Position numbers and translations under genes: made by a program | The notes under the pieces: generated by a model | What the model was told of the DNA's origin: nothing | What the model saw: only the letters and a program-made list of their open reading frames with translations | The model's database searches: none | NCBI GenBank assembly: GCA_942491185.1 | Contig: CALOAB010000004.1 | Span: 327,190-391,189, forward strand | Direction: 5' to 3' | Length of the DNA stretch: 64,000 bases | Origin: an uncultured Alphaproteobacteria bacterium | GTDB lineage: Bacteria; Pseudomonadota; Alphaproteobacteria; Geminicoccales; Geminicoccaceae | In this document: positions 1-64,000 of the stretch, piece by piece | Layout of the letters: the number at the start of each line of letters is the position of its first letter | How positions within the stretch are numbered: the stretch's first letter is position 1

Positions 1-240
1 AGCGCCTGGGACACAGCGGACCAGCCGCGGCAATTGATGCGCGGCGGCACGCACCAAAAGAGCATGAAGCCGTTCTTCTCCGGCGAGATGGCCAGCAGCG
101 CCTTCACCAGCGTCTGGGTTCCCGCCCGCATCAACCCCTTCTGGGTGCGCTGCGACGCCTGCGGCCGGATGAGCGACGGCGAGCCGAGCGGGCAATGCGG
201 CTGCGGGGCGGCGCTGCCGGAGCATCCCCCCTACTGGTAG
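1..240 (+). CDS. 3' end of an unidentified CDS entering from upstream of the window
   Basis: Frame 1 is open from base 1 to the TAG at 238-240. The Cys-rich tail (RCDACGRMSDGEPSGQCGCG) looks zinc-ribbon-like. No family recognised. Confidence 0.3.
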   Translation, partial: SAWDTADQPRQLMRGGTHQKSMKPFFSGEMASSAFTSVWVPARINPFWVRCDACGRMSDGEPSGQCGCGAALPEHPPYW

Positions 241-252
241 GCGCCAGCCGGC

Positions 253-999
253 TCAGCGGGCGAGGATCGCCTTATCCCGGCTTTCCTTGTCGCGCACCCG
301 GGCCGCGGCGCGGGCGGCCGGGCTCTTCATCGAGAGGCGCGCCTCGGCGAAGCGCACGCCCTGGGTGACGACGAAGTTCATCAGAAGGTAGAAGGCGCCG
401 GCGACGACGAAGACCTCCACGGGCCGGAAGGTCGAGGCGATGATCGTCTTGGCGATGCCGGTGACCTCGAGAATGGTGATGGTGGAGGCCAGCGAGCTCG
501 CCTTGACCATCAAGATGATCTCGTTGCCGTAGGCGGGCAGCGCCTGGCGCATGGCGATGGGGAAGGTGAGCCGGCGAAACAGCTGCAGCCCGGTCATGCC
601 GACCGCGCGGCCGGCCTCCAGCTGGCCATGCGGCACCGACTGGATGCCGCCTCGGATGATCTCGCTCGTATAGGCGCCGGTGTTGAGCGTCAGCGCCAGC
701 ACCGCGCAGAACCAGGCGTCGCGGAAGAACACCCAGAGCCCCAAACTCTCGAAGAACGGTCGGAACTGCCCCGAGCCGTAATAGATGAGGAAGATCTGGA
801 CCAGGAGCGGCGTGCTGCGGAAGACGTAGACGAAGCCATAAGCCGCGCCGCTCACCAGGCGATTGTCGCTGAGCCGCATCAGCGCCACGACCACGGCAAG
901 CACAAACCCGAGCAAGAGCGACTGGACGACCAGCAGGATCGTCACCGGCACGCCGGCGGCGAGCTTCCAGAAAACGTCAGTTAGAAAGGCCAGGTCCAT
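253..999 (-). CDS. polar amino-acid/opine ABC transporter permease (HisM/NocM-like)
   Basis: 248-aa multi-TM ORF with the permease core GGIQSVPHGQLEAGRAVGMTGLQLFRRLTFPIAMRQALPAYGNE. Its start overlaps the stop of the upstream permease at 999. Confidence 0.9.
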   Translation of the reverse strand: MDLAFLTDVFWKLAAGVPVTILLVVQSLLLGFVLAVVVALMRLSDNRLVSGAAYGFVYVFRSTPLLVQIFLIYYGSGQFRPFFESLGLWVFFRDAWFCAVLALTLNTGAYTSEIIRGGIQSVPHGQLEAGRAVGMTGLQLFRRLTFPIAMRQALPAYGNEIILMVKASSLASTITILEVTGIAKTIIASTFRPVEVFVVAGAFYLLMNFVVTQGVRFAEARLSMKSPAARAAARVRDKESRDKAILAR

Positions 1000-1709
1000 C
1001 AGGCCCGCCTGACGCCGCGATTGGCCCAGCTCTCGGCGGCGTTGAAGCCGCGATTGGAGAGCGAGGTCAGGCCCAGATAGAGCACAGCGGCAACCAGGTA
1101 GAAGGTGAAGGGCTCCTTGGTCGAGCCCGCGGCGATCGCCGCCTGGCGCATGATCTCGACCAGCCCGATCACCGAGATGAGCGAGGTGTCCTTGAGCGTG
1201 AACTGCCAGACATTGCCGAGCCCGGGCAGCGCGAAGCGGGCCACTTGCGGCACCAGAACCCGCCAGAAGCGCTGGCCCTTGCTCATGCCGATGGCGATCG
1301 CCGCCTCGATCTGCCCCTTGGGCACGCTTTGGACGGCCCCTCGGATCACCTCGGCCGAGTAGGCGCCGGCGCTGACCCCGATGCAGATCATGCCGGTGAG
1401 GAAGATCGGCAGATCGATATAGCCCTCGTAGCCGAACATCCCGCTGGCGATGGCGCGAAGGGCCGCACCACCGCCGAAGAAGACGAGATAGATGACCAGG
1501 AGCTCCGGGATGCCGCGAACGACCGTCGTGTAGATCGCCGCCAGCCAGCGCAAGGGCGGCAGCGACGAGAGCTTCATCGCGGCCAGCCCGGTGCCGATCA
1601 GGATGCCGAGCGAATAGGCGCAGACCGCAACGGCCAGGGTGACGACGGCACCTCTGGCCAGATCGTCACCCCAGCCGGCATCCCCCCAGGCGAGGAGCGA
1701 GAAATCCAC
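999..1709 (-). CDS. polar amino-acid/opine ABC transporter permease (HisQ/NocQ-like)
   Basis: 236-aa multi-TM ORF of the same family (GAVQSVPKGQIEAAIAIGMSKGQRFWRVLVPQVARFALPGLGN). Confidence 0.9.
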   Translation of the reverse strand: MDFSLLAWGDAGWGDDLARGAVVTLAVAVCAYSLGILIGTGLAAMKLSSLPPLRWLAAIYTTVVRGIPELLVIYLVFFGGGAALRAIASGMFGYEGYIDLPIFLTGMICIGVSAGAYSAEVIRGAVQSVPKGQIEAAIAIGMSKGQRFWRVLVPQVARFALPGLGNVWQFTLKDTSLISVIGLVEIMRQAAIAAGSTKEPFTFYLVAAVLYLGLTSLSNRGFNAAESWANRGVRRA

Positions 1710-1733
1710 CTGCCGCGGCCCGGGCCCGGCCGA

Positions 1734-2573
1734 TCAATCCGTGGTCGCGGTGTCGAAGCCGAACCACTTGATCGCGAGCTCGGTCACCGTGCCGTCCTCG
1801 AGCGCCGCCCCGATCGCCTCGTTGAACTGCTCGAGCAATGCGGTGTCCTCCTTGCGGATGCCGACGCCCACGCCGTTGCCGAAGATGCCGCGCGAGAAGC
1901 CGGGCCCGACCCGCATGAAGTCCTCGCCCAGGTCACCCTCGAGCAGCGGCTGCCAGCCGCTCTGGTCGGCCAGCGCCAGATCGATGCGGCCGGCCTGCAG
2001 GTCGAGATCGAGGTTCTCCTGGGTGTCGTAGGCGCGGATCTCGATATCGCCCATGTGCTCGCGGAGGAAGCTCTCGTGGATGGTGGCGGTCTGCACCCCC
2101 ACGGTCAGGCCCGAGAGCAGCTCACGGATCTGGTCGATGAGCGCCTGCTCGTCGGGCGAGATCTCCGCCATGTCGACGCGGATCTCGGGCAGCCCGGCGG
2201 CGGCGAGGTCGCTGTCCTTGGGGACGACGAAGATGGCCGGCGTGGTGGCGTAGGAGCGGGTGAAGTCGATCACCTCGCGCCTGGCGTCGGTGATCGACAT
2301 CCCGGCCATGATGGCGTCGTAGCGGCCGGCCTGCAGGGCCGGGATGATGCCGTCCCAGGCCTGGGCCACGAGCGTGCACTCGGCGTTCATCCGGGCGCAG
2401 AGATCCTCCATCAGCTCGGGCTCGAAGCCGTCCAGCTCACCGGCGGCGTTGGTGAAGTTCCAGGGCGCGTAGGCGCCCTCGGTGGCGACGCGAATGGTGC
2501 TCCAGTCCTGTGCCGCGGCATGGCCGGCGGCGAGGAGACCGAGCGTCAGGGCGAAGGGGGCTAGACGGTTCAT
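1734..2573 (-). CDS. periplasmic substrate-binding protein, family 3 (Lys/Arg/Orn/opine-type)
   Basis: 279 aa with a signal peptide (MNRLAPFALTLGLLAAGHAAA). IRVATEGAYAPWNF and GVGIRKED are typical of polar amino-acid binding proteins. Confidence 0.9.
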   Translation of the reverse strand: MNRLAPFALTLGLLAAGHAAAQDWSTIRVATEGAYAPWNFTNAAGELDGFEPELMEDLCARMNAECTLVAQAWDGIIPALQAGRYDAIMAGMSITDARREVIDFTRSYATTPAIFVVPKDSDLAAAGLPEIRVDMAEISPDEQALIDQIRELLSGLTVGVQTATIHESFLREHMGDIEIRAYDTQENLDLDLQAGRIDLALADQSGWQPLLEGDLGEDFMRVGPGFSRGIFGNGVGVGIRKEDTALLEQFNEAIGAALEDGTVTELAIKWFGFDTATTD

Positions 2574-2619
2574 CGGGTGTGTCCTCCAGTTTGGGTTGGC
2601 GCCAATAGGGGTGCCGCGA

Positions 2620-3405
2620 TCACAGCACGCTTGCGAGAAATCGGCGGCAACGCTCGCTCTGCGGGTTGCCGAACAGCTCGGCCGGGGCGTTCTCCTCCTC
2701 GATCAGACCGTCGGCGAGAAACAGCACGCGGTTCGAGACCTCGCGGGCAAAGCCCATCTCGTGGGTGACGACGATCATGGTGCGCCCCTCGGCGGCGAGA
2801 TCGCGCATCACCTTCAAGACCTCGCCCACGAGCTCGGGGTCGAGCGCCGAGGTCGGCTCGTCGAACAACAGCACCTGCGGCTGCATGCAGAGCGCCCGGG
2901 CGATTGCAACGCGCTGCTGCTGGCCGCCCGAGAGCTCGACCGGATAGGCGTCGTGCTTGTCGGCGATGCCGACCTTGGCGAGCAGCGCCATCGCCCGGTC
3001 GCGCACCTCGGCCTTGGGCTCGCGCAGCACCGTGACCGGGCCCTCCATGACGTTCTGCAAGACCGTCATGTGCGACCAGAGATTGAAGCCCTGGAACACC
3101 ATGCCGAGCTTCGCCCGGATCCGGCTGAGCTGCGCCTGATCGCTGATCACCGGCTGGCCCAGCCGGTCGTGCTTGATGCGGATTTCCTCGCCGCCGACGA
3201 CGATCCGCCCATCGTCCGGCGTCTCGAGGAAGTTGATGCAGCGCAGGAACGTGCTCTTGCCCGAGCCCGATGCGCCGATGATCGAGATCACGTCCTCGGA
3301 CGCGGCCGTCATCGAGATGCCCTTGAGCACCTCGAGGCTACCAAAGCGCTTCTTGATTCCCTCCGCCACCAGCGAAGCGACGTGATCAGTCATGTTGCGG
3401 CGCAA
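2620..3405 (-). CDS. amino-acid ABC transporter ATP-binding protein (HisP/NocP-like)
   Basis: Walker [10 protein letters not shown], signature [15 protein letters not shown], Walker [12 protein letters not shown]. The order ATPase-SBP-permease-permease resembles nocPTQM-type importers. Confidence 0.92.
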
Positions 3406-3482
3406 CCCCTCTTATGGACTTGACGGTAAAGAGGGAATTCGCCGACGGCAAGCCTGCACGCAGCCTTCCATCGGCGACCAGC

Positions 3483-4403
3483 TCAGCTCTCCGGCAGCGG
3501 GATGTACTCGGCGTCGCCGGGCACCGCGCCGAACCGCCCGGCCTGCCAATCCGCCTTGGCCGCGTCGATCCGTTCACGGCGCGACGAGACGAAATTCCAC
3601 CAGATATAGCGCGGCCCATCCATGGCGGCCCCGCCCAGGAGCATGAAGCGGCAGGGCGCCAGCGCCTCGACCGTCAGCCGATCGCCCGGGCGCAGCACCA
3701 GGAGCCGACCGGCATCGTGGGTGTCGCCGGCGATCTGGACCCGCCCCTCGACCAGATAGAGCGCCCGCTCCTCGTGCTCGGCGTCGATCGGCAGGCTGGC
3801 GCCGGGCTCGAGCGAGACGTCGGCATAGACGGCCTCGCTCGCCATCGGCACCGGCGAGCTGGCGCCGTAGGCCCGGCCCGCGATGAGGCGGACCCGCGCC
3901 CCGTCGCCTTCGATGATCGGCAGGCTCTCGGCCGGATGATGCGAGAAGTCCGGCGCGCACTCCTCGGCGTCGCGCGGCAGGGCGACCCAGGCCTGGATGC
4001 CAAAGAGGCTGCTGGGCGCCACCCGATCATCGGTGGGTGTCCGCTCGGAATGCGCGATGCCCCGGCCAGCCGTCATCAGGTTCACAGCACCCGGCTCGAT
4101 CGGCAGCGCCGTGCCGAGGCTGTCGCGATGCATCACCCGACCGCTGAACAGGTAGGTTACCGTGGCGAGGCCGATATGCGGGTGCGGCCGAACGTCGAGC
4201 CCGGCATCGGTGAGAAACTCGCCCGGACCCATCTGGTCGAAGAAGACGAACGGCCCGACCATCCGCTGCTGCTTCGACGGCAAGGCCCGCCTGACCTCGA
4301 AATTGCCGATATCGCCGGTGCGCGGAATGACGACGGTCTGGATCGGATCGATCTCGGCAGAACTGAAACGGCTTTCCGCCTCGCTGCACTCGTGCCAGCT
4401 CAT
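3483..4403 (-). CDS. pirin family protein
   Basis: Bicupin/pirin signatures HPHIGLATVTYLFSGRVMHRDSLG and LMTAGRGIAHSE. Start placed at ATG 4403, which has a GGAG upstream; the ORF track allows a start at 4487. Confidence 0.85.
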   Translation of the reverse strand: MSWHECSEAESRFSSAEIDPIQTVVIPRTGDIGNFEVRRALPSKQQRMVGPFVFFDQMGPGEFLTDAGLDVRPHPHIGLATVTYLFSGRVMHRDSLGTALPIEPGAVNLMTAGRGIAHSERTPTDDRVAPSSLFGIQAWVALPRDAEECAPDFSHHPAESLPIIEGDGARVRLIAGRAYGASSPVPMASEAVYADVSLEPGASLPIDAEHEERALYLVEGRVQIAGDTHDAGRLLVLRPGDRLTVEALAPCRFMLLGGAAMDGPRYIWWNFVSSRRERIDAAKADWQAGRFGAVPGDAEYIPLPES

Positions 4404-5356
4404 CACCTCATCTCCTGCTGCGCCCTGTTTCGACCACCTATGCCCGAGATCCAGCCCGGCGCAACCACCCGGCACGTGAGCAGCCATCTCGTGCCCGACC
4501 GATCACCACAGGTCGCTGCCGGCGTCCAATCCGCATCTGGCCCGCTTGTCGCTACATCGCTGCCTCGAGTGGGCTGGGATTGGCCGCTTGCCGAATGTCG
4601 ACGGCGACAAGCCGGCCAGGACGGCGCTCGATCTCTGCCCCATCGGCTGCGTCCAGCTGGAGCTGGTTGGGCCACGCCAAGCAGCAGGCAAGCGCCAGCT
4701 CTGCATCACGATCGACCGCAGGTCCAAACCCGCCTTCGTCCAGCTGGTCGAGTGCGCCAACAGCGAATCCGCCATGCGCGAAGAACGGTCAAGCCGTCTG
4801 GATGAGCCGAGCGATCAAGGGCGCCGCCACAGCGCGCTGCCACGACGACGACCACGAGCAGCCGAGGCGGCACCTCGAAACCGTCGCCCACGCCGGCGAC
4901 CTCGCTTGCCGCCCGAAGGCCATGGGCGGTTGCACACGCTGTGAACGCATCTGCCGATGCTGGACAAAGCGGCCCGAACGATACGGCAGCGGCCACCCAG
5001 CAAATGCCGAGACGAAATGGTCAGGTACAGCGGGCATTCGAGCGACTTGAGGATGGTGAATAGCTCGTCGGACGATCGCGCCGCCAGCCAACGGCGTGGG
5101 AGACCATCGGCTGTCGTCGGTCCAATCCCGTTGGCCGCTCGGCTGCGTGTGCGACGCGCGAGCGAGCGTCCTTTGGCGACCGACGGCGTGAGTGTGGCGA
5201 TGCCCCATGCGGCATCCCTGCGACAGCAAGGCACCAACGACCTGGGCGCGCTCGTTGAAGGGTCGCCTTGCTGTGGCCCGTTCGCTAACCTATCTCTCCG
5301 GCAACGATCGCCGCTGGCCGGCTGCACCCGACCAGCGCAAGCTTGGAGATAGCGCG

Positions 5357-6022
5357 ATGGCGCAGGCTGCCGCCCAAATGTCCGACGAGATCACGACCGA
5401 CGAGCTGTTCGACTACGCGCGGTTGGCTGCCACGCCGCTGCAATCCGACCCTTACGGGCATGTTCTGGTTGAGAGTTTCGTCTACGGGCAGGCGCAGGGC
5501 GCGCTCATTCGTGATTACCCGGAGATCACCGGACCAGGCAATGTCGAGCCGGGAGACGTCCCGCAGGGACCCGCCTTCGACGTGCTGATCGCCGAGCTCG
5601 AGAGTGACCGTTTCAAGAACGCGATCGGCGAGAAGTTCGGCATCGATCTCAGCAATACCGAGGCGACGATCGGGCTGCGCGCCTTTGCAGAGGCGACCGA
5701 TGGGCGAATCCATCATGATCATCGCTCGAAGCTCATCACCTTGCTGCTCTACTTCAACGAGAGTTGGGACTCGGCTGGTGGCAAGCTGCGGATATGCCGG
5801 ACCGAGCACGATATCGAGGACTACGCGACCGAGGTCGAGCCGCTCTCCGGCACGCTGATCGCCTTCCACAACACGCCCACCTCCTGGCACGGCCACAAGC
5901 AGCATGTCGGTGTTCGTCGAATGCTGCAGCTCAGCTTCCGCGACATGTCCGGCACGGTCGGGCTCGAGCGAAAGGTCTCGCGGCTGACGAAGCCCATCCG
6001 GCGTTTGCTCAATATGAGCTGA
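5357..6022 (+). CDS. 2OG-Fe(II) oxygenase family protein (prolyl-hydroxylase-like)
   Basis: About 221 aa from ATG 5357 (GGAGAT upstream). Candidate HxD...H triad (IHHDHRS ... SWHGH) and the LLLYFNESWDSAGGKLRI motif typical of the 2OG-FeII_Oxy_3-type fold. Confidence 0.7.
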   Translation: MAQAAAQMSDEITTDELFDYARLAATPLQSDPYGHVLVESFVYGQAQGALIRDYPEITGPGNVEPGDVPQGPAFDVLIAELESDRFKNAIGEKFGIDLSNTEATIGLRAFAEATDGRIHHDHRSKLITLLLYFNESWDSAGGKLRICRTEHDIEDYATEVEPLSGTLIAFHNTPTSWHGHKQHVGVRRMLQLSFRDMSGTVGLERKVSRLTKPIRRLLNMS

Positions 6023-6180
6023 GCGGCAGTCCCGAAAGCCGTCGCGCGTCGACGCGCGAGCCAGACCACTTCTTGCCATCGCCTGGGTCCGCGGCACGAC
6101 GCCCACGGCCCGGCCCGGTCACCATCCGACGCAAACCAGCCGGCTGGCAGCTGGGCGTTGGCGCAGTCGCGCTTTCCGCA

Positions 6181-6393
6181 TCATGGCTCGCCGATCGCGG
6201 CGCCTACCTCGCCACCGACGGTTCCCCAGAGCCCGGTGGCCGAATCACTGAGCAGCACCAACGAGCCGATGGCGATGATCGCGACCATCGAGCCCAGCAA
6301 GGCGTACTCGATCGCGACAGCGCCGCGCCGGTCGCTGTGCACAGCGGGCGCGGATGGCGCCTTCGCGACCTCGGTAGTGCGCAGCTGGGGCAT
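6181..6393 (-). CDS. flp: Flp family type IVb pilin
   Basis: 70-aa ORF with the prepilin motif DRRG|AVAIEYALLGSMVAIIAIGSLVLL (G/xxxxEY followed by a hydrophobic helix). The true start may lie further downstream in the ORF, giving a shorter leader. Confidence 0.7.
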   Translation of the reverse strand: MPQLRTTEVAKAPSAPAVHSDRRGAVAIEYALLGSMVAIIAIGSLVLLSDSATGLWGTVGGEVGAAIGEP

Positions 6394-6471
6394 GGAGCGA
6401 TAGTCCTCGACAGGGAGGCAGATCGCTGCACACTACAGTCTGTTCGTTAAGTTTCGGTTACCAGGCCGGCC

Positions 6472-7473
6472 TCAAGCGGCAATCGCCGACTCTTGCCGCG
6501 GTGCCAGCGGCTGCAGCAGTTCAGCACCGACCAGCTCATCCTGCATGCCTTCGCTCAGCCGCCGTCGCCAGCCACGCGCCCCAGGCTCGCCATTGTAGAG
6601 GCCGAGCAAGTGGCGCGCGATCGCGCGCAGCGGCGTGCCGCCGGCCATCGCCGCCTCGGCGTAGACGCGCATCTCCGCGAGCAGCGCCGCCCTATCCGGC
6701 TCCGCGTGGCCGGCATCCTGCAATGCGCGCGTGAAGGCGCCGAGCAGCATCGGGTTTTGGTAGGCGGCACGGCCGATCATGATCCCGTCGACCGCCGCAA
6801 GCCGAGCCCCCGCCGCCTCGGGCTCGATAATTCCCCCGTTCAACACGATGGTCAGGTCCGGTCGCCGTGCCTTGAGCCGTGCCACCCGCGCATGGTTCAA
6901 CGGCGGCACCTCGCGGTTCTCCTTGGGGCTCAATCCCTTCAGCCAAGCCTTGCGGGCGTGGACGATGAAAACCCGACAGCCGGCAGCCGCCACGCAGTCG
7001 ACGAACCGATCGAGGAACACCTCCTCGTCGCTGTCATCGATGCCGATCCGGCACTTGACCGTGACCGGCTTCGTGGTCACAGCAGCCATCGCCTCGACAC
7101 ATGCTGCAACCCGCTCGGGCTCGGCCATCAGGCTGGCACCGAAGCGGCCATTCTGCACCCGATCGGACGGGCAGCCGCAATTGAGGTTGATCTCCGCATA
7201 AGCCCAGGCCTCGGCGATCTCGACGGTGCGCGCCAGGGCCTCCGGCTCGCTGCCGCCGAGCTGCAGCGCCACCGGGCCTTCGCGCCGATCGAAATCGAGA
7301 AACCGCGCCGGATCGGCGTGCAGGATGGCACCTGTCGTCACCATCTCGGTATAGAGCAGCGCCTTGGGCGCCAGCAGCCGGTGGAAGAACCGGCAATGCC
7401 GATCGGTCCAATCCATCATCGGTGCGACGCACAAGCGGCGGTCGAGAGCGGGTGGTGTCACGGTGCGCATCAT
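6472..7473 (-). CDS. dusA: tRNA dihydrouridine(20/20a) synthase DusA
   Basis: 333 aa. CVAPMMDWTDRHCRFFHRLL, LYTEMV and NLNCGCPSDRV are DusA hallmarks. Confidence 0.9.
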   Translation of the reverse strand: MMRTVTPPALDRRLCVAPMMDWTDRHCRFFHRLLAPKALLYTEMVTTGAILHADPARFLDFDRREGPVALQLGGSEPEALARTVEIAEAWAYAEINLNCGCPSDRVQNGRFGASLMAEPERVAACVEAMAAVTTKPVTVKCRIGIDDSDEEVFLDRFVDCVAAAGCRVFIVHARKAWLKGLSPKENREVPPLNHARVARLKARRPDLTIVLNGGIIEPEAAGARLAAVDGIMIGRAAYQNPMLLGAFTRALQDAGHAEPDRAALLAEMRVYAEAAMAGGTPLRAIARHLLGLYNGEPGARGWRRRLSEGMQDELVGAELLQPLAPRQESAIAA

Positions 7474-7619
7474 ACGAGTTGTTGGCGACCAGTCGCATAT
7501 AGGGCGCCGAGGCGTCTCACGTCACCCCGCCCCGGCGACGTTAGCCAGACGCAGCCGCGAATCGCCAAGCGTTGCCTCGATCCCGGCGGTACTGACGACC
7601 CGGCGGCGTCGCCGTGCAG

Positions 7620-8852
7620 CTAAGCCGGTATCCCGTGCTCGTCCCTGCTCAGTACGCGCAGCCGGGAGAAAAGGTCGTCGTGGTCGACATAGCAACCATC
7701 CAGGCGGCGCCGGCCGCCGGCCGGATCGAACGCGTCCCGACCATGCAGGATGCGGCGATTGTCGAAGACGACCAGATCGCCCGGTGCGAATGGGTAGCGG
7801 CAGACGAACCGCGGCTCTCCGGCGAGCCGGCTGAGCAATCTGACGGCGCGGTAGGCACGCGGAATGTCGGCCTCCGCCATGTCGGGGTCGGCACGGAGCG
7901 CGTTGGCATAACGAATCTCGGCAATGCTGCCGTCCTGGCCGAGCCTGATGATCGTCCCGCTCCAGCGGTAATCGAAGTTGCGATGTCGATTGGTGAACAC
8001 CCAAGGCAGCGTGGTCAGCGCGTCGAAGGCCTCCGGCTCTTGCGTGCGCAGCACCTCGGCCAGCCGAAAGCCGTCGGTCATCGTGCTCTGGCCGTCCGGG
8101 CAGGTGTTCTCGCGGCAATGCAGCAGCTGCAGGCCCGGCTGCGTCTCGCGCGTCGGCAGGTCCGTGTGGCCGGTGAGCGCGGCTGCCGTGTAGGCATTGC
8201 TGTCCGGGTTGGGCTTCGATTGCACCGTGAACAGATAGCCGAAGCTCGTGGCACGGATGGCACCAATCCGCTCGGCCACAAGCTGCACCATGCCGTCCTC
8301 GTCCGGCAACCCGCGGAGCCGAGCGAGGCCGTACCGGCGGGTGGCCACCAGCCACTCGAGCAGGGCCTGATCGTCGGCGAGCACCGCCGGACCGTCGAAG
8401 CTGACGGGCTCCGGCATGTCGTCTGCCTGCCAGCTCACCTGCGCCGGCAGCGACGCTTCGGGATGCCACCGGCCATTGGCCTTGCTCCGCAGCCAGCCAG
8501 GGTGGTGCCGCGTCTCGGCGTTGTCCGGTGCCCAGCGGAGAACCAGCGCACCGCTCGGCTCGATCGCGGCTCGGGCGATCGCGAGGTCGTCCGGCAGCAG
8601 GGCGACATCCAGGTCGCGCTCCCGGGTCGTCGGATTGACCGTGCCGTCGCCCACCACATTCTCACGCAGCCAGAAGCGGTTGAAGCGATGGACCAGGCCG
8701 TCCTGCCAGGTCACGGCCAGCCCCTCGGCCTCGATCTCCAGGCCGACGATCGCGCAGCCAACGGGGTAGGTGACGAAGTCCGGTGTTTGGGGAAGGCCGA
8801 GGTCGGGCGCTGCCGACGATGTAATCGCTGCCGTGGCGCGCAGGGCGCTCAT
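7620..8852 (-). CDS. TauD/TfdA-family Fe(II)/2OG dioxygenase, gamma-butyrobetaine hydroxylase-like
   Basis: About 410 aa from ATG 8852. N-terminal DUF971-like part (GLAVTWQDGLVHRFNRFWLREN) plus a dioxygenase core (GHTDLPTRETQPGLQLLHC ... RRILHGR). Confidence 0.8.
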   Translation of the reverse strand: MSALRATAAITSSAAPDLGLPQTPDFVTYPVGCAIVGLEIEAEGLAVTWQDGLVHRFNRFWLRENVVGDGTVNPTTRERDLDVALLPDDLAIARAAIEPSGALVLRWAPDNAETRHHPGWLRSKANGRWHPEASLPAQVSWQADDMPEPVSFDGPAVLADDQALLEWLVATRRYGLARLRGLPDEDGMVQLVAERIGAIRATSFGYLFTVQSKPNPDSNAYTAAALTGHTDLPTRETQPGLQLLHCRENTCPDGQSTMTDGFRLAEVLRTQEPEAFDALTTLPWVFTNRHRNFDYRWSGTIIRLGQDGSIAEIRYANALRADPDMAEADIPRAYRAVRLLSRLAGEPRFVCRYPFAPGDLVVFDNRRILHGRDAFDPAGGRRRLDGCYVDHDDLFSRLRVLSRDEHGIPA

Positions 8853-9118
8853 GTCCGGTGGTCCAGCACAAGGGTGCCGATCGCTCGCGTTCGCGAGATC
8901 GACCCGTTCCGGACACGCGGCATCGCTGTCAGCCGGTCGCCTTAGGTGTCCTGACGTCTCGAGTTCAGTCCCGTCCACGTCTGATCCCTTTCATGCAGGG
9001 TTGCATCCGCGCGGCTTAGCGGCCCGCCGACTTTGCGAACAATGCCGCGTCCGGGGCTGACGTGATCGATCGAAACAGGCAACTTATCGGTCGAAACGAT
9101 CAAAGAAGCTCGCCGCAC

Positions 9119-10117
9119 ATGCCCAACGCACCGACCACCCGAGACGATGCCTCGCCGACCGAGATTGCGCCGACCGACATCGTGATCGTCCTCGGCCAGC
9201 TCTTCTCGCTGCTTTCGCTCGCTGTCTGCACCGAGTTTCTGCGCATCGCGAACCGCGAGCACGGCGGCACCTTGTTTCGCCGCCGGATCATCACGGCCGA
9301 CGGTGTGCCGGTGGTCTCGTCGAGCGGCATCGAGATCCGCGCCGACGCTGGCGTCGCCGATATCGGTTTCGCACCGGTCGTCGTGGTGCTGACCTCCTAT
9401 GACCCCGAGGCCGCCTGCACGCCTGGACTGCTCGGTTGGCTCAGATGGCAGGATCGACGCGGTGCGATCCTTGCCTGCGCCGATACGGGGGCGCTGGTGC
9501 TGGCCCGCGCCGGCGTGCTCCGGGACCGGCACGTCGCCGTGCATCACGAGGCGACGCCCGCCTATCGCGAGACCCTTGGCGAAGCGATCCTGCTCGACCG
9601 CGTTCATGCCGTCGACGGCGATCTCTTGTCGAGCGGCGGCGGCATGGCGACGGCCGACATGATGCTGCAGCTCATCCAGCGGCTTGCCGGCCGGGCGCTC
9701 GCCGCTCGCGTCGCGCACGTGCTGAATTACCGGCAGCTTCCGGCCCAGGCACCACCCTCGGGCGTCGGTGGCGACAGTGCCGTGGTGCGCATCGACCGCC
9801 GGCTCGGTCGCATGGTCGAGCTGATGCAGGCACGGATCGAATCGCCGTTGCCGCTGGCGGCGATCTGCCGGCTGACGAAGGTCGACAGCTCGACAGCTCG
9901 CCGATTGTTCAAGCGCCGTTTCGGCACGACGCCGAGTCGCTACTATCTGGGGCTGCGCCTCGAGCGAGCACGGCAGCTGCTGGGCCACGGTGCCCTTGCC
10001 GTCGGCCAGATCGCAACCCTCGTCGGCTTCAGCGATGCCTCGGCCTTCGCCCGTGCCTACCGTCGCCGTTTCGGCGCCTTGCCCAGCGTCGAGCGGCGTG
10101 CGCCGACGGGCAGCTGA
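9119..10117 (+). CDS. GlxA-family (DJ-1/PfpI domain + AraC HTH) transcriptional regulator
   Basis: About 332 aa from ATG 9119. GATase1-like N-domain and a C-terminal AraC HTH (VGFSDASAFARAYRRRFG). Divergent from the dioxygenase gene. Confidence 0.85.
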   Translation: MPNAPTTRDDASPTEIAPTDIVIVLGQLFSLLSLAVCTEFLRIANREHGGTLFRRRIITADGVPVVSSSGIEIRADAGVADIGFAPVVVVLTSYDPEAACTPGLLGWLRWQDRRGAILACADTGALVLARAGVLRDRHVAVHHEATPAYRETLGEAILLDRVHAVDGDLLSSGGGMATADMMLQLIQRLAGRALAARVAHVLNYRQLPAQAPPSGVGGDSAVVRIDRRLGRMVELMQARIESPLPLAAICRLTKVDSSTARRLFKRRFGTTPSRYYLGLRLERARQLLGHGALAVGQIATLVGFSDASAFARAYRRRFGALPSVERRAPTGS

Positions 10118-10223
10118 ACGCGAGCTCGGGTCGACCGGGCGATCTCCGGACGAATCCCGACCGGCCGAGTGTCACCCATCTCTTCGAACACCTGTCACCC
10201 TTGTCTCCGGTCCGTGCAGCGCC

Positions 10224-12050
10224 TCAAATCACCCCTTCCTCACGCATCCCCTCCAGCTCGAGCCAGCGCTCCTCCAGCTGGCCGAGGGCAGCACGGCGCT
10301 CGTCGAGGTCGCGTGCCAGCGATGCGGCTTTCGCGGCGTCGTCGAGATGCAGCCGCGGGTCGCCGAGCGCCACCTCGATCCGCGCGATCTCGCCCGTCAG
10401 CATCGCCATCTTCTCCGGCAGCCGGTCGAGCTCGCGGGCGAGCTTGGCCACGGCCTTGCCCTGCGCCCGGCTAGCCGCCCCTTTGCCGGACGGCGTCGCG
10501 GCCGGCCCGTCATCGCCGCGCTGCTGGCGCGCCATGGCGAGCCCGACCCGCGCACCCTGGCGCACCGCATCGCTGTAGCCACCCGCCGTCTCGACGATCT
10601 TGCCGCCGCCCTCGAGCACGATCGTGCTGGTCACCACCCGGTCGAGAAAGTCGCGATCGTGGCTGACCAGGAGCAGCGTGCCCGGATAGTCGGCGAGCAG
10701 GTCCTCCAAGAGATCGAGCGTCTCGAGGTCGAGATCGTTGGTCGGCTCGTCGAGCACCAGCAGATTGCTCGCCCGCGCCAGGTTGCGCGCGAGCAGCAGC
10801 CGGTTGCGCTCGCCGCCCGACAAGGCCTCGATCGGCTGGCGCGCCTGCGCCTCGTCGAAGAGGAAGTCCTTCAGATAGCCCACCACGTGCCGCTTGTGGC
10901 CGGCGATATCGACCTGATCGCCGCCCTCGGGGCAGAGCGTCGTCCAGGGCGTGGCCTTGGGATCGAGGCTGCCGCGATCCTGCTCGAAGCGGGCGATCTC
11001 GAGGCCGGTGCCGAGCCGCACCTTCCCTGAATCGGGCTCCAGCACACCGGTCAGGAGATCGAGCAGCGTCGTCTTGCCGGCACCGTTGGCGCCGATGATG
11101 CCGACCCGGTCGCCCTTCAAGACGCGCGTCGAGAAGCCGTCCACGAGACACTGGTCGCTGCGTGTCTTGGTGATGTCGAGCGCCTCGATCACCAGCGTGC
11201 CGCCGCCGGTCGACAGATGCGCCTCGAGCTTGGCTCGGCCCTCGGGCTTGAGGAAGGCCGCCCGCGCGGCGCGGAGATCGCCGAGCTTGCGCAGCCGCCC
11301 CTGGTTGCGCTTGCGCCTGGCCGTGACACCCCGGTGCAGCCAGTGCGTCTCGGCCTCGAGATGCTTCTCCAGCCGGGCGAGGGTTTTCTCCTCCTCGGCC
11401 ATCAAGCTGTCACGCCAGGCCTCGAAGCTCGCCGGCGAGGCATTGTTGACGAACAGCCGACCGCGATCCAGCCACCAGGTCCGCCGGGTCACGTTGGCGA
11501 GAAAGGCCCGATCGTGACTGATCACCACACGCGCCGCCCGGCTCGCCTGCAGCGTCTGCTCGAGCCAGCCGATGGCCGGCAGGTCGAGATGATTGGTGGG
11601 CTCGTCGAGCAGCAGAATGTCCGGCTCGGCGACCAGCGCCCGGGCGATGGCGACCCGGCGCCGCTCGCCGCCAGAGAGGCCTTGCCCGAGCCGCTCTGGA
11701 TCGAGCCCCAGATCCTCCAGCAGCACCGCTGCCCGATGCTCGCTCAGCGCCGGATCGGCATCGGCCGCAAGCCCCAGCAGCACGCTCTGGGCCAGCGTGC
11801 GCTCGGGATCGAGTGCCGGGTCTTGCTCGAGATAGCGAACGAGGCATTGCTGCTGGCCGGTGCGCGCGCCCGTGTCGAGCTCGATCATGCTGGCCAGCAC
11901 CTTCATCAGGCTGGACTTGCCGCTGCCGTTGCGGCCGACGAGGCCGATGGCGTCGCCCGCCTGGATATCGAGATCGACGCCGGCGAACAGCCGCTTGCCA
12001 CCCAAGGCCAGGGTAGCACCACGGAGCGATAGAAGGGGGACCGGGGCCAT
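10224..12050 (-). CDS. ABC-F family ATPase (Uup-like)
   Basis: Two ABC cassettes ([24 protein letters not shown] and GANGAGKTT/LSGGERNRLLLARNL), no TM segments, C-terminal coiled coil. ATG at 12050; the ORF track allows 12104. Confidence 0.9.
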   Translation of the reverse strand: MAPVPLLSLRGATLALGGKRLFAGVDLDIQAGDAIGLVGRNGSGKSSLMKVLASMIELDTGARTGQQQCLVRYLEQDPALDPERTLAQSVLLGLAADADPALSEHRAAVLLEDLGLDPERLGQGLSGGERRRVAIARALVAEPDILLLDEPTNHLDLPAIGWLEQTLQASRAARVVISHDRAFLANVTRRTWWLDRGRLFVNNASPASFEAWRDSLMAEEEKTLARLEKHLEAETHWLHRGVTARRKRNQGRLRKLGDLRAARAAFLKPEGRAKLEAHLSTGGGTLVIEALDITKTRSDQCLVDGFSTRVLKGDRVGIIGANGAGKTTLLDLLTGVLEPDSGKVRLGTGLEIARFEQDRGSLDPKATPWTTLCPEGGDQVDIAGHKRHVVGYLKDFLFDEAQARQPIEALSGGERNRLLLARNLARASNLLVLDEPTNDLDLETLDLLEDLLADYPGTLLLVSHDRDFLDRVVTSTIVLEGGGKIVETAGGYSDAVRQGARVGLAMARQQRGDDGPAATPSGKGAASRAQGKAVAKLARELDRLPEKMAMLTGEIARIEVALGDPRLHLDDAAKAASLARDLDERRAALGQLEERWLELEGMREEGVI

Positions 12051-12147
12051 CGACGATAGCTCTCGCTGGGTGCACGCAAGGGTTGACTGGTGAAAGCGGC
12101 GCAAAAGCTCTAGATCAGAGCCTCGGCGCCAAGCTCGGCGGAGCTCC

Positions 12148-12415
12148 AGAGCCTGTTTGAGACGTTTTCATGGTGTTGCATCGACTTGCGATCGACCGCC
12201 GGCGCGAAGCCGAGCGCAGCCCGATGCCGGGGCATCGGGCAAGCTCGGCGACAAAGCCGGAGCCGATCGCAAGCCGACCGGAGGTGAGCTTGGCAGAGGC
12301 ACCTGCTTCGTCGTCGGTCGGCCGTCGATGCTGGAGCATCGACGGCCGACCGACTCCTCGCATATGCTCACTGCCAAGCTCATGCAACACCATGAAAACG
12401 TCTCAAACAGGCTCT
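12148..12415. repeat. 268-bp palindromic intergenic element (MITE/RIME-like): 34-bp terminal inverted repeats enclosing two long hairpins
   Basis: 12148-12181 is the exact reverse complement of 12382-12415. Inner hairpin 1: 12185-12194/12264-12273, 12209-12215/12243-12249, 12220-12228/12231-12239. Inner hairpin 2: 12286-12296/12371-12381, containing a perfect 20-bp stem at 12313-12332/12335-12354. Confidence 0.85.
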
Positions 12416-12432
12416 TAGCGGAAGGGGAAGCG

Positions 12433-13917
12433 ATGGTCGAGGCGCTGGTCGAAGCGCTCGCGCGCGATGGGATCCGGGAGATCGAGCTGTTCCGCGATCC
12501 GGACGCTGCCGTCGCCCACGTCACGCGCATTTACGATGCTTCCGTCGAGCGGCTGGAGACAGCGTTCGCAGCCTATGCCGCGGACGGCACCGTGCCCGAC
12601 GCGCACGATGCCTGCTACCCCTTCGTCGGCATCCGCATCGAGGCCGAGACCTTGAACGTCGATGCCAGGCTCGCCTATGGCGCGCTGCACGATCCTGGGC
12701 TCTACGGCACGACGCTCACCAACCCGGCGCTGTTCGGCGACTACTACCAGACCCAGTTCGAGATGCTGCTCCGCCACCATCTGGTGCCGCTCGCCGTGGG
12801 CAAGAGCCGGCGGCAGATCCCGCTCCCCTTCGTCGTCGACATCGCATCGAGCGGCATCCATGGCCAGCGCGCGCACAAGCTGCCTTACCGATTTCCGATG
12901 CCCGACCTCTCGGCCACCGACGACGCCATCGCCAACGGCACCTTCCACTCGAAGCCGGGCGAGCCCGGCGCGCTGGCGCTCTTCACCGCCGAGCGGGTCG
13001 ACTACAGCCTGCACCGCCTGGCGCACTACACCGGCACGAGCCCGCGTTTCTTCCAGCGCTTCGTCCTGCTGACCAACTACCAGCGCTACGTCGATCACTT
13101 CATCGCCCATGCCGAGCGCGAGCTGCAGGAGGGCGACAGCCATGACCGTTTCGTCGAGCCCGGCAACGTGGTCACGACCAACCCGCGGTTTCCGAACAGC
13201 GGGCCGCAGGGCCAGGCACCGGGACACCTGCCACAGATGCCGGCCTACCACCTGACCCGCCCCGACGGCCGCGGCGTCACGCTGGTCAATATCGGCGTCG
13301 GCCCGTCCAATGCGCGGACCATCACCGACCACATCGCCGTCCTGCGCCCGCATTGCTGGCTGATGCTCGGCCACTGCGCCGGGCTCAGGCGCACCCAGCG
13401 GCTCGGCGACTACGTCCTGGCGCATGGCTATGTCAGGGAGGATCACGTCCTCGACCAGGAGGTGCCGCCGTTTGTCCCGGTGCCGCCGATCGCCGAGGTC
13501 CAGGTGGCGCTCCAGCAGGCGGTCGCCAACGTCACCGGCCTCGCCGACCTCGACCTCAAGTCGCGCATGCGCACCGGCACCGTGGCCTCCACCGCCAACC
13601 GCAACTGGGAGTTGCGCTACCAGGAGTTCTTCCAGCGGCTGAACCAGTCGCGGGCCATAGCCCTGGACATGGAGAGCGCCACGATCGCCACCAACGGCCT
13701 GCGCTTTCGCGTGCCTTATGGCACCCTGCTCTGCGTCTCCGACAAGCCCCTGCACGGCGAGCTGAAGCTCAAGGGCATGGCCAATCGGTTCTATGAGGAG
13801 CGGGTCAACCAGCACCTCGAGATCGGCCTCGAGACGATCCGCCTGCTCCGCGAGCAGGGCCCGGAGCGGCTGCACTCACGCAAGCTCAGAAGCTTCGACG
13901 AGCCGGCCTTTCGCTGA
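12433..13917 (+). CDS. amn: AMP nucleosidase
   Basis: About 494 aa from ATG 12433 (GAAGGGGA upstream). C-terminal nucleoside-phosphorylase-like core NIGVGPSNARTITDHIAVLRPHCWLMLGHCAGLR...GDYVLAHGYVREDHVLD. Confidence 0.9.
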   Translation: MVEALVEALARDGIREIELFRDPDAAVAHVTRIYDASVERLETAFAAYAADGTVPDAHDACYPFVGIRIEAETLNVDARLAYGALHDPGLYGTTLTNPALFGDYYQTQFEMLLRHHLVPLAVGKSRRQIPLPFVVDIASSGIHGQRAHKLPYRFPMPDLSATDDAIANGTFHSKPGEPGALALFTAERVDYSLHRLAHYTGTSPRFFQRFVLLTNYQRYVDHFIAHAERELQEGDSHDRFVEPGNVVTTNPRFPNSGPQGQAPGHLPQMPAYHLTRPDGRGVTLVNIGVGPSNARTITDHIAVLRPHCWLMLGHCAGLRRTQRLGDYVLAHGYVREDHVLDQEVPPFVPVPPIAEVQVALQQAVANVTGLADLDLKSRMRTGTVASTANRNWELRYQEFFQRLNQSRAIALDMESATIATNGLRFRVPYGTLLCVSDKPLHGELKLKGMANRFYEERVNQHLEIGLETIRLLREQGPERLHSRKLRSFDEPAFR

Positions 13918-13930
13918 GCCGGCACCGGCG

Positions 13931-14356
13931 ATGGGCAACCTGCAACGCTTTCTCGATGCGCAAGAACCGGTGCTGGACCAAGTGCTGACCGAGCTGCGCG
14001 CCGGCCGCAAGCGCACGCATTGGATGTGGTTCGTCTTCCCGCAGCTCGCCGGGCTCGGCCACAGCGACCGGGCCCGCTTCTTCGCCATCGCCGATCTCGA
14101 CGAGGCTCGCCGCTACCTCGCCCATCCGGTGCTCGGCCCCCGCCTCGTCCAGTGCACCGAACGCGTCAACGCCGTCCAGGGCAAGACCGCGCACGACATC
14201 TTCGGCTCGCCGGACGATCTCAAGCTTCGATCCTCGATGACGCTGTTCGCCGAGGCCGCAGGCCAGCCGTCGCCGTTTCAGCACGCGCTACGGCGTTTCT
14301 TTGCCGGCGCCCCCGACAGCAAGACCCTCCAGCTGCTCGATCGGCGTGTCGACTGA
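13931..14356 (+). CDS. DUF1810 domain-containing protein
   Basis: 141 aa. LQRFLDAQ...GRKRTHWMWFVFPQLAGLGHS...HPVLGPRL...KLRSSMTLF matches the DUF1810 signature. Confidence 0.8.
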   Translation: MGNLQRFLDAQEPVLDQVLTELRAGRKRTHWMWFVFPQLAGLGHSDRARFFAIADLDEARRYLAHPVLGPRLVQCTERVNAVQGKTAHDIFGSPDDLKLRSSMTLFAEAAGQPSPFQHALRRFFAGAPDSKTLQLLDRRVD

Positions 14357-14911
14357 GGCCACCAGCTGGATCTCGGCGATGAGCTGGGAGAAGTCGTCCG
14401 GGTCGCGGCGGACGCGAAAGCCCAGGCGCTTGGCCAGCTTTCGCATGCCGTCGTTCTTCGCCGAGACATAGCCCCAGATCGTCCGGTAGCCGGCTTCGGC
14501 TGCCGCATCGAGCGCTGTCTGCAGCGCCTGCCGGGCCAGGCCCTGGCCCTGCATCTCGGGCCGCATCGACACCGAGAACTCGCCGTCCTTGCGGTCGGGC
14601 GCGCCGGTGATCCGAGCCCCGCCGACGATGTCGCTCGCAAGCTCGCCCTGGCCTTCGATCACCAGGCAAATGTCGAGCACCGGGTCGGGCGTGCAGAAGG
14701 CGAGCGCCGCCTCGGGCGTGAGCACGGGCACGGCATGGAGAAAGCGCAGCCAGCGCTGGCGCGGCGACAGGACGTTGAAGCCGCGGATCATCGACGGCGC
14801 ATCCGTGGGCTCGATCGGCCTGAGCACATAAGCCCGGCCGTCCTTGCCATTGATCCGCACCTTACGTTGCGCAAGCAGCTCGCGCAGCGAAGGCGTTTTG
14901 CTACCGATCAT
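14288..14911 (-). CDS. GNAT family N-acetyltransferase
   Basis: 207 aa with an acetyl-CoA binding-type segment (MQGQGLARQALQTALDAAAEAGYRTIWGYVSAKNDGMRKLAKRLGF). Its 3' end overlaps the convergent DUF1810 gene by 69 nt. Confidence 0.75.
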   Translation of the reverse strand: MIGSKTPSLRELLAQRKVRINGKDGRAYVLRPIEPTDAPSMIRGFNVLSPRQRWLRFLHAVPVLTPEAALAFCTPDPVLDICLVIEGQGELASDIVGGARITGAPDRKDGEFSVSMRPEMQGQGLARQALQTALDAAAEAGYRTIWGYVSAKNDGMRKLAKRLGFRVRRDPDDFSQLIAEIQLVASVDTPIEQLEGLAVGGAGKETP

Positions 14912-14986
14912 CGATCGCCCTCTGCGGCACCCTCAGGGTCGACGGTTTCCCACTGACGGCGCGCGCGACACTATCACAGCCGTCGC

Positions 14987-15466
14987 CTAGACCTCCTTGG
15001 CGGCGTCGCGTCGCTTGAAGATGCTGTGCAGCCACCACCAGAGAAAGGCGGCCAAGGCCACGAGCAGCGCCAGCACAGTGATCTTGACCCACGGGATCAA
15101 TGTCTGATCCGGTCCCTCGGCCGGCGCGATCGAGACGGCGTTGGGGAACGCCGAGACAATAGGGATGCGCCAGCCGTAATGCGTGACGATCATCCAGCGT
15201 GGATCCTCTTCGGTCGTTGAGGCGCGGTTCTGGGCCTCGGCGGCAAGGTCGGCGCTGTCGAACTTGAAGTACGGCGGCCAGCCCCAGCCGGTGTCCATGT
15301 TCCGATAGACCATCGGATCACCGTCCGGCGACACCGCGTTGATGTAGCGGATGTCGCGACTGCGGATGACGTCCTCGCCCTGCGGATTGGTGACCACGAC
15401 CTGTTCGCGCGCAACATCAGTGCCGAGAATACGCACGACATCGCGCGACGGCAGCGTCCAGTGCAT
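14987..15466 (-). CDS. hypothetical protein with C-terminal transmembrane anchor
   Basis: 159-aa ORF with protein-like composition and a C-terminal TM (ITVLALLVALAAFLWWWL). No family recognised and the 5' end is uncertain. Confidence 0.4.
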   Translation of the reverse strand: MHWTLPSRDVVRILGTDVAREQVVVTNPQGEDVIRSRDIRYINAVSPDGDPMVYRNMDTGWGWPPYFKFDSADLAAEAQNRASTTEEDPRWMIVTHYGWRIPIVSAFPNAVSIAPAEGPDQTLIPWVKITVLALLVALAAFLWWWLHSIFKRRDAAKEV

Positions 15467-15669
15467 GAGGACGCCCAGACCGCAAGCAGGACCAGAACCA
15501 AAAGGACCAGATAATTTTCCGCATCGGACGCTATATCGAACTGAAAGCCGCGCGGCGTCAATGCCGACGGCGTTTCAATGAAACAGCAGCAACCCGGCAA
15601 ACGATCGGGCGCTGAAAAGGTTGCGCACGGGCGCCGCGACAAACAACCGCGCGACGCCCGCATGCAAGG

Positions 15670-16716
15670 CTATTCGTTGATGGCCGCCAGCATCTGGTCG
15701 AGCATCGCCGTGCCTTCGTCACCGAAGCGCTCGGCGATCAGCGCCGTCACGGCCGGTTGCGCCGCCTCACGGAAGGCGGCGAGCTCCTCGGCACCCAGCG
15801 CATTGACCTCCATGGCGGCGGCCAGCGCCGGCAGGCCGTTCTCGGACGCCTCGATGATCCGCGAGATGCCGCGGCCGGCATCGACGGCGACCTGGGCGGC
15901 ATAGTCGACGACGTAGCGCTCCTCGTCGGTCAGGCCGTTGTAGAACTCGGCGTTCACCAGCCAGATATAGGGCGTGATGATGTGGTTGGTGATGGTGAGA
16001 TAGTCCTGCACCTCCTGGAACTTGGCAAACGCGATGATCGGGATCGGGTTCATCTGCCCGTCGGCGACGCCGGTCTGCAGTGCTGTGTAGACCTCGGCCC
16101 AGGGCAAGGGCGTCGGCTGACCGCCCAAGGAGCTGATGATCGTCTCGTGGGTCGGCAGCGTCATGGTGCGGATCTTGAGGCCTTCCATGTCGGCCACCGA
16201 GGTGATCGGGCGCTGGGAGTTGCTGATCGCGAAGAAGCCGCCGGAATCGAGCAGGCCCAGCACCTTGATGCCGGTCTTGGCCTCGATGTCCTCGGCCAGC
16301 ATCTGGCCGAAGGCGTGCTCGAGGTCGATCACCTCGTGCGCCTTGGCGATGTTCGGGAAGGCGAAGGGCACGTCGAAGATGCCGATCAGCTCGTAATGCG
16401 GCGCCAGCCCGCCGGCCGAGTTGATCGAGCTCTCGACCAGCCCGTCCTTGACCATCTGGATGACCTCGTCGTCACGGCCGAGCTGGCCGTTGGGGAACGG
16501 CTCGACGGTGATCGCCCCGTTGGTGCCGCTCTCGACCAGCGACTTGAAGACGGCGACCATGGCACCCGAATGGCTCTCGAACGGGCTCTCCGGGTTGAGA
16601 TGCGCGATGCGCATCGTCTTTTGGGCCATCGCCGGTCCCGCAGCGAGGCAGAGAAGTGCGGTGGCGGCGACCAGTGCCGTTGTCTTGAAGCGCATGACGT
16701 TCTCCTTTTTGGTCAT
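15670..16716 (-). CDS. TRAP transporter substrate-binding protein (DctP family)
   Basis: 348 aa with a signal peptide and DctP-type features (MRIAHLNPESPFESH ..., IRTMTLPTHETIISSLGGQPTPLPWAEVYTALQTGVADGQMNP). Confidence 0.9.
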   Translation of the reverse strand: MTKKENVMRFKTTALVAATALLCLAAGPAMAQKTMRIAHLNPESPFESHSGAMVAVFKSLVESGTNGAITVEPFPNGQLGRDDEVIQMVKDGLVESSINSAGGLAPHYELIGIFDVPFAFPNIAKAHEVIDLEHAFGQMLAEDIEAKTGIKVLGLLDSGGFFAISNSQRPITSVADMEGLKIRTMTLPTHETIISSLGGQPTPLPWAEVYTALQTGVADGQMNPIPIIAFAKFQEVQDYLTITNHIITPYIWLVNAEFYNGLTDEERYVVDYAAQVAVDAGRGISRIIEASENGLPALAAAMEVNALGAEELAAFREAAQPAVTALIAERFGDEGTAMLDQMLAAINE

Positions 16717-16750
16717 GACAGTTGTTGCTTCGCTCCCTTGCCGCCGAGGA

Positions 16751-18031
16751 TCACCTGAGGCCCAGGAGGCGGGGTACGAAGAGCGTGAGATCGGCCCAGA
16801 ACGAGATCACGAAGAGAATCGCGATCTCAGCCGCCAGGAACGGCATGAGCGACTTCGAGATCCGCTCGATCTTCTCGCCGGTGACGCTCGCCAGCACGAA
16901 CAGGCAGGCGCCCACCGGCGGCGTCATCAACGAGATGTTCAAGGCCAAGATGATCATGATCCCGGCCTGGATCGGGTCCATGCCGATTGTCACCGTCAGC
17001 GGGCCGAGGACCGGTGCCAGGATGATCAAGGCCGCGTTGATGTCCATGAAGAGGCCGACGAGCAGCAGCAGGCAGAGGATCATCAAGATGATCATCTGCG
17101 GATTGTCAGAGATCGCGAGGAAAGAGGCGGCGATCGCCTGGGGGATCTGGTTGTAGGTCATCCACCAGCCGAGGATCGAGGCGGACGCGATGATGAGGAA
17201 GACCACGCCGGTGAGGATCGAGGTGCGGATCAGCATGTCGACCAGATCGTTCACCGTCAGCCGGCGGTAGACAACGCCACCCACGATCAAGGCGTAGAGC
17301 ACCGCGATCGAGGCCGCTTCCGTCGGCGTCGTCACCCCGCCCAGGATGCCGCCCAGAATGATGAAGGGCAGGACCAGCGCCAGAAGGCTCTCGCGCGCGC
17401 TTTTCAAAATGAGCCGCAGGGACGGCCCGCCCTCGGCCTTGGGCAGGCCGAGCCGGCGCCCGAGCGCCGCGATCACCGCCATGCACACCAGGCAGATCAA
17501 GATCCCGGGCAGGATGCCGGCGGCAAACAGCCCGGCGATCGAGACCCCCATGATCGAGCCGTAGATGATCATCAGCGTCGAGGGCGGGATCGTGGGCCCG
17601 ATGATCGAGCCCGCAGCCGTGACCGCGCAACTGAAGGGCCTTGTGTAGCCCTGCTTGACCATGGCCGGGACCAGCGTGTTGCCGAAAGCCGCAGCATCGG
17701 CCGTGGCCGAGCCGGTGATCCCGGCGAAGAAGACCGAGGCCACCATGTTGGAATGCGCCATGCCGCCGCGGAGATAGCCCACGAGCGAATAGGCGAAGGC
17801 CACCAGCCGGTCGGTGATCCCGGTCCGGTTCATGATCTCGCCCGCCAGGATGAAGAAGGGCATGGCGAGGAAGGGAAAGAGGTTCAGGCCCGAGAAGAAC
17901 CGGTCCGGCCCCATGGCGAGGAATTGCTCGCCGATCTGCGCCATGCCGACCATGCCGGCAATCCCGAGGACGAAGGCCACGGGCATGCCGAGCAGCATGA
18001 GCCCGAAGAAGGTCGCAGCGACGATCATCAT
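16751..18031 (-). CDS. TRAP transporter large permease (DctM family)
   Basis: 426-aa polytopic membrane protein typical of DctM. Overlaps dctQ by 4 nt. Confidence 0.9.
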   Translation of the reverse strand: MMIVAATFFGLMLLGMPVAFVLGIAGMVGMAQIGEQFLAMGPDRFFSGLNLFPFLAMPFFILAGEIMNRTGITDRLVAFAYSLVGYLRGGMAHSNMVASVFFAGITGSATADAAAFGNTLVPAMVKQGYTRPFSCAVTAAGSIIGPTIPPSTLMIIYGSIMGVSIAGLFAAGILPGILICLVCMAVIAALGRRLGLPKAEGGPSLRLILKSARESLLALVLPFIILGGILGGVTTPTEAASIAVLYALIVGGVVYRRLTVNDLVDMLIRTSILTGVVFLIIASASILGWWMTYNQIPQAIAASFLAISDNPQMIILMILCLLLLVGLFMDINAALIILAPVLGPLTVTIGMDPIQAGIMIILALNISLMTPPVGACLFVLASVTGEKIERISKSLMPFLAAEIAILFVISFWADLTLFVPRLLGLR

Positions 18032-18567
18032 GGCTCGTGCACCTGATCAACGCTCGCAATCGAGGCGTCGAGCGGCGGTTCCTCGGCACCGAAATCACGA
18101 ATGCCCACCAGCACGAGCTGGATGCAGCAGAGACCGGCGCTCACCGGCACGGCCAGGAACGGCACGAAGAAGCTCGCACCATAGATCATGGTGGCCCGGC
18201 TCAGCCCCTTGGCAGCGAACTCCCAGCCATAGACCAGGAGCAGGCCGAAGAAGCCCAGCGCCACGAGGTCGAGCATGAGCCTGAGCCAGCGTCGTGCGGT
18301 GACCGGCAGCATGTTGGGGATGATCTCGACGCCGATATGCGCCCGCCTCGCGATGCCGCAGGAGGCCGCGAGCAGCGCCAGCCAGATCATCAAGTAGCGC
18401 GCCAGCTCCTCGGTCCAGGTGATCGGCAATGGCCAGACGAAGCGGACGATGACGCCGAGCCAGACGTCGAGGACGAGCAGCACCAGCACCACCAGGCAGA
18501 GCCTGGCCGTCACCCAGTCGAGCGCCGCGGCCAACCGTCCCGCCTTGCTCGAGATCTCACGCATCAC
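18028..18567 (-). CDS. TRAP transporter small permease (DctQ family)
   Basis: 179 aa with four predicted TM segments, first gene of the Q-M-P operon. Confidence 0.85.
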   Translation of the reverse strand: MMREISSKAGRLAAALDWVTARLCLVVLVLLVLDVWLGVIVRFVWPLPITWTEELARYLMIWLALLAASCGIARRAHIGVEIIPNMLPVTARRWLRLMLDLVALGFFGLLLVYGWEFAAKGLSRATMIYGASFFVPFLAVPVSAGLCCIQLVLVGIRDFGAEEPPLDASIASVDQVHEP

Positions 18568-18710
18568 CCAGGGTCGCCTCCATCGGTCCGCTCAGGTGAG
18601 AGCACGGATCGTGCCAAAGTGGCGGAAAGTGCTGCGCCGGGCAATGCAAGAGATCGACCTGCCCGTCGCTGGGCCAGAGGATGCGTTCGGTTTGGGCAGC
18701 CGGCCTTGCG

Positions 18711-19877
18711 TCAGCCGGCGGGCAGCGTGGTCGGCGTCACCGTGACCGAGACCGGCCGGTGGTCGCTGGTCGTGATGCCGCGCGGCAAGAGGCTCGCGAC
18801 CCGCTCGTGGATGTCGTGCTCGACCCGGCCGGCGCCGGGCAGCACCCGCAACGGCACGGCACCGCTGCCGCTCATCCGCTGGGTGAAGAGGATGTGGTCG
18901 AGCAGGATGTGCGGATTGCGCCTCGGGTCGACGGCGTCCTTGAAGAAGACGCTCCAGCGCAGCCGATCCTCGGTGTCGAAGAGCGCATGGTTGAGGAACC
19001 GGCGGGCAAAGAACACGTCGCCCTGCAGATTGCCGATCAGATCATGCAGCATGAACCAGGTCTCGATCAGCTCCTTGCCCGGCCCGTCATTGACGTCACC
19101 GACAACGAAAATCGCCGGCGACGCCTCCTGGACGAAGCGCCGCTCGATGTAGTTGCGGACGTCGAAGACCTCGGTTGTGAGCTTGGCCCGCGCCCGTACG
19201 GCCTCGACCATGAAGCCCGTGCTCGCCTCGATCGATGCGCGGATGTCGGCGGGACTGCCGCTCGCCGGCTTCTGCCAGCGCTTGTTCGGGTCACGCTGGT
19301 TGACGAACTTGCTCTTCAGATGAACGCCGATGATCTCGACCCGCGTGCCCTGCCAGTCGAAGCAGGCCACCTGCGGGTGCCGAAAATGACCGTGCGACTT
19401 GAGCGTGTGCGGCAGCGGCGCGCCGGTCGCCTTGTCGAGCGCCGGCATCGACACCTGCCACTTGCCCTTGTCCGTCAGGCCGCCGGACTGATCACGGGTG
19501 AAGGCCTGCCAGGTCGGGATCGGCAGCAGCGAGACCGCGGCCGGAAAGCCCTTCTTGACCAGGAACCAGAGCCATTGCCGGCCCTTGATGGCATAGGCCT
19601 TGCCGGTCGGATCGCCGTGCCGGACGAGATCGTAGCCCGGCGCCGCCAGGGCGAAATAGCGAAGGGCCCGCTCCTCACCGGGCGGGCCCTCGCAAACGAA
19701 CAAGATGTCCGGATCGACCTCGGCGATCTCGACCGCGATCGCCTCCACCTTTGCCCTGGCCAGCGCCTGCATCTCGGCAATGCTCTGGCCACGCTTCGGC
19801 CGCGCTGTCCCCTCGAGCTGGGCCAGGGTGGCTGCGGCATGCTCGACATTCCACGTGGTCAGCTTGAACGGCGGCAT
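18711..19877 (-). CDS. endonuclease/exonuclease/phosphatase (EEP) family protein
   Basis: About 388 aa from ATG 19877. FKLTTWNVEH at the N-terminus and SDHRPVSVTV at the C-terminus are the EEP first and last motifs. Confidence 0.75.
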   Translation of the reverse strand: MPPFKLTTWNVEHAAATLAQLEGTARPKRGQSIAEMQALARAKVEAIAVEIAEVDPDILFVCEGPPGEERALRYFALAAPGYDLVRHGDPTGKAYAIKGRQWLWFLVKKGFPAAVSLLPIPTWQAFTRDQSGGLTDKGKWQVSMPALDKATGAPLPHTLKSHGHFRHPQVACFDWQGTRVEIIGVHLKSKFVNQRDPNKRWQKPASGSPADIRASIEASTGFMVEAVRARAKLTTEVFDVRNYIERRFVQEASPAIFVVGDVNDGPGKELIETWFMLHDLIGNLQGDVFFARRFLNHALFDTEDRLRWSVFFKDAVDPRRNPHILLDHILFTQRMSGSGAVPLRVLPGAGRVEHDIHERVASLLPRGITTSDHRPVSVTVTPTTLPAG

Positions 19878-19937
19878 CAGGGCTCTCCTCGACCCGGCGG
19901 GTCCGAGCCCTCGAGCCCGCACCCGCCGCCGAAGCGC

Positions 19938-20768
19938 CTAGAACTTGTAGTTCACCGTGAAGGCTGCGAGGAACTGGTTCTCGTTGCCCTCGTCATTGAC
20001 GATCGGGCTGTCCTCGGCGTCGCCCAGCATGCGCTTGTACTGTGCAGCCAGCGTCGTCGACCAACTATCGGTGAAGCTGTAGGTCGTGGTCACACCGAAG
20101 CCGAAATCCTTGAAGCCGGCATCGGCATCATAGGTGTCGAGACCGCTGCGCTGTGAGGCGCGCCCACCGATGCCGAAATACTCCTGCATGTAGTCGTCGC
20201 TCGCCCAAGTCGCGAAGACTTCCGAGCCGAGCGAGAACTTGCTCTCCGGCAAGGCGTTGAAGTAGCTCAGCCGCGGCGAGACCAGGTAGCCGTTGCCGTT
20301 CGCAACGTCGCCGCCGGCATCGATCGACGGGGTCAAGGAGAGCGTCGGCTGGGGAAACAGATCCCAACCCACCGTGCCGCCCACCATCACCGACAGATCG
20401 GTGTTGTCGAGATCGTCGACGCGGTTGTTGTCGACGTCGTCACGCTCGGGCACGTACTGGCCCCAAAGTCCGGCACGCATTTGCGGGTGCGGCACGAAGT
20501 TGGAGCGCAGCACCGGGCCGGTGATCCGAACGAAGGTGTTCGGATCGTAGAGATCGGTCGCGCTGAAGAGCCAGTTCGGCGCCGCCGTGTAGTCATCCGA
20601 GCCCTCGTAGTCCGGCACCAGTGCGGCACCGAGCCCGACCGTGTAGTCGGCCGCCTGAGCCGGCTGCGCCGCGACGGCGAGAACAGCCGCAACGACGAGG
20701 CTGGAAACGAGCGCTCCGCCGAGCCGCGCGCTCCGGCCGGCTGAAGAGGCTAACGAATGTGCAGTCAT
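19938..20768 (-). CDS. MipA/OmpV family outer-membrane protein
   Basis: About 276 aa from ATG 20768. Signal peptide ending AQPAQA, YTVGLGAALVPDYEGSDDY, alternating beta-strand pattern, terminal ...FTVNYKF. The 544-aa ORF in the track is an artefactual 5' extension. Confidence 0.8.
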   Translation of the reverse strand: MTAHSLASSAGRSARLGGALVSSLVVAAVLAVAAQPAQAADYTVGLGAALVPDYEGSDDYTAAPNWLFSATDLYDPNTFVRITGPVLRSNFVPHPQMRAGLWGQYVPERDDVDNNRVDDLDNTDLSVMVGGTVGWDLFPQPTLSLTPSIDAGGDVANGNGYLVSPRLSYFNALPESKFSLGSEVFATWASDDYMQEYFGIGGRASQRSGLDTYDADAGFKDFGFGVTTTYSFTDSWSTTLAAQYKRMLGDAEDSPIVNDEGNENQFLAAFTVNYKF

Positions 20769-21047
20769 GACCTGAAGTCTCCTGAAAATGCTGCTGCTTA
20801 GGTAAGCCTTGGCCTCGGTCCAACAAAGCGCGAAGCCTGCTCTCGCGCGCCTTTTGCGCCCGACGTGGCGCTGCCGCATCAGACCCGTGCGGCGCAGCGA
20901 TGCGGCGGCAGCGCCTCGGCCGATCTTGGCGCTTGACCCGCGGCTGGCCGTCCGCTTGCCTGCAATCGGGCAGGGCGTCACGGCGATGATCGCGCGACGC
21001 TCGGCCAATCGGGGGAAAGCCTTGTGAACACGCAATGGCGCGCAACA

Positions 21048-21818
21048 ATGCCCAGGTGGTCGACGCTCGCAGCACTTCTCGCGCTCTGCCTCGTGACGAC
21101 CGAGACCGCCCAGGCCGAGATCGCGACGGTCGAAGGCGTCGTCTCCCTCGCCGAGGACGAAACGCTGCCGGAAGGTGCCGTGCTCGACCTCGAGCTCGTC
21201 GACATCTCCAGAGCCGACGCCGCAGCCGAGCGCCTCGCCTCGATTCGCCTGGCAGCCTCGCTGGAGCAGCCGCAACCGTTCACGTTGCATTACGATGCGG
21301 CGCTGATCGATCCCCGCTACACCTACGCCGTCACCGCCGAAATCCGCCTCTACGGCCGCCTGCTGTTTCGCTCCGACACCGTGCATCCGGTCCTGACACG
21401 CGGCGCCGGCGACACGGTCGAGGTGGCATTGGTCCGCATCGCGGACGGGCAGCCGACCAGAACCTTCGCCATGCTCGTCGGCCCGGTCTGGGTCGCCGAG
21501 GACATCGACAACCGAGGCGTCATCGACATGCTCCAATCGACCGTCGCCTTCACCCCCGGCGGGCGCATTCAAGGCTCCGGCGGCTGCAACAGCTTCACCG
21601 GCGCCTACACCCAGGACGGCAACAGCCTGAGCATCGGCACCGAGAGCGGCCAGCTCGCCACCACGCTCAAGGCCTGCCCGCCCGCCATCATGGACCAGGA
21701 ATCACGCTTTATGGACGCACTCGGCCGGGTCAGCGCCTATCGCATCGAGCAGGGCCTGCTCCACCTCCTCGACGCCGAAGGCACGCCGATCCTCCGCTTC
21801 TGGCAGCGCGGCGGATGA
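21048..21818 (+). CDS. YbaY-like lipoprotein domain + META (HslJ-like) domain protein
   Basis: Signal/lipobox LLALC. YbaY-like part (LELVDISRADAAAERLAS...YAVTAEI) and META part (GSGGCNSFTGAYTQDGNSLSIG...LATTLKACPPAIMDQESRFMDAL). Alternative GTG start at 21024. Confidence 0.75.
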   Translation: MPRWSTLAALLALCLVTTETAQAEIATVEGVVSLAEDETLPEGAVLDLELVDISRADAAAERLASIRLAASLEQPQPFTLHYDAALIDPRYTYAVTAEIRLYGRLLFRSDTVHPVLTRGAGDTVEVALVRIADGQPTRTFAMLVGPVWVAEDIDNRGVIDMLQSTVAFTPGGRIQGSGGCNSFTGAYTQDGNSLSIGTESGQLATTLKACPPAIMDQESRFMDALGRVSAYRIEQGLLHLLDAEGTPILRFWQRGG

Positions 21819-22336
21819 CAGCCACCGCAGGCGTCATCGACGACCGCTCGAGCCACAGCTACCAGGCCACGACCGGCACCAGCTGGGCCCTCCTCACCGA
21901 CACGGTCATGGGCGGCGTCTCGCGCGGCCGGCTGGAAGCAAAGACCGTCGAAGGCCGCCCGGCGCTCCGGATGACCGGCCGCGTCCGCCTCGACAACGAT
22001 GGCGGCTTCATCCAGATGGCCCTCGACCTCAGCCCCGACGGCAAGCCGATCGACGCCAGCGCCTGGACCGGCCTCGAGCTCGACCTCTACGGCAACGGCG
22101 AAACCTACGGCCTGCACCTGCGCACCACCGCCGTCACCCGCCCCTGGCAATCCTACCGCCAAACCTTCATCGCACCGCCGACCTGGACCACGCTCCAACT
22201 ACCCTTCACCGACATCACCCCCCACCGCCTCGAAACCCCCTTCGACCCCACCAAGCTCCGCCGCCTCGGCCTCGTCGCCATCGGCCGCGCGTTCAACGCC
22301 GACCTGGCACTGGGCGGACTGCGTTTTTATCGGTGA
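21815..22336 (+). CDS. CIA30 (complex I intermediate-associated protein 30) family protein
   Basis: 173 aa. WALLTDTVMGGVS...NDGGFIQMALDL...GLELDLYGNGETYGLHLRT...W..LQLPF. ATGA overlap with the upstream gene. Confidence 0.75.
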   Translation: MTATAGVIDDRSSHSYQATTGTSWALLTDTVMGGVSRGRLEAKTVEGRPALRMTGRVRLDNDGGFIQMALDLSPDGKPIDASAWTGLELDLYGNGETYGLHLRTTAVTRPWQSYRQTFIAPPTWTTLQLPFTDITPHRLETPFDPTKLRRLGLVAIGRAFNADLALGGLRFYR

Positions 22337-22361
22337 GTGCAGACGAAGAAGAGAAGAATTT

Positions 22362-22380
22362 GGGGAGGCAACGCCTCCCC
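22362..22380 (+). terminator. possible hairpin terminator after the CIA30 gene
   Basis: GGGGAGGC-aac-GCCTCCCC stem-loop 26 nt after the stop codon. No clear T-tract follows. Confidence 0.35.
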
Positions 22381-22861
22381 GAGCCCCACCATTACTTTGG
22401 GTTGGTGGCCGGGGCGTTGGTCGCTTCTTTGCGCCATCCGCGCTGCTAGGGTTCAGCCGTAGCGTGAGGAGGTTGCCGTTGGAGACGCTCAGGGCGTTCC
22501 TCAGCGATCCGGACAACCAACGAACACTCGCCGGGCTCGCCGGCGGCCTCTGGGCCCCATCCAGTTCTTCTTGGTTGGTGGACAGGCGCCGTGTCGTCGC
22601 CGAGACGCGGCACGAGACGGGCTGGTGCCGCTCAACCAGCGCTCGCACGCCGATGGCAGCATCGAGGCGCCGCCCCCGCCGTCGCCACGGCGCCGCCGAA
22701 GCCTCCTGGTGCCCCCGTCGCCCCAGCCAGCACTGCCGCGTCCGGGCCCCGAACGCTCGCCTCGACTCGACCAGCGATGCCGGCGCTTCCCGAACGCTTC
22801 GCCGAAGTTGCTGCGGCGATGCCGGCGACCGCGGAAAGGGCCGACGAGATCGTCGGTGTAG

Positions 22862-24183
22862 TCGCGCGACGCGCGCGCGACTCGCGTCGCAATCTCGCGC
22901 CGACGCCGCCGCGCGCTCGAACGCCTCTCGTCCGCGACCGCCACCCTCGCCGAGGCCGCCGATCTCACCGCCTTCGACCCCGAGACGAGCTGGCGCCACC
23001 GCCTGACCCAGGGCAACGTCCTGCAGGACCTCGGCGTCGAGTTCGGCGACAACGCCGCCCTCGCCGAGGCCATCGCCACCTACGAGACCGCCCTCGGCCT
23101 CGCGCCGCGCGATACGAGCCCCGCCGACTGGGGCTCGCGACCCAGAACAATCTCGGCGCTGAGCTTGCGACCCTCGGCGAGCGGGCGGGCGACACCGACA
23201 CCCTCGAGCGCGCCGTCCAGGCCTACGAGGCCGCGCTGCTGGAACGCACCCGCGAGCGCGTCCCGCTGGACTGGGCCATGACCCAGAACAATCTCGGCAA
23301 TGCGCTTGCGACCCTCGGCGAGCGGGAGAGCGGCACCGCCACCCTCGAGCGCGCCGTCGAGGCCTACGAGGCGGCGCTGCTGGAACGCACCCGCGAGCGC
23401 GTCCCGCTGGACTGGGCCATGACCCAGAACAATCTCGGCACTGCGCTCACGACCCTCGGCGAGCGGGAGAGCGGCACGGCCACCCTCGAGCGCGCCGTCC
23501 AGGCCTACGAGGCGGCGCTGCTGGAACGCACCCGCGAGCGCGTCCCGCTGGACTGGGCCCAGACCCAGAACAATCTCGGCGCTGCCCTTGCAGCCCTCGG
23601 CGAGCGGGAGAGCGGCACCGCCACCCTCGAGCGCGCCGTCGAGGCCTTCGAGGCGGCGCTCTTGGAACGCACCCGCGAGCGCGTCCCGCTGGACTGGGCC
23701 GCGACCCAGAACAATCTCGGCGAGGCGCTTCGGACCCTCGGCGAGCGGGAGAGCGGCACCGCCACCCTCGAGCGCGCCGTTCAGGCCCACGAGGCGGCGC
23801 TTCTGGAACGCACCCGCGAGCGCCTCCCGCTGGATTGGGCCGCGACCCAGAACAATCTCGGCAATGCGCTCTGAGACCCTCGGCGGCGAGCGCGAAAGCG
23901 GCACCGGACGCTCGAGCGCGCCGTCGAGGCCTACGAGCCGGCCCTGCAGGAACGCACCCGCGAGCGCGTGCCATATGCTTGGGCGCTGACGCAGGAGAAC
24001 CTCGCGATCGCGCGGCTGGAGATCGGTCGGCGACGCGCTGACGCAGATGCGCTTCGGGCGGCGCTGGTGGCGGTGGACGGTGCGCTGGAGGAGTATCGGG
24101 CGGGCAAATCCGAGTACGACATCGGCACGGCCGAGCGCCTGCGGGCTCGCATCGTGGCGGCGCTCGACGAGCACGACGGCTGA
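22862..24183 (+). pseudogene. degenerate TPR-repeat protein gene (frameshifted, with an internal stop)
   Basis: The repeat frame changes at about 23132: ...PRDTSPADWG in frame 2 continues as TQNNLGAEL in frame 1, with 2 extra nt. An in-frame TGA sits at 23872-23874 with a local compensated shift. The C-terminal part (PYAWALTQENLAIARLE...DEHDG) ends at 24183. No start codon or N-terminal domain can be reconstructed. Confidence 0.6.
23140..23988 (+). repeat. six tandem 141-bp (47-codon) coding repeats
   Basis: ACCCAGAACAATCTCGG recurs at 23140, 23281, 23422, 23563, 23704 and 23845. Unit peptide: TQNNLGNALATLGERESGTATLERAVEAYEAALLERTRERVPLDWA(M/A/Q). Diverged copies flank the array at about 23006 and 23989. 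Confidence 0.9.
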
Positions 24184-24238
24184 GGAACGCCCTCCCCGCC
24201 TCCCGCCAACCACCACCACCAAAATCCCGAGGGGGCAC

Positions 24239-24257
24239 GGGGGAAATCATTTCCCCC
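24239..24257. terminator. possible bidirectional hairpin between the convergent TPR remnant and moaA
   Basis: GGGGGAA-atcat-TTCCCCC, with T-rich sequence on the plus side and GATTTT on the minus side. Confidence 0.4.
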
Positions 24258-24305
24258 GCTCTTCTCTCGCCTTCCGTCCCCACGTCGGCCGTTGCTTAAG
24301 CCCGT

Positions 24306-25305
24306 TCAGCCGCCGGTGACGCTCATGTGGCGGCCGACTGCGGGTGCCTGGCGGCGGCGGTCGATGATGAAGTCGTGGCCTTTGGGCTTGCGGTCGATGC
24401 CCTTGCGGATGGCGTCGAGCAGGGGGCCGTTGTCCTCCGAGGCGCGGAGCGGGGCGCGGAGGTCGATGGCGTCCTCCTGGCCGAGGCACATGTACATGGT
24501 GCCGGTGCAGGTGACGCGGACGCGGTTGCAGGATTCGCAGAAATTGTGGGTCATCGGCGTGATGAAGCCGAGCCGGCCGCCGGTTTCCTCGATCCGGACA
24601 TAGCGCGCCGGCCCGCCGGTCGAATCCGGCAGGTCGGTGAGCTGCCAGCGCTTGCTCGAGCCGGGCGCGGACCAGCGACAGCGGCAGGTATTGGTCGGTG
24701 CGGTCCTCGTCGATCTCGCCCAAGGGCATGGTCTCGATCAGGGTCAGATCGAAGCCCTCGGCACCGCACCAGGCGATCATCTGGTCGTATTCGTCCTCGT
24801 TGACGCCCTTCAGGGCCACGGCGTTGATCTTGACGTGCAGCCCCGCCGCCTTGGCCGCGGCAATGCCGGCCATCACCTTGTCGTACTTGCCCCACCGCGT
24901 GATCGCCTCGAAGCGGCCCGGCTGCAGGGTGTCGAGCGAGACGTTGATGCGGCGGACGCCGGCTGCGTGGAGGCCTTCGGCGAAGCGCTCGAGCTGGCTG
25001 CCATTGGTGGTGATCGTCAGCTCGCCCAGGGTGCCGGGCGCATCGCCGATCCGCTGGCCGAGTGCCTTGATGAGCGACATCACGTCCCGCCGGACCAGAG
25101 GCTCGCCGCCGGTGAGGCGGATCTTGCGCACGCCGGTCGCGATGAAGGCGTCCGAGAGCCGCTCGAGCTCTTCCAGGGTGAGCAGGTCCTTCTTCGGCAG
25201 AAAGACCATGTTCTCCGCCATGCAGTAGACGCAGCGGAAGTCGCAGCGGTCGGTGACCGAGATGCGGACATACGAGATGTGGCGGCCGAAGCCGTCGACG
25301 AGCAT
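24306..25305 (-). pseudogene. moaA: GTP 3',8-cyclase MoaA, interrupted by a 1-nt frameshift
   Basis: The N-terminal radical-SAM part ([15 protein letters not shown]...) runs from ATG 25305 in one frame. The C-terminal part ([58 protein letters not shown]) is in another frame and ends at 24306. The frames join at about 24651. Confidence 0.85.
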
Positions 25306-25519
25306 GCGTGCCTCCCAGGGCGAAGCGGTAGCGGAGCCCAACGTCCAAAGCGCGAAGCGATCCGGCCGCGATCGACCGGCGGCTGGGCCAATTCACGACT
25401 TTCGAACGATCCTTAAACCTAATAGCTTCCCCTGGCATTGTGAATGGCCGACGATCGACGCGCTGCCGATCGTCCGGCAGACCACGGCAGAAAGCTTGCC
25501 TCATGTACGCTCATATCCG

Positions 25520-26278
25520 ATGAAGCTGGCCTTTCTCGCCGCCAACACCGACGAAGCGGCCGAGGCGCGCAACGGCTTCGCCGAGCGCTACCCGTCGGTC
25601 GACCCGCTGGACGCGGACGTCATCGTCGCCCTCGGTGGCGACGGCTTCATGCTCGAGATGCTGCACCGCTTCCTCGACCACGAGATCCCGATCTACGGCA
25701 TGAATCTCGGCACGGTGGGGTTTCTGCTCAACGCCTACGACCCGGACGAGCTGCCGGCGCGCATTGCCCAGGCGCAGACTGTCGAGCTGTTCGCGCTGCG
25801 CATGCGGGCCGAGACGGCCGACGGCGGCTGTGTCGAAGGCATCGCCATCAACGAGGTCTCGGTCTTCCGCGAGACCCGGCAGGCGGCCCAGCTCAGCATC
25901 GACATCGACGGCGTCAACCGACTGCCGGAGCTGGTCTGCGACGGTGTCATGGTGGCGACGCCGGCCGGCTCCACCGCCTACAATCTATCGGCGCACGGCC
26001 CCATCATTCCGCTCGGCTCGAACATCCTGGCGCTGACCCCGATCAGCGCGTTCAGGCCGCGCCGCTGGCGCGGTGCGCTGCTCGGCGGCGACACCCATTT
26101 CCGCATCCGGGTGATGAATCCGATCAAGCGACCGGTGAGCGCTGTTGCCGATTTCACCGAGGTGCGCGACATCCTCTCGGTCGAGATCTGGGAGGACAAG
26201 GACAAGCGCTTCCAGCTGCTGTTCGACCCCGAGCACAATCTCGAGGAGCGGATCTTGAAGGAGCAATTCACACCGTGA
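25520..26278 (+). CDS. nadK: NAD kinase
   Basis: About 252 aa from ATG 25520. [27 protein letters not shown] and [17 protein letters not shown] are present. Confidence 0.9.
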
Positions 26279-26763
26279 CCACCAAGACCTCGCGCCGTCG
26301 CCTGCTCGCCGCCGCCATGGCCCTGGCTCTGCTGCCGACCATGGCCCTGGCCCAGTCAACAGGCGATCCACAGCCGCAGCTGCCGACCGAGCCGCTCACC
26401 ATCGAGACGGCCGACGGCCCGCTCACCTTCGAGGTGGAGATGGCGACGACGCCCATGCAGCAGTCGCGCGGGCTGATGTTCAGGGACGAGGTGCCGCCGC
26501 TGACCGGCATGCTGTTCGTGCACTCCCCGCCCCGGCCGATCTCGATGTGGATGCGCAACACGCCGACCTCGCTCGACATGGTCTTCATCAACGACGAGGG
26601 CGTCATCACCGGCATCGCCGAGCGGACGACGCCCTTCTCCGAAGCGGTGATCAGCTCACCCGGGCCGATGGCCGGCGTCCTGGAGATCCTGGGCGGCGAG
26701 GCGGAGCGCCTCGGCATCGCGCCGGGCAACACGGTCGACCACCCGTTCTTCGGCGCTGACTAA
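26275..26763 (+). CDS. DUF192 domain-containing protein
   Basis: GTG start overlapping the nadK stop (GTGA). Twin-arginine-like signal ([11 protein letters not shown]). [20 protein letters not shown]...[15 protein letters not shown]...VLEILGG. Confidence 0.8.
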
Positions 26764-26780
26764 GTAGGGCCTTCGACGGC

Positions 26781-27635
26781 TCATGACCGACTGAGCTGCA
26801 GGATCGCCACACCGATCACCACGAGGCCGGCGGCGAGCAGCCGGCGCCGGCCGAAGGGCTCGCCCAGGATCAGCGTGCCGATCCCTGCGGCCAGCAGCAC
26901 GCTGGTCTCGCGCAAGGCCGAGACATAGGCCATGGGTGCCGTGCTCATCGCCCAGATGACGAGGCCGTAGGCGACGACCGACATCACGCCGCCGCCGACC
27001 GCCGGTTTCCAGGCGGCAGGCAGGGTCGCGCGCAGGTTCCCTGTGCCACGCATCAGCACAACGACGAGCGTGAACGGCCAGCCATCGAGCAGAAAGAGCC
27101 AGACGACATACCCCAGCACATCGCCCGATGCCCGCCCACCCATGCCGTCGGCGACCGTGTAGGCAGCGATCGCCACGCCGCAGCCGAGCGCCAGCAGCAG
27201 CGGCTGCTTGCGCCCGAAGGTGTCCATTGCCGATTGACGTCCAGCGACGATCCAGATGCCGAGGCAGACGAGGATGACGGCGACAATCCCGAGCGGGCTC
27301 AGCACCTCGCCAGCAACGGCGAGTGCGCCAAGGGCGACGAGCGGCGGCGCCACGCCGCGGGCGATCGGGTAGACATGGCTCAGATCGCCCACCCGGTAGC
27401 CGCCGGCGAGCAGGAAGTAATAGGCCATGTGGGCGGCCACCGAGGCCAGCAACCAGGGCCAGGCCTCTACCGCCGGCACCGCCACGAACGGGACCAGCGG
27501 CAACACCACCAGGCTCTGCGTCAGATTGACGATGGCAAGCCGGAGAAACGGGTCGCCACCCGACTTGACCAGCGCGTTCCAGCTCGCATGGAGCACCGCT
27601 GCGAGCAGCACCACCGAGAGCACGAGCGGGCTCAA
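26781..27635 (-). CDS. EamA/DMT family transporter
   Basis: 284 aa, about 10 TM helices, duplicated EamA-type halves. Confidence 0.85.
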   Translation of the reverse strand: MSPLVLSVVLLAAVLHASWNALVKSGGDPFLRLAIVNLTQSLVVLPLVPFVAVPAVEAWPWLLASVAAHMAYYFLLAGGYRVGDLSHVYPIARGVAPPLVALGALAVAGEVLSPLGIVAVILVCLGIWIVAGRQSAMDTFGRKQPLLLALGCGVAIAAYTVADGMGGRASGDVLGYVVWLFLLDGWPFTLVVVLMRGTGNLRATLPAAWKPAVGGGVMSVVAYGLVIWAMSTAPMAYVSALRETSVLLAAGIGTLILGEPFGRRRLLAAGLVVIGVAILQLSRS

Positions 27636-27709
27636 GCAGCGTCATCCATAGGCTCAACCGTACCGTGACAGTTTCGTGGCAGCGCTCTTGCGCGCGCCCC
27701 GGGTTGGCG

Positions 27710-29143
27710 TCAAGCCAGCCGCAACGCAAAACGCCCGGCCGAAGCCGGGCGTCTCGTAATACCTAGTAGAGCTGGCGTCAGGCCGCTTTGCGGGCCGGAC
27801 GGCGGCGGCGCTGCTGGCGGCCCGGGCCCGTCCTGGTCACGAGCGCCCTGCCGCGGCTGTTGCGGCTGCTGGCGCTGTTGTTGACGGGGCTGCTGCCGGC
27901 TCGGCTGGCGCGGCTCCTGCCGCTCCGCCTCACCGCCCGGGCCGCGTCGGTCGATGATCTTCAGCGTTTGCCGGGTCAGCCGCTCGATGTCGCGCAGCGC
28001 CCGACGCTCGCTCGAATCGCAAAACGCGATGGCGATGCCCTCGGCACCGGCACGCGCCGTGCGGCCGATCCGGTGCACATAGGCTTCGGGCACGTCCGGC
28101 AGCTCGAAGTTCACGACATGGGTCACCGCGTCGACGTCGATGCCGCGCGCGGCGATGTCGGTCGCGACCAGCACACGCGAGCGGCCCGACTTGAACCCGC
28201 CGAGCGCCCGCTCGCGCTGCGCCTGGGACTTGTTGCCGTGGATCGCCACGGCCGGAATCCCGGCAGCCTCGAGATGGCGGGTGACCTTGTCCGCGCCATG
28301 CTTGGTGCGGGTGAAGACCAGCGTTCGCTCGTAGCCGGGCTGGCGCAAGAGCTCGACCAGAAGGCTGCGCTTGCCGGAAGCGTCGACCAGATAGACCGAT
28401 TGCTCGACCCGCTCGGCCGTTGTGGCGACCGGCGCCACGCTGACCTCGATCGGGTCGGTCAGCATGTCACGCGCCAGCGAGCCGATATCCTTGGGCATCG
28501 TGGCCGAGAAGAAGAGCGTCTGGCGCTGCCGCGGCAGCTTGGCCAGAATCCGCCGGATCGGCACGAGAAAGCCCAGATCCAGCATGTGGTCGGCCTCGTC
28601 GAGAACGACGATCTCGGTCCGGTCGAGGCGGAGCGTGCCGCCCTGCAGGTGGTCGAGCAGCCGGCCGGGCGTGGCCACCAGGACGTCGACGCCGCGCGAC
28701 AATGCCCGGACCTGCGGGTTGTGCTTGACGCCACCGACGATGACGGCGACCGACGGCCGCATGTTCCGGCCGTAGGTCTCGAAGCTCGCCGCGATCTGTG
28801 CCGCGAGCTCGCGGGTCGGCGCCAGCACCAGGGCGCGGGCCTGGCGGTGCTGCGTCGGCTGCGGGTTGGTGACGAACAGGCGATGCAGGATCGGCAGCGC
28901 GAAGGCCGCGGTCTTGCCGGTGCCGGTCTGGGCGATGCCGAGCAGGTCGTTGCCGGCCATCACTGGTGCTATCGCCTTGGTCTGAATGGGGGTAGGCGTG
29001 GTGTAGCCCTCGGTCGTGAGGGCACGAAGCAGGGTCTCGGCCAAGCCGAAATCAGCAAATTGTGTCAAGAGAGTGCTTTCAAGTACGACCGCGCGCCGCC
29101 ACCTCGGGCAGGCGTCCAAACGGCCATGATGAACGTGACGCAC
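27710..29143 (-). CDS. DEAD-box ATP-dependent RNA helicase (RhlE-like)
   Basis: Q-motif FADFGL...[40 protein letters not shown], and a basic Q/R/P-rich tail. A likelier start is the in-frame TTG at 29068 (MTQFADFGL). Confidence 0.9.
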
Positions 29144-29263
29144 CCCGCGTATCTGGGCGGTCGGGAGATGTGTATCAGGGGGCTCAACAGATAAGGCTTC
29201 CGACCAAAAAAAGGTCGACGCCCTTCACGCGGCTGGAGCCACAGGACCGGTATTCGGTGACGA

Positions 29264-29293
29264 CTTATGTGCAGATGAGTCGAGAAAAGTCAA
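29264..29293 (-). promoter_or_regulatory. candidate sigma70-type promoter for the helicase gene
   Basis: On the minus strand: TTGACT (29293-29288), 18 nt, CATAAG (29269-29264). This would give a leader of about 120 to 200 nt (to the 29143 or 29068 start) containing the CGACC-T7-GGTCG hairpin (29201-29217). Confidence 0.3.
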
Positions 29294-29356
29294 GGTTTTG
29301 CAACCGATGAGCAACGCGCGATTGCCGCAATGGCGGCTCCGATTGCAACGAACGCC

Positions 29357-29590
29357 TCAGTCGCGCGGCAGCAGGAAGATCGCGGTGCCCATGGCGAGGC
29401 TGCCGAAGGTGACGGCGAATCCGGCGGCGAGCAGGATCAGTGCCGTGAGCTCGAGCCCGTTGCCGAACAGCAGGTCGCCGAGCTGCGCCACGTTCGCCCG
29501 GATCAGGAAGGCGAGCAGCAGCCAGCCCGCCGCCATGCCCATGACACAGTTCTTGGCCAGATAGACGAGCAGCCGGCGATCATCGGGCAT
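29357..29590 (-). CDS. small hypothetical membrane protein
   Basis: 77 aa from ATG 29590 with two hydrophobic helices (GMAAGWLLLAFLI, LTALILLAAGFAVTFGSLAMGTAIFLL). No family recognised. Confidence 0.4.
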   Translation of the reverse strand: MPDDRRLLVYLAKNCVMGMAAGWLLLAFLIRANVAQLGDLLFGNGLELTALILLAAGFAVTFGSLAMGTAIFLLPRD

Positions 29591-29666
29591 CGAGCACCGC
29601 TCCGCGGGCGAGGGGGCCCGGCACGCAGCCGGGCAAGAGTCACATGGGACTGCGAGACACGCGCGA

Positions 29667-30119
29667 TCAATCGGCCTCGGCCGCCTCGTTGGCCACCGTC
29701 CCGGGATCCAGATCGAGCCGCATCGGCGAAGCGACACTGCCGTCCGGACCGCTGTCATCGCCGTCGATCGCGAACCCCAGCCGCGCGTAGATCGGCCGCG
29801 CATAGGCCGAGGCGTTGACGGTCAAGCGGTGCACCGGTGGGTCGAGCGCCACGAGATGCGCCTGAACGGCACCGAGCAGCCGCCGTGCGATACCCTGGCC
29901 CTGCCAATCGACATGGGTGAAGAGCAGGGTCAAATGCCGGGTCCCGGCCGGCCGGCCGGCCGGTCCACGCAGCTCGGCATAGCCGACGGTGACGGGCTCA
30001 CGTCCGCCCGTCTCCGCGCACCACGCCACCGCCCCGTCGCCGAGGCGCTCGCGCAGCGCCCGCTCGGTCACATACATGCGAAACGCCACCCGTCCGGCCG
30101 ACCCGAGCGTCGGGGCCAC
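29667..30119 (-). CDS. GNAT family N-acetyltransferase (5' end problematic)
   Basis: WQGQGIARRLLGAVQAHL...ARPIYARLGF is a GNAT core. The frame stays open upstream of GTG 30119 and encodes a typical GNAT beta-1 strand (ILLRRATSADARRVARLIEPGFARF). No ATG, GTG or TTG occurs before the upstream stop at 30225-30227. Confidence 0.7.
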   Translation of the reverse strand: MAPTLGSAGRVAFRMYVTERALRERLGDGAVAWCAETGGREPVTVGYAELRGPAGRPAGTRHLTLLFTHVDWQGQGIARRLLGAVQAHLVALDPPVHRLTVNASAYARPIYARLGFAIDGDDSGPDGSVASPMRLDLDPGTVANEAAEAD

Positions 30120-30203
30120 GAAGCGCGCGAAGCCGGGCTCGATCAGCCGGGCGACACGACGCGCATCGGCACTGGTCGCCCGCCTGAGCAGGATCGACGG
30201 CGC

Positions 30204-30275
30204 GGTGTCAGGCGCAGGGCGGTGTCAGACACCTTTGATTTCGACAGTAGTTTCAGACACCTGCGATCAGACACC
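30204..30275. promoter_or_regulatory. cluster of GGTGTCA/TCAGACACC repeats
   Basis: GGTGTCA at 30204-30210, palindrome GGTGTCaGACACC at 30221-30233, and TCAGACACC at 30253-30261 and 30267-30275. The cluster lies between the DUF1330 stop and the GNAT 5' end. Confidence 0.35.
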
Positions 30276-30558
30276 GTCGACAATGGTGATCTCGACGACG
30301 CCCCCACCGTCGCGGCGGAATTGGGCGGCCGCCTGGTACTCGGCCGAGTGGAAGCAGCCGCGCGCCGCCTCCAGGCTCGGAAACGCGATCACCACGAAGC
30401 GGCTGAACGCCTCTGGCCCCTCGAGCACCTCGTGCTGCCCGCCGCGGGCCAGCACGCGACCGCCATGGCGCTCCAGAATGCCGGGCACCTGGCTCGCATA
30501 ACGCGCATATTGCTCGGCATCATCGACGCGCGCTCGCGCCAGCCAATAGGCCGCCATC
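30267..30558 (-). CDS. DUF1330 domain-containing protein
   Basis: 96 aa from ATG 30558 (GGAGAG upstream). MAAYWLARARVDDAEQYARYA...HGGRVLARGG...EGPE...VVIAFPSLEAARGCFHSAEYQ. Confidence 0.75.
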
Positions 30559-30687
30559 AGGACTCTCCTCGCTTGCCGACGCCATTGGGAGGAAAAATTC
30601 GGCTGTCCTCTTGCCGGCTTGGTGCTTATTTTCCACGGACATGCGGCGCATGACCAGCCGCGAGTGACACATGTTGGGGAGGAAGCG

Positions 30688-31032
30688 ATGCGGCGAGCTT
30701 TGACGATCGGGACATTGGCACTGGCGGCGGCCTGCGTGGCGGCACCGGCGGCGGCCATCGAGACCACCGCCGATCTGCGTGATGCCTGCGCCGCCGATGA
30801 CGTGGCCACGCGCAATCTCTGCTTCGGCTACATCAAGGGCGCCGGCCAGCTCTATATCGAGCTCATCCGCGCCAATGTGATCCCCCAGATCGCCTGCGCC
30901 GACCCGGTGCCGACCATGGAGGTCATCCGCGTGTCCGTTGTCGAGTGGATCGATGCCAATCCCGAGCATGCCGACGATCGCGCCATCGACGGCCTGATGC
31001 AGGCGTCGGCAGAGATCTGGCCATGCGAATGA
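30688..31032 (+). CDS. Rap1a/Tai4-like periplasmic immunity-family protein
   Basis: 114 aa, GGGGAGGAAG upstream, signal peptide. The pattern L..AC....(8)..LCFGYIKG...C.P.PT.....V.V.EWI.ANPEH....A..GL..A...IWPC matches my recollection of the Rap1a/Tai family. Confidence 0.55.
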   Translation: MRRALTIGTLALAAACVAAPAAAIETTADLRDACAADDVATRNLCFGYIKGAGQLYIELIRANVIPQIACADPVPTMEVIRVSVVEWIDANPEHADDRAIDGLMQASAEIWPCE

Positions 31033-31073
31033 CCATTGGCCACCAGCCAGCCAGACGAATGAGAGGACCCGAC

Positions 31074-31310
31074 ATGCCAGCCATTGCCCGAACCACCAAG
31101 CTGCTCACCGTCATCGTGCTCGCCGGCACGCTCACGGCCTGCGCCGTCGACCGGCAGACCGGCGAGCGGACCGGCACCGCTGCCGCCGTCGGCGCCGCCT
31201 CGGGCGCCGCAGTCGGCCTGCTCACCGGCGATTTCCTGGCGAGCACGCTGACCGGTGCTGCCGCCGGCGCCGCGGGCGGCTTCGTCTACGACCAGATCGA
31301 GAAGCGCTAG
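31074..31310 (+). CDS. small glycine-zipper lipoprotein
   Basis: 78 aa, GAGAGGA upstream, lipobox LTAC. Gly/Ala zipper AAAVGAASGAAVGLLTGDFLASTLTGAAAGAAGGFV. Confidence 0.6.
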   Translation: MPAIARTTKLLTVIVLAGTLTACAVDRQTGERTGTAAAVGAASGAAVGLLTGDFLASTLTGAAAGAAGGFVYDQIEKR

Positions 31311-31320
31311 CAGGACCGCC

Positions 31321-31349
31321 GACGGCCGGACCGCAGAGGTCCGGCCGTC
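31321..31349. terminator. bidirectional hairpin between the convergent lipoprotein gene and acnA
   Basis: Perfect 12-bp stem GACGGCCGGACC (31321-31332) / GGTCCGGCCGTC (31338-31349) with a 5-nt loop. Confidence 0.5.
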
Positions 31350-31356
31350 TCGTGCC

Positions 31357-34086
<2,730 letters not shown>

Positions 34087-34170
34087 AACCCTGCCGCTTG
34101 GCGTTGGCGGCCTTATAGGCGTGCGGCTCGTCGAGCAAAAGGGCCGTGGTGTGTCGAGGACCGCTCGGCC

Positions 34171-35153
34171 TCAGCCGCCGACCACGTTGGGGATCGGCCG
34201 GCCGGCGAAGCAGGCATCGAGATTGTCGAGACAGCGAAAGCCCATGGCGTTCCGCGTCTCCAGGGTGGCACTGCCGATATGCGGCAAGAAAAAGGCATTG
34301 GGCAGATCGAGATAGCGCCGGTCGAAGTCCGGCTCGTTCTTGAAGACGTCGAGCCCGGCAGCGAACAACCGGCCGCTCTCGAGCGCTGCGATCAAGGCGT
34401 CGTCGTCGACCAGCGTGCCGCGGGCGGTGTTGACCAGGACAGCGCCCTCCGGCAGCAGCCGCAACCGCTCTTCATTGATCATGTTGGCGTTCTCGGCCGT
34501 CGCCGGACAGTTGAGCGACAGAAAGTGTGCTGCGGGCAACAGGGTTTCCACTGTCTCATGGTATGTGGCTCCGGCTTCCTCCTCGGCGACGAGACGGGAA
34601 CGATTATGGTAATGAATCGTCAACCCAAAAGCACGGGCGCGGGTCGCGACGGCGCGACCGATGCGGCCCATGCCGACAATGCCGAGGACGCGCCCTTGCA
34701 AGCCACGGCCGAGCAACTCCGTCGGCGTCCAGCGCGCCCAGTCGCCGCGCCGCATCAGCGACTGGCTCTCGCCACGCGCCGGCTCGCCGCCAGGAGGCAC
34801 AGCATGGCGATGTCCGCCGTGGCCTCGGTGAGCACGTCGGGCGTGTTGGTGACGATGATCCCGGCCCGGCGCGCCGCCGCCACATCGATATGGTCGTGAC
34901 CGACCGAGAAGGTGGCCATGATACGGATCGAGGCCGGCAGGGCTTCGAGCATCGCCGCCGTCCAGCGCTCGGTCGGGCAGGTGAGGATTCCATCAGCACC
35001 GTTGGCACCGTCGACCAGAGCGTCGCCCTCGAGCACCGCATCGGTGGCATTCCAGCGCACCTCGTAGTCCCGCTCCAGCCGCGCCTCGACCGCCTCCGGC
35101 AAGCGTCGGGTGACAAAAACCACAGGCTTCGTGGACAAGGCGCTGACTCCCAT
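34171..35153 (-). pseudogene. D-isomer-specific 2-hydroxyacid dehydrogenase (glyoxylate/hydroxypyruvate reductase-like), frameshifted
   Basis: The N-terminal ORF 34755-35153 (...TEATADIAMLCLLAASRR) and the C-terminal ORF 34171-34800 (GESQSLMRRGDW...VLGIVGMGRIGRAV...PHIGSAT) are consecutive parts of one enzyme in different frames. They join at about 34773. Confidence 0.8.
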
Positions 35154-35236
35154 CGCTTGGCTGCTCTATCTAGCAAGAATGCAAGTCACGGACCGGCCAC
35201 GCTTGTCGATCCGCGGCAAAAAGATTGGAAACGCCG

Positions 35237-36061
35237 ATGACCAACAATCGCAGCATAAGCGTGCTCGCCCTGGCGCTCGGCGCCGTGGTCGCCCAGCCGG
35301 TGGTTGCGGCGCAACCTGCTGCCGCCGCCGTCGAGCTGCTCTCGCATCGCGCTGCCTACCGGTTGAGCCTGGCCGAGGGCTCGAGCGCAACAGGCGGTGT
35401 CGCGGCGGTGCGCGGCGGGCTGGTCATCGAATGGCGCGATTCCTGCGCCGGCGCCATCAGCAATCAGCGGCTCGGCTTCATCGCCAGCCTCGAGGAGGGT
35501 GGCGACTCCACCTACGATGTCCGCTTCTCGAGCTGGGAATCGCCGGACAACAAGCAGCTGCGCTTCACCGTCCGCTCGTTCGACGACGGCTATCTCTTCG
35601 AGGAGTTCCGCGGTGAGGCCTCGCTGGACGATGCCGGCGCCGGGTTGGCGGCCTTCTCCGAGCCGCCGGGCGAGGAGCTGGCGCTGCCGCGCGGCACGCT
35701 CTTCCCGTCGGAGCACCTGCGCCAGCTGATCATCGGTGCCGAGCGGGGCGAAGTGGTGATCAGCCACGAGGTCTTCGACGGCTCCGGCCCGGAGGGACTG
35801 AGCCAGGTCACGGCGGTGATCGGCAAGAGCAGGCCGGCGCCGGTGGATGGCGACGAGAGCGGCAAGCTGCGCTGGCCGGTCACGCTCGCCTATTACGAAG
35901 CCCATGGGGCCGACGACATGCCGGTCTTCGAGATCGCCTTCCAGCTCAGCGATCGCGGCGTGATGCACGATCTGGTGCTCGACTATGGCGACTTCACCCT
36001 CGAGGGCGAGCTCCAGCAGCTCGACACGTTCGCGGCGCCGGAGTGCCAGACGGACCGCTAG
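35237..36061 (+). CDS. DUF1849 / EipB-like cell-envelope integrity protein
   Basis: Signal peptide, then LLSHRAAYRLSL...GGLVIEWRDSCAG...RF.V.SF.DG...TLFPSEHL...WPVTLAYY is typical of DUF1849. Confidence 0.75.
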   Translation: MTNNRSISVLALALGAVVAQPVVAAQPAAAAVELLSHRAAYRLSLAEGSSATGGVAAVRGGLVIEWRDSCAGAISNQRLGFIASLEEGGDSTYDVRFSSWESPDNKQLRFTVRSFDDGYLFEEFRGEASLDDAGAGLAAFSEPPGEELALPRGTLFPSEHLRQLIIGAERGEVVISHEVFDGSGPEGLSQVTAVIGKSRPAPVDGDESGKLRWPVTLAYYEAHGADDMPVFEIAFQLSDRGVMHDLVLDYGDFTLEGELQQLDTFAAPECQTDR

Positions 36062-36984
36062 GGCGTCGCGGACGCCCGCCCCAGATCACGACCGAGCCAA
36101 GCCGCCCCACGCACGCCCGAGCTGTCGCCGAAGACCGGCGGCAAGAGCCGCGTGTCGACCCGGTCCGAGAAGACGTAGTCCAGCAGCTTTGGCGGCACGG
36201 CGGCGTAGAGCCGCTGGATATTCGAGACCCCGCCGCCGAGCACGATGACCTCCGGGTCGATGATGTTGATGACATGCGCCAGGCCGCGCGCCAGCCGGTC
36301 GGCGTGCCGGTCGAGGGTGGCCGTGGCCTCTGCATCACCAGCATCGGCGGCGGCGACCACCTCGGGTCCGCTCAGCTTGGTGCCCGTCACCCGCGCGTGA
36401 TCGGCGGCCATGCCGACACCCGACAGCCAGGTCTCGATGCAGCCATGCAGGCCGCAATAGCAGGCCGGTCCCGGCCGCTCGTCGTCCCTGGGCCAGGGCA
36501 GCGGGTTGTGGCCCCATTCGCCGGAGATGGCGTTGCCGCCTTTGAGCACCCGGCCGCCGACCACGATGCCGCCGCCGACCCCGGTGCCGAGGATGACCGT
36601 GAAGACGATGTCGGCGCCCGCCCCGGCACCGTCGGTGGCCTCGGACAGCGCCAGGCAGTTGGCGTCATTGGCAAAGGCCACCTGCCGGCCGAGCCGGGCC
36701 ATGAAGTCGCGATCCAGCGGCCGGTCGTTCAACCAGACCGAGTTGGCGTTCTTGATCAGCCCGGTGGCGGGCGAGATGGCACCCGGATGGCCGATGCCGA
36801 CGGTGGTCTCAGTGCCGAGCTCGGCCTCGACGGCCCGGACCATCGATGCCATCGCCTCGAGCGTCGCGTCGTAGTCGCCGCGCGGCGTCGGCTGACGGCG
36901 ACGAACGACCTCCTTGCCCGCCTCGTCGAGCGCTACGATCTCGATCTTGGTGCCGCCGAGATCGATCCCGATCGCCACTGTCAT
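36058..36984 (-). CDS. ROK family sugar kinase (NagK/Mak-like)
   Basis: About 308 aa from ATG 36984. IGIDLGGTKIE, NDANCLALSEA, ILGTGVGGG, GEWGHNPLP, and the CYCGLHGCIETWLSG zinc motif. Confidence 0.85.
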   Translation of the reverse strand: MTVAIGIDLGGTKIEIVALDEAGKEVVRRRQPTPRGDYDATLEAMASMVRAVEAELGTETTVGIGHPGAISPATGLIKNANSVWLNDRPLDRDFMARLGRQVAFANDANCLALSEATDGAGAGADIVFTVILGTGVGGGIVVGGRVLKGGNAISGEWGHNPLPWPRDDERPGPACYCGLHGCIETWLSGVGMAADHARVTGTKLSGPEVVAAADAGDAEATATLDRHADRLARGLAHVINIIDPEVIVLGGGVSNIQRLYAAVPPKLLDYVFSDRVDTRLLPPVFGDSSGVRGAAWLGRDLGRASATP

Positions 36985-37094
36985 CCCCGCCTCCCGTCTT
37001 CTTCCTCGCCGCACGCTCGTTCTTCCGGAAACACCTCGTAAACGCACCAGCCAAGCTTTAGAAGGCCAGAGCATAAGCGAACGTGCGAGGATAC

Positions 37095-38150
37095 ATGGTC
37101 AAGCTGGTGCAGATCGGCCTCGGTGGCTGGGGTCGGAATTGGGCCGAGGAGGTCCTGCCGACGGTGCCCGGCATCGAGATGGTCGGCTTCGTCGACGCCG
37201 ATCCGGCGATGCGCAAGCTCGCGGCCACCAAGCTGAAGCTGAAGGACGCCCAGCTCTTCGCCTCGCTCGACGCGGCGGTGACCGCGGCACAGGCCCAGGC
37301 GGCCCTGGTCGTCGTGCCGCTCGCGGCGCACGCGACGGTGACCCGCGACGTGCTGGCGCACGGCCTGCACGCGCTGGTCGAGAAGCCGTTCACCGAGACG
37401 CTCGGCGAAGCCAAGGCATTGGTCGAGCAGGCCCATGCCGCCGGGCTGAAGCTCATGGTCAGCCAGAACTACCGCCATTTCCCGACACCGCTGACCTTTC
37501 GCCGCCTGGTCACCGAGGGCGAGCTCGGCCATGTGGCCTCGATCGCCGTCGATTTCTGGAAGATGTTCGACGAGCACTACCGCTACTTCTTCCTCGCCGA
37601 GCCGCTGCTCTCCGACATGGCGATCCACCATTTCGACCTGATGCGCTTCATCCTCGACGACGAGCCGGTGGCCGTGAGCACGATGAGCTGGAGCGAGCCC
37701 GAGACGCCTTACGAGGGCCGACCGGCCGCCGCAGCGCTGATCCGCTTCGCCAAGGGCGTGGTGGTCAGCTATCGCGGCACCTGGATCAGCCGCGGCCCGG
37801 ACACGGTCTGGGGCGCCGACTGGCGGATCGACGGCAGCAAGGCCGCAGCGCTCGGCACGTTTCGCGGCAATGCCGGCGACCGCCGCGGCGAGGACCGGGT
37901 GACGCTCTACAGCACCGCTGAGAGCTCGACGCCCGCCACCCTGGACGCCGCCCCGTTCACCGACCGCGCCGGCGCCTTGGCCGGGTTTCGCGACTGGGTC
38001 CAAACGGACCGGGCGAAGCCGGGGCTGAGCACGGCCGAGGACAACCTCTCGAGCCTGGCGCTGATGCACGCCGCCATCCTGTCGGCGGCCGAGGGCGGCC
38101 GGCTCGTCAGCATCGCCGAGATCATGGCCAGCCGGGAGGGCGCCGCATGA
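37095..38150 (+). CDS. Gfo/Idh/MocA family oxidoreductase
   Basis: [16 protein letters not shown] Rossmann N-terminus and an EKPF motif. GAGGA upstream of ATG 37095. Confidence 0.85.
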
Positions 38151-38878
38151 CCACCAATCCGCGCGTCACCGTCTGGAACGAGTATCGCCACGAGCACGCC
38201 AACCCGGCCGTTGCCGAGGTCTATCCGCGCGGCATCCACGAGGCGATCGCAGCACCCTTGCGGGCCGTCGGCCTCGAGGTCGCAACGGCCACCCTCGACG
38301 AGCCGGGGCATGGGCTCTCGAGCGCCCGCCTCGCGCGCACCGACGTGCTCGTTTGGTGGGGCCACAAGGCGCATGACGAGGTCGCCGACGAGGTGGTCTC
38401 GGCCGTCAAGGAGCGGGTCCTGGCCGGCATGGGCCTCGTGGCCCTGCACAGCGCCCATTTCTCGAAGATCTTCAAGTCGCTGATGGGCACCGGCTGCGAT
38501 CTCAAGTGGCGCGAGGCCGGCGAGCGTGAGCGGCTCTGGGTGGTCGACCCCAGCCATCCCATCGTCGCCGGCCTGCCTGAGCAGATCGTCATCGAGCACG
38601 AGGAGATGTACGGCGAGCACTTCGACATCCCGCCACCGGACGAGCTCTTCCTCATGAGCTGGTTCCAGGGCGGCGAGGTCTTCCGCTCGGGCTGCACCTG
38701 GCGGCGTGGCCAGGGCCGGATCGCCTATCTCAGGCCCGGCCACGAGACCTACCCCACCTACCACAACGCCCAGATCCAGATGCTCATCTTGAACGCCATC
38801 CGCTGGGCAGCGCCGGTCGATGCGGCGACACCGAGCCGTGGCAGTCACTCTCCGCTGGAGCCGCTCGGCCCAAGCTAA
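38147..38878 (+). CDS. ThuA domain-containing protein
   Basis: 243 aa, ATGA overlap with the oxidoreductase gene. [10 protein letters not shown]...[10 protein letters not shown]...[10 protein letters not shown]... is typical of ThuA. Confidence 0.8.
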
Positions 38879-38941
38879 ACGCCCGGTTGCGCACGGCCGC
38901 ACCAAACTGCCCGAAACGGCATGATAACCATCGAGCCTGGG

Positions 38942-38969
38942 TTGCCGGCATCGCCGGCTCATCTATAAT
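38942..38969 (+). promoter_or_regulatory. candidate sigma70-type promoter upstream of the acyltransferase gene
   Basis: TTGCCG (38942-38947), 16 nt, TATAAT (38964-38969), in a locally AT-richer intergenic stretch. Confidence 0.35.
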
Positions 38970-39127
38970 TCTGATTGATCCTGACCGGGCCGCAGCAGGT
39001 CAGCCTGCCGGCCCTCCTGGTCATATTGATGGGTCACGTTCGTCGAGAGAATAGATGGCTCTTTCGACCACGTTCGCTCGGCCCGCGTCGAGCAAGCGCG
39101 GTCCTGCGCCAGCAGTGAAAGGCGACC

Positions 39128-40258
39128 ATGCGGGCGCAGCACCGACAACCGGCCAGCTCGCGTATCGCAGCACTCGACGCCGTTCGGGGCATCGCGGCCT
39201 TCCTCGTCCTGCTCAGCCACTGCTACGTCACACTGCCGGATGCGCTGCAGGCGTCGCTGGCGCTCGAGAACACGCCGCTCAGCCTGTTCGTGCTGGGTCG
39301 TCCGGCGGTCATCTTGTTCTTCGTCTTGAGCGGGTTCGTGCTCAGCCTCTCCTTGATGTCGCCGCGAGCGCCGAGCTACCCGGCTTTCGTCGTCCGCCGC
39401 ATCTGCCGCATCTATCTGCCGTTTGCGATAGCGATCCTGGTCGCCGCCGCCGCAAGGATGCTGATCCAGCCGACGCCCATCGACGCGCTCAGCACCTGGT
39501 TCAACAGCGATTGGCGCACCCCGGTCGACCTGTCGCTGCTGCTGGGCCATCTGGCGATGCTCGGCACCAGCATCGACATGTCGCTCAACAACCCGATCTG
39601 GAGCCTGGTCATCGAGATGCGCATCTCGCTGGTCTTCCCGCTCCTCCTGCTCCTGGTCGGGCGCTCGCTCAAGGTCACCGCCGTGGCACTGCTCTTCTGC
39701 CTCGTGATCAGCGAGCTGATCGCCCGCTCGCCCTTGCTGCCGCGGCAGGCCTATAGCGGCGAGACCCTGGTCCAGGGCACCCTCTTCACCGTCTACTTCG
39801 TCGCCTACTTCGTGCTGGGCATCCTGCTCGCCACCCAGCGCCAGCGGATCACCCTGATCGTCCAGGCGCTGCACCCATGGCTGCGCCGGCTGCTCTGGCT
39901 GGCCGCCATCGCCGGGCTCGGGGTCAGCCGCGACATCGTCGACGGCGCCAGCGCCGCCTTGATCATCGCGCTCACCATCGGCTCGCCCGGCATCCAGGCA
40001 TGGCTCTGCACGCCTGTGCTGCAATGGCTGGGGCGCATCTCCTACAGCCTCTATTTGACCCACGTCATCGTGCTGCTCGCCACCATCCACCTGCTCTACG
40101 GCACGTTGCCGCTCACGGTGCTGCTGCCCATGGTGATGGTGCTGGCCCTCGTCGTGGCGCACGTCTTCAACATCCTGGTCGAGCAGCCGGCGATCGCGCT
40201 CGGCCGACGGCTCACCCGACCGCAAGGCGCCACGGCGAGCGCCAGCGCCAGCGCTTAG
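39128..40258 (+). CDS. acyltransferase family 3 (membrane O-acyltransferase)
   Basis: 376 aa. RIAALDAVRGIAAFLVLLSHCY start and about 10 TM helices. Confidence 0.8.
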   Translation: MRAQHRQPASSRIAALDAVRGIAAFLVLLSHCYVTLPDALQASLALENTPLSLFVLGRPAVILFFVLSGFVLSLSLMSPRAPSYPAFVVRRICRIYLPFAIAILVAAAARMLIQPTPIDALSTWFNSDWRTPVDLSLLLGHLAMLGTSIDMSLNNPIWSLVIEMRISLVFPLLLLLVGRSLKVTAVALLFCLVISELIARSPLLPRQAYSGETLVQGTLFTVYFVAYFVLGILLATQRQRITLIVQALHPWLRRLLWLAAIAGLGVSRDIVDGASAALIIALTIGSPGIQAWLCTPVLQWLGRISYSLYLTHVIVLLATIHLLYGTLPLTVLLPMVMVLALVVAHVFNILVEQPAIALGRRLTRPQGATASASASA

Positions 40259-40280
40259 CGATCAACCGCCGCCAGCCCCC

Positions 40281-40613
40281 CTAGAAACTGTTGAGATAGG
40301 CCAGAAAAGCGTCGATCTCGCTCGGCGTCATGGCGATCTCGGGCATACCAGTATGCCCCACCATGATGCCCTCGGCCAACGCCTCGGCCAGGTTCTCGAC
40401 CGGCCAGAGCGTCTTGAACGTGCGCATCGGCGGCGCCTCGGCAAGCGGGCTGGCGCCGGTTGCGCCCGTGGCATGGCAAGCGCCGCAATAGGTGTCGGCG
40501 ATGATCCGACCGCGCTCGGCCAGATCGTCTTGCGCCTTGGCTGGCACCGCGCCGCCGAGCACGATGGCCAGAAGACCCACGGCTGGCGCACACCAGGACG
40601 GTCGTCGCCACAT
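40281..40613 (-). CDS. class I c-type cytochrome
   Basis: 110 aa with a signal peptide, haem-binding CGACH and a distal Met (GHTGMPE). Confidence 0.8.
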   Translation of the reverse strand: MWRRPSWCAPAVGLLAIVLGGAVPAKAQDDLAERGRIIADTYCGACHATGATGASPLAEAPPMRTFKTLWPVENLAEALAEGIMVGHTGMPEIAMTPSEIDAFLAYLNSF

Positions 40614-40684
40614 CGCCTGTCTCCCTCTATCGCCGCATGGTGCCGGTCGCCCTATCTAAATGGGCGTCCTCGAGATTGGAACCC

Positions 40685-41434
40685 ATGCGCTTGCGCCTGC
40701 TCGTCATTATGGCCCTCGTCACCTTGCTGATCGCCTTGCCGGTCGGCATCGCTATCTGGAAGCATGGCGAGGTGCGACACTGGTCGTCCGCCCGCTGGGA
40801 CAGCGCCGGCCTGGCGCCCGACCCGACAACGACGCCCGAGGCCGTCATCCAGGCCTATTGCGCCGCGTCGTGGGGCCTCAAGGGTGCCGTCGCCGACCAT
40901 TGCTGGATCGCCTTCAAGCCCGAGCGAGCCGCCGGCTACACCCGCTACGATGTCGTCGCCTGGGGCGTGCGCAGCGGCGGCGAGGCCATCCGTGCCAATT
41001 TCCGCGGCGTGCCCGACGGCAACTGGGCGGGCAACCGACCCCGCGTGCTGCTCGACCGCCGCGGTCCCGAGGCCCAGGCACTGATCGGCGACATCGAGCG
41101 AGCGGTCCAGGACTACCCCTACCGCCACACCTATCGAACCTGGCCCGGCCCCAATTCCAACAGCTTCATGGGCTGGATCGCGCGTCAGGTGCCGGCACTG
41201 GGGCTCGATTTGCCGCCGCGGGCCATCGGCAAGGACTTCATCGGCAACAGCTTCTTTGCCAGAGCACCGAGCAACACCGGCTATCAGCTGTCCTTGGGTG
41301 GCGTGTTGAGCCTCATCGTCGCCCGGGTCGAGGGTCTCGAGCTCAACCTCTCGGGCATCACGCTCGGCATCAATCCCTTCGATCCAGCGATCACGCTGCC
41401 GGGCCTCGGCCGACTCCGGCTTTTCGGCGACTGA
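40685..41434 (+). CDS. DUF3750 domain-containing protein
   Basis: N-terminal TM, then ADHCWIAFKP...YTRYDVVAWG...YRTWPGPNSNSF matches my recollection of DUF3750. Confidence 0.65.
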   Translation: MRLRLLVIMALVTLLIALPVGIAIWKHGEVRHWSSARWDSAGLAPDPTTTPEAVIQAYCAASWGLKGAVADHCWIAFKPERAAGYTRYDVVAWGVRSGGEAIRANFRGVPDGNWAGNRPRVLLDRRGPEAQALIGDIERAVQDYPYRHTYRTWPGPNSNSFMGWIARQVPALGLDLPPRAIGKDFIGNSFFARAPSNTGYQLSLGGVLSLIVARVEGLELNLSGITLGINPFDPAITLPGLGRLRLFGD

Positions 41435-41463
41435 GCGAGCGTCTCGATCAATTTCATTGCGCA

Positions 41464-43119
41464 TCAGCCCGGGTGCAGGCGAGCCAGCAGCTCGGCGTGT
41501 TCCGGCGGCAAAGGCGGCCGCAACGCCAGGATCGATGGCCGCCGTCCGAGCCTGGTGGCTCGGGCTTCAGCAGCCTGCGCGGCCTGATCGGCACCGGAGC
41601 GCTCGAGGCACAGCGCAAGCAAGCGGTAAAACGGCCATTCGTTGGGTCGAAGCTGAATCGCCCGCTCGATCGACCGTGTCGCTTCAGCCGCGTCGCCCCA
41701 ACACAAACGTGCCGTTGCCTGCAGGAACAGCCGGTAGGACAGGAGCGGATCCGCTTCGCTCAACGAGACCGCCCTGGCAAAGCTCTGGCTCGCCCGCTCG
41801 AAATCGCCGCCGAGAAGATGCACTAAACCTTCGAGTTCGAAGCCCGGCGCATAAGCGGGGCTCAGCTGCAGGACCCAGGCGGCATCCCTGGCAGCGGCCG
41901 CATGATCAGGCTTGCCATGGATAGCAAAGAGACCGCGCGCCCAGAACGCATAGTCGCTCGCCGTCATGACCTCGACAGCCCGATCGAGATCCTCCTGCAA
42001 TCGCTCAAGCTCAGTCTCGGGCAGCGTCGCGTGACGGGAGGCTGCCAGGGAAACGACGGCCTCGCCGCGCATCGCCAACGCCATCCCATCACCGGGACTC
42101 AGGTCGAGCGCCGCTGTCACGAGTGCCAGGGCATGCTCCCGGCTTTCCATGGTGGGCTTGTAAAAGCAGCTCGCAGCCCTCGACCGCAATTCCGAGACAC
42201 TGAGGTCCCCATCCGGCAGGTGGGCGGCCCGGTCGGCATCGAACGCGTTGATGCGCAGCCGCAAGTCTGAATCCACCCGTTCGATCAGCGAATCACAAAA
42301 GGCGAAGACATCGCTGGCCTCGTCCTCATAAGTCTGCGACCAGACGGTGCCCGCTTCGCTCTTCATGATCAGCGCCAGGTGGAAGCGCCCTCTACCGTCT
42401 GCAAAGCGCAGCCGGCCGCGCAGGTGATAATCCGGATCGGCGGCGTTTGTGGACGTCGCGTCGACCAGCCGGATGCCGGTGCGGCGTGACAGCCGTTGGC
42501 TGATCTGGTCGCGCAGATCATCGGCAGCATTCCGACTTTCGCCGGTCTCCACGGTCACCGCGAAGGGTTCGACCGCAACCAGCGGTACGTCACGCGGCGA
42601 TACCGTGTCACGGTGCAGTGGCCGCCATTGAAAGGCCGTAACGGGCGAAGCGATGTTCTTGAGCTCGAACCGGCCCGCGGCACCGAAAGCCCCGGCCAGA
42701 TCGGCGCTGAGCTGCCGGTGAAGGTCCTCAGAAATGATCAGCCCGCCGGGCGGTGCCTCGGTCTGCAGCCGGGCCGTCAGATTCACACTCGCACCATGGA
42801 AATCCGTCTCGTCGAAAACGATCTCGCCGAGATGAATGGCGATCCGTAGCTTGATCGATCGATGGCCGGCAAGCCGCTCTTGGACGTCCATCGCAGACTG
42901 CACAGCCGGCGCGATCGAGGAGAAGGCGACGATCCAGCCATCGCCCGTGCGCTTGAGCACATCACCGCCGGCATCGTCGATCAACGGCTCGAAATGCTCC
43001 TTCTTGAGCGCCTCGATCGCACCGAGCGCCGCCGTCTGGTTCTCCTCCATCAGCCGCGAGAAGCCAACGAGATCAGCAACCATGATGACGGCGAGCTGGC
43101 GGTTCTCGCCTTTAGGCAT
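41464..43119 (-). CDS. soluble class III adenylate/guanylate cyclase with C-terminal TPR region
   Basis: LAVIMVADLVGFSRLME, KRTGDGWIVAF and GASVNLTARLQ form the cyclase catalytic core. No TM segment. C-terminal helical repeat region. Confidence 0.85.
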   Translation of the reverse strand: MPKGENRQLAVIMVADLVGFSRLMEENQTAALGAIEALKKEHFEPLIDDAGGDVLKRTGDGWIVAFSSIAPAVQSAMDVQERLAGHRSIKLRIAIHLGEIVFDETDFHGASVNLTARLQTEAPPGGLIISEDLHRQLSADLAGAFGAAGRFELKNIASPVTAFQWRPLHRDTVSPRDVPLVAVEPFAVTVETGESRNAADDLRDQISQRLSRRTGIRLVDATSTNAADPDYHLRGRLRFADGRGRFHLALIMKSEAGTVWSQTYEDEASDVFAFCDSLIERVDSDLRLRINAFDADRAAHLPDGDLSVSELRSRAASCFYKPTMESREHALALVTAALDLSPGDGMALAMRGEAVVSLAASRHATLPETELERLQEDLDRAVEVMTASDYAFWARGLFAIHGKPDHAAAARDAAWVLQLSPAYAPGFELEGLVHLLGGDFERASQSFARAVSLSEADPLLSYRLFLQATARLCWGDAAEATRSIERAIQLRPNEWPFYRLLALCLERSGADQAAQAAEARATRLGRRPSILALRPPLPPEHAELLARLHPG

Positions 43120-43343
43120 GCCTCCACTTCCTTGGCGTATGGCGCCTTGCTGCAGGACACGTCGTCCATAAAGCTGATGGCACCCGGACAGTGGTGGGAG
43201 GCTAGCGGATCGCTTGGTCGGGCACCAACACCCGTTTGTTCTGCCGCCGACGACGCCCTGGAATTGCCACTGACCCTGCCAAGCGTATCGGCTATAGGAT
43301 GCGGCGCCCGACCGAACAGATGCAGGCCTGAGGAAGTGCTAAG

Positions 43344-44351
43344 ATGACAGCCAAGATAGAGAGTTTCGGCGAGTTCAGGGGGCAGCCAGTCGAGCGGATC
43401 TGGCTGGAGAACGGCCAGGGCCTGCGCGCGGCTGTGCTCACCTGGGGCGGCGTCCTGCAGTCGCTCACGGCCGATGTCGATGGCATCGCGAGGCCGCTGG
43501 TGCTCGGCTTCGACGACTTCGCCGACTACCCGGCGAGATCGCCCTATTTCGGCGCCACGGTCGGCCGGTTCGGCAACCGCATCGGCGGTGCCGCTTTCAC
43601 CCTCGACGGCGTCCGCTACGAGCTCGACCCCAACGATCGCGGCCGCAACCACCTGCATGGCGGCCTCACCGGCTGGGGCAAGCGGCTCTGGAGCCTGGAG
43701 AGCGCCGAGCGATCGAGCGTCACCCTGGCGCTGACCTCGGCGGACGGCGAGATGGGCTATCCGGGCGCGGTCGAGGCGCGCTGCCGCTACCGGCTCGACG
43801 ACACCACGCTGACCATCGAGATGACGGCCACGACCTCCAAGCCGACGCCGATCAACATGGTCAATCACAGCTACTGGAACCTCGACGGCGAGGGCAGCAT
43901 CGAGGGCCATGCGCTCAGGCTCGACGCCGACCGCTATCTGCCGACGGACGAGGAGCAGATCCCGACCGGCGAGGTGCTCGCCGTCGACGGCACAGCCTTC
44001 GAGTTCCGCGAGCAGCGCCGGATCGATGCCCTGGGCACAGCCGACTACGACCACTGCATGGTGCTGACCGACAAGCCGGGCTTGCGCGAGGTGGCGCATG
44101 CCGTCTCGAGCGACGGTCGCGTCGCCATGACGCTCTGCGCCGACCAGCCGGGCGTCCAGCTCTACACCGGCTTCAAGCTCGACATCGCGACCAAGGGCGG
44201 CCGGAAGATCGGCCCGCGCGCCGGTTTCTGCCTGGAGACCGAGGGCTACCCCGACGCCCCGAACAAGCCGCATTTCCCGAGCTGTATCCTGGCGCCGGGC
44301 GAGACCTATCGCCATGTGATGCGACACGAATTCTTCGTGTCGGAGAGCTGA
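43344..44351 (+). CDS. aldose 1-epimerase (galactose mutarotase)
   Basis: 335 aa. GATVGRFGNRI, NHLHGG..G, NMVNHSYWNL and a CLETEGYPDAPN motif. Confidence 0.85.
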   Translation: MTAKIESFGEFRGQPVERIWLENGQGLRAAVLTWGGVLQSLTADVDGIARPLVLGFDDFADYPARSPYFGATVGRFGNRIGGAAFTLDGVRYELDPNDRGRNHLHGGLTGWGKRLWSLESAERSSVTLALTSADGEMGYPGAVEARCRYRLDDTTLTIEMTATTSKPTPINMVNHSYWNLDGEGSIEGHALRLDADRYLPTDEEQIPTGEVLAVDGTAFEFREQRRIDALGTADYDHCMVLTDKPGLREVAHAVSSDGRVAMTLCADQPGVQLYTGFKLDIATKGGRKIGPRAGFCLETEGYPDAPNKPHFPSCILAPGETYRHVMRHEFFVSES

Positions 44352-44354
44352 GCC

Positions 44355-45179
44355 GTGCGCCTCGCCGTCATCCAGATGAACTCGGGCCCGGACAAGACAG
44401 CGAACCTCGTGGCCGCGAAGGCGCTGATCGAGCTGGCCATCGAGCGCGAGCGGCCGGATCTGGTCAGCCTGCCCGAGACCTTCACGGTGATGGGCGGCGG
44501 TGATGCCGGCAGGATTGAAGCGGCAGAGCCGATCCCGGGCGGTGCCGCCTACACCATGCTGCAGGACCTCGCCCGCGAGCACCGGGTCAACGTCCACGGC
44601 GGCAGCTTCTTCGAGCGCCTGGCCGACGGTCGCCTGACGAACACCACCGTCGTCTTCGACCGCGCCGGCAACGAGGCGGCGCGCTACCGCAAGATCCACC
44701 TCTTCGACGTGGTCACGCCCAACGGCGAGGCCTATCGCGAGAGTGACTACACCGCACCCGGCGACGAGATTGTCACGATCGACCTCGATGGTGTGCGCAT
44801 CGGCCTGGCGATCTGCTACGATCTCCGCTTCGCCGAGTTGTTCCTCGAGCTGCGCAAGCGAGGCGCTGAGGTGATCATGGTGCCATCCGCCTTCACGCTG
44901 CAAACCGGCAAGGACCACTGGGAGGTGCTGTTGCGGGCGCGGGCGATCGAGACCCAATGCTACATCGCCGCTGCCGCGCAATGCGGCGGCTTTCCCGCCG
45001 GCCGCAGCACCCGCTACAGCTACGGCAACGCGCTGATCGCCGATCCCTGGGGCCAGGTCGTCGCCCGTGCCTCGGACCAGCCGGGCCATGCGGCGGCCGA
45101 GATCGACCGCGACTACCTGGCCGCCGTCCGGCAGCGCATTCCCGTTGAGCAGCACCGCGTTTTGGATCGCCACACATGA
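44355..45179 (+). CDS. carbon-nitrogen hydrolase family protein
   Basis: GTG start. Catalytic E (LPE), K (YRKIHLFD) and C (GLAICYDLRF) are all present. Confidence 0.85.
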   Translation: MRLAVIQMNSGPDKTANLVAAKALIELAIERERPDLVSLPETFTVMGGGDAGRIEAAEPIPGGAAYTMLQDLAREHRVNVHGGSFFERLADGRLTNTTVVFDRAGNEAARYRKIHLFDVVTPNGEAYRESDYTAPGDEIVTIDLDGVRIGLAICYDLRFAELFLELRKRGAEVIMVPSAFTLQTGKDHWEVLLRARAIETQCYIAAAAQCGGFPAGRSTRYSYGNALIADPWGQVVARASDQPGHAAAEIDRDYLAAVRQRIPVEQHRVLDRHT

Positions 45180-46084
45180 CCATCTCGATCGGCTTTGTCG
45201 GCCTCGGCTCCATGGGCTTGCCGATGGCCAGGCAGCTCCTCGCCGCGGGCCACACGGTCTACGGCTACGACGTCGCCAAAGCGCAGCTCGACGCCTTCAA
45301 GGAAGCCGGCGGCCAGCCCAAGGCCAACCCGCGCGACGTCGCCGACCTGGTCTCGCTGCTGATCCTCGTGGTCGCCACGGCCGACCAGGCCGAAGCGGCC
45401 CTCTTCGGCCCTGAAGGGGGTGCTGCATTGCTCGGCGAAGGCGGGGTCGTCGTCCTGCACAGCACCGTGCCGCCACCCTTCACCGAGAGCCTCGGGGCAC
45501 GCCTCGACGAGATGGGCCTGCTGCTCCTCGACGCACCGATCAGCGGCGGCCGGGCCGGCGCCGAGGCCGGCACGCTCACCGTCATGGCCTCGGGCAGCGA
45601 AGCGGCCTTTGCCGCCGCAGCCCCGGCGCTCGACGCCATGGCCAAGACCGTGCATCGATTGGGCGACCGGCCGGGCATCGGCTCGACCGTCAAGATGATC
45701 AACCAGCACCTCGCCGGCGTGCACATCGCGGCTGCCTGCGAGGCCATGGCGCTGGGCACGGCGGCCGGCGCCGACCCCGACAAGCTCTACGAGGTGATCA
45801 CCGGCTCGGCCGGCAATTCCTGGATGTTCACCAACCGCGTGCCGCACATCCTGGCCCGCGACTTCAGCCCGCTCTCGGCCGTCGAGATCTTCGTCAAGGA
45901 TCTCGGCATCGTGCTCGACACGGCCAAGGCCAAGCGCTTCCCGCTGCCGCTCGCGGCCATCGCCCACCAGCAGTTCATCGCCGCGGCCGCCGCCGGGTTC
46001 GGCCGCGAGGACGACAGTGCCGTGGTCAAGGTCTACGAGAGGCTCACGGGCATCGAGGTCGGCGGCCAGGGCGAGAAAGACTGA
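45176..46084 (+). CDS. NAD(P)-dependent oxidoreductase, 3-hydroxyisobutyrate dehydrogenase family
   Basis: IGFVGLGSMGLPMARQL Rossmann start and a 6PGDH-type NAD-binding plus helical C-domain. ATGA overlap with the upstream gene. Confidence 0.85.
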   Translation: MTISIGFVGLGSMGLPMARQLLAAGHTVYGYDVAKAQLDAFKEAGGQPKANPRDVADLVSLLILVVATADQAEAALFGPEGGAALLGEGGVVVLHSTVPPPFTESLGARLDEMGLLLLDAPISGGRAGAEAGTLTVMASGSEAAFAAAAPALDAMAKTVHRLGDRPGIGSTVKMINQHLAGVHIAAACEAMALGTAAGADPDKLYEVITGSAGNSWMFTNRVPHILARDFSPLSAVEIFVKDLGIVLDTAKAKRFPLPLAAIAHQQFIAAAAAGFGREDDSAVVKVYERLTGIEVGGQGEKD

Positions 46085-46087
46085 GCC

Positions 46088-47242
46088 TTGGCAACCACCC
46101 CGTCCCGTCGGTTCTTCGGCGTCGGCACGCGATTGAACGAGGTCGCCGGCTGGCTGCTGCTGGTGCTGCTCGGCCTGGGCTGCATCGTCGTGCTCCGGCC
46201 GTTCTTCCCGTCTTTGCTCTGGGCCACCATCCTGGTCTTCTCGACCTGGCCGCTGCACCAGCGGCTGAAGGCGCTGCTCGGCGGCCGCAACCTGCCCGCC
46301 TCGATGCTGATGACGCTGGTCCTGGCCGCAGCACTGATCGTGCCGACGGCGCTGCTCGCCAATGCGCTCGCCGAGACCGCCGAGGATGCCATCATGCAGC
46401 TCCGGCATCACTTCCCGGCCGACGGCACAGGTTTCGCCACACTGCCGGCCTGGATCGCCGACCTGCCGCTCATCGGCGGCCTCTTGGCCAATCTCTGGCG
46501 GGGCCTCGTCACCAACACCGGTGACCTGCTCGGCACGCTCCTGCCCTACGTGGCGCCGCTGCGCGACGCCGCGATCCGCGGCGGGCTCGGCATCGGCCGC
46601 GGCATCATCGAGCTCGCCGTCAGCGTGCTGGTCGCCTTCTTCCTCTACCGCGACGGCGCCCTTGCCGCCGAGCTGCTGCATCGTTCGGTCGGCAGTGTCG
46701 TCGGCGAGCGGGCGAAGCACCTGATCGGCGTCGCCGCCGGCACCATCCGCAGCGTCGTCTACGGGGTCATCGGCACCGCCATGATCCAGGCGATGCTGGC
46801 GCTGTTCGGCTTCTGGCTCTTGAGCGTGCCGCAGCCCTTCCTGCTCGCCACCTGCGTCTTCGTCCTCGGCCTCTTCCCGGTGGCCGGCTCATCGCTGGTC
46901 TGGATTCCGGTGATCATCTGGCAGCTGATGACCGGCCAGCTTATCGCCGGCATCATCATGGCGGTCTATGGCGCCTTGATCATCGGCGGCGTCGACAACT
47001 TCCTGAAGCCCTACCTGATCAGCCGCGGCAGCCGGATGCCGTTCCTCCTGGTCTTCTTCGGGGTCATCGGCGGGGTCATGACCTTCGGCATCCTGGGGCT
47101 CTTCCTCGGCCCGATGCTGCTGGCGCTCGGCCTGGCGCTCACCCGTGAATGGCTGGAGATGCAGGCCGCCAGCCAGCAGCTCGCCAGCGCCGGTGAATTG
47201 GAACAGTTCGAAGAAGCGCCGCGCGACAACAGGCAAAATTGA
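46088..47242 (+). CDS. AI-2E family transporter (PerM-like)
   Basis: 384 aa, about 8 TM helices, conserved GGVDNFLKPYLI and FGILGLFLGP. Non-ATG start. Confidence 0.85.
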   Translation: MATTPSRRFFGVGTRLNEVAGWLLLVLLGLGCIVVLRPFFPSLLWATILVFSTWPLHQRLKALLGGRNLPASMLMTLVLAAALIVPTALLANALAETAEDAIMQLRHHFPADGTGFATLPAWIADLPLIGGLLANLWRGLVTNTGDLLGTLLPYVAPLRDAAIRGGLGIGRGIIELAVSVLVAFFLYRDGALAAELLHRSVGSVVGERAKHLIGVAAGTIRSVVYGVIGTAMIQAMLALFGFWLLSVPQPFLLATCVFVLGLFPVAGSSLVWIPVIIWQLMTGQLIAGIIMAVYGALIIGGVDNFLKPYLISRGSRMPFLLVFFGVIGGVMTFGILGLFLGPMLLALGLALTREWLEMQAASQQLASAGELEQFEEAPRDNRQN

Positions 47243-47317
47243 CGCTCCATCGAGCCCGTCCTAGGACGCCCGGACCCTCACCCACCGTTTATTTTTCTGC
47301 AGAGCAACAAAACCGTC

Positions 47318-49580
47318 ATGCCCGAGATCTCCGCGTCGAGCCCAGCCAGCGAGGCCGCCCCGCGTTGGCCGTTCTTCCGCGACCAGCCGAGCCGAATCGA
47401 GCTCGGGCCCCGTCAGGGTCACGAGCCGAGCACCCTGCCGCCGGTCAAGATCTTCCTCGGCACCGAGGAAGCGCAGTATCGGGCCGAGCGCATCTTCTTC
47501 TACTCCATCGAGAAGGTGCGCGACCCCGCCCGCACTTATGAAATCTACCTGATGAAGAACGTGCACGGCTTCGACCGGTCGAAGTGGCGGACGGGCTTCA
47601 CCAATTATCGCTACGCCATCCCGGAGTGGGCCGGCGGCAGCGGCCGGGCGATCTACAACGACGTCGACCAGATCTACCTCGCCGACCCTGCCCTGCTCTT
47701 CGACCTCGAGATGGGCAATCACGGCTACCTCGCGATCTCCGCCAAGGACACCTCGGTCATGCTGATCGATTGCGGGCGGATGGTCGATCTCTGGAACACC
47801 AAGACCGCGGCGACCCTGGGCAAGCACGCGCTGATCGACAAGCCGTCGTCGACGCCCGGGCTCTGGGGCGAGCTCGACGGCCACTGGAACGCCCGCGACC
47901 AGGAATATGTCGAGGGCCGCACCAAATGCCTGCACTACACGGCCCTGCACCAGCAACCCTGGCAGCCCACGCCGGAGGCCTTCTCCTACCACCCGAACCC
48001 GCTGGCCTATGTCTGGCACGATCTGGAGCGTGGCGCCGACGCCGAAGGCTACCAGGTGTTCACAAGAGAAGCCCCGAGCCCCGACTTCGCCGCCACGCTC
48101 GCCTTGGCGAATGGCAGCGACGAGCCGGCACCCATACCAGGCCCACTCGCTGCGAAGCTGGCCCGGGATCTGGCAGTCGCCGACGTGCTGGCCGTGCACC
48201 TGCCGGGTCAAGCGCCGGACGCGACACTGCCCGGTGACCTCGTGACCCGCGGGCTGGCGATCGACGGCACCGACACGCATTGGCCCGAGGAAGCGGCCGA
48301 TGCGGTGGTGGCGCCCAACCTGCTGATGGCGCTGCCGCCGGCCGACCTGCCCTGGCTGCTGGACCGATTGTTCACCGCCGCTCGCAAGCTCGTCCATCTC
48401 GACGCCACAGGGATAGCGCCGGATGGTCTCGGCAGTGCCGTGTGGTGGCGCCAGCGCGTCGAGGAGATCGCCGCTCGCCACCCGGGCAAGAGCTGGTCGC
48501 TGACGGTGGCCGACAAGGGAGCACCGATCCCCGGCACCATCCGCCACTTCACCATGCGCAGCCACGACCTGCCGGCAGACGGCACGACCTTGGTGCTGCT
48601 CGACGGTCAGACCGGCAAGAACGGCGAGGTGCGGGCGCTGGGCCGTGCCCTAGCCGACGGGCTCGGGCTCGACTGCACGGAGAAGAGCTGGCGAGAAGCG
48701 CCGACGGACAACATCATGGCACCTTGGCCAACCGTCATCGTCGCCGCCGGCAGGCGCTCCGCCAATGTGGCGCTCGAGATCAAGGCAAAGAACGGTGGTG
48801 CCACGCGGGTCGTGCAGCTCGGAACCACGGGCCTGCCGCTCGAGCGCTTCGACCTGGTCGTCGCCAACCCGGCCGAGCGCCTGCCTTTTCGCCCCAACAC
48901 GACGCAGATCACGGCCCCCTTGCAGCCCGCCAATGGGCACCAGGCGGCGGCCGGCGACCATCACGTCCTGGTCATCGGCCCGAGCGCCCAGCCGTTTCGC
49001 CGCAAGACCGAGGACCTGGCCAAGCTCGCCCGAGCCTTCGTCGAGCGGCCCGAGGCACCCAAGGCCGTCTGCTTCCTGGCCGGCGTCTCGGCACAGGATC
49101 GCGCCACCGTGCTGGCCGCCACGGGTGCCGATCACCGAGCTCGTCGATGACGATCTGCAAGCCGCCATCGACAAGGCGGCCCGCCTCTACGCCACCGGCG
49201 AGGATGGCCAGACCCTCACCCGGCTGTGTGCCAGCGGCAAGCCGGTGACGCTGCTGCCATTGCCCTACTGGTATGACGGGATTCCCGGCAACAAGCTGGT
49301 GCGCAGCGCCTTGACGCTCGTGATCGGTGGCGGAACGAGCTATCGCGGCACGCCGCACCAGCAGCATCTGCTGGCTCAGTTCGTCGATGGGCTGATCGTC
49401 CGCGGCTGGACCAGACTCCCTGTGGATCCCGCACGCCTGCATCGCTCGCTGATCGCGCGCGGCCTCCTGCATCCGCTCGACGAGACCGAGCCCATGGCCT
49501 CGCCGCACCCACTCGACGACCTCGAGCGGGTGACAGCGTCGGTCCGCAGCCTCTTGACCCGAGTGCCAGAAGCCGCCTGA
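47318..49580 (+). pseudogene. GT8-like glycosyltransferase / ELM1-family fusion protein, frameshifted inside the ELM1 domain
   Basis: N-terminus: IFLGTEEAQ...YNDVDQIYLADP (GT8-like DxD). C-terminus: LVLLDGQTGKNGEVRALGRALA...VIVAAGRRSANVAL...RFDLVVANP (ELM1-like). At the GGG run 49123-49125 the frame changes and the domain continues (PITELVDDD...YATGEDGQTLTRLCASGKPVTLLPL) to the stop at 49580. Confidence 0.7.
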
Positions 49581-49721
49581 TCACGGTCCATGAGCTACTC
49601 GATTTGGGCGTTGCCGGCACGCCACTCCACGGGCCGCGAGCCCGCCGTGGTCTTGCCGTCGTGCCCTCGAGTCACTAGCTACAGAAGGTCGTTAACGGCA
49701 TCCAATAATTGGTAGTAGAAC

Positions 49722-50483
49722 ATGCTGACCTCCTGGGGACCTTGGAGCAACAAGGCCTATCACCTCGACAAGATGAGCCTGGGTGAACTGATTCGCGCCT
49801 TCTTCACCCATTACTCGATCCAGGCCTATCTGGTGCTGGCGACGCTGGCGATTGCCGTCTCGCTGCTGCTGATGACCAGCTTCTGGCAGCCGCTCATGGC
49901 CGCCATCGTGACCGCAGCACTCTACCCCCTGGTCGAGTATCTGGTGCACCGCTTCCTCTTGCACTCGACCTTCATGTTCAAGCACCGCTCGACCGCCAAG
50001 GTCTGGAAGCGGATCCACTACGACCATCACCAGAACCCGCACGACCTCTCGGTGCTGTTCGGTGCGCTCTACACGACGCTGCCGACCATAGCACTGATCG
50101 CCCTGCCGCTGGGGTGGCTGGTCGCCGGCCCGTCCGGCGCCTTCGCCGCGTTCGCTGCCGCCTGCATCGTGTTTTGCGGCTACGAGTTCGTCCACTGCGT
50201 CCAGCATCTGCCGTTCACCCCAAGCCTCGGCTGGCTACGCAACCTGAAGAAGCGGCATCTGGCCCACCACTTCCACAACGAGCACGGCAATTTCGGCATC
50301 ACCAGCAATGTCTGGGATCACGTCTTCGGCACGTTCTACGCCCAGCCGAAGGACCAGCCGAAGAGCGCCACCGTGCACAATCTCGGCTACACCAGCGACG
50401 CCCGCGCGCAATGGCCGTGGGTGGCGGAGCTATCGGCCGACGACGACACCTACGCCATCCGTCGCCGCCGCCGCGCCGCCTGA
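49722..50483 (+). CDS. fatty acid hydroxylase / sterol desaturase family protein
   Basis: 253-aa membrane protein with histidine boxes HRFLLH, HYDHHQNPHD and HLAHHFHNEH. Confidence 0.8.
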   Translation: MLTSWGPWSNKAYHLDKMSLGELIRAFFTHYSIQAYLVLATLAIAVSLLLMTSFWQPLMAAIVTAALYPLVEYLVHRFLLHSTFMFKHRSTAKVWKRIHYDHHQNPHDLSVLFGALYTTLPTIALIALPLGWLVAGPSGAFAAFAAACIVFCGYEFVHCVQHLPFTPSLGWLRNLKKRHLAHHFHNEHGNFGITSNVWDHVFGTFYAQPKDQPKSATVHNLGYTSDARAQWPWVAELSADDDTYAIRRRRRAA

Positions 50484-50505
50484 ACTCGGCAAGACGGAGC
50501 ATGGC

Positions 50506-51657
50506 GTGGTGAGCCAGAGGCCAAGCTCCGTAGCACTGCAATCCATCCACGATCGCGCCGACCTCAAGGCGTTCATCGAGAGCACACGCGCGATCTATGC
50601 GGATGATCCCTGCTGGGTGCAGCCGCTCACGCTCGAGCGCCTGGACCATCTGAACCCGAAGAAGAACCCGTTCCTCAAGGACATCGAGGCGGCCTACTGG
50701 CTCGTGCTGTTCGATGGCCGCCCGGTCGGCCGCATCTCCGCCCAGGTCAACAAGGCGCATCTCGAGCGCCACCAGGATGCCACAGGCCATTTCGGCTTCA
50801 TCGAGGCGATCGACGACGAGGAGGTGTTCGGCCTCCTGATCGACACCGCCGCTACCTGGCTTCGCCTGCGCGGCATGGAGCGGATGGCCGGGCCGTTCAG
50901 CCTCTCGATCAACGACGAGACCGGCACGCTGCTGAGCGGCTTCGACACACCGCCGCAAATGATGATGCCGCACGGCCAGCCGCATTACGACCGGCGGCTG
51001 CATGAGCAGGGCCTGGTCAAGGCCAAGGACCTCATCGCCTTCCGCATCGATGCCCAAGAGCCCTTCCCACGCGCCGCGTCGCGGCTCATCGAACGGACAC
51101 GAAAGACCGGCGGCCTGACGATCCGACCGCTCGACACCAGCCGGTTCGGCCAGGAGATCGCGCTGATCTGCGACATCTTCAACGACGCCTGGTCGGATAA
51201 TTGGGGCTTCATTCCCTTTGGCGATGCCGAGGCCCAGTATCTGGCGAAGTCGATCCGGCCGCTGGTCAACGGCAGCAATTTCGCGATCGCCGAGCTCGAC
51301 GGCGAGCCCGTCGCCATGACCGTCACCCTGCCCAACCTCAACGAGATGATCGCCGATCTCGACGGCCGGCTCTTGCCCTTCGGCTGGGCCAAGCTGCTCT
51401 GGCGGCTCAAGGTCACTGGCGTCAAGAGCGGGCGGATGCCGCTGATGGGTCTGCGCAAAAGCTGGCAGGGCACGCTCAAGGGCACAGCCGCTGCGATGGG
51501 CGTCATCGAGACCGTGAAGACCTACCACGCCGGCCGCGGCGTGCTCGAGGGCGAGCTGAGCTGGGTGCTGGAGGACAATCAAGCCGTCCAGCACATGATC
51601 GCGGCCGTGGGTGCTGTCCCCTACAAGACCTACCGAGTCTACGAGAAAGCGATCTGA
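50506..51657 (+). CDS. GNAT-fold acyltransferase-like protein of unknown specificity
   Basis: About 383 aa from GTG 50506 (GGAG 7 nt upstream). A conserved-looking soluble protein (FIEAIDDEEVF...GPFSLSINDETG.L..GF...P...MPH...YY...). The family name is not securely recalled. Confidence 0.6.
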   Translation: MVSQRPSSVALQSIHDRADLKAFIESTRAIYADDPCWVQPLTLERLDHLNPKKNPFLKDIEAAYWLVLFDGRPVGRISAQVNKAHLERHQDATGHFGFIEAIDDEEVFGLLIDTAATWLRLRGMERMAGPFSLSINDETGTLLSGFDTPPQMMMPHGQPHYDRRLHEQGLVKAKDLIAFRIDAQEPFPRAASRLIERTRKTGGLTIRPLDTSRFGQEIALICDIFNDAWSDNWGFIPFGDAEAQYLAKSIRPLVNGSNFAIAELDGEPVAMTVTLPNLNEMIADLDGRLLPFGWAKLLWRLKVTGVKSGRMPLMGLRKSWQGTLKGTAAAMGVIETVKTYHAGRGVLEGELSWVLEDNQAVQHMIAAVGAVPYKTYRVYEKAI

Positions 51658-51672
51658 CATGGCCCTGGCGCT

Positions 51673-52479
51673 GTGACCGGGGCGGAGCTCACGACCCTCG
51701 TGCTCGCCGGCGAGCGCGCCGAAGGCGATCCGATGGCCAGGGCCGCCGGTGTTGCGCTCAAGGCGATGCTGCCGGTGGCCGGCCAGCCGATGCTGGCACG
51801 GGTCGTGGGAGCACTCCGCGCGACGCCCTCGATCGGCCGCATCGTGGTCAGCATCCCGCGTCCGGCGCCGGCCGAGGAGCTCGGCGTCGAGGCGATCATG
51901 ACCGAGGCGTCGCCGAGCCTGTCGGTCTTGGCCGCCATCGACCAACTGCCGAGCCCGCTGCTCGTCACCACCGCCGATCATGCGCTGCTGACGCCGGAGA
52001 TCGTCCAGCGCTTCGTCGATCTGGCCACTGCCACCGACGACGCCGATCTCATCGTCGGCATGGTCGAGCGCGCGGTAATCGAGCGCCTCGTGCCCGAGAC
52101 CCGGCGGACCTATTGGCGGTTCAAGGGCGGTGCCTATTCCGGTGCCAACCTCTTCTTGCTCAAGACCCCGCGCGCCAGGACAGCCGTCGCCTTCTGGCGC
52201 CGGGTCGAGACCCAGCGCAAGCAACCATGGCGGATCGTCCGTGCCTTCGGGGCGAAGCTGCTGCTCGGCTATCTGTTGGGCCGGTTGTCGCTGGATGAGG
52301 CGATGGAGCGGGCGTCCGACCGGCTCGGCTGTCGCGTCCGGGCCGTGACCCTGCCCTTTGCGGAGGCCGCGATCGACGTCGACAAGCCGGCCGACCTCGC
52401 CCTGGTCGAGCGCCTGCTCCTGGATCGCCAGGACCATCCAGATGGCCAGCAACCAGCAGCCGAGCCGGCCCGCCCATGA
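51673..52479 (+). CDS. MobA-like NTP transferase (nucleotidyltransferase) family protein
   Basis: LVLAGERAEGDPMA....KAMLPVAGQPML at the N-terminus, plus LVTTADHALL. Confidence 0.7.
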   Translation: MTGAELTTLVLAGERAEGDPMARAAGVALKAMLPVAGQPMLARVVGALRATPSIGRIVVSIPRPAPAEELGVEAIMTEASPSLSVLAAIDQLPSPLLVTTADHALLTPEIVQRFVDLATATDDADLIVGMVERAVIERLVPETRRTYWRFKGGAYSGANLFLLKTPRARTAVAFWRRVETQRKQPWRIVRAFGAKLLLGYLLGRLSLDEAMERASDRLGCRVRAVTLPFAEAAIDVDKPADLALVERLLLDRQDHPDGQQPAAEPARP

Positions 52480-53465
52480 GTCTCATCGACCTCGCCCATA
52501 TCACCGACGTGCATCTCGGGCCGGTGCCCCGGGCGCATCTGGGTGAGCTGTTGAGCAAGCGGGCGCTGGGCTACCTCTCCTGGCACCGTCGCCGCCATCT
52601 TCTGCACCGGCAGAGCGTGCTGGACGCCCTGGCGGTGGATCTCGCCGCCGACCCGCCGGATCACATCGCGGTCACCGGCGACCTCGTCAATCTAGCACTA
52701 CCGGGCGAGTTCGAGCAGGCGGCGCGCTGGCTGGCAGCCACCGGCACAGCCGCCGAGGTGACCCTGGTGCCCGGCAATCACGATGCCTACACCGGCAAGA
52801 GCTACCGCCAGGGCTGGACCCGCTGGAGCGCCTACATGCAGGGCGACGGCCAGGCGGTTGGCGGCACGTTCCCCTTCGTCCGCGAGATCGGCCCAGGCCT
52901 CGTTCTCGTCGGCCTCTCGAGCGCCGTGCCGAGCCCCATCGGCTTCGCTTCGGGCCAGCTCGGGCCCACCCAGCTCCTGGCGCTGGACAAAGTCCTGGCC
53001 GAGCTCGGCGATGCCGGGCTTTGCCGGGTCGTCATGATCCATCATCCGCCGCTGGGGCCCCTGATCCGCCGCCGCCGCGCGCTGAAGGACGAGCTGGCGC
53101 TGCGCGTCGTGCTCGCCAGGCGCGGCGCCGAGCTGATCCTCGCCGGCCACCAGCACAGCTTCCTCCTGGGCACCCTGCCGGGCCCCGAGGCACCCGTACC
53201 GATCATTGCCGGGCCATCGGCCTCGCTCGTCCAGAGCCACCCGGAGGCCGGCGGCTATCTGCGCTACGCCATCGACCTTGCGGGCGACCGCCCGTCCATT
53301 ACACTGCAGCTTCGACGCTTCGATCCCACCAGCGGCGGCCTCGTGATCGAGCGAACCGGCCTGCTCGAGATTGCCGGCGACAGGCTCGCCATCCGGCCCA
53401 CGGACTGGCCGAAAAACAAGAGGGAGATCGCGTCCGCCGCAGCCGTCGGCGCCGGCGCCCGATGA
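52476..53465 (+). CDS. metallophosphoesterase
   Basis: Motifs HITDVHLG, VTGDLVN, GNHD, MIHHPP and AGHQH. ATGA overlap on both sides. Confidence 0.8.
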   Translation: MSLIDLAHITDVHLGPVPRAHLGELLSKRALGYLSWHRRRHLLHRQSVLDALAVDLAADPPDHIAVTGDLVNLALPGEFEQAARWLAATGTAAEVTLVPGNHDAYTGKSYRQGWTRWSAYMQGDGQAVGGTFPFVREIGPGLVLVGLSSAVPSPIGFASGQLGPTQLLALDKVLAELGDAGLCRVVMIHHPPLGPLIRRRRALKDELALRVVLARRGAELILAGHQHSFLLGTLPGPEAPVPIIAGPSASLVQSHPEAGGYLRYAIDLAGDRPSITLQLRRFDPTSGGLVIERTGLLEIAGDRLAIRPTDWPKNKREIASAAAVGAGAR

Positions 53466-54706
53466 CGTCCATGCTCGCGACAATCGACCGCTACCTCCTG
53501 GGTCAGGTCATGCGCCCGATGCTGGCCGCAATTCTGATCACGCTGCTCGCCATGCTGGCCGAGCGGGCGCTGCGCGTCATCGATCTGGTCCTCGGCTGGC
53601 GCGGCTCGCTCGCCATCGTCGTCGAGATGATGAGCTACCTCATCCCCCACTACATGGTGTTCGCGCTGCCGGCAGCGCTCTTCTTGGGCATCATGCTCGC
53701 CATTGCGCGGCTGTCCAAGGAAGCCGAGGTCGACGCCATGCGCGCTGCCGGGATCGGCCTGGCGCGGATCACCCGGCCGCTGATGCTCCTCGCCTTCGTC
53801 GTGCTGGTCCTGCACCTGGTGCTGGTGAGCCACCTGCAGCCCTATGCGCGCTACGCCTACCGCGCCGCCGCCTTCGCCATCACCAACGCCTCGTTCCAGA
53901 CCCTGCTGCGCCCGGGCCAGTTCATCACGCTGGGTCAGACCACCTACCGGGTGGACCGGCTGAGCGAGGACCGCGAGCAGTTCGAAGGCATCTTCCTGTT
54001 CTCAGAGGCCGACGCTGACGGGACCATCGTGATCACCGCCGAAGACGGCCGGATCGAGGAGCAGGGTGTGCTGGTGCCGCTGCTGCTGCACCTGGAGAAC
54101 GGCGTCCAGCAATTTGTGCCGCGGCCGGTCGAGGGCGAGAATGGGGGCACATCCTCGAGCAACGGCACGCCGCCACTGACACTCCGCTTCGGCAGCTTCA
54201 CCAGCGACCTCTCGGGCAGCGAGCCAGAGGCGTTCCGGCCACGCGGCGACCACGAGCGCGAGCTGACGATCCCGGAGCTGTTCGGCTTCATCGGCAAGCC
54301 CATCGAGCTCCTGCCCGAAGAAATCAAACCCTGGGAAATCGAGTCCGAGCTCTCGGCCAGGCTCGTGCGCAACCTGTCGATCCTCTTCGTGCCCCTGTTT
54401 GCCCTGCCGCTCGCCCTCTCGCCACGCCGCGCCAAGCGATCTTACGGCTTTCTCATCGGCGTCATCATCGTGGTCGGCTACAACCAGATCATCAGCACCG
54501 GCGAGTCGCTGGCCGACAACAATGAGCTGTCGTCGCTGATCGGCATCTGGCTGCCGTTTGTCGCCTTCGGCCTGGCGACCACCGCCTTCTTCATCCATTC
54601 CGCCAGGCGGGTTCCCGATCCCGGCAAGTCCTCGCTCTTGGGCACGACCATCGATGCGACGGTCAGCATGATCGCCCGACGCCTGCCCTGGCGGGCCGCC
54701 TCGTGA
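53462..54706 (+). CDS. lptF: LPS export ABC transporter permease LptF
   Basis: About 414 aa. IDRYLLGQVMRPMLAAILITLLAML start, six TM helices, and a large periplasmic loop between TM3 and TM4. Confidence 0.85.
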   Translation: MTSMLATIDRYLLGQVMRPMLAAILITLLAMLAERALRVIDLVLGWRGSLAIVVEMMSYLIPHYMVFALPAALFLGIMLAIARLSKEAEVDAMRAAGIGLARITRPLMLLAFVVLVLHLVLVSHLQPYARYAYRAAAFAITNASFQTLLRPGQFITLGQTTYRVDRLSEDREQFEGIFLFSEADADGTIVITAEDGRIEEQGVLVPLLLHLENGVQQFVPRPVEGENGGTSSSNGTPPLTLRFGSFTSDLSGSEPEAFRPRGDHERELTIPELFGFIGKPIELLPEEIKPWEIESELSARLVRNLSILFVPLFALPLALSPRRAKRSYGFLIGVIIVVGYNQIISTGESLADNNELSSLIGIWLPFVAFGLATTAFFIHSARRVPDPGKSSLLGTTIDATVSMIARRLPWRAAS

Positions 54707-55803
54707 AGCTGCTGACCCTGTATCTCAACCGTATCGTGCTGGTCCGCCTCACCGTGGTGACGATCGCCATGGTGCTGTTCGCCATGCTCTTCGACCTGAT
54801 GGATGCCTCGGACGATCTGATCCGCCGGGACGGCCCGGCGATCGTCACGTTCAGCCACTACTTCGTGCTGCGCTTTCCGAGCGTGCTCAACGAGATCCTG
54901 CCCTTTGCAGCGCTGGTCGGCAGCCTGTTTGCCGCCGCCGAGCTGATGCGCAACGGCGAGCTGACCGTGTTCTGGGCGTCGGGCATCTCGCCTTTGGGCG
55001 TGGTGCTGCGCCTCTTGCCGATCTGCCTTCTGGTCCTCGGCATCAAGCTCGCCAATGACGACATGCTGGTGCCCGGCACGGTGCAGGAGCTGCGCAGCTG
55101 GCAGGTCGGCTTCTTCAGCGGCGGCGTCGAAGGCTTCGTCGGCGACAATCTCTGGGTCGCCAGCGACACCCGCTTCATCCGCCTGCCGCGCCTCGACTGG
55201 GGCAAGACCGAGGTGGACGACGTGCTGATCCTCGAGCGCGACGACGTCGGCAACCTGGTCGAGCGAACGACCGCTGCGCACGCCGTCCTCGAGCCCGGCG
55301 CCTGGCGGCTCTCCGGCGTCGAGCGCAGCCGCGTCGGCGACGGGCGCATCGTCCGCGAGGACGAAGCCGTGTTCGAGAACACGATCGACCTCGAGCGGCT
55401 GCGCGTCGCCGCCAACCCGCCGCAGGAGGTGGCGCTGGCCGACCTCGTCGATATCGTCCGCAATGACGGCTACGGCGTCGTCACCACCCAAGGCCATGTC
55501 ACCGCCATCTACCACCGCCTGTTCGGCGCAGCGCAGCCGATGCTGATGATCATGCTGGCCTTCAGCCTGGCCCGCCGGGTCACCCGGCAAGGCGGTGTCG
55601 CCGGACTCTTCATCAAGGGCATCACGCTCGGCTTCGGCTTCGTGATCCTGAGCGGCCTGACGCTGGCGCTGGCCGAGGCCGGTTTTCTCGGCCCACTGGT
55701 CGCTACCGCAGGCCCGATCCTGCTCCTGGCAGCAATCGTCGTCCTCCTGCCGCTCCGCGAGGAACGCGGCCGATTCTTGCGCTTCAGGCCACGCCACGCC
55801 TGA
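54703..55803 (+). CDS. lptG: LPS export ABC transporter permease LptG
   Basis: 366 aa with a GTGA overlap with lptF. LTLYLNRIVLVRLTVVTIAMV start and the same YjgP/YjgQ topology. Confidence 0.85.
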   Translation: MKLLTLYLNRIVLVRLTVVTIAMVLFAMLFDLMDASDDLIRRDGPAIVTFSHYFVLRFPSVLNEILPFAALVGSLFAAAELMRNGELTVFWASGISPLGVVLRLLPICLLVLGIKLANDDMLVPGTVQELRSWQVGFFSGGVEGFVGDNLWVASDTRFIRLPRLDWGKTEVDDVLILERDDVGNLVERTTAAHAVLEPGAWRLSGVERSRVGDGRIVREDEAVFENTIDLERLRVAANPPQEVALADLVDIVRNDGYGVVTTQGHVTAIYHRLFGAAQPMLMIMLAFSLARRVTRQGGVAGLFIKGITLGFGFVILSGLTLALAEAGFLGPLVATAGPILLLAAIVVLLPLREERGRFLRFRPRHA

Positions 55804-56759
55804 TGCGTATCGGCCTGTTGAGCAACACCAGGAGCGAGCGCAACCGCAAGGGCATGACCGGCCTGGCGGCGGTGATCGACCAGGCGCCGGAGATCCTGCA
55901 TCGCCCGTTCCGTCCCGAAGAGGGCTTCGGCCCGCCCTTGCGCGCCATGGCCGAGGCCGGCGTCGAGCTCGTCGTGGTCAATAGCGGCGACGGCACGGTG
56001 CACGGCGTGCTCACCGAGCTGCTCGCTCACCAGCCCTTCGCCACCGTGCCGCGACTCGCCATCCTGCCGCGCGGCATGGCCAATATGAGCGCCGCCGATT
56101 GCGGGCTGAAAGGGTCCGGGCCGGACACCCTGGAGCGACTGCTGACCGCCTGCAGGCGCGGCACGCTCGACGACCACCTGGCCCCGCGCCACGTGCTCAA
56201 GGTCGACTATGCCGATGACCAGGTGGCGCCACGCGGCATGTTCATGGGTGCTGCCGGCATCGTCGACGTCATCAATCACGTCAAAGGCAAGCTGCACAGC
56301 CGCGGCGTCAAGGGCGAGTGGAGCCACGCCGCAGCCATTGTCGGCCTGCTCACCGGGGTGGTCACCAAGGGCTACGCGGCGCTCGGGCTCGAGCCGCACC
56401 AGGTCGGCGTCGCCGCTGACGGGATGCCGCGCCAGGACGAGCGGTTGCTGATCCTCATCGCCACCAGCCTGGAGCGGTTGGTGCTGCGCTCGCGGCCGTT
56501 CTGGGGCACTCGAGGCCGGCCCATCCGCCACATGCGCATCGGCTACGAGCCCAAGCGCCTGATCAGACTGGCGCCGCGCATCCTCTACGGCGACGACGGC
56601 CGAAAGCTGCCCGAGAACGACTACCGCAGCGGCGGCGCAGCCCGGCTCGACCTCTGGCTCGACGCCCCCTTTACGATCGACGGCGAGTTCTTCACACCGA
56701 GCCCTGACCGGCCGGTGCGCATCACCGCCGACGAAATCGTCCGCTTTGTCAGGCTCTAG
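55803..56759 (+). CDS. diacylglycerol-kinase-catalytic-domain (lipid kinase/YegS-like) protein
   Basis: IGLLSNTRSERN...VVVNSGDGTVHGVLTELL...LAILPRGMANMSA is a DAGK_cat/NAD-kinase-fold signature. TGATG overlap with lptG. Confidence 0.75.
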   Translation: MRIGLLSNTRSERNRKGMTGLAAVIDQAPEILHRPFRPEEGFGPPLRAMAEAGVELVVVNSGDGTVHGVLTELLAHQPFATVPRLAILPRGMANMSAADCGLKGSGPDTLERLLTACRRGTLDDHLAPRHVLKVDYADDQVAPRGMFMGAAGIVDVINHVKGKLHSRGVKGEWSHAAAIVGLLTGVVTKGYAALGLEPHQVGVAADGMPRQDERLLILIATSLERLVLRSRPFWGTRGRPIRHMRIGYEPKRLIRLAPRILYGDDGRKLPENDYRSGGAARLDLWLDAPFTIDGEFFTPSPDRPVRITADEIVRFVRL

Positions 56760-57651
56760 CCAAGTGCCCGCTGAACCAGCCACCCTCGAGCAGCTGATCG
56801 AGTCCGAGCTCGACGTACCCATCCCCGACGCCGTCGCGGCCATCGCCACGGCGGCGCGCGCCCGGCACGGCCAAGGTGTCTCGGCCATCCTCTTCTACGG
56901 CAGCTGCTACCGCGACGGCATCGTCGAGGACCGGCTGGTCGACCTCTATCTCCTCGCCGACGACTACCGCTCAGTGCACACCAATCGGATCAGCGCTCTC
57001 GCCAACCGGCTGGTGCCGCCCAATGTCTACTATCTCGAGACCGAAAGCGGCGGGCAAACCGTGCGCTGCAAATACGCGCTGCTCACCATGGCCCAGCTCG
57101 CGGCCAAGGTTTCGATGACCACGGACAACCCCTATTTCTGGGCCCGCTTCGCCCAGCCCACCGGCCTCGTCTGGTGCCGGGATGCGGCCACCAGGGAACG
57201 CGTCATCGACATCATGGGCAAGGCCGTGCGCACCACCTTCGCCGCGGCCCGGGCGCTCACCCACGACATGGCGGCGTCCGAGGCGCTCTGGACCATGGTC
57301 TTCATGGAGACCTACCGGACCGAGCTTCGGGCCGAGAAGCCCTACCGCGCCGCCGAAATCTACCAGAGCGGGGCCAAGCGCTACGACCGGATCACCAAGG
57401 CGCTCATCGCCGAAGGCATCAAGCCGCGCCCGCGCTCCTGGGCCGTGACCCGCCGCAACGGCAAGGCGCTCTCGATCCTTCGCCTGATCAAGGCCGCCTT
57501 CACCTTCACCGCCGGCGCCGACTACCTCGCCTGGAAGATCGAGCGCCACTCCGGCACCCACATCGAGCTCACCGACTGGCAACGCCGCCACCCGATCCTC
57601 GCCTCGCCGCCGATCCTCTGGCGCCTGCTCCGCAGCAAGGCGGTGCGCTGA
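56746..57651 (+). CDS. Tam41/Mmp37-like nucleotidyltransferase-fold protein (tentative)
   Basis: ILFYGSCYRDG...DLYLLADDY...NVYYLE......RCKYALLTMAQL......NPYFWARFAQPTGLV parallels the eukaryotic Tam41 pattern (YGSGV...D.I..V....VY.N......KYGV.....L.....LY.AGRLQKPV). TTG start at 56746 or GTG at 56764. Confidence 0.5.
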   Translation: MSGSSQVPAEPATLEQLIESELDVPIPDAVAAIATAARARHGQGVSAILFYGSCYRDGIVEDRLVDLYLLADDYRSVHTNRISALANRLVPPNVYYLETESGGQTVRCKYALLTMAQLAAKVSMTTDNPYFWARFAQPTGLVWCRDAATRERVIDIMGKAVRTTFAAARALTHDMAASEALWTMVFMETYRTELRAEKPYRAAEIYQSGAKRYDRITKALIAEGIKPRPRSWAVTRRNGKALSILRLIKAAFTFTAGADYLAWKIERHSGTHIELTDWQRRHPILASPPILWRLLRSKAVR

Positions 57652-57668
57652 GGCCCTGCACGGTACGA

Positions 57669-59606
57669 TTAGAGCCCAGCCTTGCGAAAACCATCGAGCA
57701 GGTGACGCTGGTGCTCCGCACCGGTGACGCTGCTGGCGTAGATCTCACTATCGAAGAACGGACTGACCCGGCGCAATTGCACGGCCGAGCTTTCGGCTGC
57801 ATCGTTCTCGCCTAGCTGGGCGTGCGCCGCCGCCAGAATGGCATGTGGGGCTGGATCCTCGTCGAAGTTGCCAGTGAAGCGATCGAACAGAGCAATGACG
57901 TCGGCGTAGCGACCGGCAAGGTAGTAGGCCTGCCCGAGGTCGACGAGCCACCAGGCGAGCGGGTGGGGGTCGAGCTCCAGCGCGAGCTCCAGCGACCCGA
58001 CCGCCGCCTCCGGCCGGCCGGAATTGAGCATGATATTGCCGCGAATCCCATGGCTGAGCGCATCGTTGGGATTGAGCGTCAATGCACGGTCGATGACCGC
58101 TTCGGCCGTTGCGAAGTCTCGATGAAACGCGAGTATGAAAGCGCGCAACGCTTGGCCGGATGCGTTGCGATCATCGAGCTCGATCGCCCGGGACGCCGAA
58201 TCTTGTGCCTGATCGACGGCACGATGCGGCCACTGCGTCCACCCCCAGAGGAAATCGTTCAGCTGGGTCCAGCCGAGACCGACATACGCATCGGCATAGC
58301 CCGGATCGATGGCAATCGCCCGCTCGAAGAACGACCGCGCGTCGTAGTTGGCGCCGCGCTCGACCCGGCGCAGCAGGCTGCGGCCCCGCAGCACGAGGTC
58401 GTAGGCCCCAAGGCTCTCGGTGGGCCTGGCCAGCGCGTCTGCCTGCTCCAACCGGGTCACGCGCACCGCGAGCGCGGCCACCACCTGCTGCGTGATCCGG
58501 TCCTGGACCGCAAAGATATCCTCGAGCTGGTCATCGAAACGCTCGGACCAGAGGAGAACCCCCCGCTGGGCGTCGGTCAGCTCGACGGAGACGCGCAGCT
58601 GATCGCCCGACTGGCGGATCGTGCCGCCGACGACGTAGCGTGCGCCCAGCTCCTCAGCCAGCGCATCGAGCTCGACGGCGCGTCCCTTGAAGGGCGCAAC
58701 AGCGCTCCACGAGAGCACCAGCAGCCCAGAAAAGCGCCCCAGCGCCCGGATGATGTCCTCGCTCACCCCGTCGCTGAAGTAATCCTGAACGCCAGCACCG
58801 CTTTGGTCCCTGAAGGGAAGAACGGCGATCGTCGGCTTGCCGATGCCGGCCACGACTGTGTCGGCGCCACTCTTCCCGTCCGAGATCGCGACGTCACCGC
58901 CTGTCGGCAGCCAATTCGGCGCCAGCGCGACCACGGCGCCAAGAGCCAGAACCGCCGCGGTCGCGGCCAGGGCCACGCGCCATGTCTTTCGACGGCCTGG
59001 AGCCGGTCGTCGGCTGCGGCTCTCGCCCGCCCCTCCGGCAACGGCATAGACCCGGATCGGCTCGGCGATGTTCTTGACGTGGCACAAGCCTCGATCGGTG
59101 AAACCCACATCGAGCTTGCCGGCCGCTTGATCGCGCACCGCACCGGCAACCACGATTCCGCCGGGCTCGGCCAGCGCTTCGAGCCGCGCCGCTACATTCA
59201 CACCGGTACCGAAGATATCGTCGCCGTCGACGATGACATCGCCGAGATTGAGCCCGATCCGAAACAAGAGCTGCTCTTCCGGCGGCACACCGGTATTGCG
59301 CTCGGCAATGGCCCGCTGCATGGCGATCGCCGCAGTGAGCCCCTCCGTCACGCTCGTGAACGTTGCCAGCACGGCATCACCGGCGGTGCCGATCAACCTG
59401 CCGCCATGCTTGTCGAGAGCCGCATCGATCAATTGGCGCGACGCCATCAGCCGCGCATGCGTGCCGGCCTCGTCGAGCTCCATCAGCCGGCTGTAGCCGG
59501 CGACATCGCCATGCAGAACGACCGCGAGCCGGCGCATCGGGCCCTCAGGCCCAGCGCCGCCTGCATGCTCTGCTTCAGCCATCACCGCAGTCTCGCTGAT
59601 CGACAC
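57669..59606 (-). CDS. membrane-anchored class III adenylate/guanylate cyclase with periplasmic TolB-N-like + TPR module (copy 1)
   Basis: Catalytic core LAVVLHGDVAGYSRLM, GTAGDAVLATF and GTGVNVAARLE. One TM (WRVALAATAAVLALGAVVALAP). KPTIAVLPFRDQSG...YFSDGVSEDIIRALGRFSGLLV, then TPRs. Alternative ATG start at 59582. Confidence 0.85.
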   Translation of the reverse strand: MSISETAVMAEAEHAGGAGPEGPMRRLAVVLHGDVAGYSRLMELDEAGTHARLMASRQLIDAALDKHGGRLIGTAGDAVLATFTSVTEGLTAAIAMQRAIAERNTGVPPEEQLLFRIGLNLGDVIVDGDDIFGTGVNVAARLEALAEPGGIVVAGAVRDQAAGKLDVGFTDRGLCHVKNIAEPIRVYAVAGGAGESRSRRPAPGRRKTWRVALAATAAVLALGAVVALAPNWLPTGGDVAISDGKSGADTVVAGIGKPTIAVLPFRDQSGAGVQDYFSDGVSEDIIRALGRFSGLLVLSWSAVAPFKGRAVELDALAEELGARYVVGGTIRQSGDQLRVSVELTDAQRGVLLWSERFDDQLEDIFAVQDRITQQVVAALAVRVTRLEQADALARPTESLGAYDLVLRGRSLLRRVERGANYDARSFFERAIAIDPGYADAYVGLGWTQLNDFLWGWTQWPHRAVDQAQDSASRAIELDDRNASGQALRAFILAFHRDFATAEAVIDRALTLNPNDALSHGIRGNIMLNSGRPEAAVGSLELALELDPHPLAWWLVDLGQAYYLAGRYADVIALFDRFTGNFDEDPAPHAILAAAHAQLGENDAAESSAVQLRRVSPFFDSEIYASSVTGAEHQRHLLDGFRKAGL

Positions 59607-59607
59607 C

Positions 59608-59627
59608 TCACCAATCGGTGACTTGCC
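59608..59627. promoter_or_regulatory. conserved 20-nt block in the cyclase/YHS divergent intergenic region (copy 1)
   Basis: TCACCAATCGGTGACTTGCC contains the palindrome TCACC-aatc-GGTGA. The paralogous block is at 62197-62216. A second shared element, CTGCGA/CTGCAA, lies 17 nt after TGACTT in both copies. Confidence 0.4.
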
Positions 59628-59732
59628 GACCTTAGCACATGCTGCGACACTTTATCCTGTCGTCGTTGTATCTTTCACCGTCTCGCGGGTCGCGCGTTGC
59701 TTCAGATCGTCCGCAGACGGCGAGGAGTGCCC

Positions 59733-60197
59733 ATGTCCCGCACGCTCAACCTGATACTCGCGGCCGCGCTCTTTTTGGCAAGCATCACGGCATGGGTGCC
59801 GGCGGCGCAGGCCGACGAGGCGATCAACACCACCGCCGACAATGTCGCCATCCTCGGCTACGACGCGGTTGCCTATTTCACGGAATCCCAGCCACGCCAG
59901 GGTGATCCCCAATTCGAGCATGTCTGGCAGGATGCCCGCTGGCGTTTCGCCTCGGCCGAGCACCGCGACCTGTTTGCCGCCGACCCGCGCCGCTACGCGC
60001 CGCGTTATGGCGGTTTCTGCGCCGGCGCCATGGCGCTGGGCTGGAAAGCGCCGATCGACCCCGAAGCCTGGACGATCATCGACGACCGGCTCTATCTGGC
60101 CTTCAACAAGCCGGGTATCGACGAGTTCGCCACCGAGCCGGATACCAACATCGCCAAGGCCGACGCCAACTGGGAGCAGCTCGGCCAGACCGAATAG
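59733..60197 (+). CDS. secreted YHS-domain-like protein (copy 1)
   Basis: 154 aa, GAGGAG upstream, signal peptide ending AAQA. LGYDAVAYFT...W.FAS.EHRDLF..DP..YAPRYGGFCAGAMA. C-terminus NWEQLGQTE. Confidence 0.75.
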   Translation: MSRTLNLILAAALFLASITAWVPAAQADEAINTTADNVAILGYDAVAYFTESQPRQGDPQFEHVWQDARWRFASAEHRDLFAADPRRYAPRYGGFCAGAMALGWKAPIDPEAWTIIDDRLYLAFNKPGIDEFATEPDTNIAKADANWEQLGQTE

Positions 60198-60246
60198 CCG
60201 GCTCAACCGCCAGTCGCCGCCTGCCGACGAGCGTACCGGCGACCCA

Positions 60247-62163
60247 TCAAAGACCAGCCTTGCGCAAGCCCTCCAGCACATGGCGACTTTGCTCGGGCGT
60301 GCCGAGCAGGCTCGCGAACGCCTCGGCATTGAAGAACGGAGCCGTCCGGCGGAGCCGATCGACTGCCGCGGCCGCTTGATCGCCCTGGTCGAGCTGCGCA
60401 TGTGAAGCGGCGAGGATGGCGTGCCACAGCGGCTCCTCACGGACCTCGTCGTCGAACCGATCGATCAGCGCGATCGCATCGGCGTAGCGGCCTTCCAGGT
60501 AGTAGGCGCCGACAAGGCTCTGCAGCGAATCGACCGTCGGATTCGGATCGATCTGCAGCGCCAGCTCCATCGACGAACGCGCCACATCGGGGCGACCGGT
60601 GAAGATCGCCACGCTCGCGCGGATCGCCAGGCTCTCGGCGCTGTTGGGATTGAGGTCGATCGCCCGATCGATCTCGCGCTCGGCGCCCGCAAAGTCGCCC
60701 TTGAACTTCAAGACATCGGCCTGCAGCGCATGGGCCGAAGCGTTCTGCGGATCGAGTGCGATCGCGCGCGATGCTTCCGCGTCGGCCGCAGCCAAAGCGC
60801 GATCGGGCCACTGCGTCCAGCCGAACTTGATATCGTTGAGGTAGGTCCAGCCGCGCTCGACATGCGCATCGGCATAGTCCGGATCGATGGCAATGGCGCG
60901 CTCGAACATCTCCCGCGCCTCGAAATTCGTGACACGCTCGAGGCGACGCAGCAGGTCTCGGCCGTGCAGCACGAGATCATAGGCGCCGAGGCTCTCAGTG
61001 GGCTTGGCGAAGGACTGGGCTTGCTCCGCCTGCGTGACCCGAATGGCGAGCGCCGCCACCAGCTGCCGGGTGATCCGATCCTGCAGCTCGAAGACATCGG
61101 CCAGCTCCTCGTCGAAGCGCTCGGACCAGAGCAGCACACCGCCCTCGGCGTCGCTCAGCTGGACATTGACCCGGAGCCGGTCGCCCGCCCGCTGGATCGA
61201 TCCGCTCACGACGTAGCGGGCACCCAGCTGCGCCGCCAGGTCGTCGAGCGGCGCCGGTCCGTCCTTGTAGGGCGCAACCGCGCTCCAGGAGAGCACCAGC
61301 AAGCCCGAGAAACGGCCGAGCGCGCTGATCACCTCCTCGGTCACGCCGTCGCTGAAATACGCCTCGGCCGCCTCGCCGCTACGATCCTCGAACGGCAGCA
61401 CCGCGATCGTGGGCTTGCCCGCAGGGGCAACGGCCTCGGCGGGTGCCTCGTCGGCCGGCGCCACCACCTCCGATTCGCCGACCAGGCCCAACGGCCCAAA
61501 GGTCAGGAATGCACCGAGCCCGCCCACGACGATCACCGCGAGCACGGCTGCCGGCACCAGCATTCGGCGGCGCGGCCGGCGGCGACGCGCACCGCTCGAC
61601 GACGTGCCGACGGCGAAGACGCGAACGGGCTCCTCGATGTTCTTCAGGCTGTGCGCGCCCAAATCCTCGAACGCGACATCGAGCGAACCGGCGCGCTTGC
61701 CGGCGAGCTGGTCGTGCACCGCGGCTGAGACGGCAATGCCGCCGGGCTCCGCCAGCGCCTCGATACGCGCCGCCACATTCACGCCGTTGCCGAACACGTC
61801 GTCACCATCGACGATGACGTCGCCGAGATTGAGCCCGATGCGAAACGCCAGCTGCTGGTCGGCCGGCAACGCCGCGTTGCGCTCGGCGAGTGCGGCCTGG
61901 ATCTCGACCGCCGCCGTCAGCGCCTCGACGACGCTCTCGAAGATGGCGAGCACGGCATCGCCCGCGGTCCCGACGACGCGGCCACGATGCCGAACGAGCC
62001 GCTCGTCGATGACCTGTCGACAGGCCATCAGCCGGGCGTGCGTGCCGGCCTCGTCGATACCCATGAGCCGACTGTAGCCAGCGACATCGGCATGCAGGAT
62101 GGCTGCCAGCCGCCGCGTTGTGCTGCCGCCGGAAATCTGGTCCACAGAACCGGTTTCAACCAC
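60247..62163 (-). CDS. membrane-anchored class III adenylate/guanylate cyclase with periplasmic TolB-N-like + TPR module (copy 2)
   Basis: Same architecture as copy 1 (LAAILHADVAGYSRLM, GTAGDAVLAIF, GNGVNVAARIE, one TM, KPTIAVLPFEDRSG...YFSDGVTEEVISALGRFSGLLV, TPRs). Collinear similarity along the whole length. Confidence 0.85.
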   Translation of the reverse strand: MVETGSVDQISGGSTTRRLAAILHADVAGYSRLMGIDEAGTHARLMACRQVIDERLVRHRGRVVGTAGDAVLAIFESVVEALTAAVEIQAALAERNAALPADQQLAFRIGLNLGDVIVDGDDVFGNGVNVAARIEALAEPGGIAVSAAVHDQLAGKRAGSLDVAFEDLGAHSLKNIEEPVRVFAVGTSSSGARRRRPRRRMLVPAAVLAVIVVGGLGAFLTFGPLGLVGESEVVAPADEAPAEAVAPAGKPTIAVLPFEDRSGEAAEAYFSDGVTEEVISALGRFSGLLVLSWSAVAPYKDGPAPLDDLAAQLGARYVVSGSIQRAGDRLRVNVQLSDAEGGVLLWSERFDEELADVFELQDRITRQLVAALAIRVTQAEQAQSFAKPTESLGAYDLVLHGRDLLRRLERVTNFEAREMFERAIAIDPDYADAHVERGWTYLNDIKFGWTQWPDRALAAADAEASRAIALDPQNASAHALQADVLKFKGDFAGAEREIDRAIDLNPNSAESLAIRASVAIFTGRPDVARSSMELALQIDPNPTVDSLQSLVGAYYLEGRYADAIALIDRFDDEVREEPLWHAILAASHAQLDQGDQAAAAVDRLRRTAPFFNAEAFASLLGTPEQSRHVLEGLRKAGL

Positions 62164-62196
62164 GATGCTCTCTCAACGGCCTACCTTCGGACAACA

Positions 62197-62216
62197 TCAC
62201 GAATCATTGACTTGCC
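62197..62216. promoter_or_regulatory. conserved 20-nt block in the cyclase/YHS divergent intergenic region (copy 2)
   Basis: TCACGAATCATTGACTTGCC matches 17 of 20 positions of the block at 59608-59627 and includes a TTGACT hexamer. Confidence 0.4.
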
Positions 62217-62291
62217 TGTCCCGGCAGCAACTGCAATTTATGCAAGTACGCCAAGTGATTTGGTAGGCTTAACAGATTCTTGGAGTCGCGT

Positions 62292-62756
62292 ATGGCCCTC
62301 GCCCCGACGAACCGCGCCCTGGCCGCCGTCTTCGGCGCCGCTCTCGGCATGGCAACCCTCGTCGTCCAGGCTGGCGAGGCGGTCAACACCTCGCCCGACG
62401 ATGTCGCCATCCAGGGCTATGACCCGGTCGCCTACTTCACCGAATCACGCCCGGTAAAGGGCGACCCCGCCATCGAGGAAGAGTGGCAGGGTGCCCGCTG
62501 GCAGTTTGCCACGGCCGAGAACCGCGCCTTGTTTTCCGAGAACCCCGACCAGTACGCCCCGCGCTACGGCGGCTTCTGCGCCGGCGGCGTTTCGCTCGGT
62601 CGCAAGGCACCGATCGACCCGGAGTCATGGGTGATCGTCGACGGCAAGCTCTTCCTCGGCGGCTCGAGCAACGCCATCGACTACTTCACCACCGATGGCG
62701 AGGACCGGATGGCCAAGGCCGACACCAACTGGGAGCAACTCGGCCAGACCGAGTGA
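62292..62756 (+). CDS. secreted YHS-domain-like protein (copy 2)
   Basis: 154 aa from ATG 62292 (TGGAG upstream) with a signal peptide. QGYDPVAYFT...YAPRYGGFCAGGVS. C-terminus NWEQLGQTE, identical to copy 1. Confidence 0.75.
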   Translation: MALAPTNRALAAVFGAALGMATLVVQAGEAVNTSPDDVAIQGYDPVAYFTESRPVKGDPAIEEEWQGARWQFATAENRALFSENPDQYAPRYGGFCAGGVSLGRKAPIDPESWVIVDGKLFLGGSSNAIDYFTTDGEDRMAKADTNWEQLGQTE

Positions 62757-62802
62757 GCGACAGATCGGCCTGATCGCCGGCCGCCGTGACGAGACCGGCG
62801 GT

Positions 62803-64000
62803 TCAGTCGGTCGTCGTCATTCCCTTCCCTGTGCTGAGACGAAGCGGGTCGAGGAAGCTCGGCTCGAACCCCGCAAGCTGGACCAAGCGGTCACGATCGT
62901 GGAACGCCACGTAGCCTTGCTTGAAGGTCAACGCACCCATGCGGCGGAGCTCGCGCAGCATGCGGTTCACGTGGATCGACGTCAGCCCCAGCGCGTCGGC
63001 CAGATGCTCCTGGGTCAGCGGACAGCGAAAGCCGTCGTCTCCGGCCAAGAGAACGAGCTTCAAGCGCTCGCCCAGCTCGAGCAGGAGATGAGCCAAGCCG
63101 GCCATCGCCGAGCGGCGACCGGTGCTCACCAGATGCTGCTGGATGATCGCCTTCTCGCGGGCGCCCGACCAATGCAGTAGCTGCGACAGCCGCCCGGGCG
63201 CGTGCTCCAATTGCTCCAGCGCTCGCTCGTCGAGCTTGCCGACCAGGCAATCGGTCAGCGTGACCGCGACTGTCCCGGGCACGGGAATAACGCCGAAATG
63301 ACTGCCGACGAGATCGCCCGGCAGATGAAAATCGATGATCTGCCGGCTGCCGTCGGCCAGGAGATGATAGGAGTGGGCCCAGCCATTGCCGATGACCACC
63401 GGCGGCCGGCCGATCGTCTCGCCATCGACCAGCGGCACCCGTGCCGGCACGAGCTGCTGACGTTGCTCCAGTGCCGCAAGGCGTGGGATGTCCTCTTCGG
63501 CGAGCAGGCCGATACCGGTGAACTTGCGCACCAGTGCGGTGATCCCGCGGCTCAACGGCTCGGCATTCTTCACCGGCTGCGGTGGGCGCTCGGCCAGCTT
63601 GTCGAGCAGCAGATCGCGGTTCTCGCTGGCCAGTAGGTCAGCCGCCAGGCTCTTCTTGCCGTTGAGCGCGAACGAGGCGCCGGTAAGGCCGACGATGTCG
63701 CCGGCAACATCGCGCAGCGGCTCGAGATGCACATCGAAGCGAAACGTGCCTTGGTCGGTCTCGATGGTCACCACCTCGCGGACCGCCTTGCCGGTCTCGA
63801 TCACCTGCCGCTTGAGCGCTTCCACCTCGGTCGCCGAGTTCGCTGGCATGAGCTCCGCATCGGTCCGACCGAGCACGGCGGCCGTGTCGTAACCGATGGT
63901 CGGGTTGTGAATCCACGTGTAGCGAAGCGCCCGGTTCTGCTGAAACAGTGTTATGGCGGTGTCGGCAAGGGCCACCTCCAGGCGGCGCCTGCTCGTCTCG
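62803..64000 (-). CDS. PAS domain + cyclic-nucleotide-binding domain + Crp/Fnr-type HTH regulator (5' end probably outside the window)
   Basis: C-terminal HTH (LTQEHLADALGLTSIHVNRMLRELRRMG), central cNMP-binding-like beta-barrel (...YHLLADGSRQIIDFHLPGDLVG), and an N-terminal PAS-like part (LFQQNRALRYTWIHNP...). The frame is still open at base 64000. Confidence 0.8.
   Translation of the reverse strand, partial: ETSRRRLEVALADTAITLFQQNRALRYTWIHNPTIGYDTAAVLGRTDAELMPANSATEVEALKRQVIETGKAVREVVTIETDQGTFRFDVHLEPLRDVAGDIVGLTGASFALNGKKSLAADLLASENRDLLLDKLAERPPQPVKNAEPLSRGITALVRKFTGIGLLAEEDIPRLAALEQRQQLVPARVPLVDGETIGRPPVVIGNGWAHSYHLLADGSRQIIDFHLPGDLVGSHFGVIPVPGTVAVTLTDCLVGKLDERALEQLEHAPGRLSQLLHWSGAREKAIIQQHLVSTGRRSAMAGLAHLLLELGERLKLVLLAGDDGFRCPLTQEHLADALGLTSIHVNRMLRELRRMGALTFKQGYVAFHDRDRLVQLAGFEPSFLDPLRLSTGKGMTTTD

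Follow-up and report, generated by a model that had tools for sequence, protein, structure and literature searches.

Sphingolipid biosynthetic genes of Caulobacter crescentus have been defined both genetically and biochemically (PMC9393093, PMC11324152, PMC10331486, PMC12275187). [quoted passage not shown] Phenotypes have been published for cpgB, cpgC and cpgA mutants, with the cpgC mutant accumulating ceramide-1-phosphate and containing no CPG (PMC9393093), and conversion of CPG to CPG2 requires CC_1153 fully and CC_1158 in part (PMC11324152). The permeases LptF2 and LptG2 are needed for sphingolipid transport and bind LptB, and LptF2G2 is essential only if the anionic sphingolipid is made (bioRxiv 10.64898/2026.04.12.717747).

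In a 64,000-nucleotide stretch of DNA (the window) from a Geminicoccaceae-like alphaproteobacterium, ORF calls place an LptF/LptG pair amid nine closely spaced plus-strand genes at 47318–57651. A first-pass annotation had counted ten consecutive genes, although its own list names nine, and the plus-strand ORFs it described are present in the sequence. Its general idea, that the enzymes build an envelope lipid which LptFG then handles, holds; its statement that the cluster fits no described pathway does not, as the core genes have their counterparts in the Caulobacter ceramide-phosphoglycerate locus. We consider it highly probable that the block forms an operon, homologous to that locus, for building sphingolipid head groups and exporting the lipid, its product most likely being an anionic sphingolipid made and exported for the outer membrane. 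It would thus represent a new lineage's copy of a described pathway, of which a locus of the same kind was recently resolved in Caulobacter, rather than a new pathway. This reading is drawn from the confirmed domain set and gene order, the conserved context, an anchor locus in Roseomonas, the Tam41 fold of gene 9, a kinase-CpgC fusion, the kinship of gene 2 with ceramide hydroxylases, sub-cut-off LptF/LptG scores and the published Caulobacter functions.

Correspondence with Caulobacter was established transitively, using the published gene order and the locus of Roseomonas marmotae, a replicon of which carries the order CC_1152 to CC_1166 (compared with the S1 Text of the published work). By this route genes 3–9 appear homologous to CC_1153–CC_1161, with domain types in common. 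Identity to the Roseomonas genes was 42 % for gene 3 (E 5e-96, to a 383-aa gene in the CC_1154, or bCerS, slot), 52 % for gene 4 (CC_1153 slot), 47 % for gene 5 (the metallophosphoesterase in the CC_1158 slot), 33 % for gene 6 (the locus permease), 28 % for gene 7 (the corresponding slot), 33 % for gene 8 (a DAGK-family gene in the CC_1160 slot) and 41 % for gene 9 (CC_1161 slot). Pfam profile searches backed seven of the nine earlier domain calls.

The bCerS-type N-acyltransferase slot is occupied by gene 3 (50509–51657), the start of which had been placed at ATG 50308 and is here corrected to GTG 50506/50509, giving 382 aa, as in its homologues. No Pfam or PDB sequence match was found for gene 3 itself; for the GNAT fold called in the first pass, the only support is indirect and comes from the names given to homologues in databases ('dATP pyrophosphohydrolase' or 'N-acetyltransferase') and from one homologue carrying PF00583. 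Gene 4 (51673–52479) specifies a MobA/CofC-like nucleotidyltransferase of the CC_1153 type (NTP_transf_3 PF12804, E 3e-13) with weak CofC, IspD and MobA profile matches and a PDB match to TTHA0179 (E 3e-26); it did not match the CpgD-like gene of Roseomonas. Gene 5 (52476–53465), a CC_1158-type metallophosphoesterase (Metallophos PF00149, E 1e-12), has GpdQ-type phosphohydrolases and Rv0805 as its best solved relatives and is probably a phosphodiesterase. Genes 6 (53462–54706; LptF_LptG PF03739, E 2e-58) and 7 (54703–55803; PF03739, E 6e-52) are LptF- and LptG-type permeases, with LptF and LptG chains, respectively, as best PDB matches. Both fall below the NCBI equivalog cut-offs (196.8 bits against 230 for TIGR04407 LptF, and 190.9 against 240 for TIGR04408 LptG), as would be expected for paralogues, and we interpret them as LptF2 and LptG2, the paralogues of sphingolipid loci.

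Gene 8 (55803–56759; DAGK_cat PF00781, E 2e-10) would be a CpgB-type lipid (ceramide) kinase; its ATP-binding motif reads SGDG, as in approximately one-third of its orthologues. Gene 9 (56764–57651) is of the CpgC type, with a Tam41-like nucleotidyltransferase fold assigned from its AF2 model (pLDDT 85.6), for which the top three Foldseek hits were Tam41 CDP-DAG synthases (6ig4, 7ecd and 6ig2). Whilst gene 9 itself gave no Pfam match even at E ≤ 10, one member of its family (>1600 homologues; 1466 clusters at 50 % identity), P0468, matches PF09139 significantly, and fold and family match together support the earlier 'Tam41-like' label.

Upstream of this core, gene 2 (49722–50483) specifies a di-iron membrane fatty-acid hydroxylase (FA_hydroxylase PF04116, E 2e-19), the best solved relative of which is yeast Scs7p, a ceramide very-long-chain fatty acid hydroxylase (E 8e-11); it is most likely a ceramide N-acyl 2-hydroxylase, judging from homology. 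Gene 1 (47318–49580) is a putative GT8-like/ELM1-GtrOC1 double glycosyltransferase (PF06258, 38.9 bits), with the Mito_fiss_Elm1 match lying in the ORF 47318–49150. It has three parts: the N-terminal domain is GT8-like, the middle one is alpha/beta, and the C-terminal one is a GT-B domain of the ELM1/GtrOC1 type. The earlier end of the gene at 49150 reflects a frameshift: insertion of one G at 49130 (GGTGCC[G]ATCACC in the window vs GGCGCCATCACC in the closest relative) brings frame 1 to a stop at 49150, and homology carries on in another frame up to 49580, adding the C-terminal 149 codons past the frameshift. Its homologues are intact (747–790 aa) and are named 'ELM1/GtrOC1 family putative glycosyltransferase'. 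The GT8-like assignment is supported by the motifs NDVD (the invariant DxD) and HYTxxHQQPW (the invariant HYT..QPW), as well as by Foldseek, in which the AF2 model of P0129, 76 % identical to gene 1, matched GT-B enzymes and the GT8-type proteins GlyE and WbbM. Proteins of this type occur in association with sphingolipid loci, both in Geminicoccaceae and on a plasmid of Pseudomonas.

As regards the junctions, the ATGA overlaps at 52476–52479 and 53462–53465, the GTGA overlap at 54703–54706 and the TGATG at 55801–55805 can all be read in the sequence. The further 14-nt overlap proposed at 56746–56759 is probably not real, because the length of gene 9 homologues (295 aa) fits a start at GTG 56764, the probable start codon, 4 nt past the gene 8 stop. 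A single operon, for which the overlaps had been offered as direct evidence, is supported only by spacing, conserved order and a scan of the block in which neither promoter-like nor terminator-like sites exceeded shuffle expectation. The closely spaced same-strand run begins earlier than had been noted, at 43344, and its upstream portion includes genes for an aldose epimerase, a nitrilase-type hydrolase and a dehydrogenase, equally tightly spaced and apparently unrelated. Directly upstream of the cluster lies an AI-2E family transporter gene (46088–47242, plus strand; PF01594, E 7e-39), which occupies the same position in close relatives and, at 44–52 % identity, in distant ones too. It is a conserved upstream neighbour of such loci, and a role as lipid flippase is only a speculative candidate.

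Synteny was assessed in 80 species-level genomes, with gene adjacency counted in 62 loci and the downstream module in 68 genomes having enough flanking sequence. The kinase gene adjoins gene 9 in all 62 loci, and kinase and CpgC are naturally fused in one protein, P0513; this pair is preceded by LptF and LptG in 54 of the 62, and a gene 2-type hydroxylase is found ahead of the core in 32. A convergent module of spt, ACP, epimerase (cerR) and AMP-ligase (acyl-ACP synthetase) genes lies at most 6 kb downstream in 57 of the 68. The adjacency is not a matter of chance, the block being conserved in dozens of species-level genomes. Among cultured relatives, Arboricoccus pini, Marinimicrococcus flavescens and Geminicoccaceae bacterium 1502E, for example, have this locus. 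The 64-kb window was found to contain none of the four module genes (spt, ACP, cerR and acyl-ACP synthetase), and the closest relative likewise has no such module within 10 kb downstream of its locus, so that a supply of ceramide in this organism has to be assumed.

That absence would suit a glycerolipid cluster, in which the kinase forms phosphatidic acid from DAG, the Tam41-like protein forms CDP-diacylglycerol, and an unusual glycerophospho- or glycolipid is exported by the LptFG-like permeases. The known Tam41 reaction (phosphatidate + CTP to CDP-DAG) and the ability of CpgB to phosphorylate DAG besides ceramide in vitro agree with this. We nevertheless regard it as unlikely, given the bCerS-slot homologue within the operon, the neighbouring ceramide-type hydroxylase, the adjacency of spt in most relatives and the unchanged phosphatidic acid levels of the Caulobacter cpgB mutant (PMC10331486). 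Quite improbable, in turn, is a lipid A or LPS core remodelling cluster in which the embedded permeases are the canonical LPS exporter LptFG. Their Pfam matches are strong, the F and G assignments agree with solved LPS exporters, and the ELM1/GtrOC1 family name derives from a lipooligosaccharide outer-core glycosyltransferase; however, the ceramide kinase, CpgC and bCerS slots all have homologues in the block, and the window ORFs scanned included no lpx, waa or kds gene. Hence, of the two products suggested in the first-pass annotation, the 'non-LPS outer-membrane lipid' stands, and a lipid A variant is disfavoured because the ceramide module adjoins the block in relatives and both permeases score below their cut-offs. 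That the genes are unrelated neighbours, their overlaps merely reflecting a compact genome, is very improbable: the tight spacing of the upstream genes would agree, but the order of genes 3–9 is kept across alphaproteobacterial families and orders and on a Pseudomonas plasmid, the kinase-CpgC fusion exists, and mutants in the homologous Caulobacter genes have cofitness and lipid phenotypes in common.

Under the sphingolipid reading, a long-chain base would be made by Spt, a dedicated ACP, its acyl-ACP synthetase and CerR, specified outside the window, and N-acylated by gene 3 to give ceramide, the acyl chain of which gene 2 may hydroxylate in Scs7-like fashion. Gene 8 would then form ceramide-1-phosphate, as shown for the Caulobacter enzyme, and gene 9 would convert it further; by analogy with Tam41, we favour CMP transfer to yield CDP-ceramide as an activated intermediate. 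Genes 4 and 5 would elaborate the anionic head group and gene 1, if intact, would add sugars. Finally, LptF2/LptG2, powered by the cell's LptB, would draw the completed lipid out of the inner membrane and hand it on towards the outer one; genetics and pull-down have shown this step in Caulobacter, and homology predicts it here.

Compared with the Caulobacter locus, that of the window shares the bCerS-type acyltransferase, the CC_1153 nucleotidyltransferase, the CC_1158 metallophosphoesterase, the LptF/LptG paralogue pair, the DAGK-fold ceramide kinase CpgB and the Tam41-like CpgC, and most of its relatives have spt-acp-cerR-aas adjacent. It differs in lacking CpgA (CDP-alcohol phosphotransferase), CpgD (CTP:phosphoglycerate cytidylyltransferase), the HIT protein, the Wzx-like flippase and LptC2, in gene order, and in having no ceramide synthesis module nearby. 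In addition, it carries the double glycosyltransferase and the Scs7-like hydroxylase; acyl hydroxylation in Caulobacter is instead performed by a DesA-type enzyme, CC_0202. Given the absence of CpgA, CpgD and HIT alongside these two additions, the end product probably differs from CPG2, being instead a related mono-phospho sphingolipid that may carry a hydroxyl group or sugars. The Caulobacter scheme offers no account of why CC_1153- and CC_1158-type genes are retained in this locus in the absence of CpgA and CpgD, their working partners in Caulobacter.

Among the individual enzymes, gene 1 resembles the ELM1/GtrOC1 family in its C-terminal PF06258 match with GT-B fold, and GT8 enzymes such as GlyE and WbbM in its N-terminal DxD and H..QPW motifs, but fuses both, together with an additional middle domain, in a protein of ∼750 aa that is truncated by the frameshift in this window. 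The PF04116 di-iron histidine-box domain of Scs7p/FA2H ceramide fatty-acid 2-hydroxylases is present in gene 2, but their cytochrome b5 domain is not. With CofC/FbiD, the phospho-acid guanylyltransferases of F420 biosynthesis, gene 4 shares a MobA-like fold and weak matches to CofC TIGR03552 (E 8e-4) and the 3-phospho-D-glycerate guanylyltransferase structure 7p97 (E 0.28). It scores far under the family cut-offs and no F420 genes lie near it; activation of phosphoglycerate or another phospho-acid would be in keeping with the head group. The gene 9 model is structurally matched best by Tam41/Mmp37 CDP-diacylglycerol synthases (mitochondrial and Firmicutes), and both would act beside a lipid phosphate, yet identity is just 12–15 %, the presumed substrate is ceramide-1-phosphate rather than phosphatidate, and the conserved gene 9 motif is D-L-Y, whereas many nucleotidyltransferases carry a pair of acidic residues at this place. 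Lastly, genes 6 and 7 share PF03739 and respective LptF and LptG chain matches with the canonical LptB2FGC exporter, as well as an expected mechanism in which an outer-leaflet lipid is pulled out of the inner membrane using energy supplied by LptB. They depart from it in their equivalog scores, in a locus without lptB or lptC, in being surrounded by sphingolipid rather than LPS genes, and in their cargo, which would be a sphingolipid.

Nine plus-strand genes lie between 47318 and 57651 of the window (G+C ∼68 %), separated by spacers that are very short or negative, and from their sequences they probably form a bacterial sphingolipid synthesis and LptF2G2 export locus, belonging to a pathway that has already been described. 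Profile-HMM searches agreed with the Pfam domains expected from the first-pass annotation for genes 1 (47318–49150 as reported; Mito_fiss_Elm1), 2 (49722–50483; FA_hydroxylase), 4 (51673–52479; NTP_transf_3), 5 (52476–53465; Metallophos), 6 (53462–54706; LptF_LptG), 7 (54703–55803; LptF_LptG) and 8 (55803–56759; DAGK_cat). Genes 3 (∼50509–51657) and 9 (∼56764–57651) returned no Pfam or NCBIfam match; at E ≤ 10 Pfam gave nothing for either of them, or for the N-terminal 420 aa of gene 1, a gene for which NCBIfam likewise has no model. The start/stop overlaps described earlier are present in the sequence (ATGA at 52476 and 53462, GTGA at 54703 and TGATG at 55801). The proposed starts of genes 3 and 9 were revised: ATG 50308 would make gene 3 overlap gene 2, and GTG 50506 or 50509 gives a protein of 382 aa that matches its homologues; a 14 nt overlap of genes 8 and 9 (from TTG 56746) fits the 295–300 aa homologues of gene 9 less well than GTG 56764, four bases past the gene 8 stop. 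The same-strand run begins earlier, at 43344, with genes for an aldose epimerase, a carbon-nitrogen hydrolase, a 3-hydroxyisobutyrate-dehydrogenase-like protein and an AI-2E family transporter. Scans for promoters and terminators within the block gave none above shuffle expectation, and the whole window contains no Rfam family and no tRNA gene.

In order to examine the context of the block in relatives, genomes were scanned with gene 9 and the best 80 species-level loci, none of them from Caulobacterales, were compared. The nearest of these, at 91 % identity, comes from an uncultured alphaproteobacterial MAG, and Geminicoccaceae MAGs come next (71–81 %); at greater distance there are carriers in Arboricoccus, Marinimicrococcus, Aquibaculum, Fodinicurvata, Pelagibius and Aestuariivirga, among others, and in many Rhodospirillales and Hyphomicrobiales MAGs. 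Conservation of the block was borne out in two metagenomic relatives (gene 9 at 80 and 51 % identity), which keep all nine genes in the order ELM1 fusion, hydroxylase, 380 aa protein, nucleotidyltransferase, metallophosphoesterase, LptF, LptG, kinase and gene 9. Both continue immediately downstream, on the other strand, with a class I/II aminotransferase of ∼405 aa and an 80 aa PP-binding protein, and then an epimerase-family reductase and a 600 aa AMP-binding enzyme. This four-gene set is the known bacterial ceramide module, i.e. spt, a dedicated ACP, cerR and an acyl-ACP synthetase. Across the 80 genomes, counting the loci with enough flank, LptF and LptG were found upstream in 54 of 62, and spt within 6 kb downstream in 57 of 68.

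None of the four ceramide genes is present in the 64 kb window. A minus-strand ORF running off the window end (62803–63999) was considered as spt and rejected, as it is a PAS/cNMP/Crp-type regulator. What lies downstream of gene 9 instead is a pair of paralogous adenylate-cyclase/TPR genes on the opposite strand, and since the closest relative has the same arrangement, this is not an assembly artefact. Including these two, three paralogous adenylate/guanylate-cyclase proteins (TolB_N-like plus TPR) flank the cluster, at 57669–59606, 60247–62163 and 41464–43119, all on the minus strand. The second downstream copy (60247–62163) is followed by a YHS-domain ORF (62259–62756, plus strand) and the first by a similar plus-strand ORF (∼59697–60197), where tblastn against the closest relative gives a second YHS-like copy; the cyclase and YHS genes look like a tandemly duplicated module, which the closest relative also has.

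The reference for the sphingolipid assignment is the Caulobacter crescentus locus CC_1152–CC_1168, in which CC_1152 is a nucleotidyltransferase, now CpgD, CC_1153 a MobA/CofC-like nucleotidyltransferase, CC_1154 bCerS, CC_1155 and CC_1156 second copies of LptG and LptF, CC_1157 a HIT protein, CC_1158 a calcineurin-type phosphoesterase, CC_1159 the CDP-alcohol phosphotransferase CpgA, CC_1160 the ceramide kinase CpgB and CC_1161 the Tam41-like CpgC (IPR015222), with spt and the other ceramide genes from CC_1162 onward (PMC11324152 and S1 Text). CpgB phosphorylates ceramide, and loss of CpgC leaves ceramide-1-phosphate and no ceramide phosphoglycerate (CPG); the second phosphoglycerate, giving ceramide diphosphoglycerate (CPG2), requires CpgA, CpgD and CC_1153, with a contribution from CC_1158 (PMC9393093, PMC11324152, PMC12275187). 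Orthology to these genes is transitive, bridged by a Roseomonas marmotae replicon from a protein search of a plasmid collection, on which the RefSeq annotation follows exactly the order of the Caulobacter locus. Gene 3 is 42 % identical (E-value 5 × 10−96) to the Roseomonas gene in the position of CC_1154 (bCerS), annotated there as 'dATP pyrophosphohydrolase'. Gene 4 corresponds to the CC_1153 position (52 %), with no match to the Roseomonas CpgD-like gene, gene 5 to that of CC_1158 (47 %), genes 6 and 7 to the Lpt permeases (33 and 28 %), gene 8 to CC_1160 (33 %) and gene 9 to CC_1161 (41 %). Genes 3–9 therefore match positions of a described sphingolipid locus, contrary to the earlier view that the block could not be assigned to any described pathway. 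The companion proposal, that a non-LPS envelope lipid is handled by LptFG-type permeases, holds in the light of these homologues, the ceramide module in relatives and the scores of the two permeases below the LptF and LptG cut-offs. The main caveats to the sphingolipid assignment are the absence of the ceramide module from the window and the transitive nature of the orthology.

A further cluster of this kind was observed on the IncP plasmid pPNP1 of Pseudomonas sp. JS425 (NZ_CP073662.1; locus L087 in our set), beside a class 1 integron with sul1. It contains spt, ACP, cerR, an acyl-AMP ligase, a nucleotidyltransferase, lptF, lptG, the kinase and CpgC, as well as a metallophosphoesterase, an ELM1/GtrOC1 glycosyltransferase, CpgA and CpgD, and its bCerS homologue is interrupted by an IS5 element.

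Gene 8 matches PF00781 and has SGDG as its ATP-binding motif, a variant present in about one-third of its orthologues, where Caulobacter CpgB has GGDG (PMC10331486). Gene 9 adjoins the kinase in the window and in all 62 loci with enough flank. Its AF2 model (pLDDT 85.6) has Tam41 CDP-diacylglycerol synthases as its three best structural matches, followed by other nucleotidyltransferases; at the sequence level, Tam41_Mmp37 (PF09139) is among the Pfam families that gave no match to gene 9 even at E ≤ 10. A profile search placed gene 9 in a family of 1466 clusters at 50 % identity, one distant member of which (P0468) does have a significant PF09139 match. In another homologue, the 662 aa protein P0513, a DAGK catalytic domain and a CpgC/gene 9-type domain are naturally fused, which on the Rosetta-stone principle supports the view that the kinase and its Tam41-like neighbour belong to one pathway and act in consecutive steps. 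Gene 9 would be expected to carry out a Tam41-like transfer of CMP onto ceramide-1-phosphate, and genes 3, 6, 7, 8 and 9 would have the same roles as their Caulobacter counterparts. The family alignment of gene 9 shows an invariant nucleotidyltransferase-like motif, G-S ... D60-L61-Y62, in which a tyrosine (Y62) takes the place of the second acidic residue seen in many pol-beta-type nucleotidyltransferases.

The permease genes could in principle encode the canonical LPS exporter, and gene 6 does match LptF chains and gene 7 LptG chains. However, both fall short of the curated equivalog cut-offs, gene 6 scoring 196.8 bits against NCBIfam TIGR04407 (LptF; cut-off 230) and gene 7 190.9 bits against TIGR04408 (LptG; cut-off 240), and the pair is flanked by the metallophosphoesterase and kinase genes, an arrangement shared by 54/62 related loci. 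In Caulobacter, lptF2 and lptG2 become dispensable only if no anionic sphingolipid is made, and LptF2 and LptG2 form a complex and bind LptB; lptC2 is reported as restricted to Caulobacter (bioRxiv 10.64898/2026.04.12.717747), in agreement with its absence from the window locus. Export genes are not always part of such loci, as six Geminicoccaceae-related ones (L029, L036, L038, L041, L042 and L071) have a shorter block of bCerS, nucleotidyltransferase, kinase and CpgC, followed by spt, with neither metallophosphoesterase nor lptFG between them. The AI-2E family transporter (46088–47242) lies directly upstream of the block, a position it keeps in close relatives and, at 44–52 % identity, in distant ones with the same locus type. 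No Wzx-like flippase is present in such loci, which makes the transporter, speculatively, a candidate lipid flippase. In other taxa an MsbA-like ABC exporter (ABC_membrane plus ABC_tran) often occurs at the edge of the sphingolipid cluster (for example, at 1–361 in loci L003/L004, and at positions 1–60 in several class A loci) and may be the inner-membrane flippase there; the window cluster contains no such exporter.

The fatty-acid hydroxylase call for gene 2 was upheld, with 70.6 bits against PF04116 (gathering score 31) and the histidine boxes HRFLLH, HYDHH and HLAHHFH in its translation. Among proteins of solved structure, its best match is yeast Scs7p, which 2-hydroxylates the fatty acid of ceramide, and gene 2 is thus a putative 2-hydroxylation enzyme. 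Homologues of gene 3 are named 'dATP pyrophosphohydrolase' or 'N-acetyltransferase', and one carries PF00583; by sequence, neither gene 3 nor gene 9 had a meaningful match among PDB chains. Gene 4 is similar to TTHA0179, a nucleotidyltransferase that is itself uncharacterised, and weakly so to CofC-type enzymes, and gene 5 resembles GpdQ-type phosphodiesterases and Rv0805; both may act on the head group.

Gene 1 had been taken as complete at 49150, and this could not be sustained. Homologues in relatives have 747–790 aa, and gene 1 follows them in one frame as far as residue ∼604, after which the match continues in the +1 frame between 49131 and 49580. Where the closest relative reads GGCGCCATCACC, the window has GGTGCCGATCACC, with one extra G at 49130 that shifts the frame, creates the stop at 49150 and so removes some 145 residues from the end of the ELM1-type GT-B domain. 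On the AF2 model of P0129, a 76 %-identical homologue, the site maps to the middle of the C-terminal half of this domain. The insertion is either an assembly error or a real inactivating mutation, and as it lies outside any homopolymer run it may be a true pseudogenising mutation and not a sequencing error. Gene 1 scores 38.9 bits against PF06258 (gathering score 27), covering only profile positions 38–105 of 304; beyond 49130 the frame is lost for the C-terminal half of this domain. Within the first 250 residues of its homologues, DxD and H..QPW motifs are invariant in 28 proteins. By Foldseek, the homologue model matches GT-B enzymes as well as GlyE and WbbM, both of which contain GT8 domains; TM-scores to the latter two are low, as the query has several domains, and the N-terminal 420 aa gave no Pfam GT8 match at E ≤ 10. 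The ELM1/GtrOC1 protein of the Pseudomonas IncP plasmid (780 aa) is 43 % identical to gene 1. CC_1167 was rejected as a counterpart, as it carries IPR007554 (glycerophosphotransferase) and gene 1 has PF06258 alone, with no such Pfam match. An intact gene 1 product would presumably act in glycosylation.

Of the 62 loci whose upstream flank was long enough, 22 have CpgA, CpgD-like and HIT genes as in Caulobacter, whereas 29, including the relatives of the window, have none of these within 10 kb and carry the hydroxylase, often the ELM1 fusion, and the AI-2E transporter upstream; the other 11 are of other kinds. With Roseomonas and Pseudomonas queries, tblastn found CpgA and CpgD-like sequences in the 22 Caulobacter-like loci and in neither the window nor the 29 loci of its type. 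The Geminicoccaceae-type locus consists of the AI-2E transporter, a putative GT8-ELM1 double glycosyltransferase, the Scs7-like hydroxylase, a bCerS-type gene and a CC_1153-type nucleotidyltransferase, followed by the metallophosphoesterase, LptF2G2, CpgB and CpgC. Judged by gene content, this accessory set is distinct from that of Caulobacter, and its retention of CC_1153- and CC_1158-type genes without their Caulobacter partners is left unexplained by the published scheme. One tentative and rather doubtful reading is that a route without CpgA and CpgD leads here to a complex sphingolipid not yet described, perhaps a ceramide phosphate or phosphoglycerate that is 2-hydroxylated and glycosylated, to take one example. 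If so, the CC_1153-type nucleotidyltransferase and the metallophosphoesterase would act on the head group independently of CPG2 formation, and the AI-2E family permease might prove to be the missing flippase. Our literature searches returned nothing relevant on sphingolipids in Geminicoccaceae, or on ELM1/GtrOC1 proteins in connection with sphingolipids.

The probable assignment to sphingolipid synthesis and export would extend the LptF2G2 system to Geminicoccaceae and to related alphaproteobacteria of soil and water, most of them uncultured. For annotation, it implies that LptF and LptG of this locus should not be called an LPS exporter, and that neighbouring names such as 'hypothetical protein' and 'dATP pyrophosphohydrolase' are open to renaming. 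Set against the Caulobacter locus, the window lacks linkage to the ceramide module, as well as CpgA (PF01066) and CpgD, but shares the DAGK-fold kinase, CpgC beside this kinase and an LptF/LptG pair inside the locus. The accessory differences, with CpgA and CpgD missing and the putative double glycosyltransferase and the hydroxylase added, make for a natural comparison with Caulobacter, one that could help to assign functions to CpgC, the CC_1153-type nucleotidyltransferase and the CC_1158-type phosphoesterase.

Follow-up and report, generated by a model that had tools for sequence, protein, structure and literature searches.

The two genes lying directly behind lptG in this genome are likely orthologous to cpgB and cpgC, the genes for the first two head-group steps of the phosphosphingolipid (ceramide phosphoglycerate, CPG/CPG2) pathway. 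We equate the kinase and the Tam41-like protein that they encode with CpgB and CpgC because their sphingolipid context and gene order match those of the published cpgB-cpgC genes; orthology with Caulobacter CC_1161 and CC_1160 is judged by synteny and shared domain type. The CpgC step leads from ceramide-1-phosphate to anionic outer-membrane sphingolipids, which in Caulobacter permit survival without LPS and are a target of polymyxin and colistin. By fold, profile comparison and mapping of invariant residues, our analysis shows that the CpgC family retains a predicted Tam41-like active site, and this gives a biochemical hypothesis, the conversion of CTP and ceramide-1-phosphate to CDP-ceramide, with D66, K109, R134 and E197 as candidate residues. 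The pair adds Geminicoccaceae-like Alphaproteobacteria as a lineage and introduces no new concept. The version of the cluster found here is compact and highly conserved, and the position of the sole lptFG pair among sphingolipid genes bears on the relation between LPS and sphingolipid export.

A lipid kinase and nucleotidyltransferase pair among sphingolipid genes

Coordinates refer to the window, that is, the whole stretch of 64,000 nucleotides that was analysed. The cluster comprises the following genes:

47243..49577, + strand: ELM1-family gene (Pfam PF06258 in two frames; about 770 aa in relatives)
49722..50483, + strand: fatty-acid hydroxylase family protein (Pfam FA_hydroxylase, E 2.2e-19; 31/80 loci)
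50308..51657, + strand: conserved protein (true start probably downstream of 50308)
51673..52479, + strand: MobA/CofC-like nucleotidyltransferase (Pfam NTP_transf_3, E 2.6e-13; 64/80 loci)
52476..53465, + strand: calcineurin-like metallophosphoesterase (Pfam Metallophos, E 1.1e-12; 64/80 loci)
53462..54706, + strand: lptF-type permease (Pfam LptF_LptG, E 4e-58)
54703..55803, + strand: lptG-type permease (Pfam LptF_LptG, E 6e-52)
55803..56759, + strand: cpgB-like lipid (putative ceramide) kinase (318 aa; SGDGT nucleotide-binding motif; DAGK_cat)
56764..57651, + strand: cpgC-like nucleotidyltransferase of predicted Tam41 fold (295 aa from GTG 56764; alternative TTG 56746)

The product of 55803-56759 is a lipid kinase of the DAGK_cat fold, as a preliminary description of this DNA had held. 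It matches the Pfam family with E 1.6e-10 and 41.1 bits (cut-off 23.6), over the N-terminal catalytic subdomain only (residues 47-115), and its translation contains both NSGDGTVHGV, in which SGDGT corresponds to residues 61-65, and LAILPRGMANMSA. Searches against NCBIfam and PDB gave weak YegS-type matches, and a hydrophobic stretch lies in the middle of the protein. CpgB-type kinases were characterised in the CpgB paper by a DAGK_cat domain, a GGDG-type ATP-binding motif and the lack of CxxxCxxC, and the latter motif is absent from the whole kinase translation. The frame has a coding-type composition (GC3 0.79), and the kinase ATG and the lptG stop codon have one base in common in a TGATG junction.

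The second frame is likewise of coding-type composition (GC3 0.87), and its 1631 homologues at E<=1e-3 in 90% clusters, together with 1491 50%-cluster representatives, exclude a chance ORF. It carries FYGSCYRDG, VDLYLL, PPNVYY, CKYALL and YFWARFAQP, so that all motifs quoted earlier for the two proteins are present in the translations. Since its homologues, of about 295 aa, start at the position of its Val7, GTG 56764 is the likely start rather than TTG 56746. This codon lies 4 nt past the kinase stop codon (56757-56759) and thus the two genes, which had been described as overlapping, are probably tightly packed without overlap. The nearest relatives belong to Geminicoccaceae and other Alphaproteobacteria.

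Synteny was assessed in the 80 closest relatives obtained from one scan of genome contigs. The kinase gene is directly upstream of the Tam41-like gene in every one of these loci (80/80), and lptFG precedes the pair in 69/80. Downstream follow spt (64/80), usually convergent and just behind the Tam41-like gene, cerR (56/80) and aasR (55/80). The conserved order runs hydroxylase, unassigned protein, NTP-transferase, metallophosphoesterase, lptF, lptG, kinase and Tam41-like gene. In the genome studied here the pair shares its contig with aasR-cerR-acpR-spt, which is found about 134 kb further upstream, at C4:243067-247525. The Spt encoded there scores 608 bits against an NCBIfam equivalog cut-off of 500, and its gene has AasR-, CerR- and ACP-like genes as neighbours.

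Several of the neighbouring products can be placed in the same context. That of 50308-51657 matches no Pfam or NCBIfam family, its homologue adjoins the NTP_transf_3 gene in 63/80 loci, and it occupies the place of bCerS in published loci, from which position alone we infer a candidate bCerS. The 49722-50483 product is possibly a ceramide acyl-chain hydroxylase, to judge by its family. The MobA/CofC-like product of 51673-52479 gave weak CofC and MobA matches in NCBIfam and has the same domain type as Caulobacter CC_1153, and the product of 52476-53465 shares its domain type with CC_1158, a calcineurin-type phosphoesterase (PMC11324152 S1 Text). The ELM1-family gene that had been reported in the cluster is indeed there (PF06258 match in the 47243-49150 ORF), though in this assembly it is split by a frameshift near 49130; with an intact 778-aa orthologue as query, tblastn placed the frame switch at window 49129/49131.

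The two permeases score under the NCBIfam cut-offs, with 196.8 bits for 53462-54706 against LptF (cut-off 230) and 190.9 bits for 54703-55803 against LptG (equivalog cut-off 240). They form the one lptFG pair of the genome, inside the sphingolipid cluster. As a separate observation, lpxC is present, yet the only lptFG pair is that of the sphingolipid cluster, and this holds for every genome sampled from the family.

Relationship of the second protein to Tam41

Direct searches with the second protein against Pfam, NCBIfam and PDB sequences (phmmer) gave no match, even at E<=10. PF09139 (Tam41_Mmp37) likewise matched nothing at E<=10 in the whole genome, nor in the control genome of Caulobacter, which encodes CpgC. 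The relationship emerges at the level of fold and of profiles. When the AF2 model (pLDDT 87, pTM 0.86) was compared with the PDB by Foldseek, the top five matches were all Tam41 (6ig4, 6ig2, 7ecd), with TM 0.44-0.54 over 277-293 columns and E 1.1e-7 to 1e-6; ANT(4') followed as the next class at E of about 1e-4 and TM 0.3, and other NTases had E>=8e-5 and TM of about 0.3. For hhalign, a shallow alignment of 28 close homologues (A1) reached only E 0.035-0.039 against 2 or 20 Tam41 sequences. The match became significant only after the profile had been rebuilt from representatives of the 50% clusters: the resulting diverse family profile of 61 sequences (A4) aligned with 20 bona fide PF09139 proteins (A3, gathered from the PDB Tam41 sequences and proteins found with them) at E 5.7e-4 and a probability of 30% over 161 collinear columns, a significant but modest result. 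In addition, 9/61 of the family relatives match Pfam Tam41_Mmp37 themselves (best E 5e-5), the commonest family among them.

The hhalign comparison pairs the following positions of the second protein and Tam41, most of which are invariant or nearly so in both families: Y51-G52-S53 with YGS, D66 with D47, N87 with N62, P92 with P67, K109-Y110 with K106-Y107, Y130 with Y126, R134-F135 with R130-F131, P138 with P134, Y190 with Y180, R195 with R185, A196-E197 with A189-E190 and P199 with P192. As a reported hallmark, Tam41 keeps only one of the three acidic residues that are canonical in NTases, and basic residues position CTP (PMC11646218). The CpgC-like protein bears this hallmark, since D66 in VDLYLL, which is invariant, is the single acidic residue retained, the usual second acidic position being Y68, and since K109, R134 and R195, invariant in the CpgC-like family, stand opposite the invariant Tam41 residues K106, R130 and R185. 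Beyond the Tam41-aligned region, the second half of the chain has further residues that are invariant in A1 (K240, K249, K264, H268 and R281-H282), and of these K249 and K264 are invariant also in A4.

Together, these comparisons support the second protein as a genuine but very distant predicted relative of Tam41/Mmp37. The resemblance to Tam41 that had been noticed in the sequence is recovered by both profile and structure comparison. As for the suggestion that two families best known from mitochondria are found together here, Tam41-like and ELM1 families are both present in the cluster, but the CpgC-like family is not close to the mitochondrial enzyme, as only profile or fold comparison detects the likeness. 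We also considered a mitochondrial ancestry of the alphaproteobacterial family and rejected it as unsupported, given that eukaryotic Tam41 has a much nearer relative in the Tam41 of Firmicutes, which shares 44% identity with the S. pombe enzyme.

Predicted reaction and competing readings

The lipid substrate is almost certainly ceramide and not diacylglycerol or phosphatidate, judging from genome content, because the pair sits in a sphingolipid locus and the genome has spt as well as an ordinary CdsA. Among the kinase substrates proposed at the outset (diacylglycerol, ceramide or similar) these points favour ceramide and disfavour diacylglycerol, and they speak against phosphatidate as the substrate of the Tam41-like step. 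The kinase would accordingly yield ceramide-1-phosphate. Tam41 converts CTP and phosphatidate to CDP-diacylglycerol and PPi, and by analogy with this reaction the CpgC-like protein might move CMP from CTP onto ceramide-1-phosphate to give CDP-ceramide, a step to which we assign a roughly even chance. Glycerate or phosphoglycerate would then attack the activated phosphate of CDP-ceramide to form the anionic head group. The enzyme would probably be kept at the inner membrane by its basic C-terminal region, and the adjoining lptFG would export the sphingolipid product.

More generally, and with confidence a little short of even, we propose that CpgC-type proteins are CTP:ceramide-1-phosphate cytidylyltransferases and that bacteria generally make their phosphosphingolipid head groups through CDP-ceramide as the activated intermediate; it would then be the sphingolipid counterpart of CDP-diacylglycerol. 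The succession of kinase and CMP transfer put forward in the preliminary description appears reasonable as a route and had been proposed in print before. A nucleotide-activated ceramide was proposed already by Olea-Ozuna et al. in 2024 and the idea is not new: both the Tam41-type InterPro domain of CpgC and an NDP-ceramide intermediate are discussed in PMC11324152. We found no mention of CDP-ceramide in the literature searched. With respect to the glycerate step, no obvious transferase was identified. A PF01066 search of the genome returned four CDP-alcohol phosphatidyltransferase genes, none of them in a recognisable cpgA-HIT-cpgD arrangement, and cpgA and cpgD are absent from the cluster.

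Alternatively, the Tam41-like protein could be no simple cytidylyltransferase but the head-group enzyme that joins (phospho)glycerate to ceramide-1-phosphate itself, either by way of a transient nucleotidylated intermediate within one active site or as a phosphotransferase that uses a CDP-activated donor; NTase-fold enzymes with the latter activity are known in the LicD/fukutin type. Genetically, Caulobacter needs only cpgB and cpgC to reach CPG, and Zik et al. proposed the attachment of glycerate to ceramide-1-phosphate by CpgC. The conserved cluster core of the 80 closest-relative loci contains no separate CDP-alcohol transferase, which would also fit such an enzyme, as would the invariant residues of the second half beyond the Tam41-aligned region (K249 and K264, even in A4). 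However, the best match in fold and motifs is Tam41, a lipid-phosphate cytidylyltransferase, and direct attachment to ceramide-1-phosphate is energetically unfavourable according to Olea-Ozuna et al.; overall we consider this reading rather unlikely.

Much less probable still is a CdsA-independent route to glycerophospholipids, in which the kinase would make phosphatidate and the Tam41-like enzyme CDP-diacylglycerol. Although Tam41, the Firmicutes enzyme included, is a CDP-diacylglycerol synthase and Caulobacter CpgB also phosphorylates diacylglycerol in vitro (PMC11324152 S1 Text), the genome encodes a canonical CdsA (PF01148, 197 bits), the pair is fixed in the sphingolipid cluster beside spt in most relatives, and the family stands well apart from genuine PF09139 enzymes, with no direct Pfam match. 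We give hardly any credence to the view that the second ORF is a generic two-domain nucleotidyltransferase, for instance ANT-like or MNT-type, outside lipid metabolism. Foldseek does return ANT(4'), LinB, AadA and HalB (E 1e-4 to 1e-2), and a profile search of PDB sequences never listed Tam41 and gave a weak MNT-type match over YGS...D (E 0.014-0.31); yet Tam41 reaches a TM of about 0.5 where these four reach only about 0.3, motifs specific to Tam41 persist outside the NTase core (KY, RF.QP, Y..LR, AE.P), and the synteny with kinase, lptFG and spt varies little or not at all.

Comparison with known systems

Compared with Tam41 (PF09139; PDB 6IG2, 6IG4, 7ECD), the CpgC-like protein has the same overall fold by Foldseek, with an NTase domain at the N-terminus and another domain, helical in the model, behind it. 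It also has in common the motifs YGS, hDhhh, N...P, KY, Y...RF.(Q/K)P, Y...(L/T)R and AE(K/N)P, the single retained NTase aspartate and a C-terminal region of basic character. It differs in sequence, with an identity of only about 13-22%, in its C-terminal third (GK.LS..RL.KA.FTF.GG.DY..WKI.RHSG...RRHP), which is without an aligned counterpart, and presumably in substrate, which is phosphatidate for Tam41, whereas the genomic context here indicates ceramide-1-phosphate.

The closest parallel is the Caulobacter locus. CpgC (CC_1161 / CCNA_01219), which bears a Tam41/Mmp37 InterPro domain (PMC11324152), is genetically needed for the conversion of ceramide-1-phosphate to ceramide phosphoglycerate (PMC11324152, PMC12275187), and CpgB (CC_1160 / CCNA_01218) is a biochemically proven ceramide kinase. 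The kinase described here resembles CpgB in its DAGK_cat fold, its GGDG-type motif (SGDGT here), its mid-protein hydrophobic stretch and its location directly upstream of cpgC. The Tam41-like gene resembles cpgC in following the putative ceramide kinase gene behind lptF-lptG, in belonging to a locus with spt and in the domain type of its product. Published orthologues of CpgC, which include HNE_1589 and Swit_3902, are 30-39% identical to CC_1161, and those of CpgB only 25-28% identical to the Caulobacter enzyme. In Hyphomonas, HNE_1586 to 1590 are ordered lptF2, lptG2, cpgB, cpgC, spt (PMC11324152 supplements), and the first four correspond to the order lptF, lptG, kinase and Tam41-like gene seen here. 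Unlike in Caulobacter, about 134 kb separate the pair from spt, acpR, cerR and aasR.

LptF2/LptG2 of Caulobacter is a sphingolipid transporter, and Sphingomonas wittichii, which has sphingolipids instead of LPS, has one lptFG pair (bioRxiv 10.64898/2026.04.12.717747). The permease genes described here resemble those of LptF2/LptG2 in forming an lptF-lptG unit in a sphingolipid locus, immediately 5' of cpgB; they differ in being the sole pair and not a second copy, Caulobacter having two. The single lptFG pair of this family may serve in the extraction of LPS as well as of anionic sphingolipid, and if so, this would suggest that LptF2G2 of Caulobacter stems from the duplication of an ancestor with both substrates.

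The gene row and its last two genes

The lipid kinase gene and the Tam41-like open reading frame behind it form the end of a long row of plus-strand genes with coding-type GC3.

Genes of the row (window coordinates, strand, product, basis)
47243-49577, +, ELM1-family gene; PF06258 matches
49722-50483, +, fatty-acid hydroxylase family; Pfam
50308-51657, +, conserved protein without family match; Pfam and NCBIfam searched
51673-52479, +, MobA/CofC-like NTP transferase; Pfam
52476-53465, +, calcineurin-like metallophosphoesterase; Pfam
53462-54706, +, lptF; Pfam
54703-55803, +, lptG; Pfam
55803-56759, +, DAGK_cat kinase; Pfam
56764-57651, +, Tam41-like second ORF; motifs, homologue alignment

The kinase (318 aa) matches Pfam DAGK_cat above the family cut-off (E 1.6e-10) and YegS-type lipid kinases weakly, and its translation contains the motifs quoted in the preliminary description, bearing out the lipid-kinase-fold gene proposed there. 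Its ATG and the stop codon of lptG overlap by a single base. The translation of the second ORF likewise contains its motifs (FYGSC, VDLYLL, PPNVYY, KYA and YFWARFAQP). Since the first residue of its homologues (~295 aa) aligns at Val7, the probable start codon is GTG 56764 and not TTG 56746, that is, 4 nt past the kinase stop (56757-56759), so that the two genes, described earlier as overlapping, are probably just tightly packed.

The ELM1-family gene occupies two reading frames in the window's assembly, with a break near 49130; in the related loci L023, L026, L030 and L039 it is one unbroken ORF of ~760-815 aa. The intact L026 protein aligns in two pieces: one frame, up to 49129, accounts for its residues 1-629, and the next frame takes over at 49131 for residues 630-778. 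The split reflects an error of sequencing or assembly, or else the gene is a pseudogene. The gene at 50308-51657 encodes a conserved protein (~380-449 aa) that had no match in Pfam or NCBIfam and adjoins the MobA/CofC-like gene in 63 of 80 related loci. In published loci the ceramide synthase gene bCerS (CC_1154) holds the same place beside CC_1153, which makes this protein a candidate; judged from gene position, it is possibly a ceramide synthase. With the listed ATG, 176 nt of its gene would lie within the hydroxylase gene, which makes a start farther downstream probable.

A distant relationship to Tam41

Searched directly, the second protein matched no Pfam family, NCBIfam family or PDB sequence, and a search for PF09139 (Tam41) across the whole genome found nothing. 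Its own family comprises 1631 homologues in 90% clusters and 1491 representatives in 50% clusters. AlphaFold2, given 28 homologues, produced a confident model (pLDDT 87.4, pTM 0.86). When it was compared with the PDB using Foldseek, each of the best five matches was a Tam41 entry (6IG4 and 6IG2 from S. pombe, 7ECD from Firmicutes), with E 1e-7 to 1e-6 and TM 0.44-0.54 over 277-293 columns.

Genuine Tam41 sequences from a PDB search served as queries for PF09139 proteins, and 20 of these were aligned. The profile of the 28 close homologues, a shallow family alignment, gave a weak, collinear match to Tam41 (E 0.035-0.039). With a profile made from 61 representatives that differ widely from one another, the match spanned 161 columns at E 5.7e-4, a modest value in a case built on several concordant lines. 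In each of the two families the following aligned residues show no or almost no variation (this family/Tam41): Y51-G52-S53/Y28-G29-S30, D66/D47, N87 and P92/N62 and P67, K109-Y110/K106-Y107, Y130/Y126, R134-F135/R130-F131, P138/P134, Y190/Y180, R195/R185, and A196-E197 and P199/A189-E190 and P192. Nine of the 61 representatives individually match Pfam Tam41_Mmp37 (best E 5e-5), the commonest family among them. A single acidic residue is left of the canonical nucleotidyltransferase triad, a reported peculiarity of Tam41 (PMC11646218). We conclude that the family belongs to the Tam41 superfamily as a remote branch, beyond the reach of the Pfam model. The resemblance claimed in the preliminary description is thus real, and the profile and structure comparisons that it had proposed found the relationship.

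The weight it placed on a mitochondrial family, on the other hand, does not hold for Tam41: the Firmicutes enzyme is 44% identical to that of S. pombe, whereas the alphaproteobacterial family is detectable by fold or profile comparison only, and nothing in these data suggests that Tam41 forms a special link between alphaproteobacteria and mitochondria.

Sphingolipid genes around the pair and elsewhere in the genome

Scanning species-representative genomes, we listed the 80 loci of the closest relatives (identity 45-91%), mostly from Geminicoccaceae, Rhodospirillales, Hyphomicrobiales, Kiloniellales, Pelagibius and Fodinicurvata, and counted neighbours by tblastn with the window's proteins.

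Neighbours in the 80 loci (many loci lacking a neighbour are truncated contigs)
Tam41-like gene immediately preceded by the kinase: 80/80
lptF-lptG upstream: 69/80
NTP transferase: 64/80
Metallophosphoesterase: 64/80
449-aa protein without family: 63/80
spt (serine palmitoyltransferase), convergent, just downstream: 64/80
cerR-like gene beside spt: 56/80
aasR-like gene beside spt: 55/80

Neither in the window's genome nor in a few close relatives (L023, L025, L026, L028) did the 10 kb downstream of the pair contain the spt block; in the window, adenylate-cyclase/TPR genes follow the pair instead. These two genes, at 57669-59606 (-) and 60247-62163 (-), are paralogues in which a TolB-N-like segment and TPR repeats come after an adenylate/guanylate cyclase catalytic domain, and they stand where most relatives have spt. 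In the window's genome the block is displaced relative to relatives: on the same contig (C4:243067-247525), upstream of the window start by ~80 kb and of the kinase gene by ~134 kb, lie an aasR-like gene (acyl-ACP synthetase-like), a cerR-like gene (NAD-dependent reductase), a small ACP (~80 aa) that carries a DS motif, and spt, whose product scores 608 bits against an NCBIfam equivalog cut-off of 500. This is a complete ceramide-backbone block.

The lptF-lptG pair (53462-55803) is the sole LptF_LptG pair of the window's 96%-complete genome, although lpxC is present there. The genomes sampled from its genus and family (G001-G015) likewise all have a single pair. Both proteins score under the NCBIfam equivalog cut-offs. 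A class-level relative (G024) has two pairs, and the window's resembles the one in the sphingolipid cluster, not the other. A single pair with lpxC present, together with this likeness, suggests that it may serve both LPS and sphingolipid export.

Proposed reaction and the published locus

The kinase fold, the Tam41-like fold and motifs, the fixed gene pairing and the sphingolipid context are all shown by this analysis. [quoted passage not shown] There, a protein of the type described here would form CDP-ceramide and PPi from CTP and ceramide-1-phosphate, after which glycerate or phosphoglycerate would attack, a scheme to which we give an even chance. The C-terminal 75 residues are basic (15 K+R versus 4 D+E) and, by analogy with the Tam41 C-terminus, may bind the membrane. 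The C-terminal third also has invariant residues of its own without Tam41 counterpart, a point in favour of the main rival, in our view possible but rather doubtful, that the enzyme itself couples glycerate or acts as a phosphotransferase.

A generic antibiotic nucleotidyltransferase is unlikely; aminoglycoside/lincosamide nucleotidyltransferases and HalB formed the second-ranked Foldseek group (E>=8e-5, TM ~0.3). The literal diacylglycerol/phosphatidate route is also unlikely, because the genome encodes a normal CdsA, next to which another CDP-diacylglycerol synthase would be superfluous. By genomic context the substrate is almost certainly ceramide. Thus the two-step logic put forward earlier, a kinase followed by CMP transfer, was right, but the lipid is to be read as ceramide and the idea of a CDP-activated lipid was already in print: Olea-Ozuna et al. 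2024 suggest that CpgC, whose InterPro Tam41/Mmp37 domain is given in their S1 Text, might make NDP-activated ceramide (PMC11324152). The term CDP-ceramide occurred in no paper of the literature searched, and as late as May 2026, as before in June 2025, the literature still called the CpgC mechanism unidentified.

The Caulobacter sphingolipid locus spans CC_1152 to CC_1168, with a MobA/CofC-like nucleotidyltransferase (CC_1153), LptG2 (CC_1155) and LptF2 (CC_1156) (bioRxiv 10.64898/2026.04.12.717747), a calcineurin-type phosphoesterase (CC_1158), CpgB (CC_1160), biochemically proven to be a ceramide kinase (bioRxiv 10.1101/2023.05.01.538943), and CpgC (CC_1161), needed together with CpgB for ceramide phosphoglycerate. 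In Hyphomonas neptunium, HNE_1586 to 1590 are lptF2, lptG2, cpgB, cpgC and spt, and the order lptF-lptG-kinase-Tam41-like gene in the window is identical to the first four. As the window's cluster matches the published system gene for gene by domain type, the pair is, by synteny and domain type, orthologous to cpgB-cpgC.

Follow-up and report, generated by a model that had tools for sequence, protein, structure and literature searches.

Results

Two tandem copies of a cyclase–YHS gene pair

The window, a stretch of 64,000 nucleotides from an uncultured alphaproteobacterium of the Geminicoccaceae, carries near its end two copies of a gene pair, each with a gene for a membrane-bound nucleotidyl cyclase and one for a small secreted protein, followed by a regulator gene (Table 1). 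All four pair genes were found intact at the positions first assigned to them, and the two units of ~2.55 kb aligned collinearly over their whole length with ~64% nucleotide identity. At the protein level cyc1 and cyc2 are 60% identical, and YHS1 and YHS2 56% identical. Judged from sequence, the whole unit is an old tandem duplication, and chance resemblance is ruled out. Which genes make up a 'unit' is ambiguous: 126 bp separate YHS1 from the divergent cyc1, and 49 bp, stop codon to stop codon, separate it from the convergent cyc2. The ATG starts originally chosen for the small proteins are backed by close homologues in a protein collection; for cyc1, close homologues in that collection suggest that translation may begin at the ATG at 59582, giving 637 aa.

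Table 1. Positions of genes and features within the window.
Feature	Position	Strand	Description
cyc1	57669..59606	-	Class III nucleotidyl cyclase, 645 aa; ORF, Pfam Guanylate_cyc and TPR families
cyc1 periplasmic sensor module	57672..58835	-	TolB_N-like alpha/beta (residues 258-390) and TPR solenoid (398-641); Cys-free
cyc1 single TM helix	58926..58997	-	Residues 204-227, after an Arg/Lys-rich segment; AF2 helix, hydropathy
cyc1 catalytic (CHD) domain	59040..59540	-	Residues 23-189; alignment to 3MR7 and Ma1120, invariant columns, model
Divergent intergenic region 1	59607..59732		Shared motif TCACCAATCGGTGACTTGCC at 59608-59627
YHS1	59733..60197	+	NF041384 member, Cys form, 154 aa; signal peptide ~59733-59813; Cys96 codon 60018-60020
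cyc2	60247..62163	-	Cyclase paralogue, 638 aa, architecture as cyc1
Divergent intergenic region 2	62164..62291		Shared motif TCACGAATCATTGACTTGCC at 62197-62216
YHS2	62292..62756	+	Secreted NF041384-family paralogue, 154 aa; Cys96 codon 62577-62579
Regulator	62803..64000	-	PAS-FixK/FNR-type transcription regulator; runs off window end

The small protein belongs to a selenoprotein family

YHS1 and YHS2 scored 144.6 and 141.4 bits against the NCBIfam model NF041384 (cutoff 70). The earlier label 'YHS-like' captured the relationship but was too loose, as both proteins are full-length members of this 'YHS domain-containing (seleno)protein' family. The 'YHS domain protein' is the selenoprotein family of Zhang and Gladyshev, 2007 (PMC1976440), and is given elsewhere with the motif GxU (PMC13188914). 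Known since 2007, it is an orphan family without assigned function. YHS1 was modelled by AF2 with a pLDDT of 89.4. Each of the two small proteins would yield a secreted form of ~127 aa; a signal-peptide-like hydrophobic region was present in 33 of 34 cyclase-paired small proteins, in agreement with the signal peptides originally proposed.

The small protein has one invariant Cys, replaced by selenocysteine (Sec) in some orthologues, within the motif YAP(R/Q)YGG(F/Y)(C/U). The window proteins are Cys forms within a distinct, cyclase-paired clade. In four homologues, TGA stands in place of the Cys codon and is followed by downstream hairpins; two of the four (L014 and L019) are paired with a cyclase. 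The metal-binding role first suggested for the small protein is weakened by the absence of the TRASH/YHS cysteine motif and by the single Cys of the mature protein. For these reasons, and because this Cys is replaced by Sec in some homologues, redox or ligand chemistry appears more plausible than a classical metal site. A search for a C-terminal tail common to the small proteins, as would serve a classical TPR-peptide dock, found none. YHS domains also occur in larger proteins: in P0263, a TIR-TM signalling protein, the YHS domain makes up the extracytoplasmic portion, and in P0262 it is joined to an HbpS-like domain.

The cyclase has a cytoplasmic catalytic domain and a periplasmic TPR module

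Both cyclases scored above the Pfam threshold for Guanylate_cyc and matched many TPR families, while TolB_N fell below threshold (19.4 and 16.7 bits against 22.4). The catalytic domain of cyc1 contains the metal-binding residues D34 and D77 together with Asp130, Asn137 and Arg141. Retention of both metal Asp and of the Asn and Arg, as first described, extends to 119 of 119 relatives. One correction to the preliminary description concerns catalysis: the purine-specifying Lys is replaced by Gly in both window cyclases (GTAGD; Gly73 at the substrate-Lys position of cyc1), making the product and activity of cyc1 and cyc2 uncertain. In the AF2 model of cyc1 (pLDDT 85.6), the catalytic domain superimposes on 3MR7 with a TM-score of 0.90; given this fold and the retained residues, the enzyme is likely to be active.

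All 32 paired cyclases have one TM helix with a positive-inside bias (K/R 4.7 versus 1.4). This bias and the AF2 model agree with the proposed topology, in which a TolB_N-like and TPR part (the former sub-threshold, as above) lies outside the cytoplasm. The periplasmic module of the paired cyclases lacks Cys, and gave partial NCBIfam matches to the HilA/EilA and CadC models. Topology and signal peptides together support the expectation that the small protein and the cyclase sensor meet in the periplasm.

The pair recurs in several phyla and co-diverges

Analysis of gene neighbourhoods, the check suggested at the outset, revealed recurrent co-location. Of 80 genome loci, 24 had a full-length cyclase homologue no more than 1 kb from the YHS gene; among the 60 loci flanked on each side by 2.5 kb or more, 16 showed the pairing. 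Paired loci came from Alphaproteobacteria, Arenicellales/Acidiferrobacterales, 'Muproteobacteria', Nitrospinota and Desulfobacterales. When all adjoining ORFs were clustered without bias, the cyclase was the only real YHS neighbour that recurred widely. The pairing had been described as divergent, which holds for the window and for five loci, but the majority (~18) are convergent; that arrangement implies no co-transcription. The pair was amplified as arrays independently in two further loci (L001 and L010), as in the window. Some paired loci also contain a variable third partner (ankyrin).

Pairing was confined to one part of each family. A single clade of 40 leaves held all 32 paired cyclases; the remaining 75 leaves held none, and the distribution required 4 Fitch steps (permutation mean 19.4, minimum 13). 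The 34 paired YHS proteins likewise formed one clade, with 2 Fitch steps against a permutation mean of 25.7 and a minimum of 17. Since only ~30% of YHS-family loci, and 8 of 80 cyclases with this architecture, are paired, the core biochemistry of the YHS family does not appear to be cyclase-specific.

Divergence of the YHS proteins followed that of the periplasmic module (r = 0.82) more closely than that of the catalytic domain (r = 0.56), a difference to which domain-specific rates or recombination of catalytic domains could contribute in part. The correlation with the periplasmic module persisted after subsampling to equal length (r = 0.80 +/- 0.02) and when the catalytic domain was controlled for (partial r = 0.73, p <= 0.0005). 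Adjacency across phyla and in two orientations, its restriction to one clade of each family, the arrays and this co-divergence all support the functional coupling that had been proposed for the pair. A literature search found no publication on the pairing, as the preliminary description had supposed, and the papers found on the YHS selenoprotein family mentioned no link to a cyclase.

Discussion

Comparison with known systems

The catalytic fold is close to that of the class IIIc adenylyl cyclases from Silicibacter pomeroyi (3MR7), Mycobacterium tuberculosis (Rv1900c, LipJ) and M. avium (Ma1120), with TM-scores of 0.86-0.92, and all share both metal Asp as well as the Asn, Arg and specifying Asp. 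The window enzymes differ from these solved enzymes in having Gly for the specifying Lys and in their architecture, an N-terminal catalytic domain followed by a TM helix and the TolB_N-like and TPR parts, whereas the solved enzymes are soluble domains or carry other partner domains.

In topology, the cyclase and its partner resemble ToxR/ToxS, CadC, HilA-type proteins, CpxP/CpxA and HbpS/SenS, in which an N-terminal cytoplasmic output domain is joined through one TM helix to a periplasmic sensor, and a small periplasmic partner encoded alongside modulates it. The HbpS-like–YHS fusion P0262 is a further likeness. The output of the window protein is, however, a cyclase rather than a DNA-binding domain or a kinase, and its partner belongs to a family unrelated to ToxS, CpxP or HbpS.

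Two further systems bear on function. The class III cyclases CyaD1, CyaD2 and CyaK of Sinorhizobium meliloti combine extracytoplasmic sensing with an envelope accessory protein, NsrA, and a cAMP/cGMP receptor, Clr (PMC7529298, PMC4222275, PMC10127613). There, too, a separate envelope protein is required to perceive the signal, and the cNMP-reading regulator is encoded elsewhere. The sensors are CHASE2 or other types, not TolB_N/TPR; NsrA is outer-membrane-associated, whereas the window partner is a small soluble Cys/Sec protein; and clade-wide gene adjacency like that of the window pair is not reported. In Vibrio vulnificus, the nucleotide cyclase of the RcbA/RcbB system is repressed by a TPR domain, and the adjoining gene's product lifts this repression (PMC12282931). 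This provides a precedent for TPR gating of a cyclase and its relief by a neighbouring gene product, in a gene pair conserved across taxa, although RcbA/RcbB involves a GGDEF diguanylate cyclase, is cytoplasmic and polar, has a partner that is itself a TPR protein, and contains no Cys/Sec centre.

A putative two-part envelope sensor

We propose that the locus holds a conserved envelope signalling module of two genes, present in two paralogous copies. As a periplasmic co-sensor, the small protein would gate the cyclase by way of the TPR module, with Cys/Sec chemistry possibly involved; we put the probability of this reading at roughly 55%. The cyclase would be a receptor-type enzyme, its catalytic domain in the cytoplasm, crossing the membrane once and exposing a Cys-free alpha/beta and TPR module to the periplasm. 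The Sec-exported small protein would bind this module non-covalently. Oxidation, adduct formation or ligand binding at the Cys/Sec centre of the small protein, perhaps accompanied by homodimerization, would then alter the interaction, shifting the dimerization or orientation of the catalytic domains and hence cNMP output. Physical binding is what we infer, and the nature of the signal and the direction of regulation are putative elements of the same model. The idea of redox chemistry comes solely from the Cys/Sec site. The product is probably cAMP, although Gly in place of the specifying Lys leaves specificity uncertain in this sub-branch, and the cNMP receptor would be encoded elsewhere in the genome.

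It is also possible, though unlikely, that the two proteins are linked without contact, the YHS protein being a periplasmic stress or redox enzyme that serves as an output or parallel effector beside the cyclase, through co-regulation or cNMP-controlled expression. Selenoproteins are usually enzymes (PMC2398784), and most YHS members have no cyclase next door; their neighbours are of other envelope or redox types (DinB_2, DoxX, ferric-reductase-TM/Rieske and a single DsbD/DsbA operon, which appeared once and in none of the 80 genome loci). A motif found in the divergent promoters of both units might act as a common operator, but it is not kept outside the closest relatives. Nor does such a link account for the much closer match of YHS divergence to the periplasmic module than to the catalytic domain of the same cyclase, or for the joint inheritance of one dedicated clade from each family whichever way the genes are oriented.

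An improbable alternative is that the YHS protein matures, folds or stabilizes the periplasmic module as a structural partner and conveys no signal. Tight clade-specific co-inheritance and co-divergence with the module would fit such a role, as would the lack of Cys in the module, which means that disulfides of its own cannot stabilize it. An invariant Cys/Sec, including costly Sec forms in two paired loci, is nevertheless hard to reconcile with a chaperone that plays a passive part; many related cyclases lack the partner, and stand-alone YHS proteins are widespread (5,066 representatives).

The preliminary description went further than the co-sensor model and envisaged a self-contained chain, in which the adjoining PAS-cNMP-HTH protein, taken to be Crp-like, receives the cNMP made by both cyclases. 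A gap of 46 bp separates YHS2 from the regulator gene, an arrangement kept in a near-identical contig (L161, where the orthologue is 557 aa), and the regulator is a member of the CRP/FNR superfamily. Among solved structures, however, it is closest to FixK2 and FNR, with no CRP-type receptor at E < 0.001 and no significant similarity to E. coli CRP; the Pfam cNMP_binding match is sub-threshold (25.3 versus 27.5 bits), and the Arg of the phosphate-binding cassette is absent from the segment where it is expected, GDLVGSHFGVIPVPGTVAVTLTD. None of the 80 genome loci had a homologue of the regulator within 8 kb of YHS, and no other regulator family recurred there. We consider this chain very improbable, and the regulator, on these comparisons, probably stands outside the conserved module. 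Of the original interpretation, coupling and a meeting in the periplasm are thus retained, the regulator arm is not supported and the metal reading is weak. Adjacency by inherited synteny or chance, conceivable since both families are large and soil Alphaproteobacteria are rich in cyclase paralogues, is effectively refuted by the spread over several phyla, the two gene orientations, the variable third partners, the independent arrays and the permutation tests on both trees, with fewer than one locus in 80 roughly expected, by our inference, from random placement against the 24 observed.

The locus places a cyclase beside a small secreted protein of an orphan selenoprotein family, in a pair that recurs in several phyla. 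A two-part envelope sensor would give both uncharacterized families their first testable role.

Clade-specific pairing of the cyclase and YHS genes

Conservation of the cyclase–YHS pairing was examined by scanning one genome per species with an alignment of the YHS proteins, which yielded at least 592 loci, and the best 80 of these were analysed. Searches by tblastn with the window cyclase recovered a full-length homologue, covering catalytic and periplasmic parts alike, in 25 of these best 80 loci; in 24 of the 80 it lay within 1 kb of the YHS gene, the distance taken here to define a pair. With the count restricted to loci flanked by at least 2.5 kb on each side, 16 of 60 were paired. Paired loci occur in Alphaproteobacteria (rhizobia, Rhodospirillales and a sphingomonad), Arenicellales, Acidiferrobacterales, 'Muproteobacteria', Nitrospinae and Desulfobacterales, and unbiased clustering of all neighbouring ORFs in the 80 loci identified the cyclase as the only widely recurring real neighbour. 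The co-location predicted in the preliminary description was therefore recovered across genomes, but the predicted divergent arrangement was not the rule, with about 18 paired loci convergent and 5 divergent. Alternating arrays resembling that of the window were found at two relatives' loci, L001 and L010.

The second-commonest neighbour, a secreted ankyrin-repeat protein, was restricted to the rhizobial branch. On annotated plasmids of both Ensifer adhaerens and Ruegeria conchae the ankyrin gene is followed by the YHS (seleno)protein gene and then by a convergent adenylate/guanylate cyclase gene. In this three-gene variant of the Rhizobiales/Rhodobacterales branch the gene for the small ankyrin protein lies directly upstream of the YHS gene (about 14 bp), and the cyclase is about 90 amino acids longer at its C-terminus.

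In the reverse test, a YHS neighbour was found beside 8 of 80 metagenomic cyclases of the same architecture, a low rate because pairing is confined to one cyclase clade. In a tree of 115 periplasmic modules, all 32 paired cyclases fell in a single clade of 40 leaves (the others being 3 unpaired and 5 half testable only), while none of the 75 cyclases outside it was paired. Pairing required 4 Fitch steps on this tree, compared with a mean of 19.4 and a minimum of 13 in 1,000 permutations. The YHS tree gave a similar picture: all 34 paired proteins formed one clade (2 steps; permutation mean 25.7, minimum 17), and in its single exception the cyclase lies 5 kb away. The YHS clades are set apart chiefly by the lack, in paired members, of 'DIPGxI...NWP', which is typical of unpaired ones; a single column of the paired versus unpaired alignment passed the discrimination filter. 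With a paired module defined as adjacency within 1 kb plus membership of both proteins in the paired clades, the cyclases and YHS proteins of the window, two of each, fall within these clades, and their genes lie within that distance. Judged from these trees, the module consists of two dedicated subfamilies that are inherited together and is not a trait of either family as a whole. The functional coupling proposed for the two proteins is thus upheld by adjacency and by clade specificity on both trees.

Co-divergence of the YHS protein with the periplasmic module

Distance correlations were computed over 31 cyclase–YHS pairs. Between YHS and periplasmic-module distances r was 0.82, compared with 0.56 between YHS distances and those of the catalytic domains from these same cyclases. 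After controlling for the catalytic domain, YHS and the periplasmic module retained a partial correlation of 0.73 (p <= 0.0005), and the converse partial correlation was 0.20. Subsampling the periplasmic alignment to the length of the catalytic domain left r at 0.80 +/- 0.02, compared with a bootstrap maximum of 0.62 for the catalytic domain. Both parts of the module contribute, the alpha/beta part with r = 0.74 and the TPR part with r = 0.79.

The YHS proteins carry a single conserved Cys or Sec

Both small proteins of the window match NCBIfam NF041384, 'YHS domain-containing (seleno)protein', with 144.6 and 141.4 bits (cutoff 70) over profile positions 1-112 of 113. Against Pfam YHS (PF04945), YHS2 scored 24.4 bits, below the gathering score of 30.3, and YHS1 gave no match. 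Nor is the Cys-rich TRASH metal-binding motif present, exactly one Cys/Sec being found in the mature protein in 32 of 34 paired members. The earlier label 'YHS-like' accordingly holds in the sense of full NF041384 membership, but not in that of Pfam YHS/TRASH. The single residue, C96 in the motif GG(F/Y)(C/U), is invariant across the 70 sequences aligned. A hydrophobic region resembling a signal peptide precedes the YHS domain in 33 of 34 paired proteins, consistent with the secretion originally proposed. The YHS protein had no sequence match among solved structures, and its AF2 model (pLDDT 89.4) had no whole-domain fold neighbour there; fold similarity was local only, to the YHS motif in toluene/phenol hydroxylases. 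The C-terminal NWEQLGQTE was rejected as a conserved TPR-docking peptide since tails differ among paired YHS proteins.

At four genome loci (L014, L019, L020 and L059) TGA takes the place of the Cys96 codon and is followed, after 15-20 nt, by a hairpin; SECIS folding of these loci gave modest z-scores, from -0.3 to -2.0. A near-identical hairpin stem, AGCCGUGG...CCACGGCU, is common to L020 and L059. The family comprises 5,066 representatives at 50% identity (E <= 1e-10). Its first report, as a new selenoprotein family, dates from 2007 (PMC1976440); it reappeared in GOS data (PMC2398784), and a 2026 review (PMC13188914) gives its motif as GxU; none of these three papers states a function for it.

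Catalytic domain and topology of the cyclases

The window cyclases match Guanylate_cyc (Pfam PF00211, the CHD) with 38.1 and 45.7 bits, above the gathering score of 21.9, and a phmmer comparison with 3MR7 gave 1e-39. The AF2-modelled catalytic domain, compared by Foldseek, had TM-scores of 0.86-0.92 to 3MR7, Rv1900c and Ma1120, the value for 3MR7 being 0.90. The class III catalytic residues noted previously are indeed present: the metal-binding Asp residues (D34 and D77 in cyc1) and the transition-state Asn and Arg (N137 and R141) are all conserved in 119 of 119 relatives. The preliminary description overlooked, however, that the adenine-specifying Lys is replaced by Gly (GTAGD) in both window cyclases, with the partner Asp kept (D130 in cyc1), so that neither the Lys/Asp pair for adenine nor a pair of the Glu/Cys type for guanine is present. 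Lys occupies this position in 63 of the 119 relatives, and paired cyclases have K (14), G (9), H (6) or D (3). Given this variation, GTAGD was rejected as a character common to all paired cyclases; the Gly marks the window cyclases' sub-branch. Because the position is Gly or variable, the cyclase product (cAMP or other) is not assignable from sequence.

In an AF2 model of cyc1 (pLDDT 85.6), a single helix joins the catalytic domain to a compact alpha/beta domain and a TPR solenoid (see table). TPR_2, TPR_17, TPR_14 and TPR_19 scored above the Pfam threshold in the window cyclases, and TolB_N (PF04052) scored 19.4 and 16.7 bits, below its gathering score of 22.4; of the 'TolB-N-like plus TPR' part described before, the TPR portion stands, and the rest, modelled as an alpha/beta domain, may be TolB_N-like. 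Matches in a whole-model fold search were dominated by the CHD and TPR parts. One hydrophobic helix lies between the domains in 32 of 32 paired cyclases, with a mean of 4.7 K/R on its N-terminal flank compared with 1.4 on its C-terminal flank. The catalytic domain is therefore predicted to be cytoplasmic and the alpha/beta and TPR module to lie outside, in agreement with the topology first suggested. This module is free of Cys in 26 of 32 paired cyclases, including both window copies, while unpaired relatives usually have 1-5 Cys. A disulfide or other covalent thiol relay between the partners is thereby ruled out, and any YHS–cyclase interaction must be non-covalent.

Features of the cyclase–YHS locus, of the cyc1 model and of related loci
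Feature	Position	Strand	Remarks
DAGK_cat-type lipid kinase	55803-56759	+	member of LptF/LptG gene string
301-aa protein	56746-57651	+	no Pfam or NCBIfam match
cyc1	57669-59606	-	intact ORF
YHS1	59733-60197	+	intact ORF
cyc2	60247-62163	-	intact ORF
YHS2	62292-62756	+	intact ORF
Catalytic domain	cyc1 residues 23-189		AF2 model
TM helix	cyc1 residues 204-227		AF2 model
Disordered linker	cyc1, after TM helix		AF2 model
Compact alpha/beta domain	cyc1 residues 258-390		AF2 model
TPR solenoid	cyc1 residues 398-641		14 helices, AF2 model
TGA-form YHS	L014 8001-8438		cyclase-paired
TGA-form YHS	L019 1615-2082		cyclase-paired
TGA-form YHS	L020 8001-8417		
TGA-form YHS	L059 8001-8459		
Ankyrin-variant loci	L024, L032, L035, L037, L040, L044, L058, L065, L070, L079		
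Ankyrin-variant locus	L163 4304-4897		
Ankyrin-variant locus	L164 4342-4935		

Duplication and surroundings of the locus

All four ORFs are intact, with the boundaries originally assigned to them. The YHS homologues in the protein collection are 154 amino acids long and their starts agree with the ATG codons chosen before; close cyclase homologues of 637 amino acids point to the ATG at 59582 as a possible start of cyc1. From end to end, units 57669-60246 and 60247-62802 are collinear, with ~64% nucleotide identity, as expected for the head-to-tail duplication claimed, and the encoded proteins are 60% (cyclases) and 56% (YHS proteins) identical. The whole unit, including the intergenic region, thus represents an old tandem duplication. 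YHS1 is divergent to cyc1 (126 bp) and convergent to cyc2 (49 bp, stop codon to stop codon), and on present data either cyclase may be its cognate partner. In the near-identical 234-kb contig L161 the cyc1 orthologue (7925-9797) is called as two ORFs of 422 and 214 amino acids. A frameshift is implied, reflecting either faulty assembly or a gene that has become a pseudogene in this strain.

A common motif, TCACnAATCnnTGACTTGCC, occurs in the two divergent cyclase/YHS intergenic regions (59608-59627 and 62197-62216) and could be an operator or promoter element; within the copy at 59608-59627, TCACC-N4-GGTGA forms a perfect inverted repeat. The relative's locus L002 has a similar element, TCACGAAGCGATGA...TTGCC. 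Its presence in these three places and absence from more distant divergent loci led us to reject it as a widely conserved operator. Promoter/terminator, Rfam and tRNA scans gave no significant result in or near the locus.

An overlapping gene string on the plus strand (53371-57651), encoding LptF, LptG, the lipid kinase and the 301-aa protein, stops 18 bp from the cyc1 stop codon and keeps its order in L161. Elsewhere the window carries genes that are ordinary for an alphaproteobacterial chromosome (transporters, aconitase, an EipB-like protein, LptF/LptG), and searches found no further cyclases, cNMP-binding proteins, selenocysteine machinery, tRNA or Rfam matches there. No Pfam match at E <= 1e-5 was obtained for three long ORFs whose GC3 is coding-like: 18711-19937 (-), 23080-24246 (-) and 50248-51657 (+). 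The second of these sits immediately downstream of a gene for a radical SAM protein (24247-25392), and its GC at first codon positions, 0.86, is unusually high.

The adjacent regulator is most likely incidental

The preliminary description had added a third part, an adjacent Crp-like regulator reading out the cyclic nucleotide. Its gene (62803-64000, minus strand) runs past the window end; the orthologue in L161 (13060-14733) encodes 557 amino acids with an extra N-terminal PAS domain. The protein belongs to the CRP/FNR superfamily, with FixK2 and FNR as closest solved relatives and NCBIfam matches to FixK, Fnr and FnrL. Its cNMP_binding match, at 25.3 bits, is below the threshold of 27.5, there was no significant alignment with E. 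coli CRP, and the segment corresponding to the phosphate-binding cassette, GDLVGSHFGVIPVPGTVAVTLTD, contains no Arg. No regulator homologue was found near the cyclase–YHS pair in 80 other loci. For lack of conservation and on the evidence of the sequence itself, a role as cNMP receptor was rejected; the regulator is most likely an incidental neighbour, and this tempting step was taken out of the model as unsupported.

Other contexts of the YHS domain

Neighbours of unpaired YHS members include DinB_2, VTT, DoxX and ferric-reductase-TM/Rieske genes. On a plasmid of Rhizobium sp. WSM4643 (L162, 4929-8200) an unpaired YHS gene lies in an apparent operon with genes for a hypothetical protein, DsbD and a DsbA-family protein; this operon was set aside as support for a redox role, being found on one Rhizobium plasmid versus 0 of 80 genome loci. 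Among fusions, the TIR-TM protein P0263 has two Cys-containing YHS domains at its extracytoplasmic end, and P0262 joins an HbpS-like domain to two YHS domains. A Rosetta-stone fusion of YHS and cyclase was sought among the best 150 representatives and none was found; P0343 combines TPRs, YHS-like domains (Cys replaced by Ala) and DUF2610, but it is Cys-less and its TPR similarity merely generic. These neighbours and fusions fit an outward-facing sensory or redox role, without proving one.

A candidate two-component receptor

The best-supported reading of the cyclase–YHS pair is a two-component receptor. The secreted Cys/Sec YHS protein would dock on the TPR/alpha-beta ectodomain of the one-pass cyclase, docking would modulate dimerization of the catalytic domain and hence cNMP synthesis, and the read-out protein would be encoded elsewhere. 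Functional coupling of the two proteins is strongly supported and direct binding may reasonably be inferred; the type of signal, whether redox, electrophile, metal(loid) or other ligand, is a matter for speculation. We consider it unlikely that the YHS protein is specifically a periplasmic thiol/selenol sensor, in which oxidation of or adduct formation at the Cys/Sec (for example, disulfide/diselenide homodimerization) would be passed through the TPR module to the class III cyclase.

Accessory-protein logic of this kind has precedents in ToxS, CpxP and HbpS, none of which involves this pair of families. Accessory gating is also known from RcbA/RcbB (PMC12282931) and from NsrA with CyaK (PMC7529298), which likewise do not combine these two families. 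Bacterial class III cyclases of the receptor type that bear TolB_N/TPR ectodomains are highly abundant (> 7,850 matches in one search), and we found no characterized example. Literature searches found no paper describing the cyclase–YHS pairing, in keeping with the initial impression that it had not been characterized.

Since 2007 the YHS selenoprotein family has stood as an orphan, and the clade-specific pairing provides the first concrete functional partner for each family and suggests a simple, testable design. If the Cys/Sec is the sensing element, the pair would tie periplasmic redox or selenium biology to cAMP signalling and would extend the known set of accessory-protein-gated receptors (ToxS, CpxP, HbpS, NsrA, RcbA) by a new kind. 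Were the redox-sensor reading true, a selenoprotein-family sensor would directly gate bacterial cyclic-nucleotide synthesis across the inner membrane, and the window organism would run two diverged channels of this kind.
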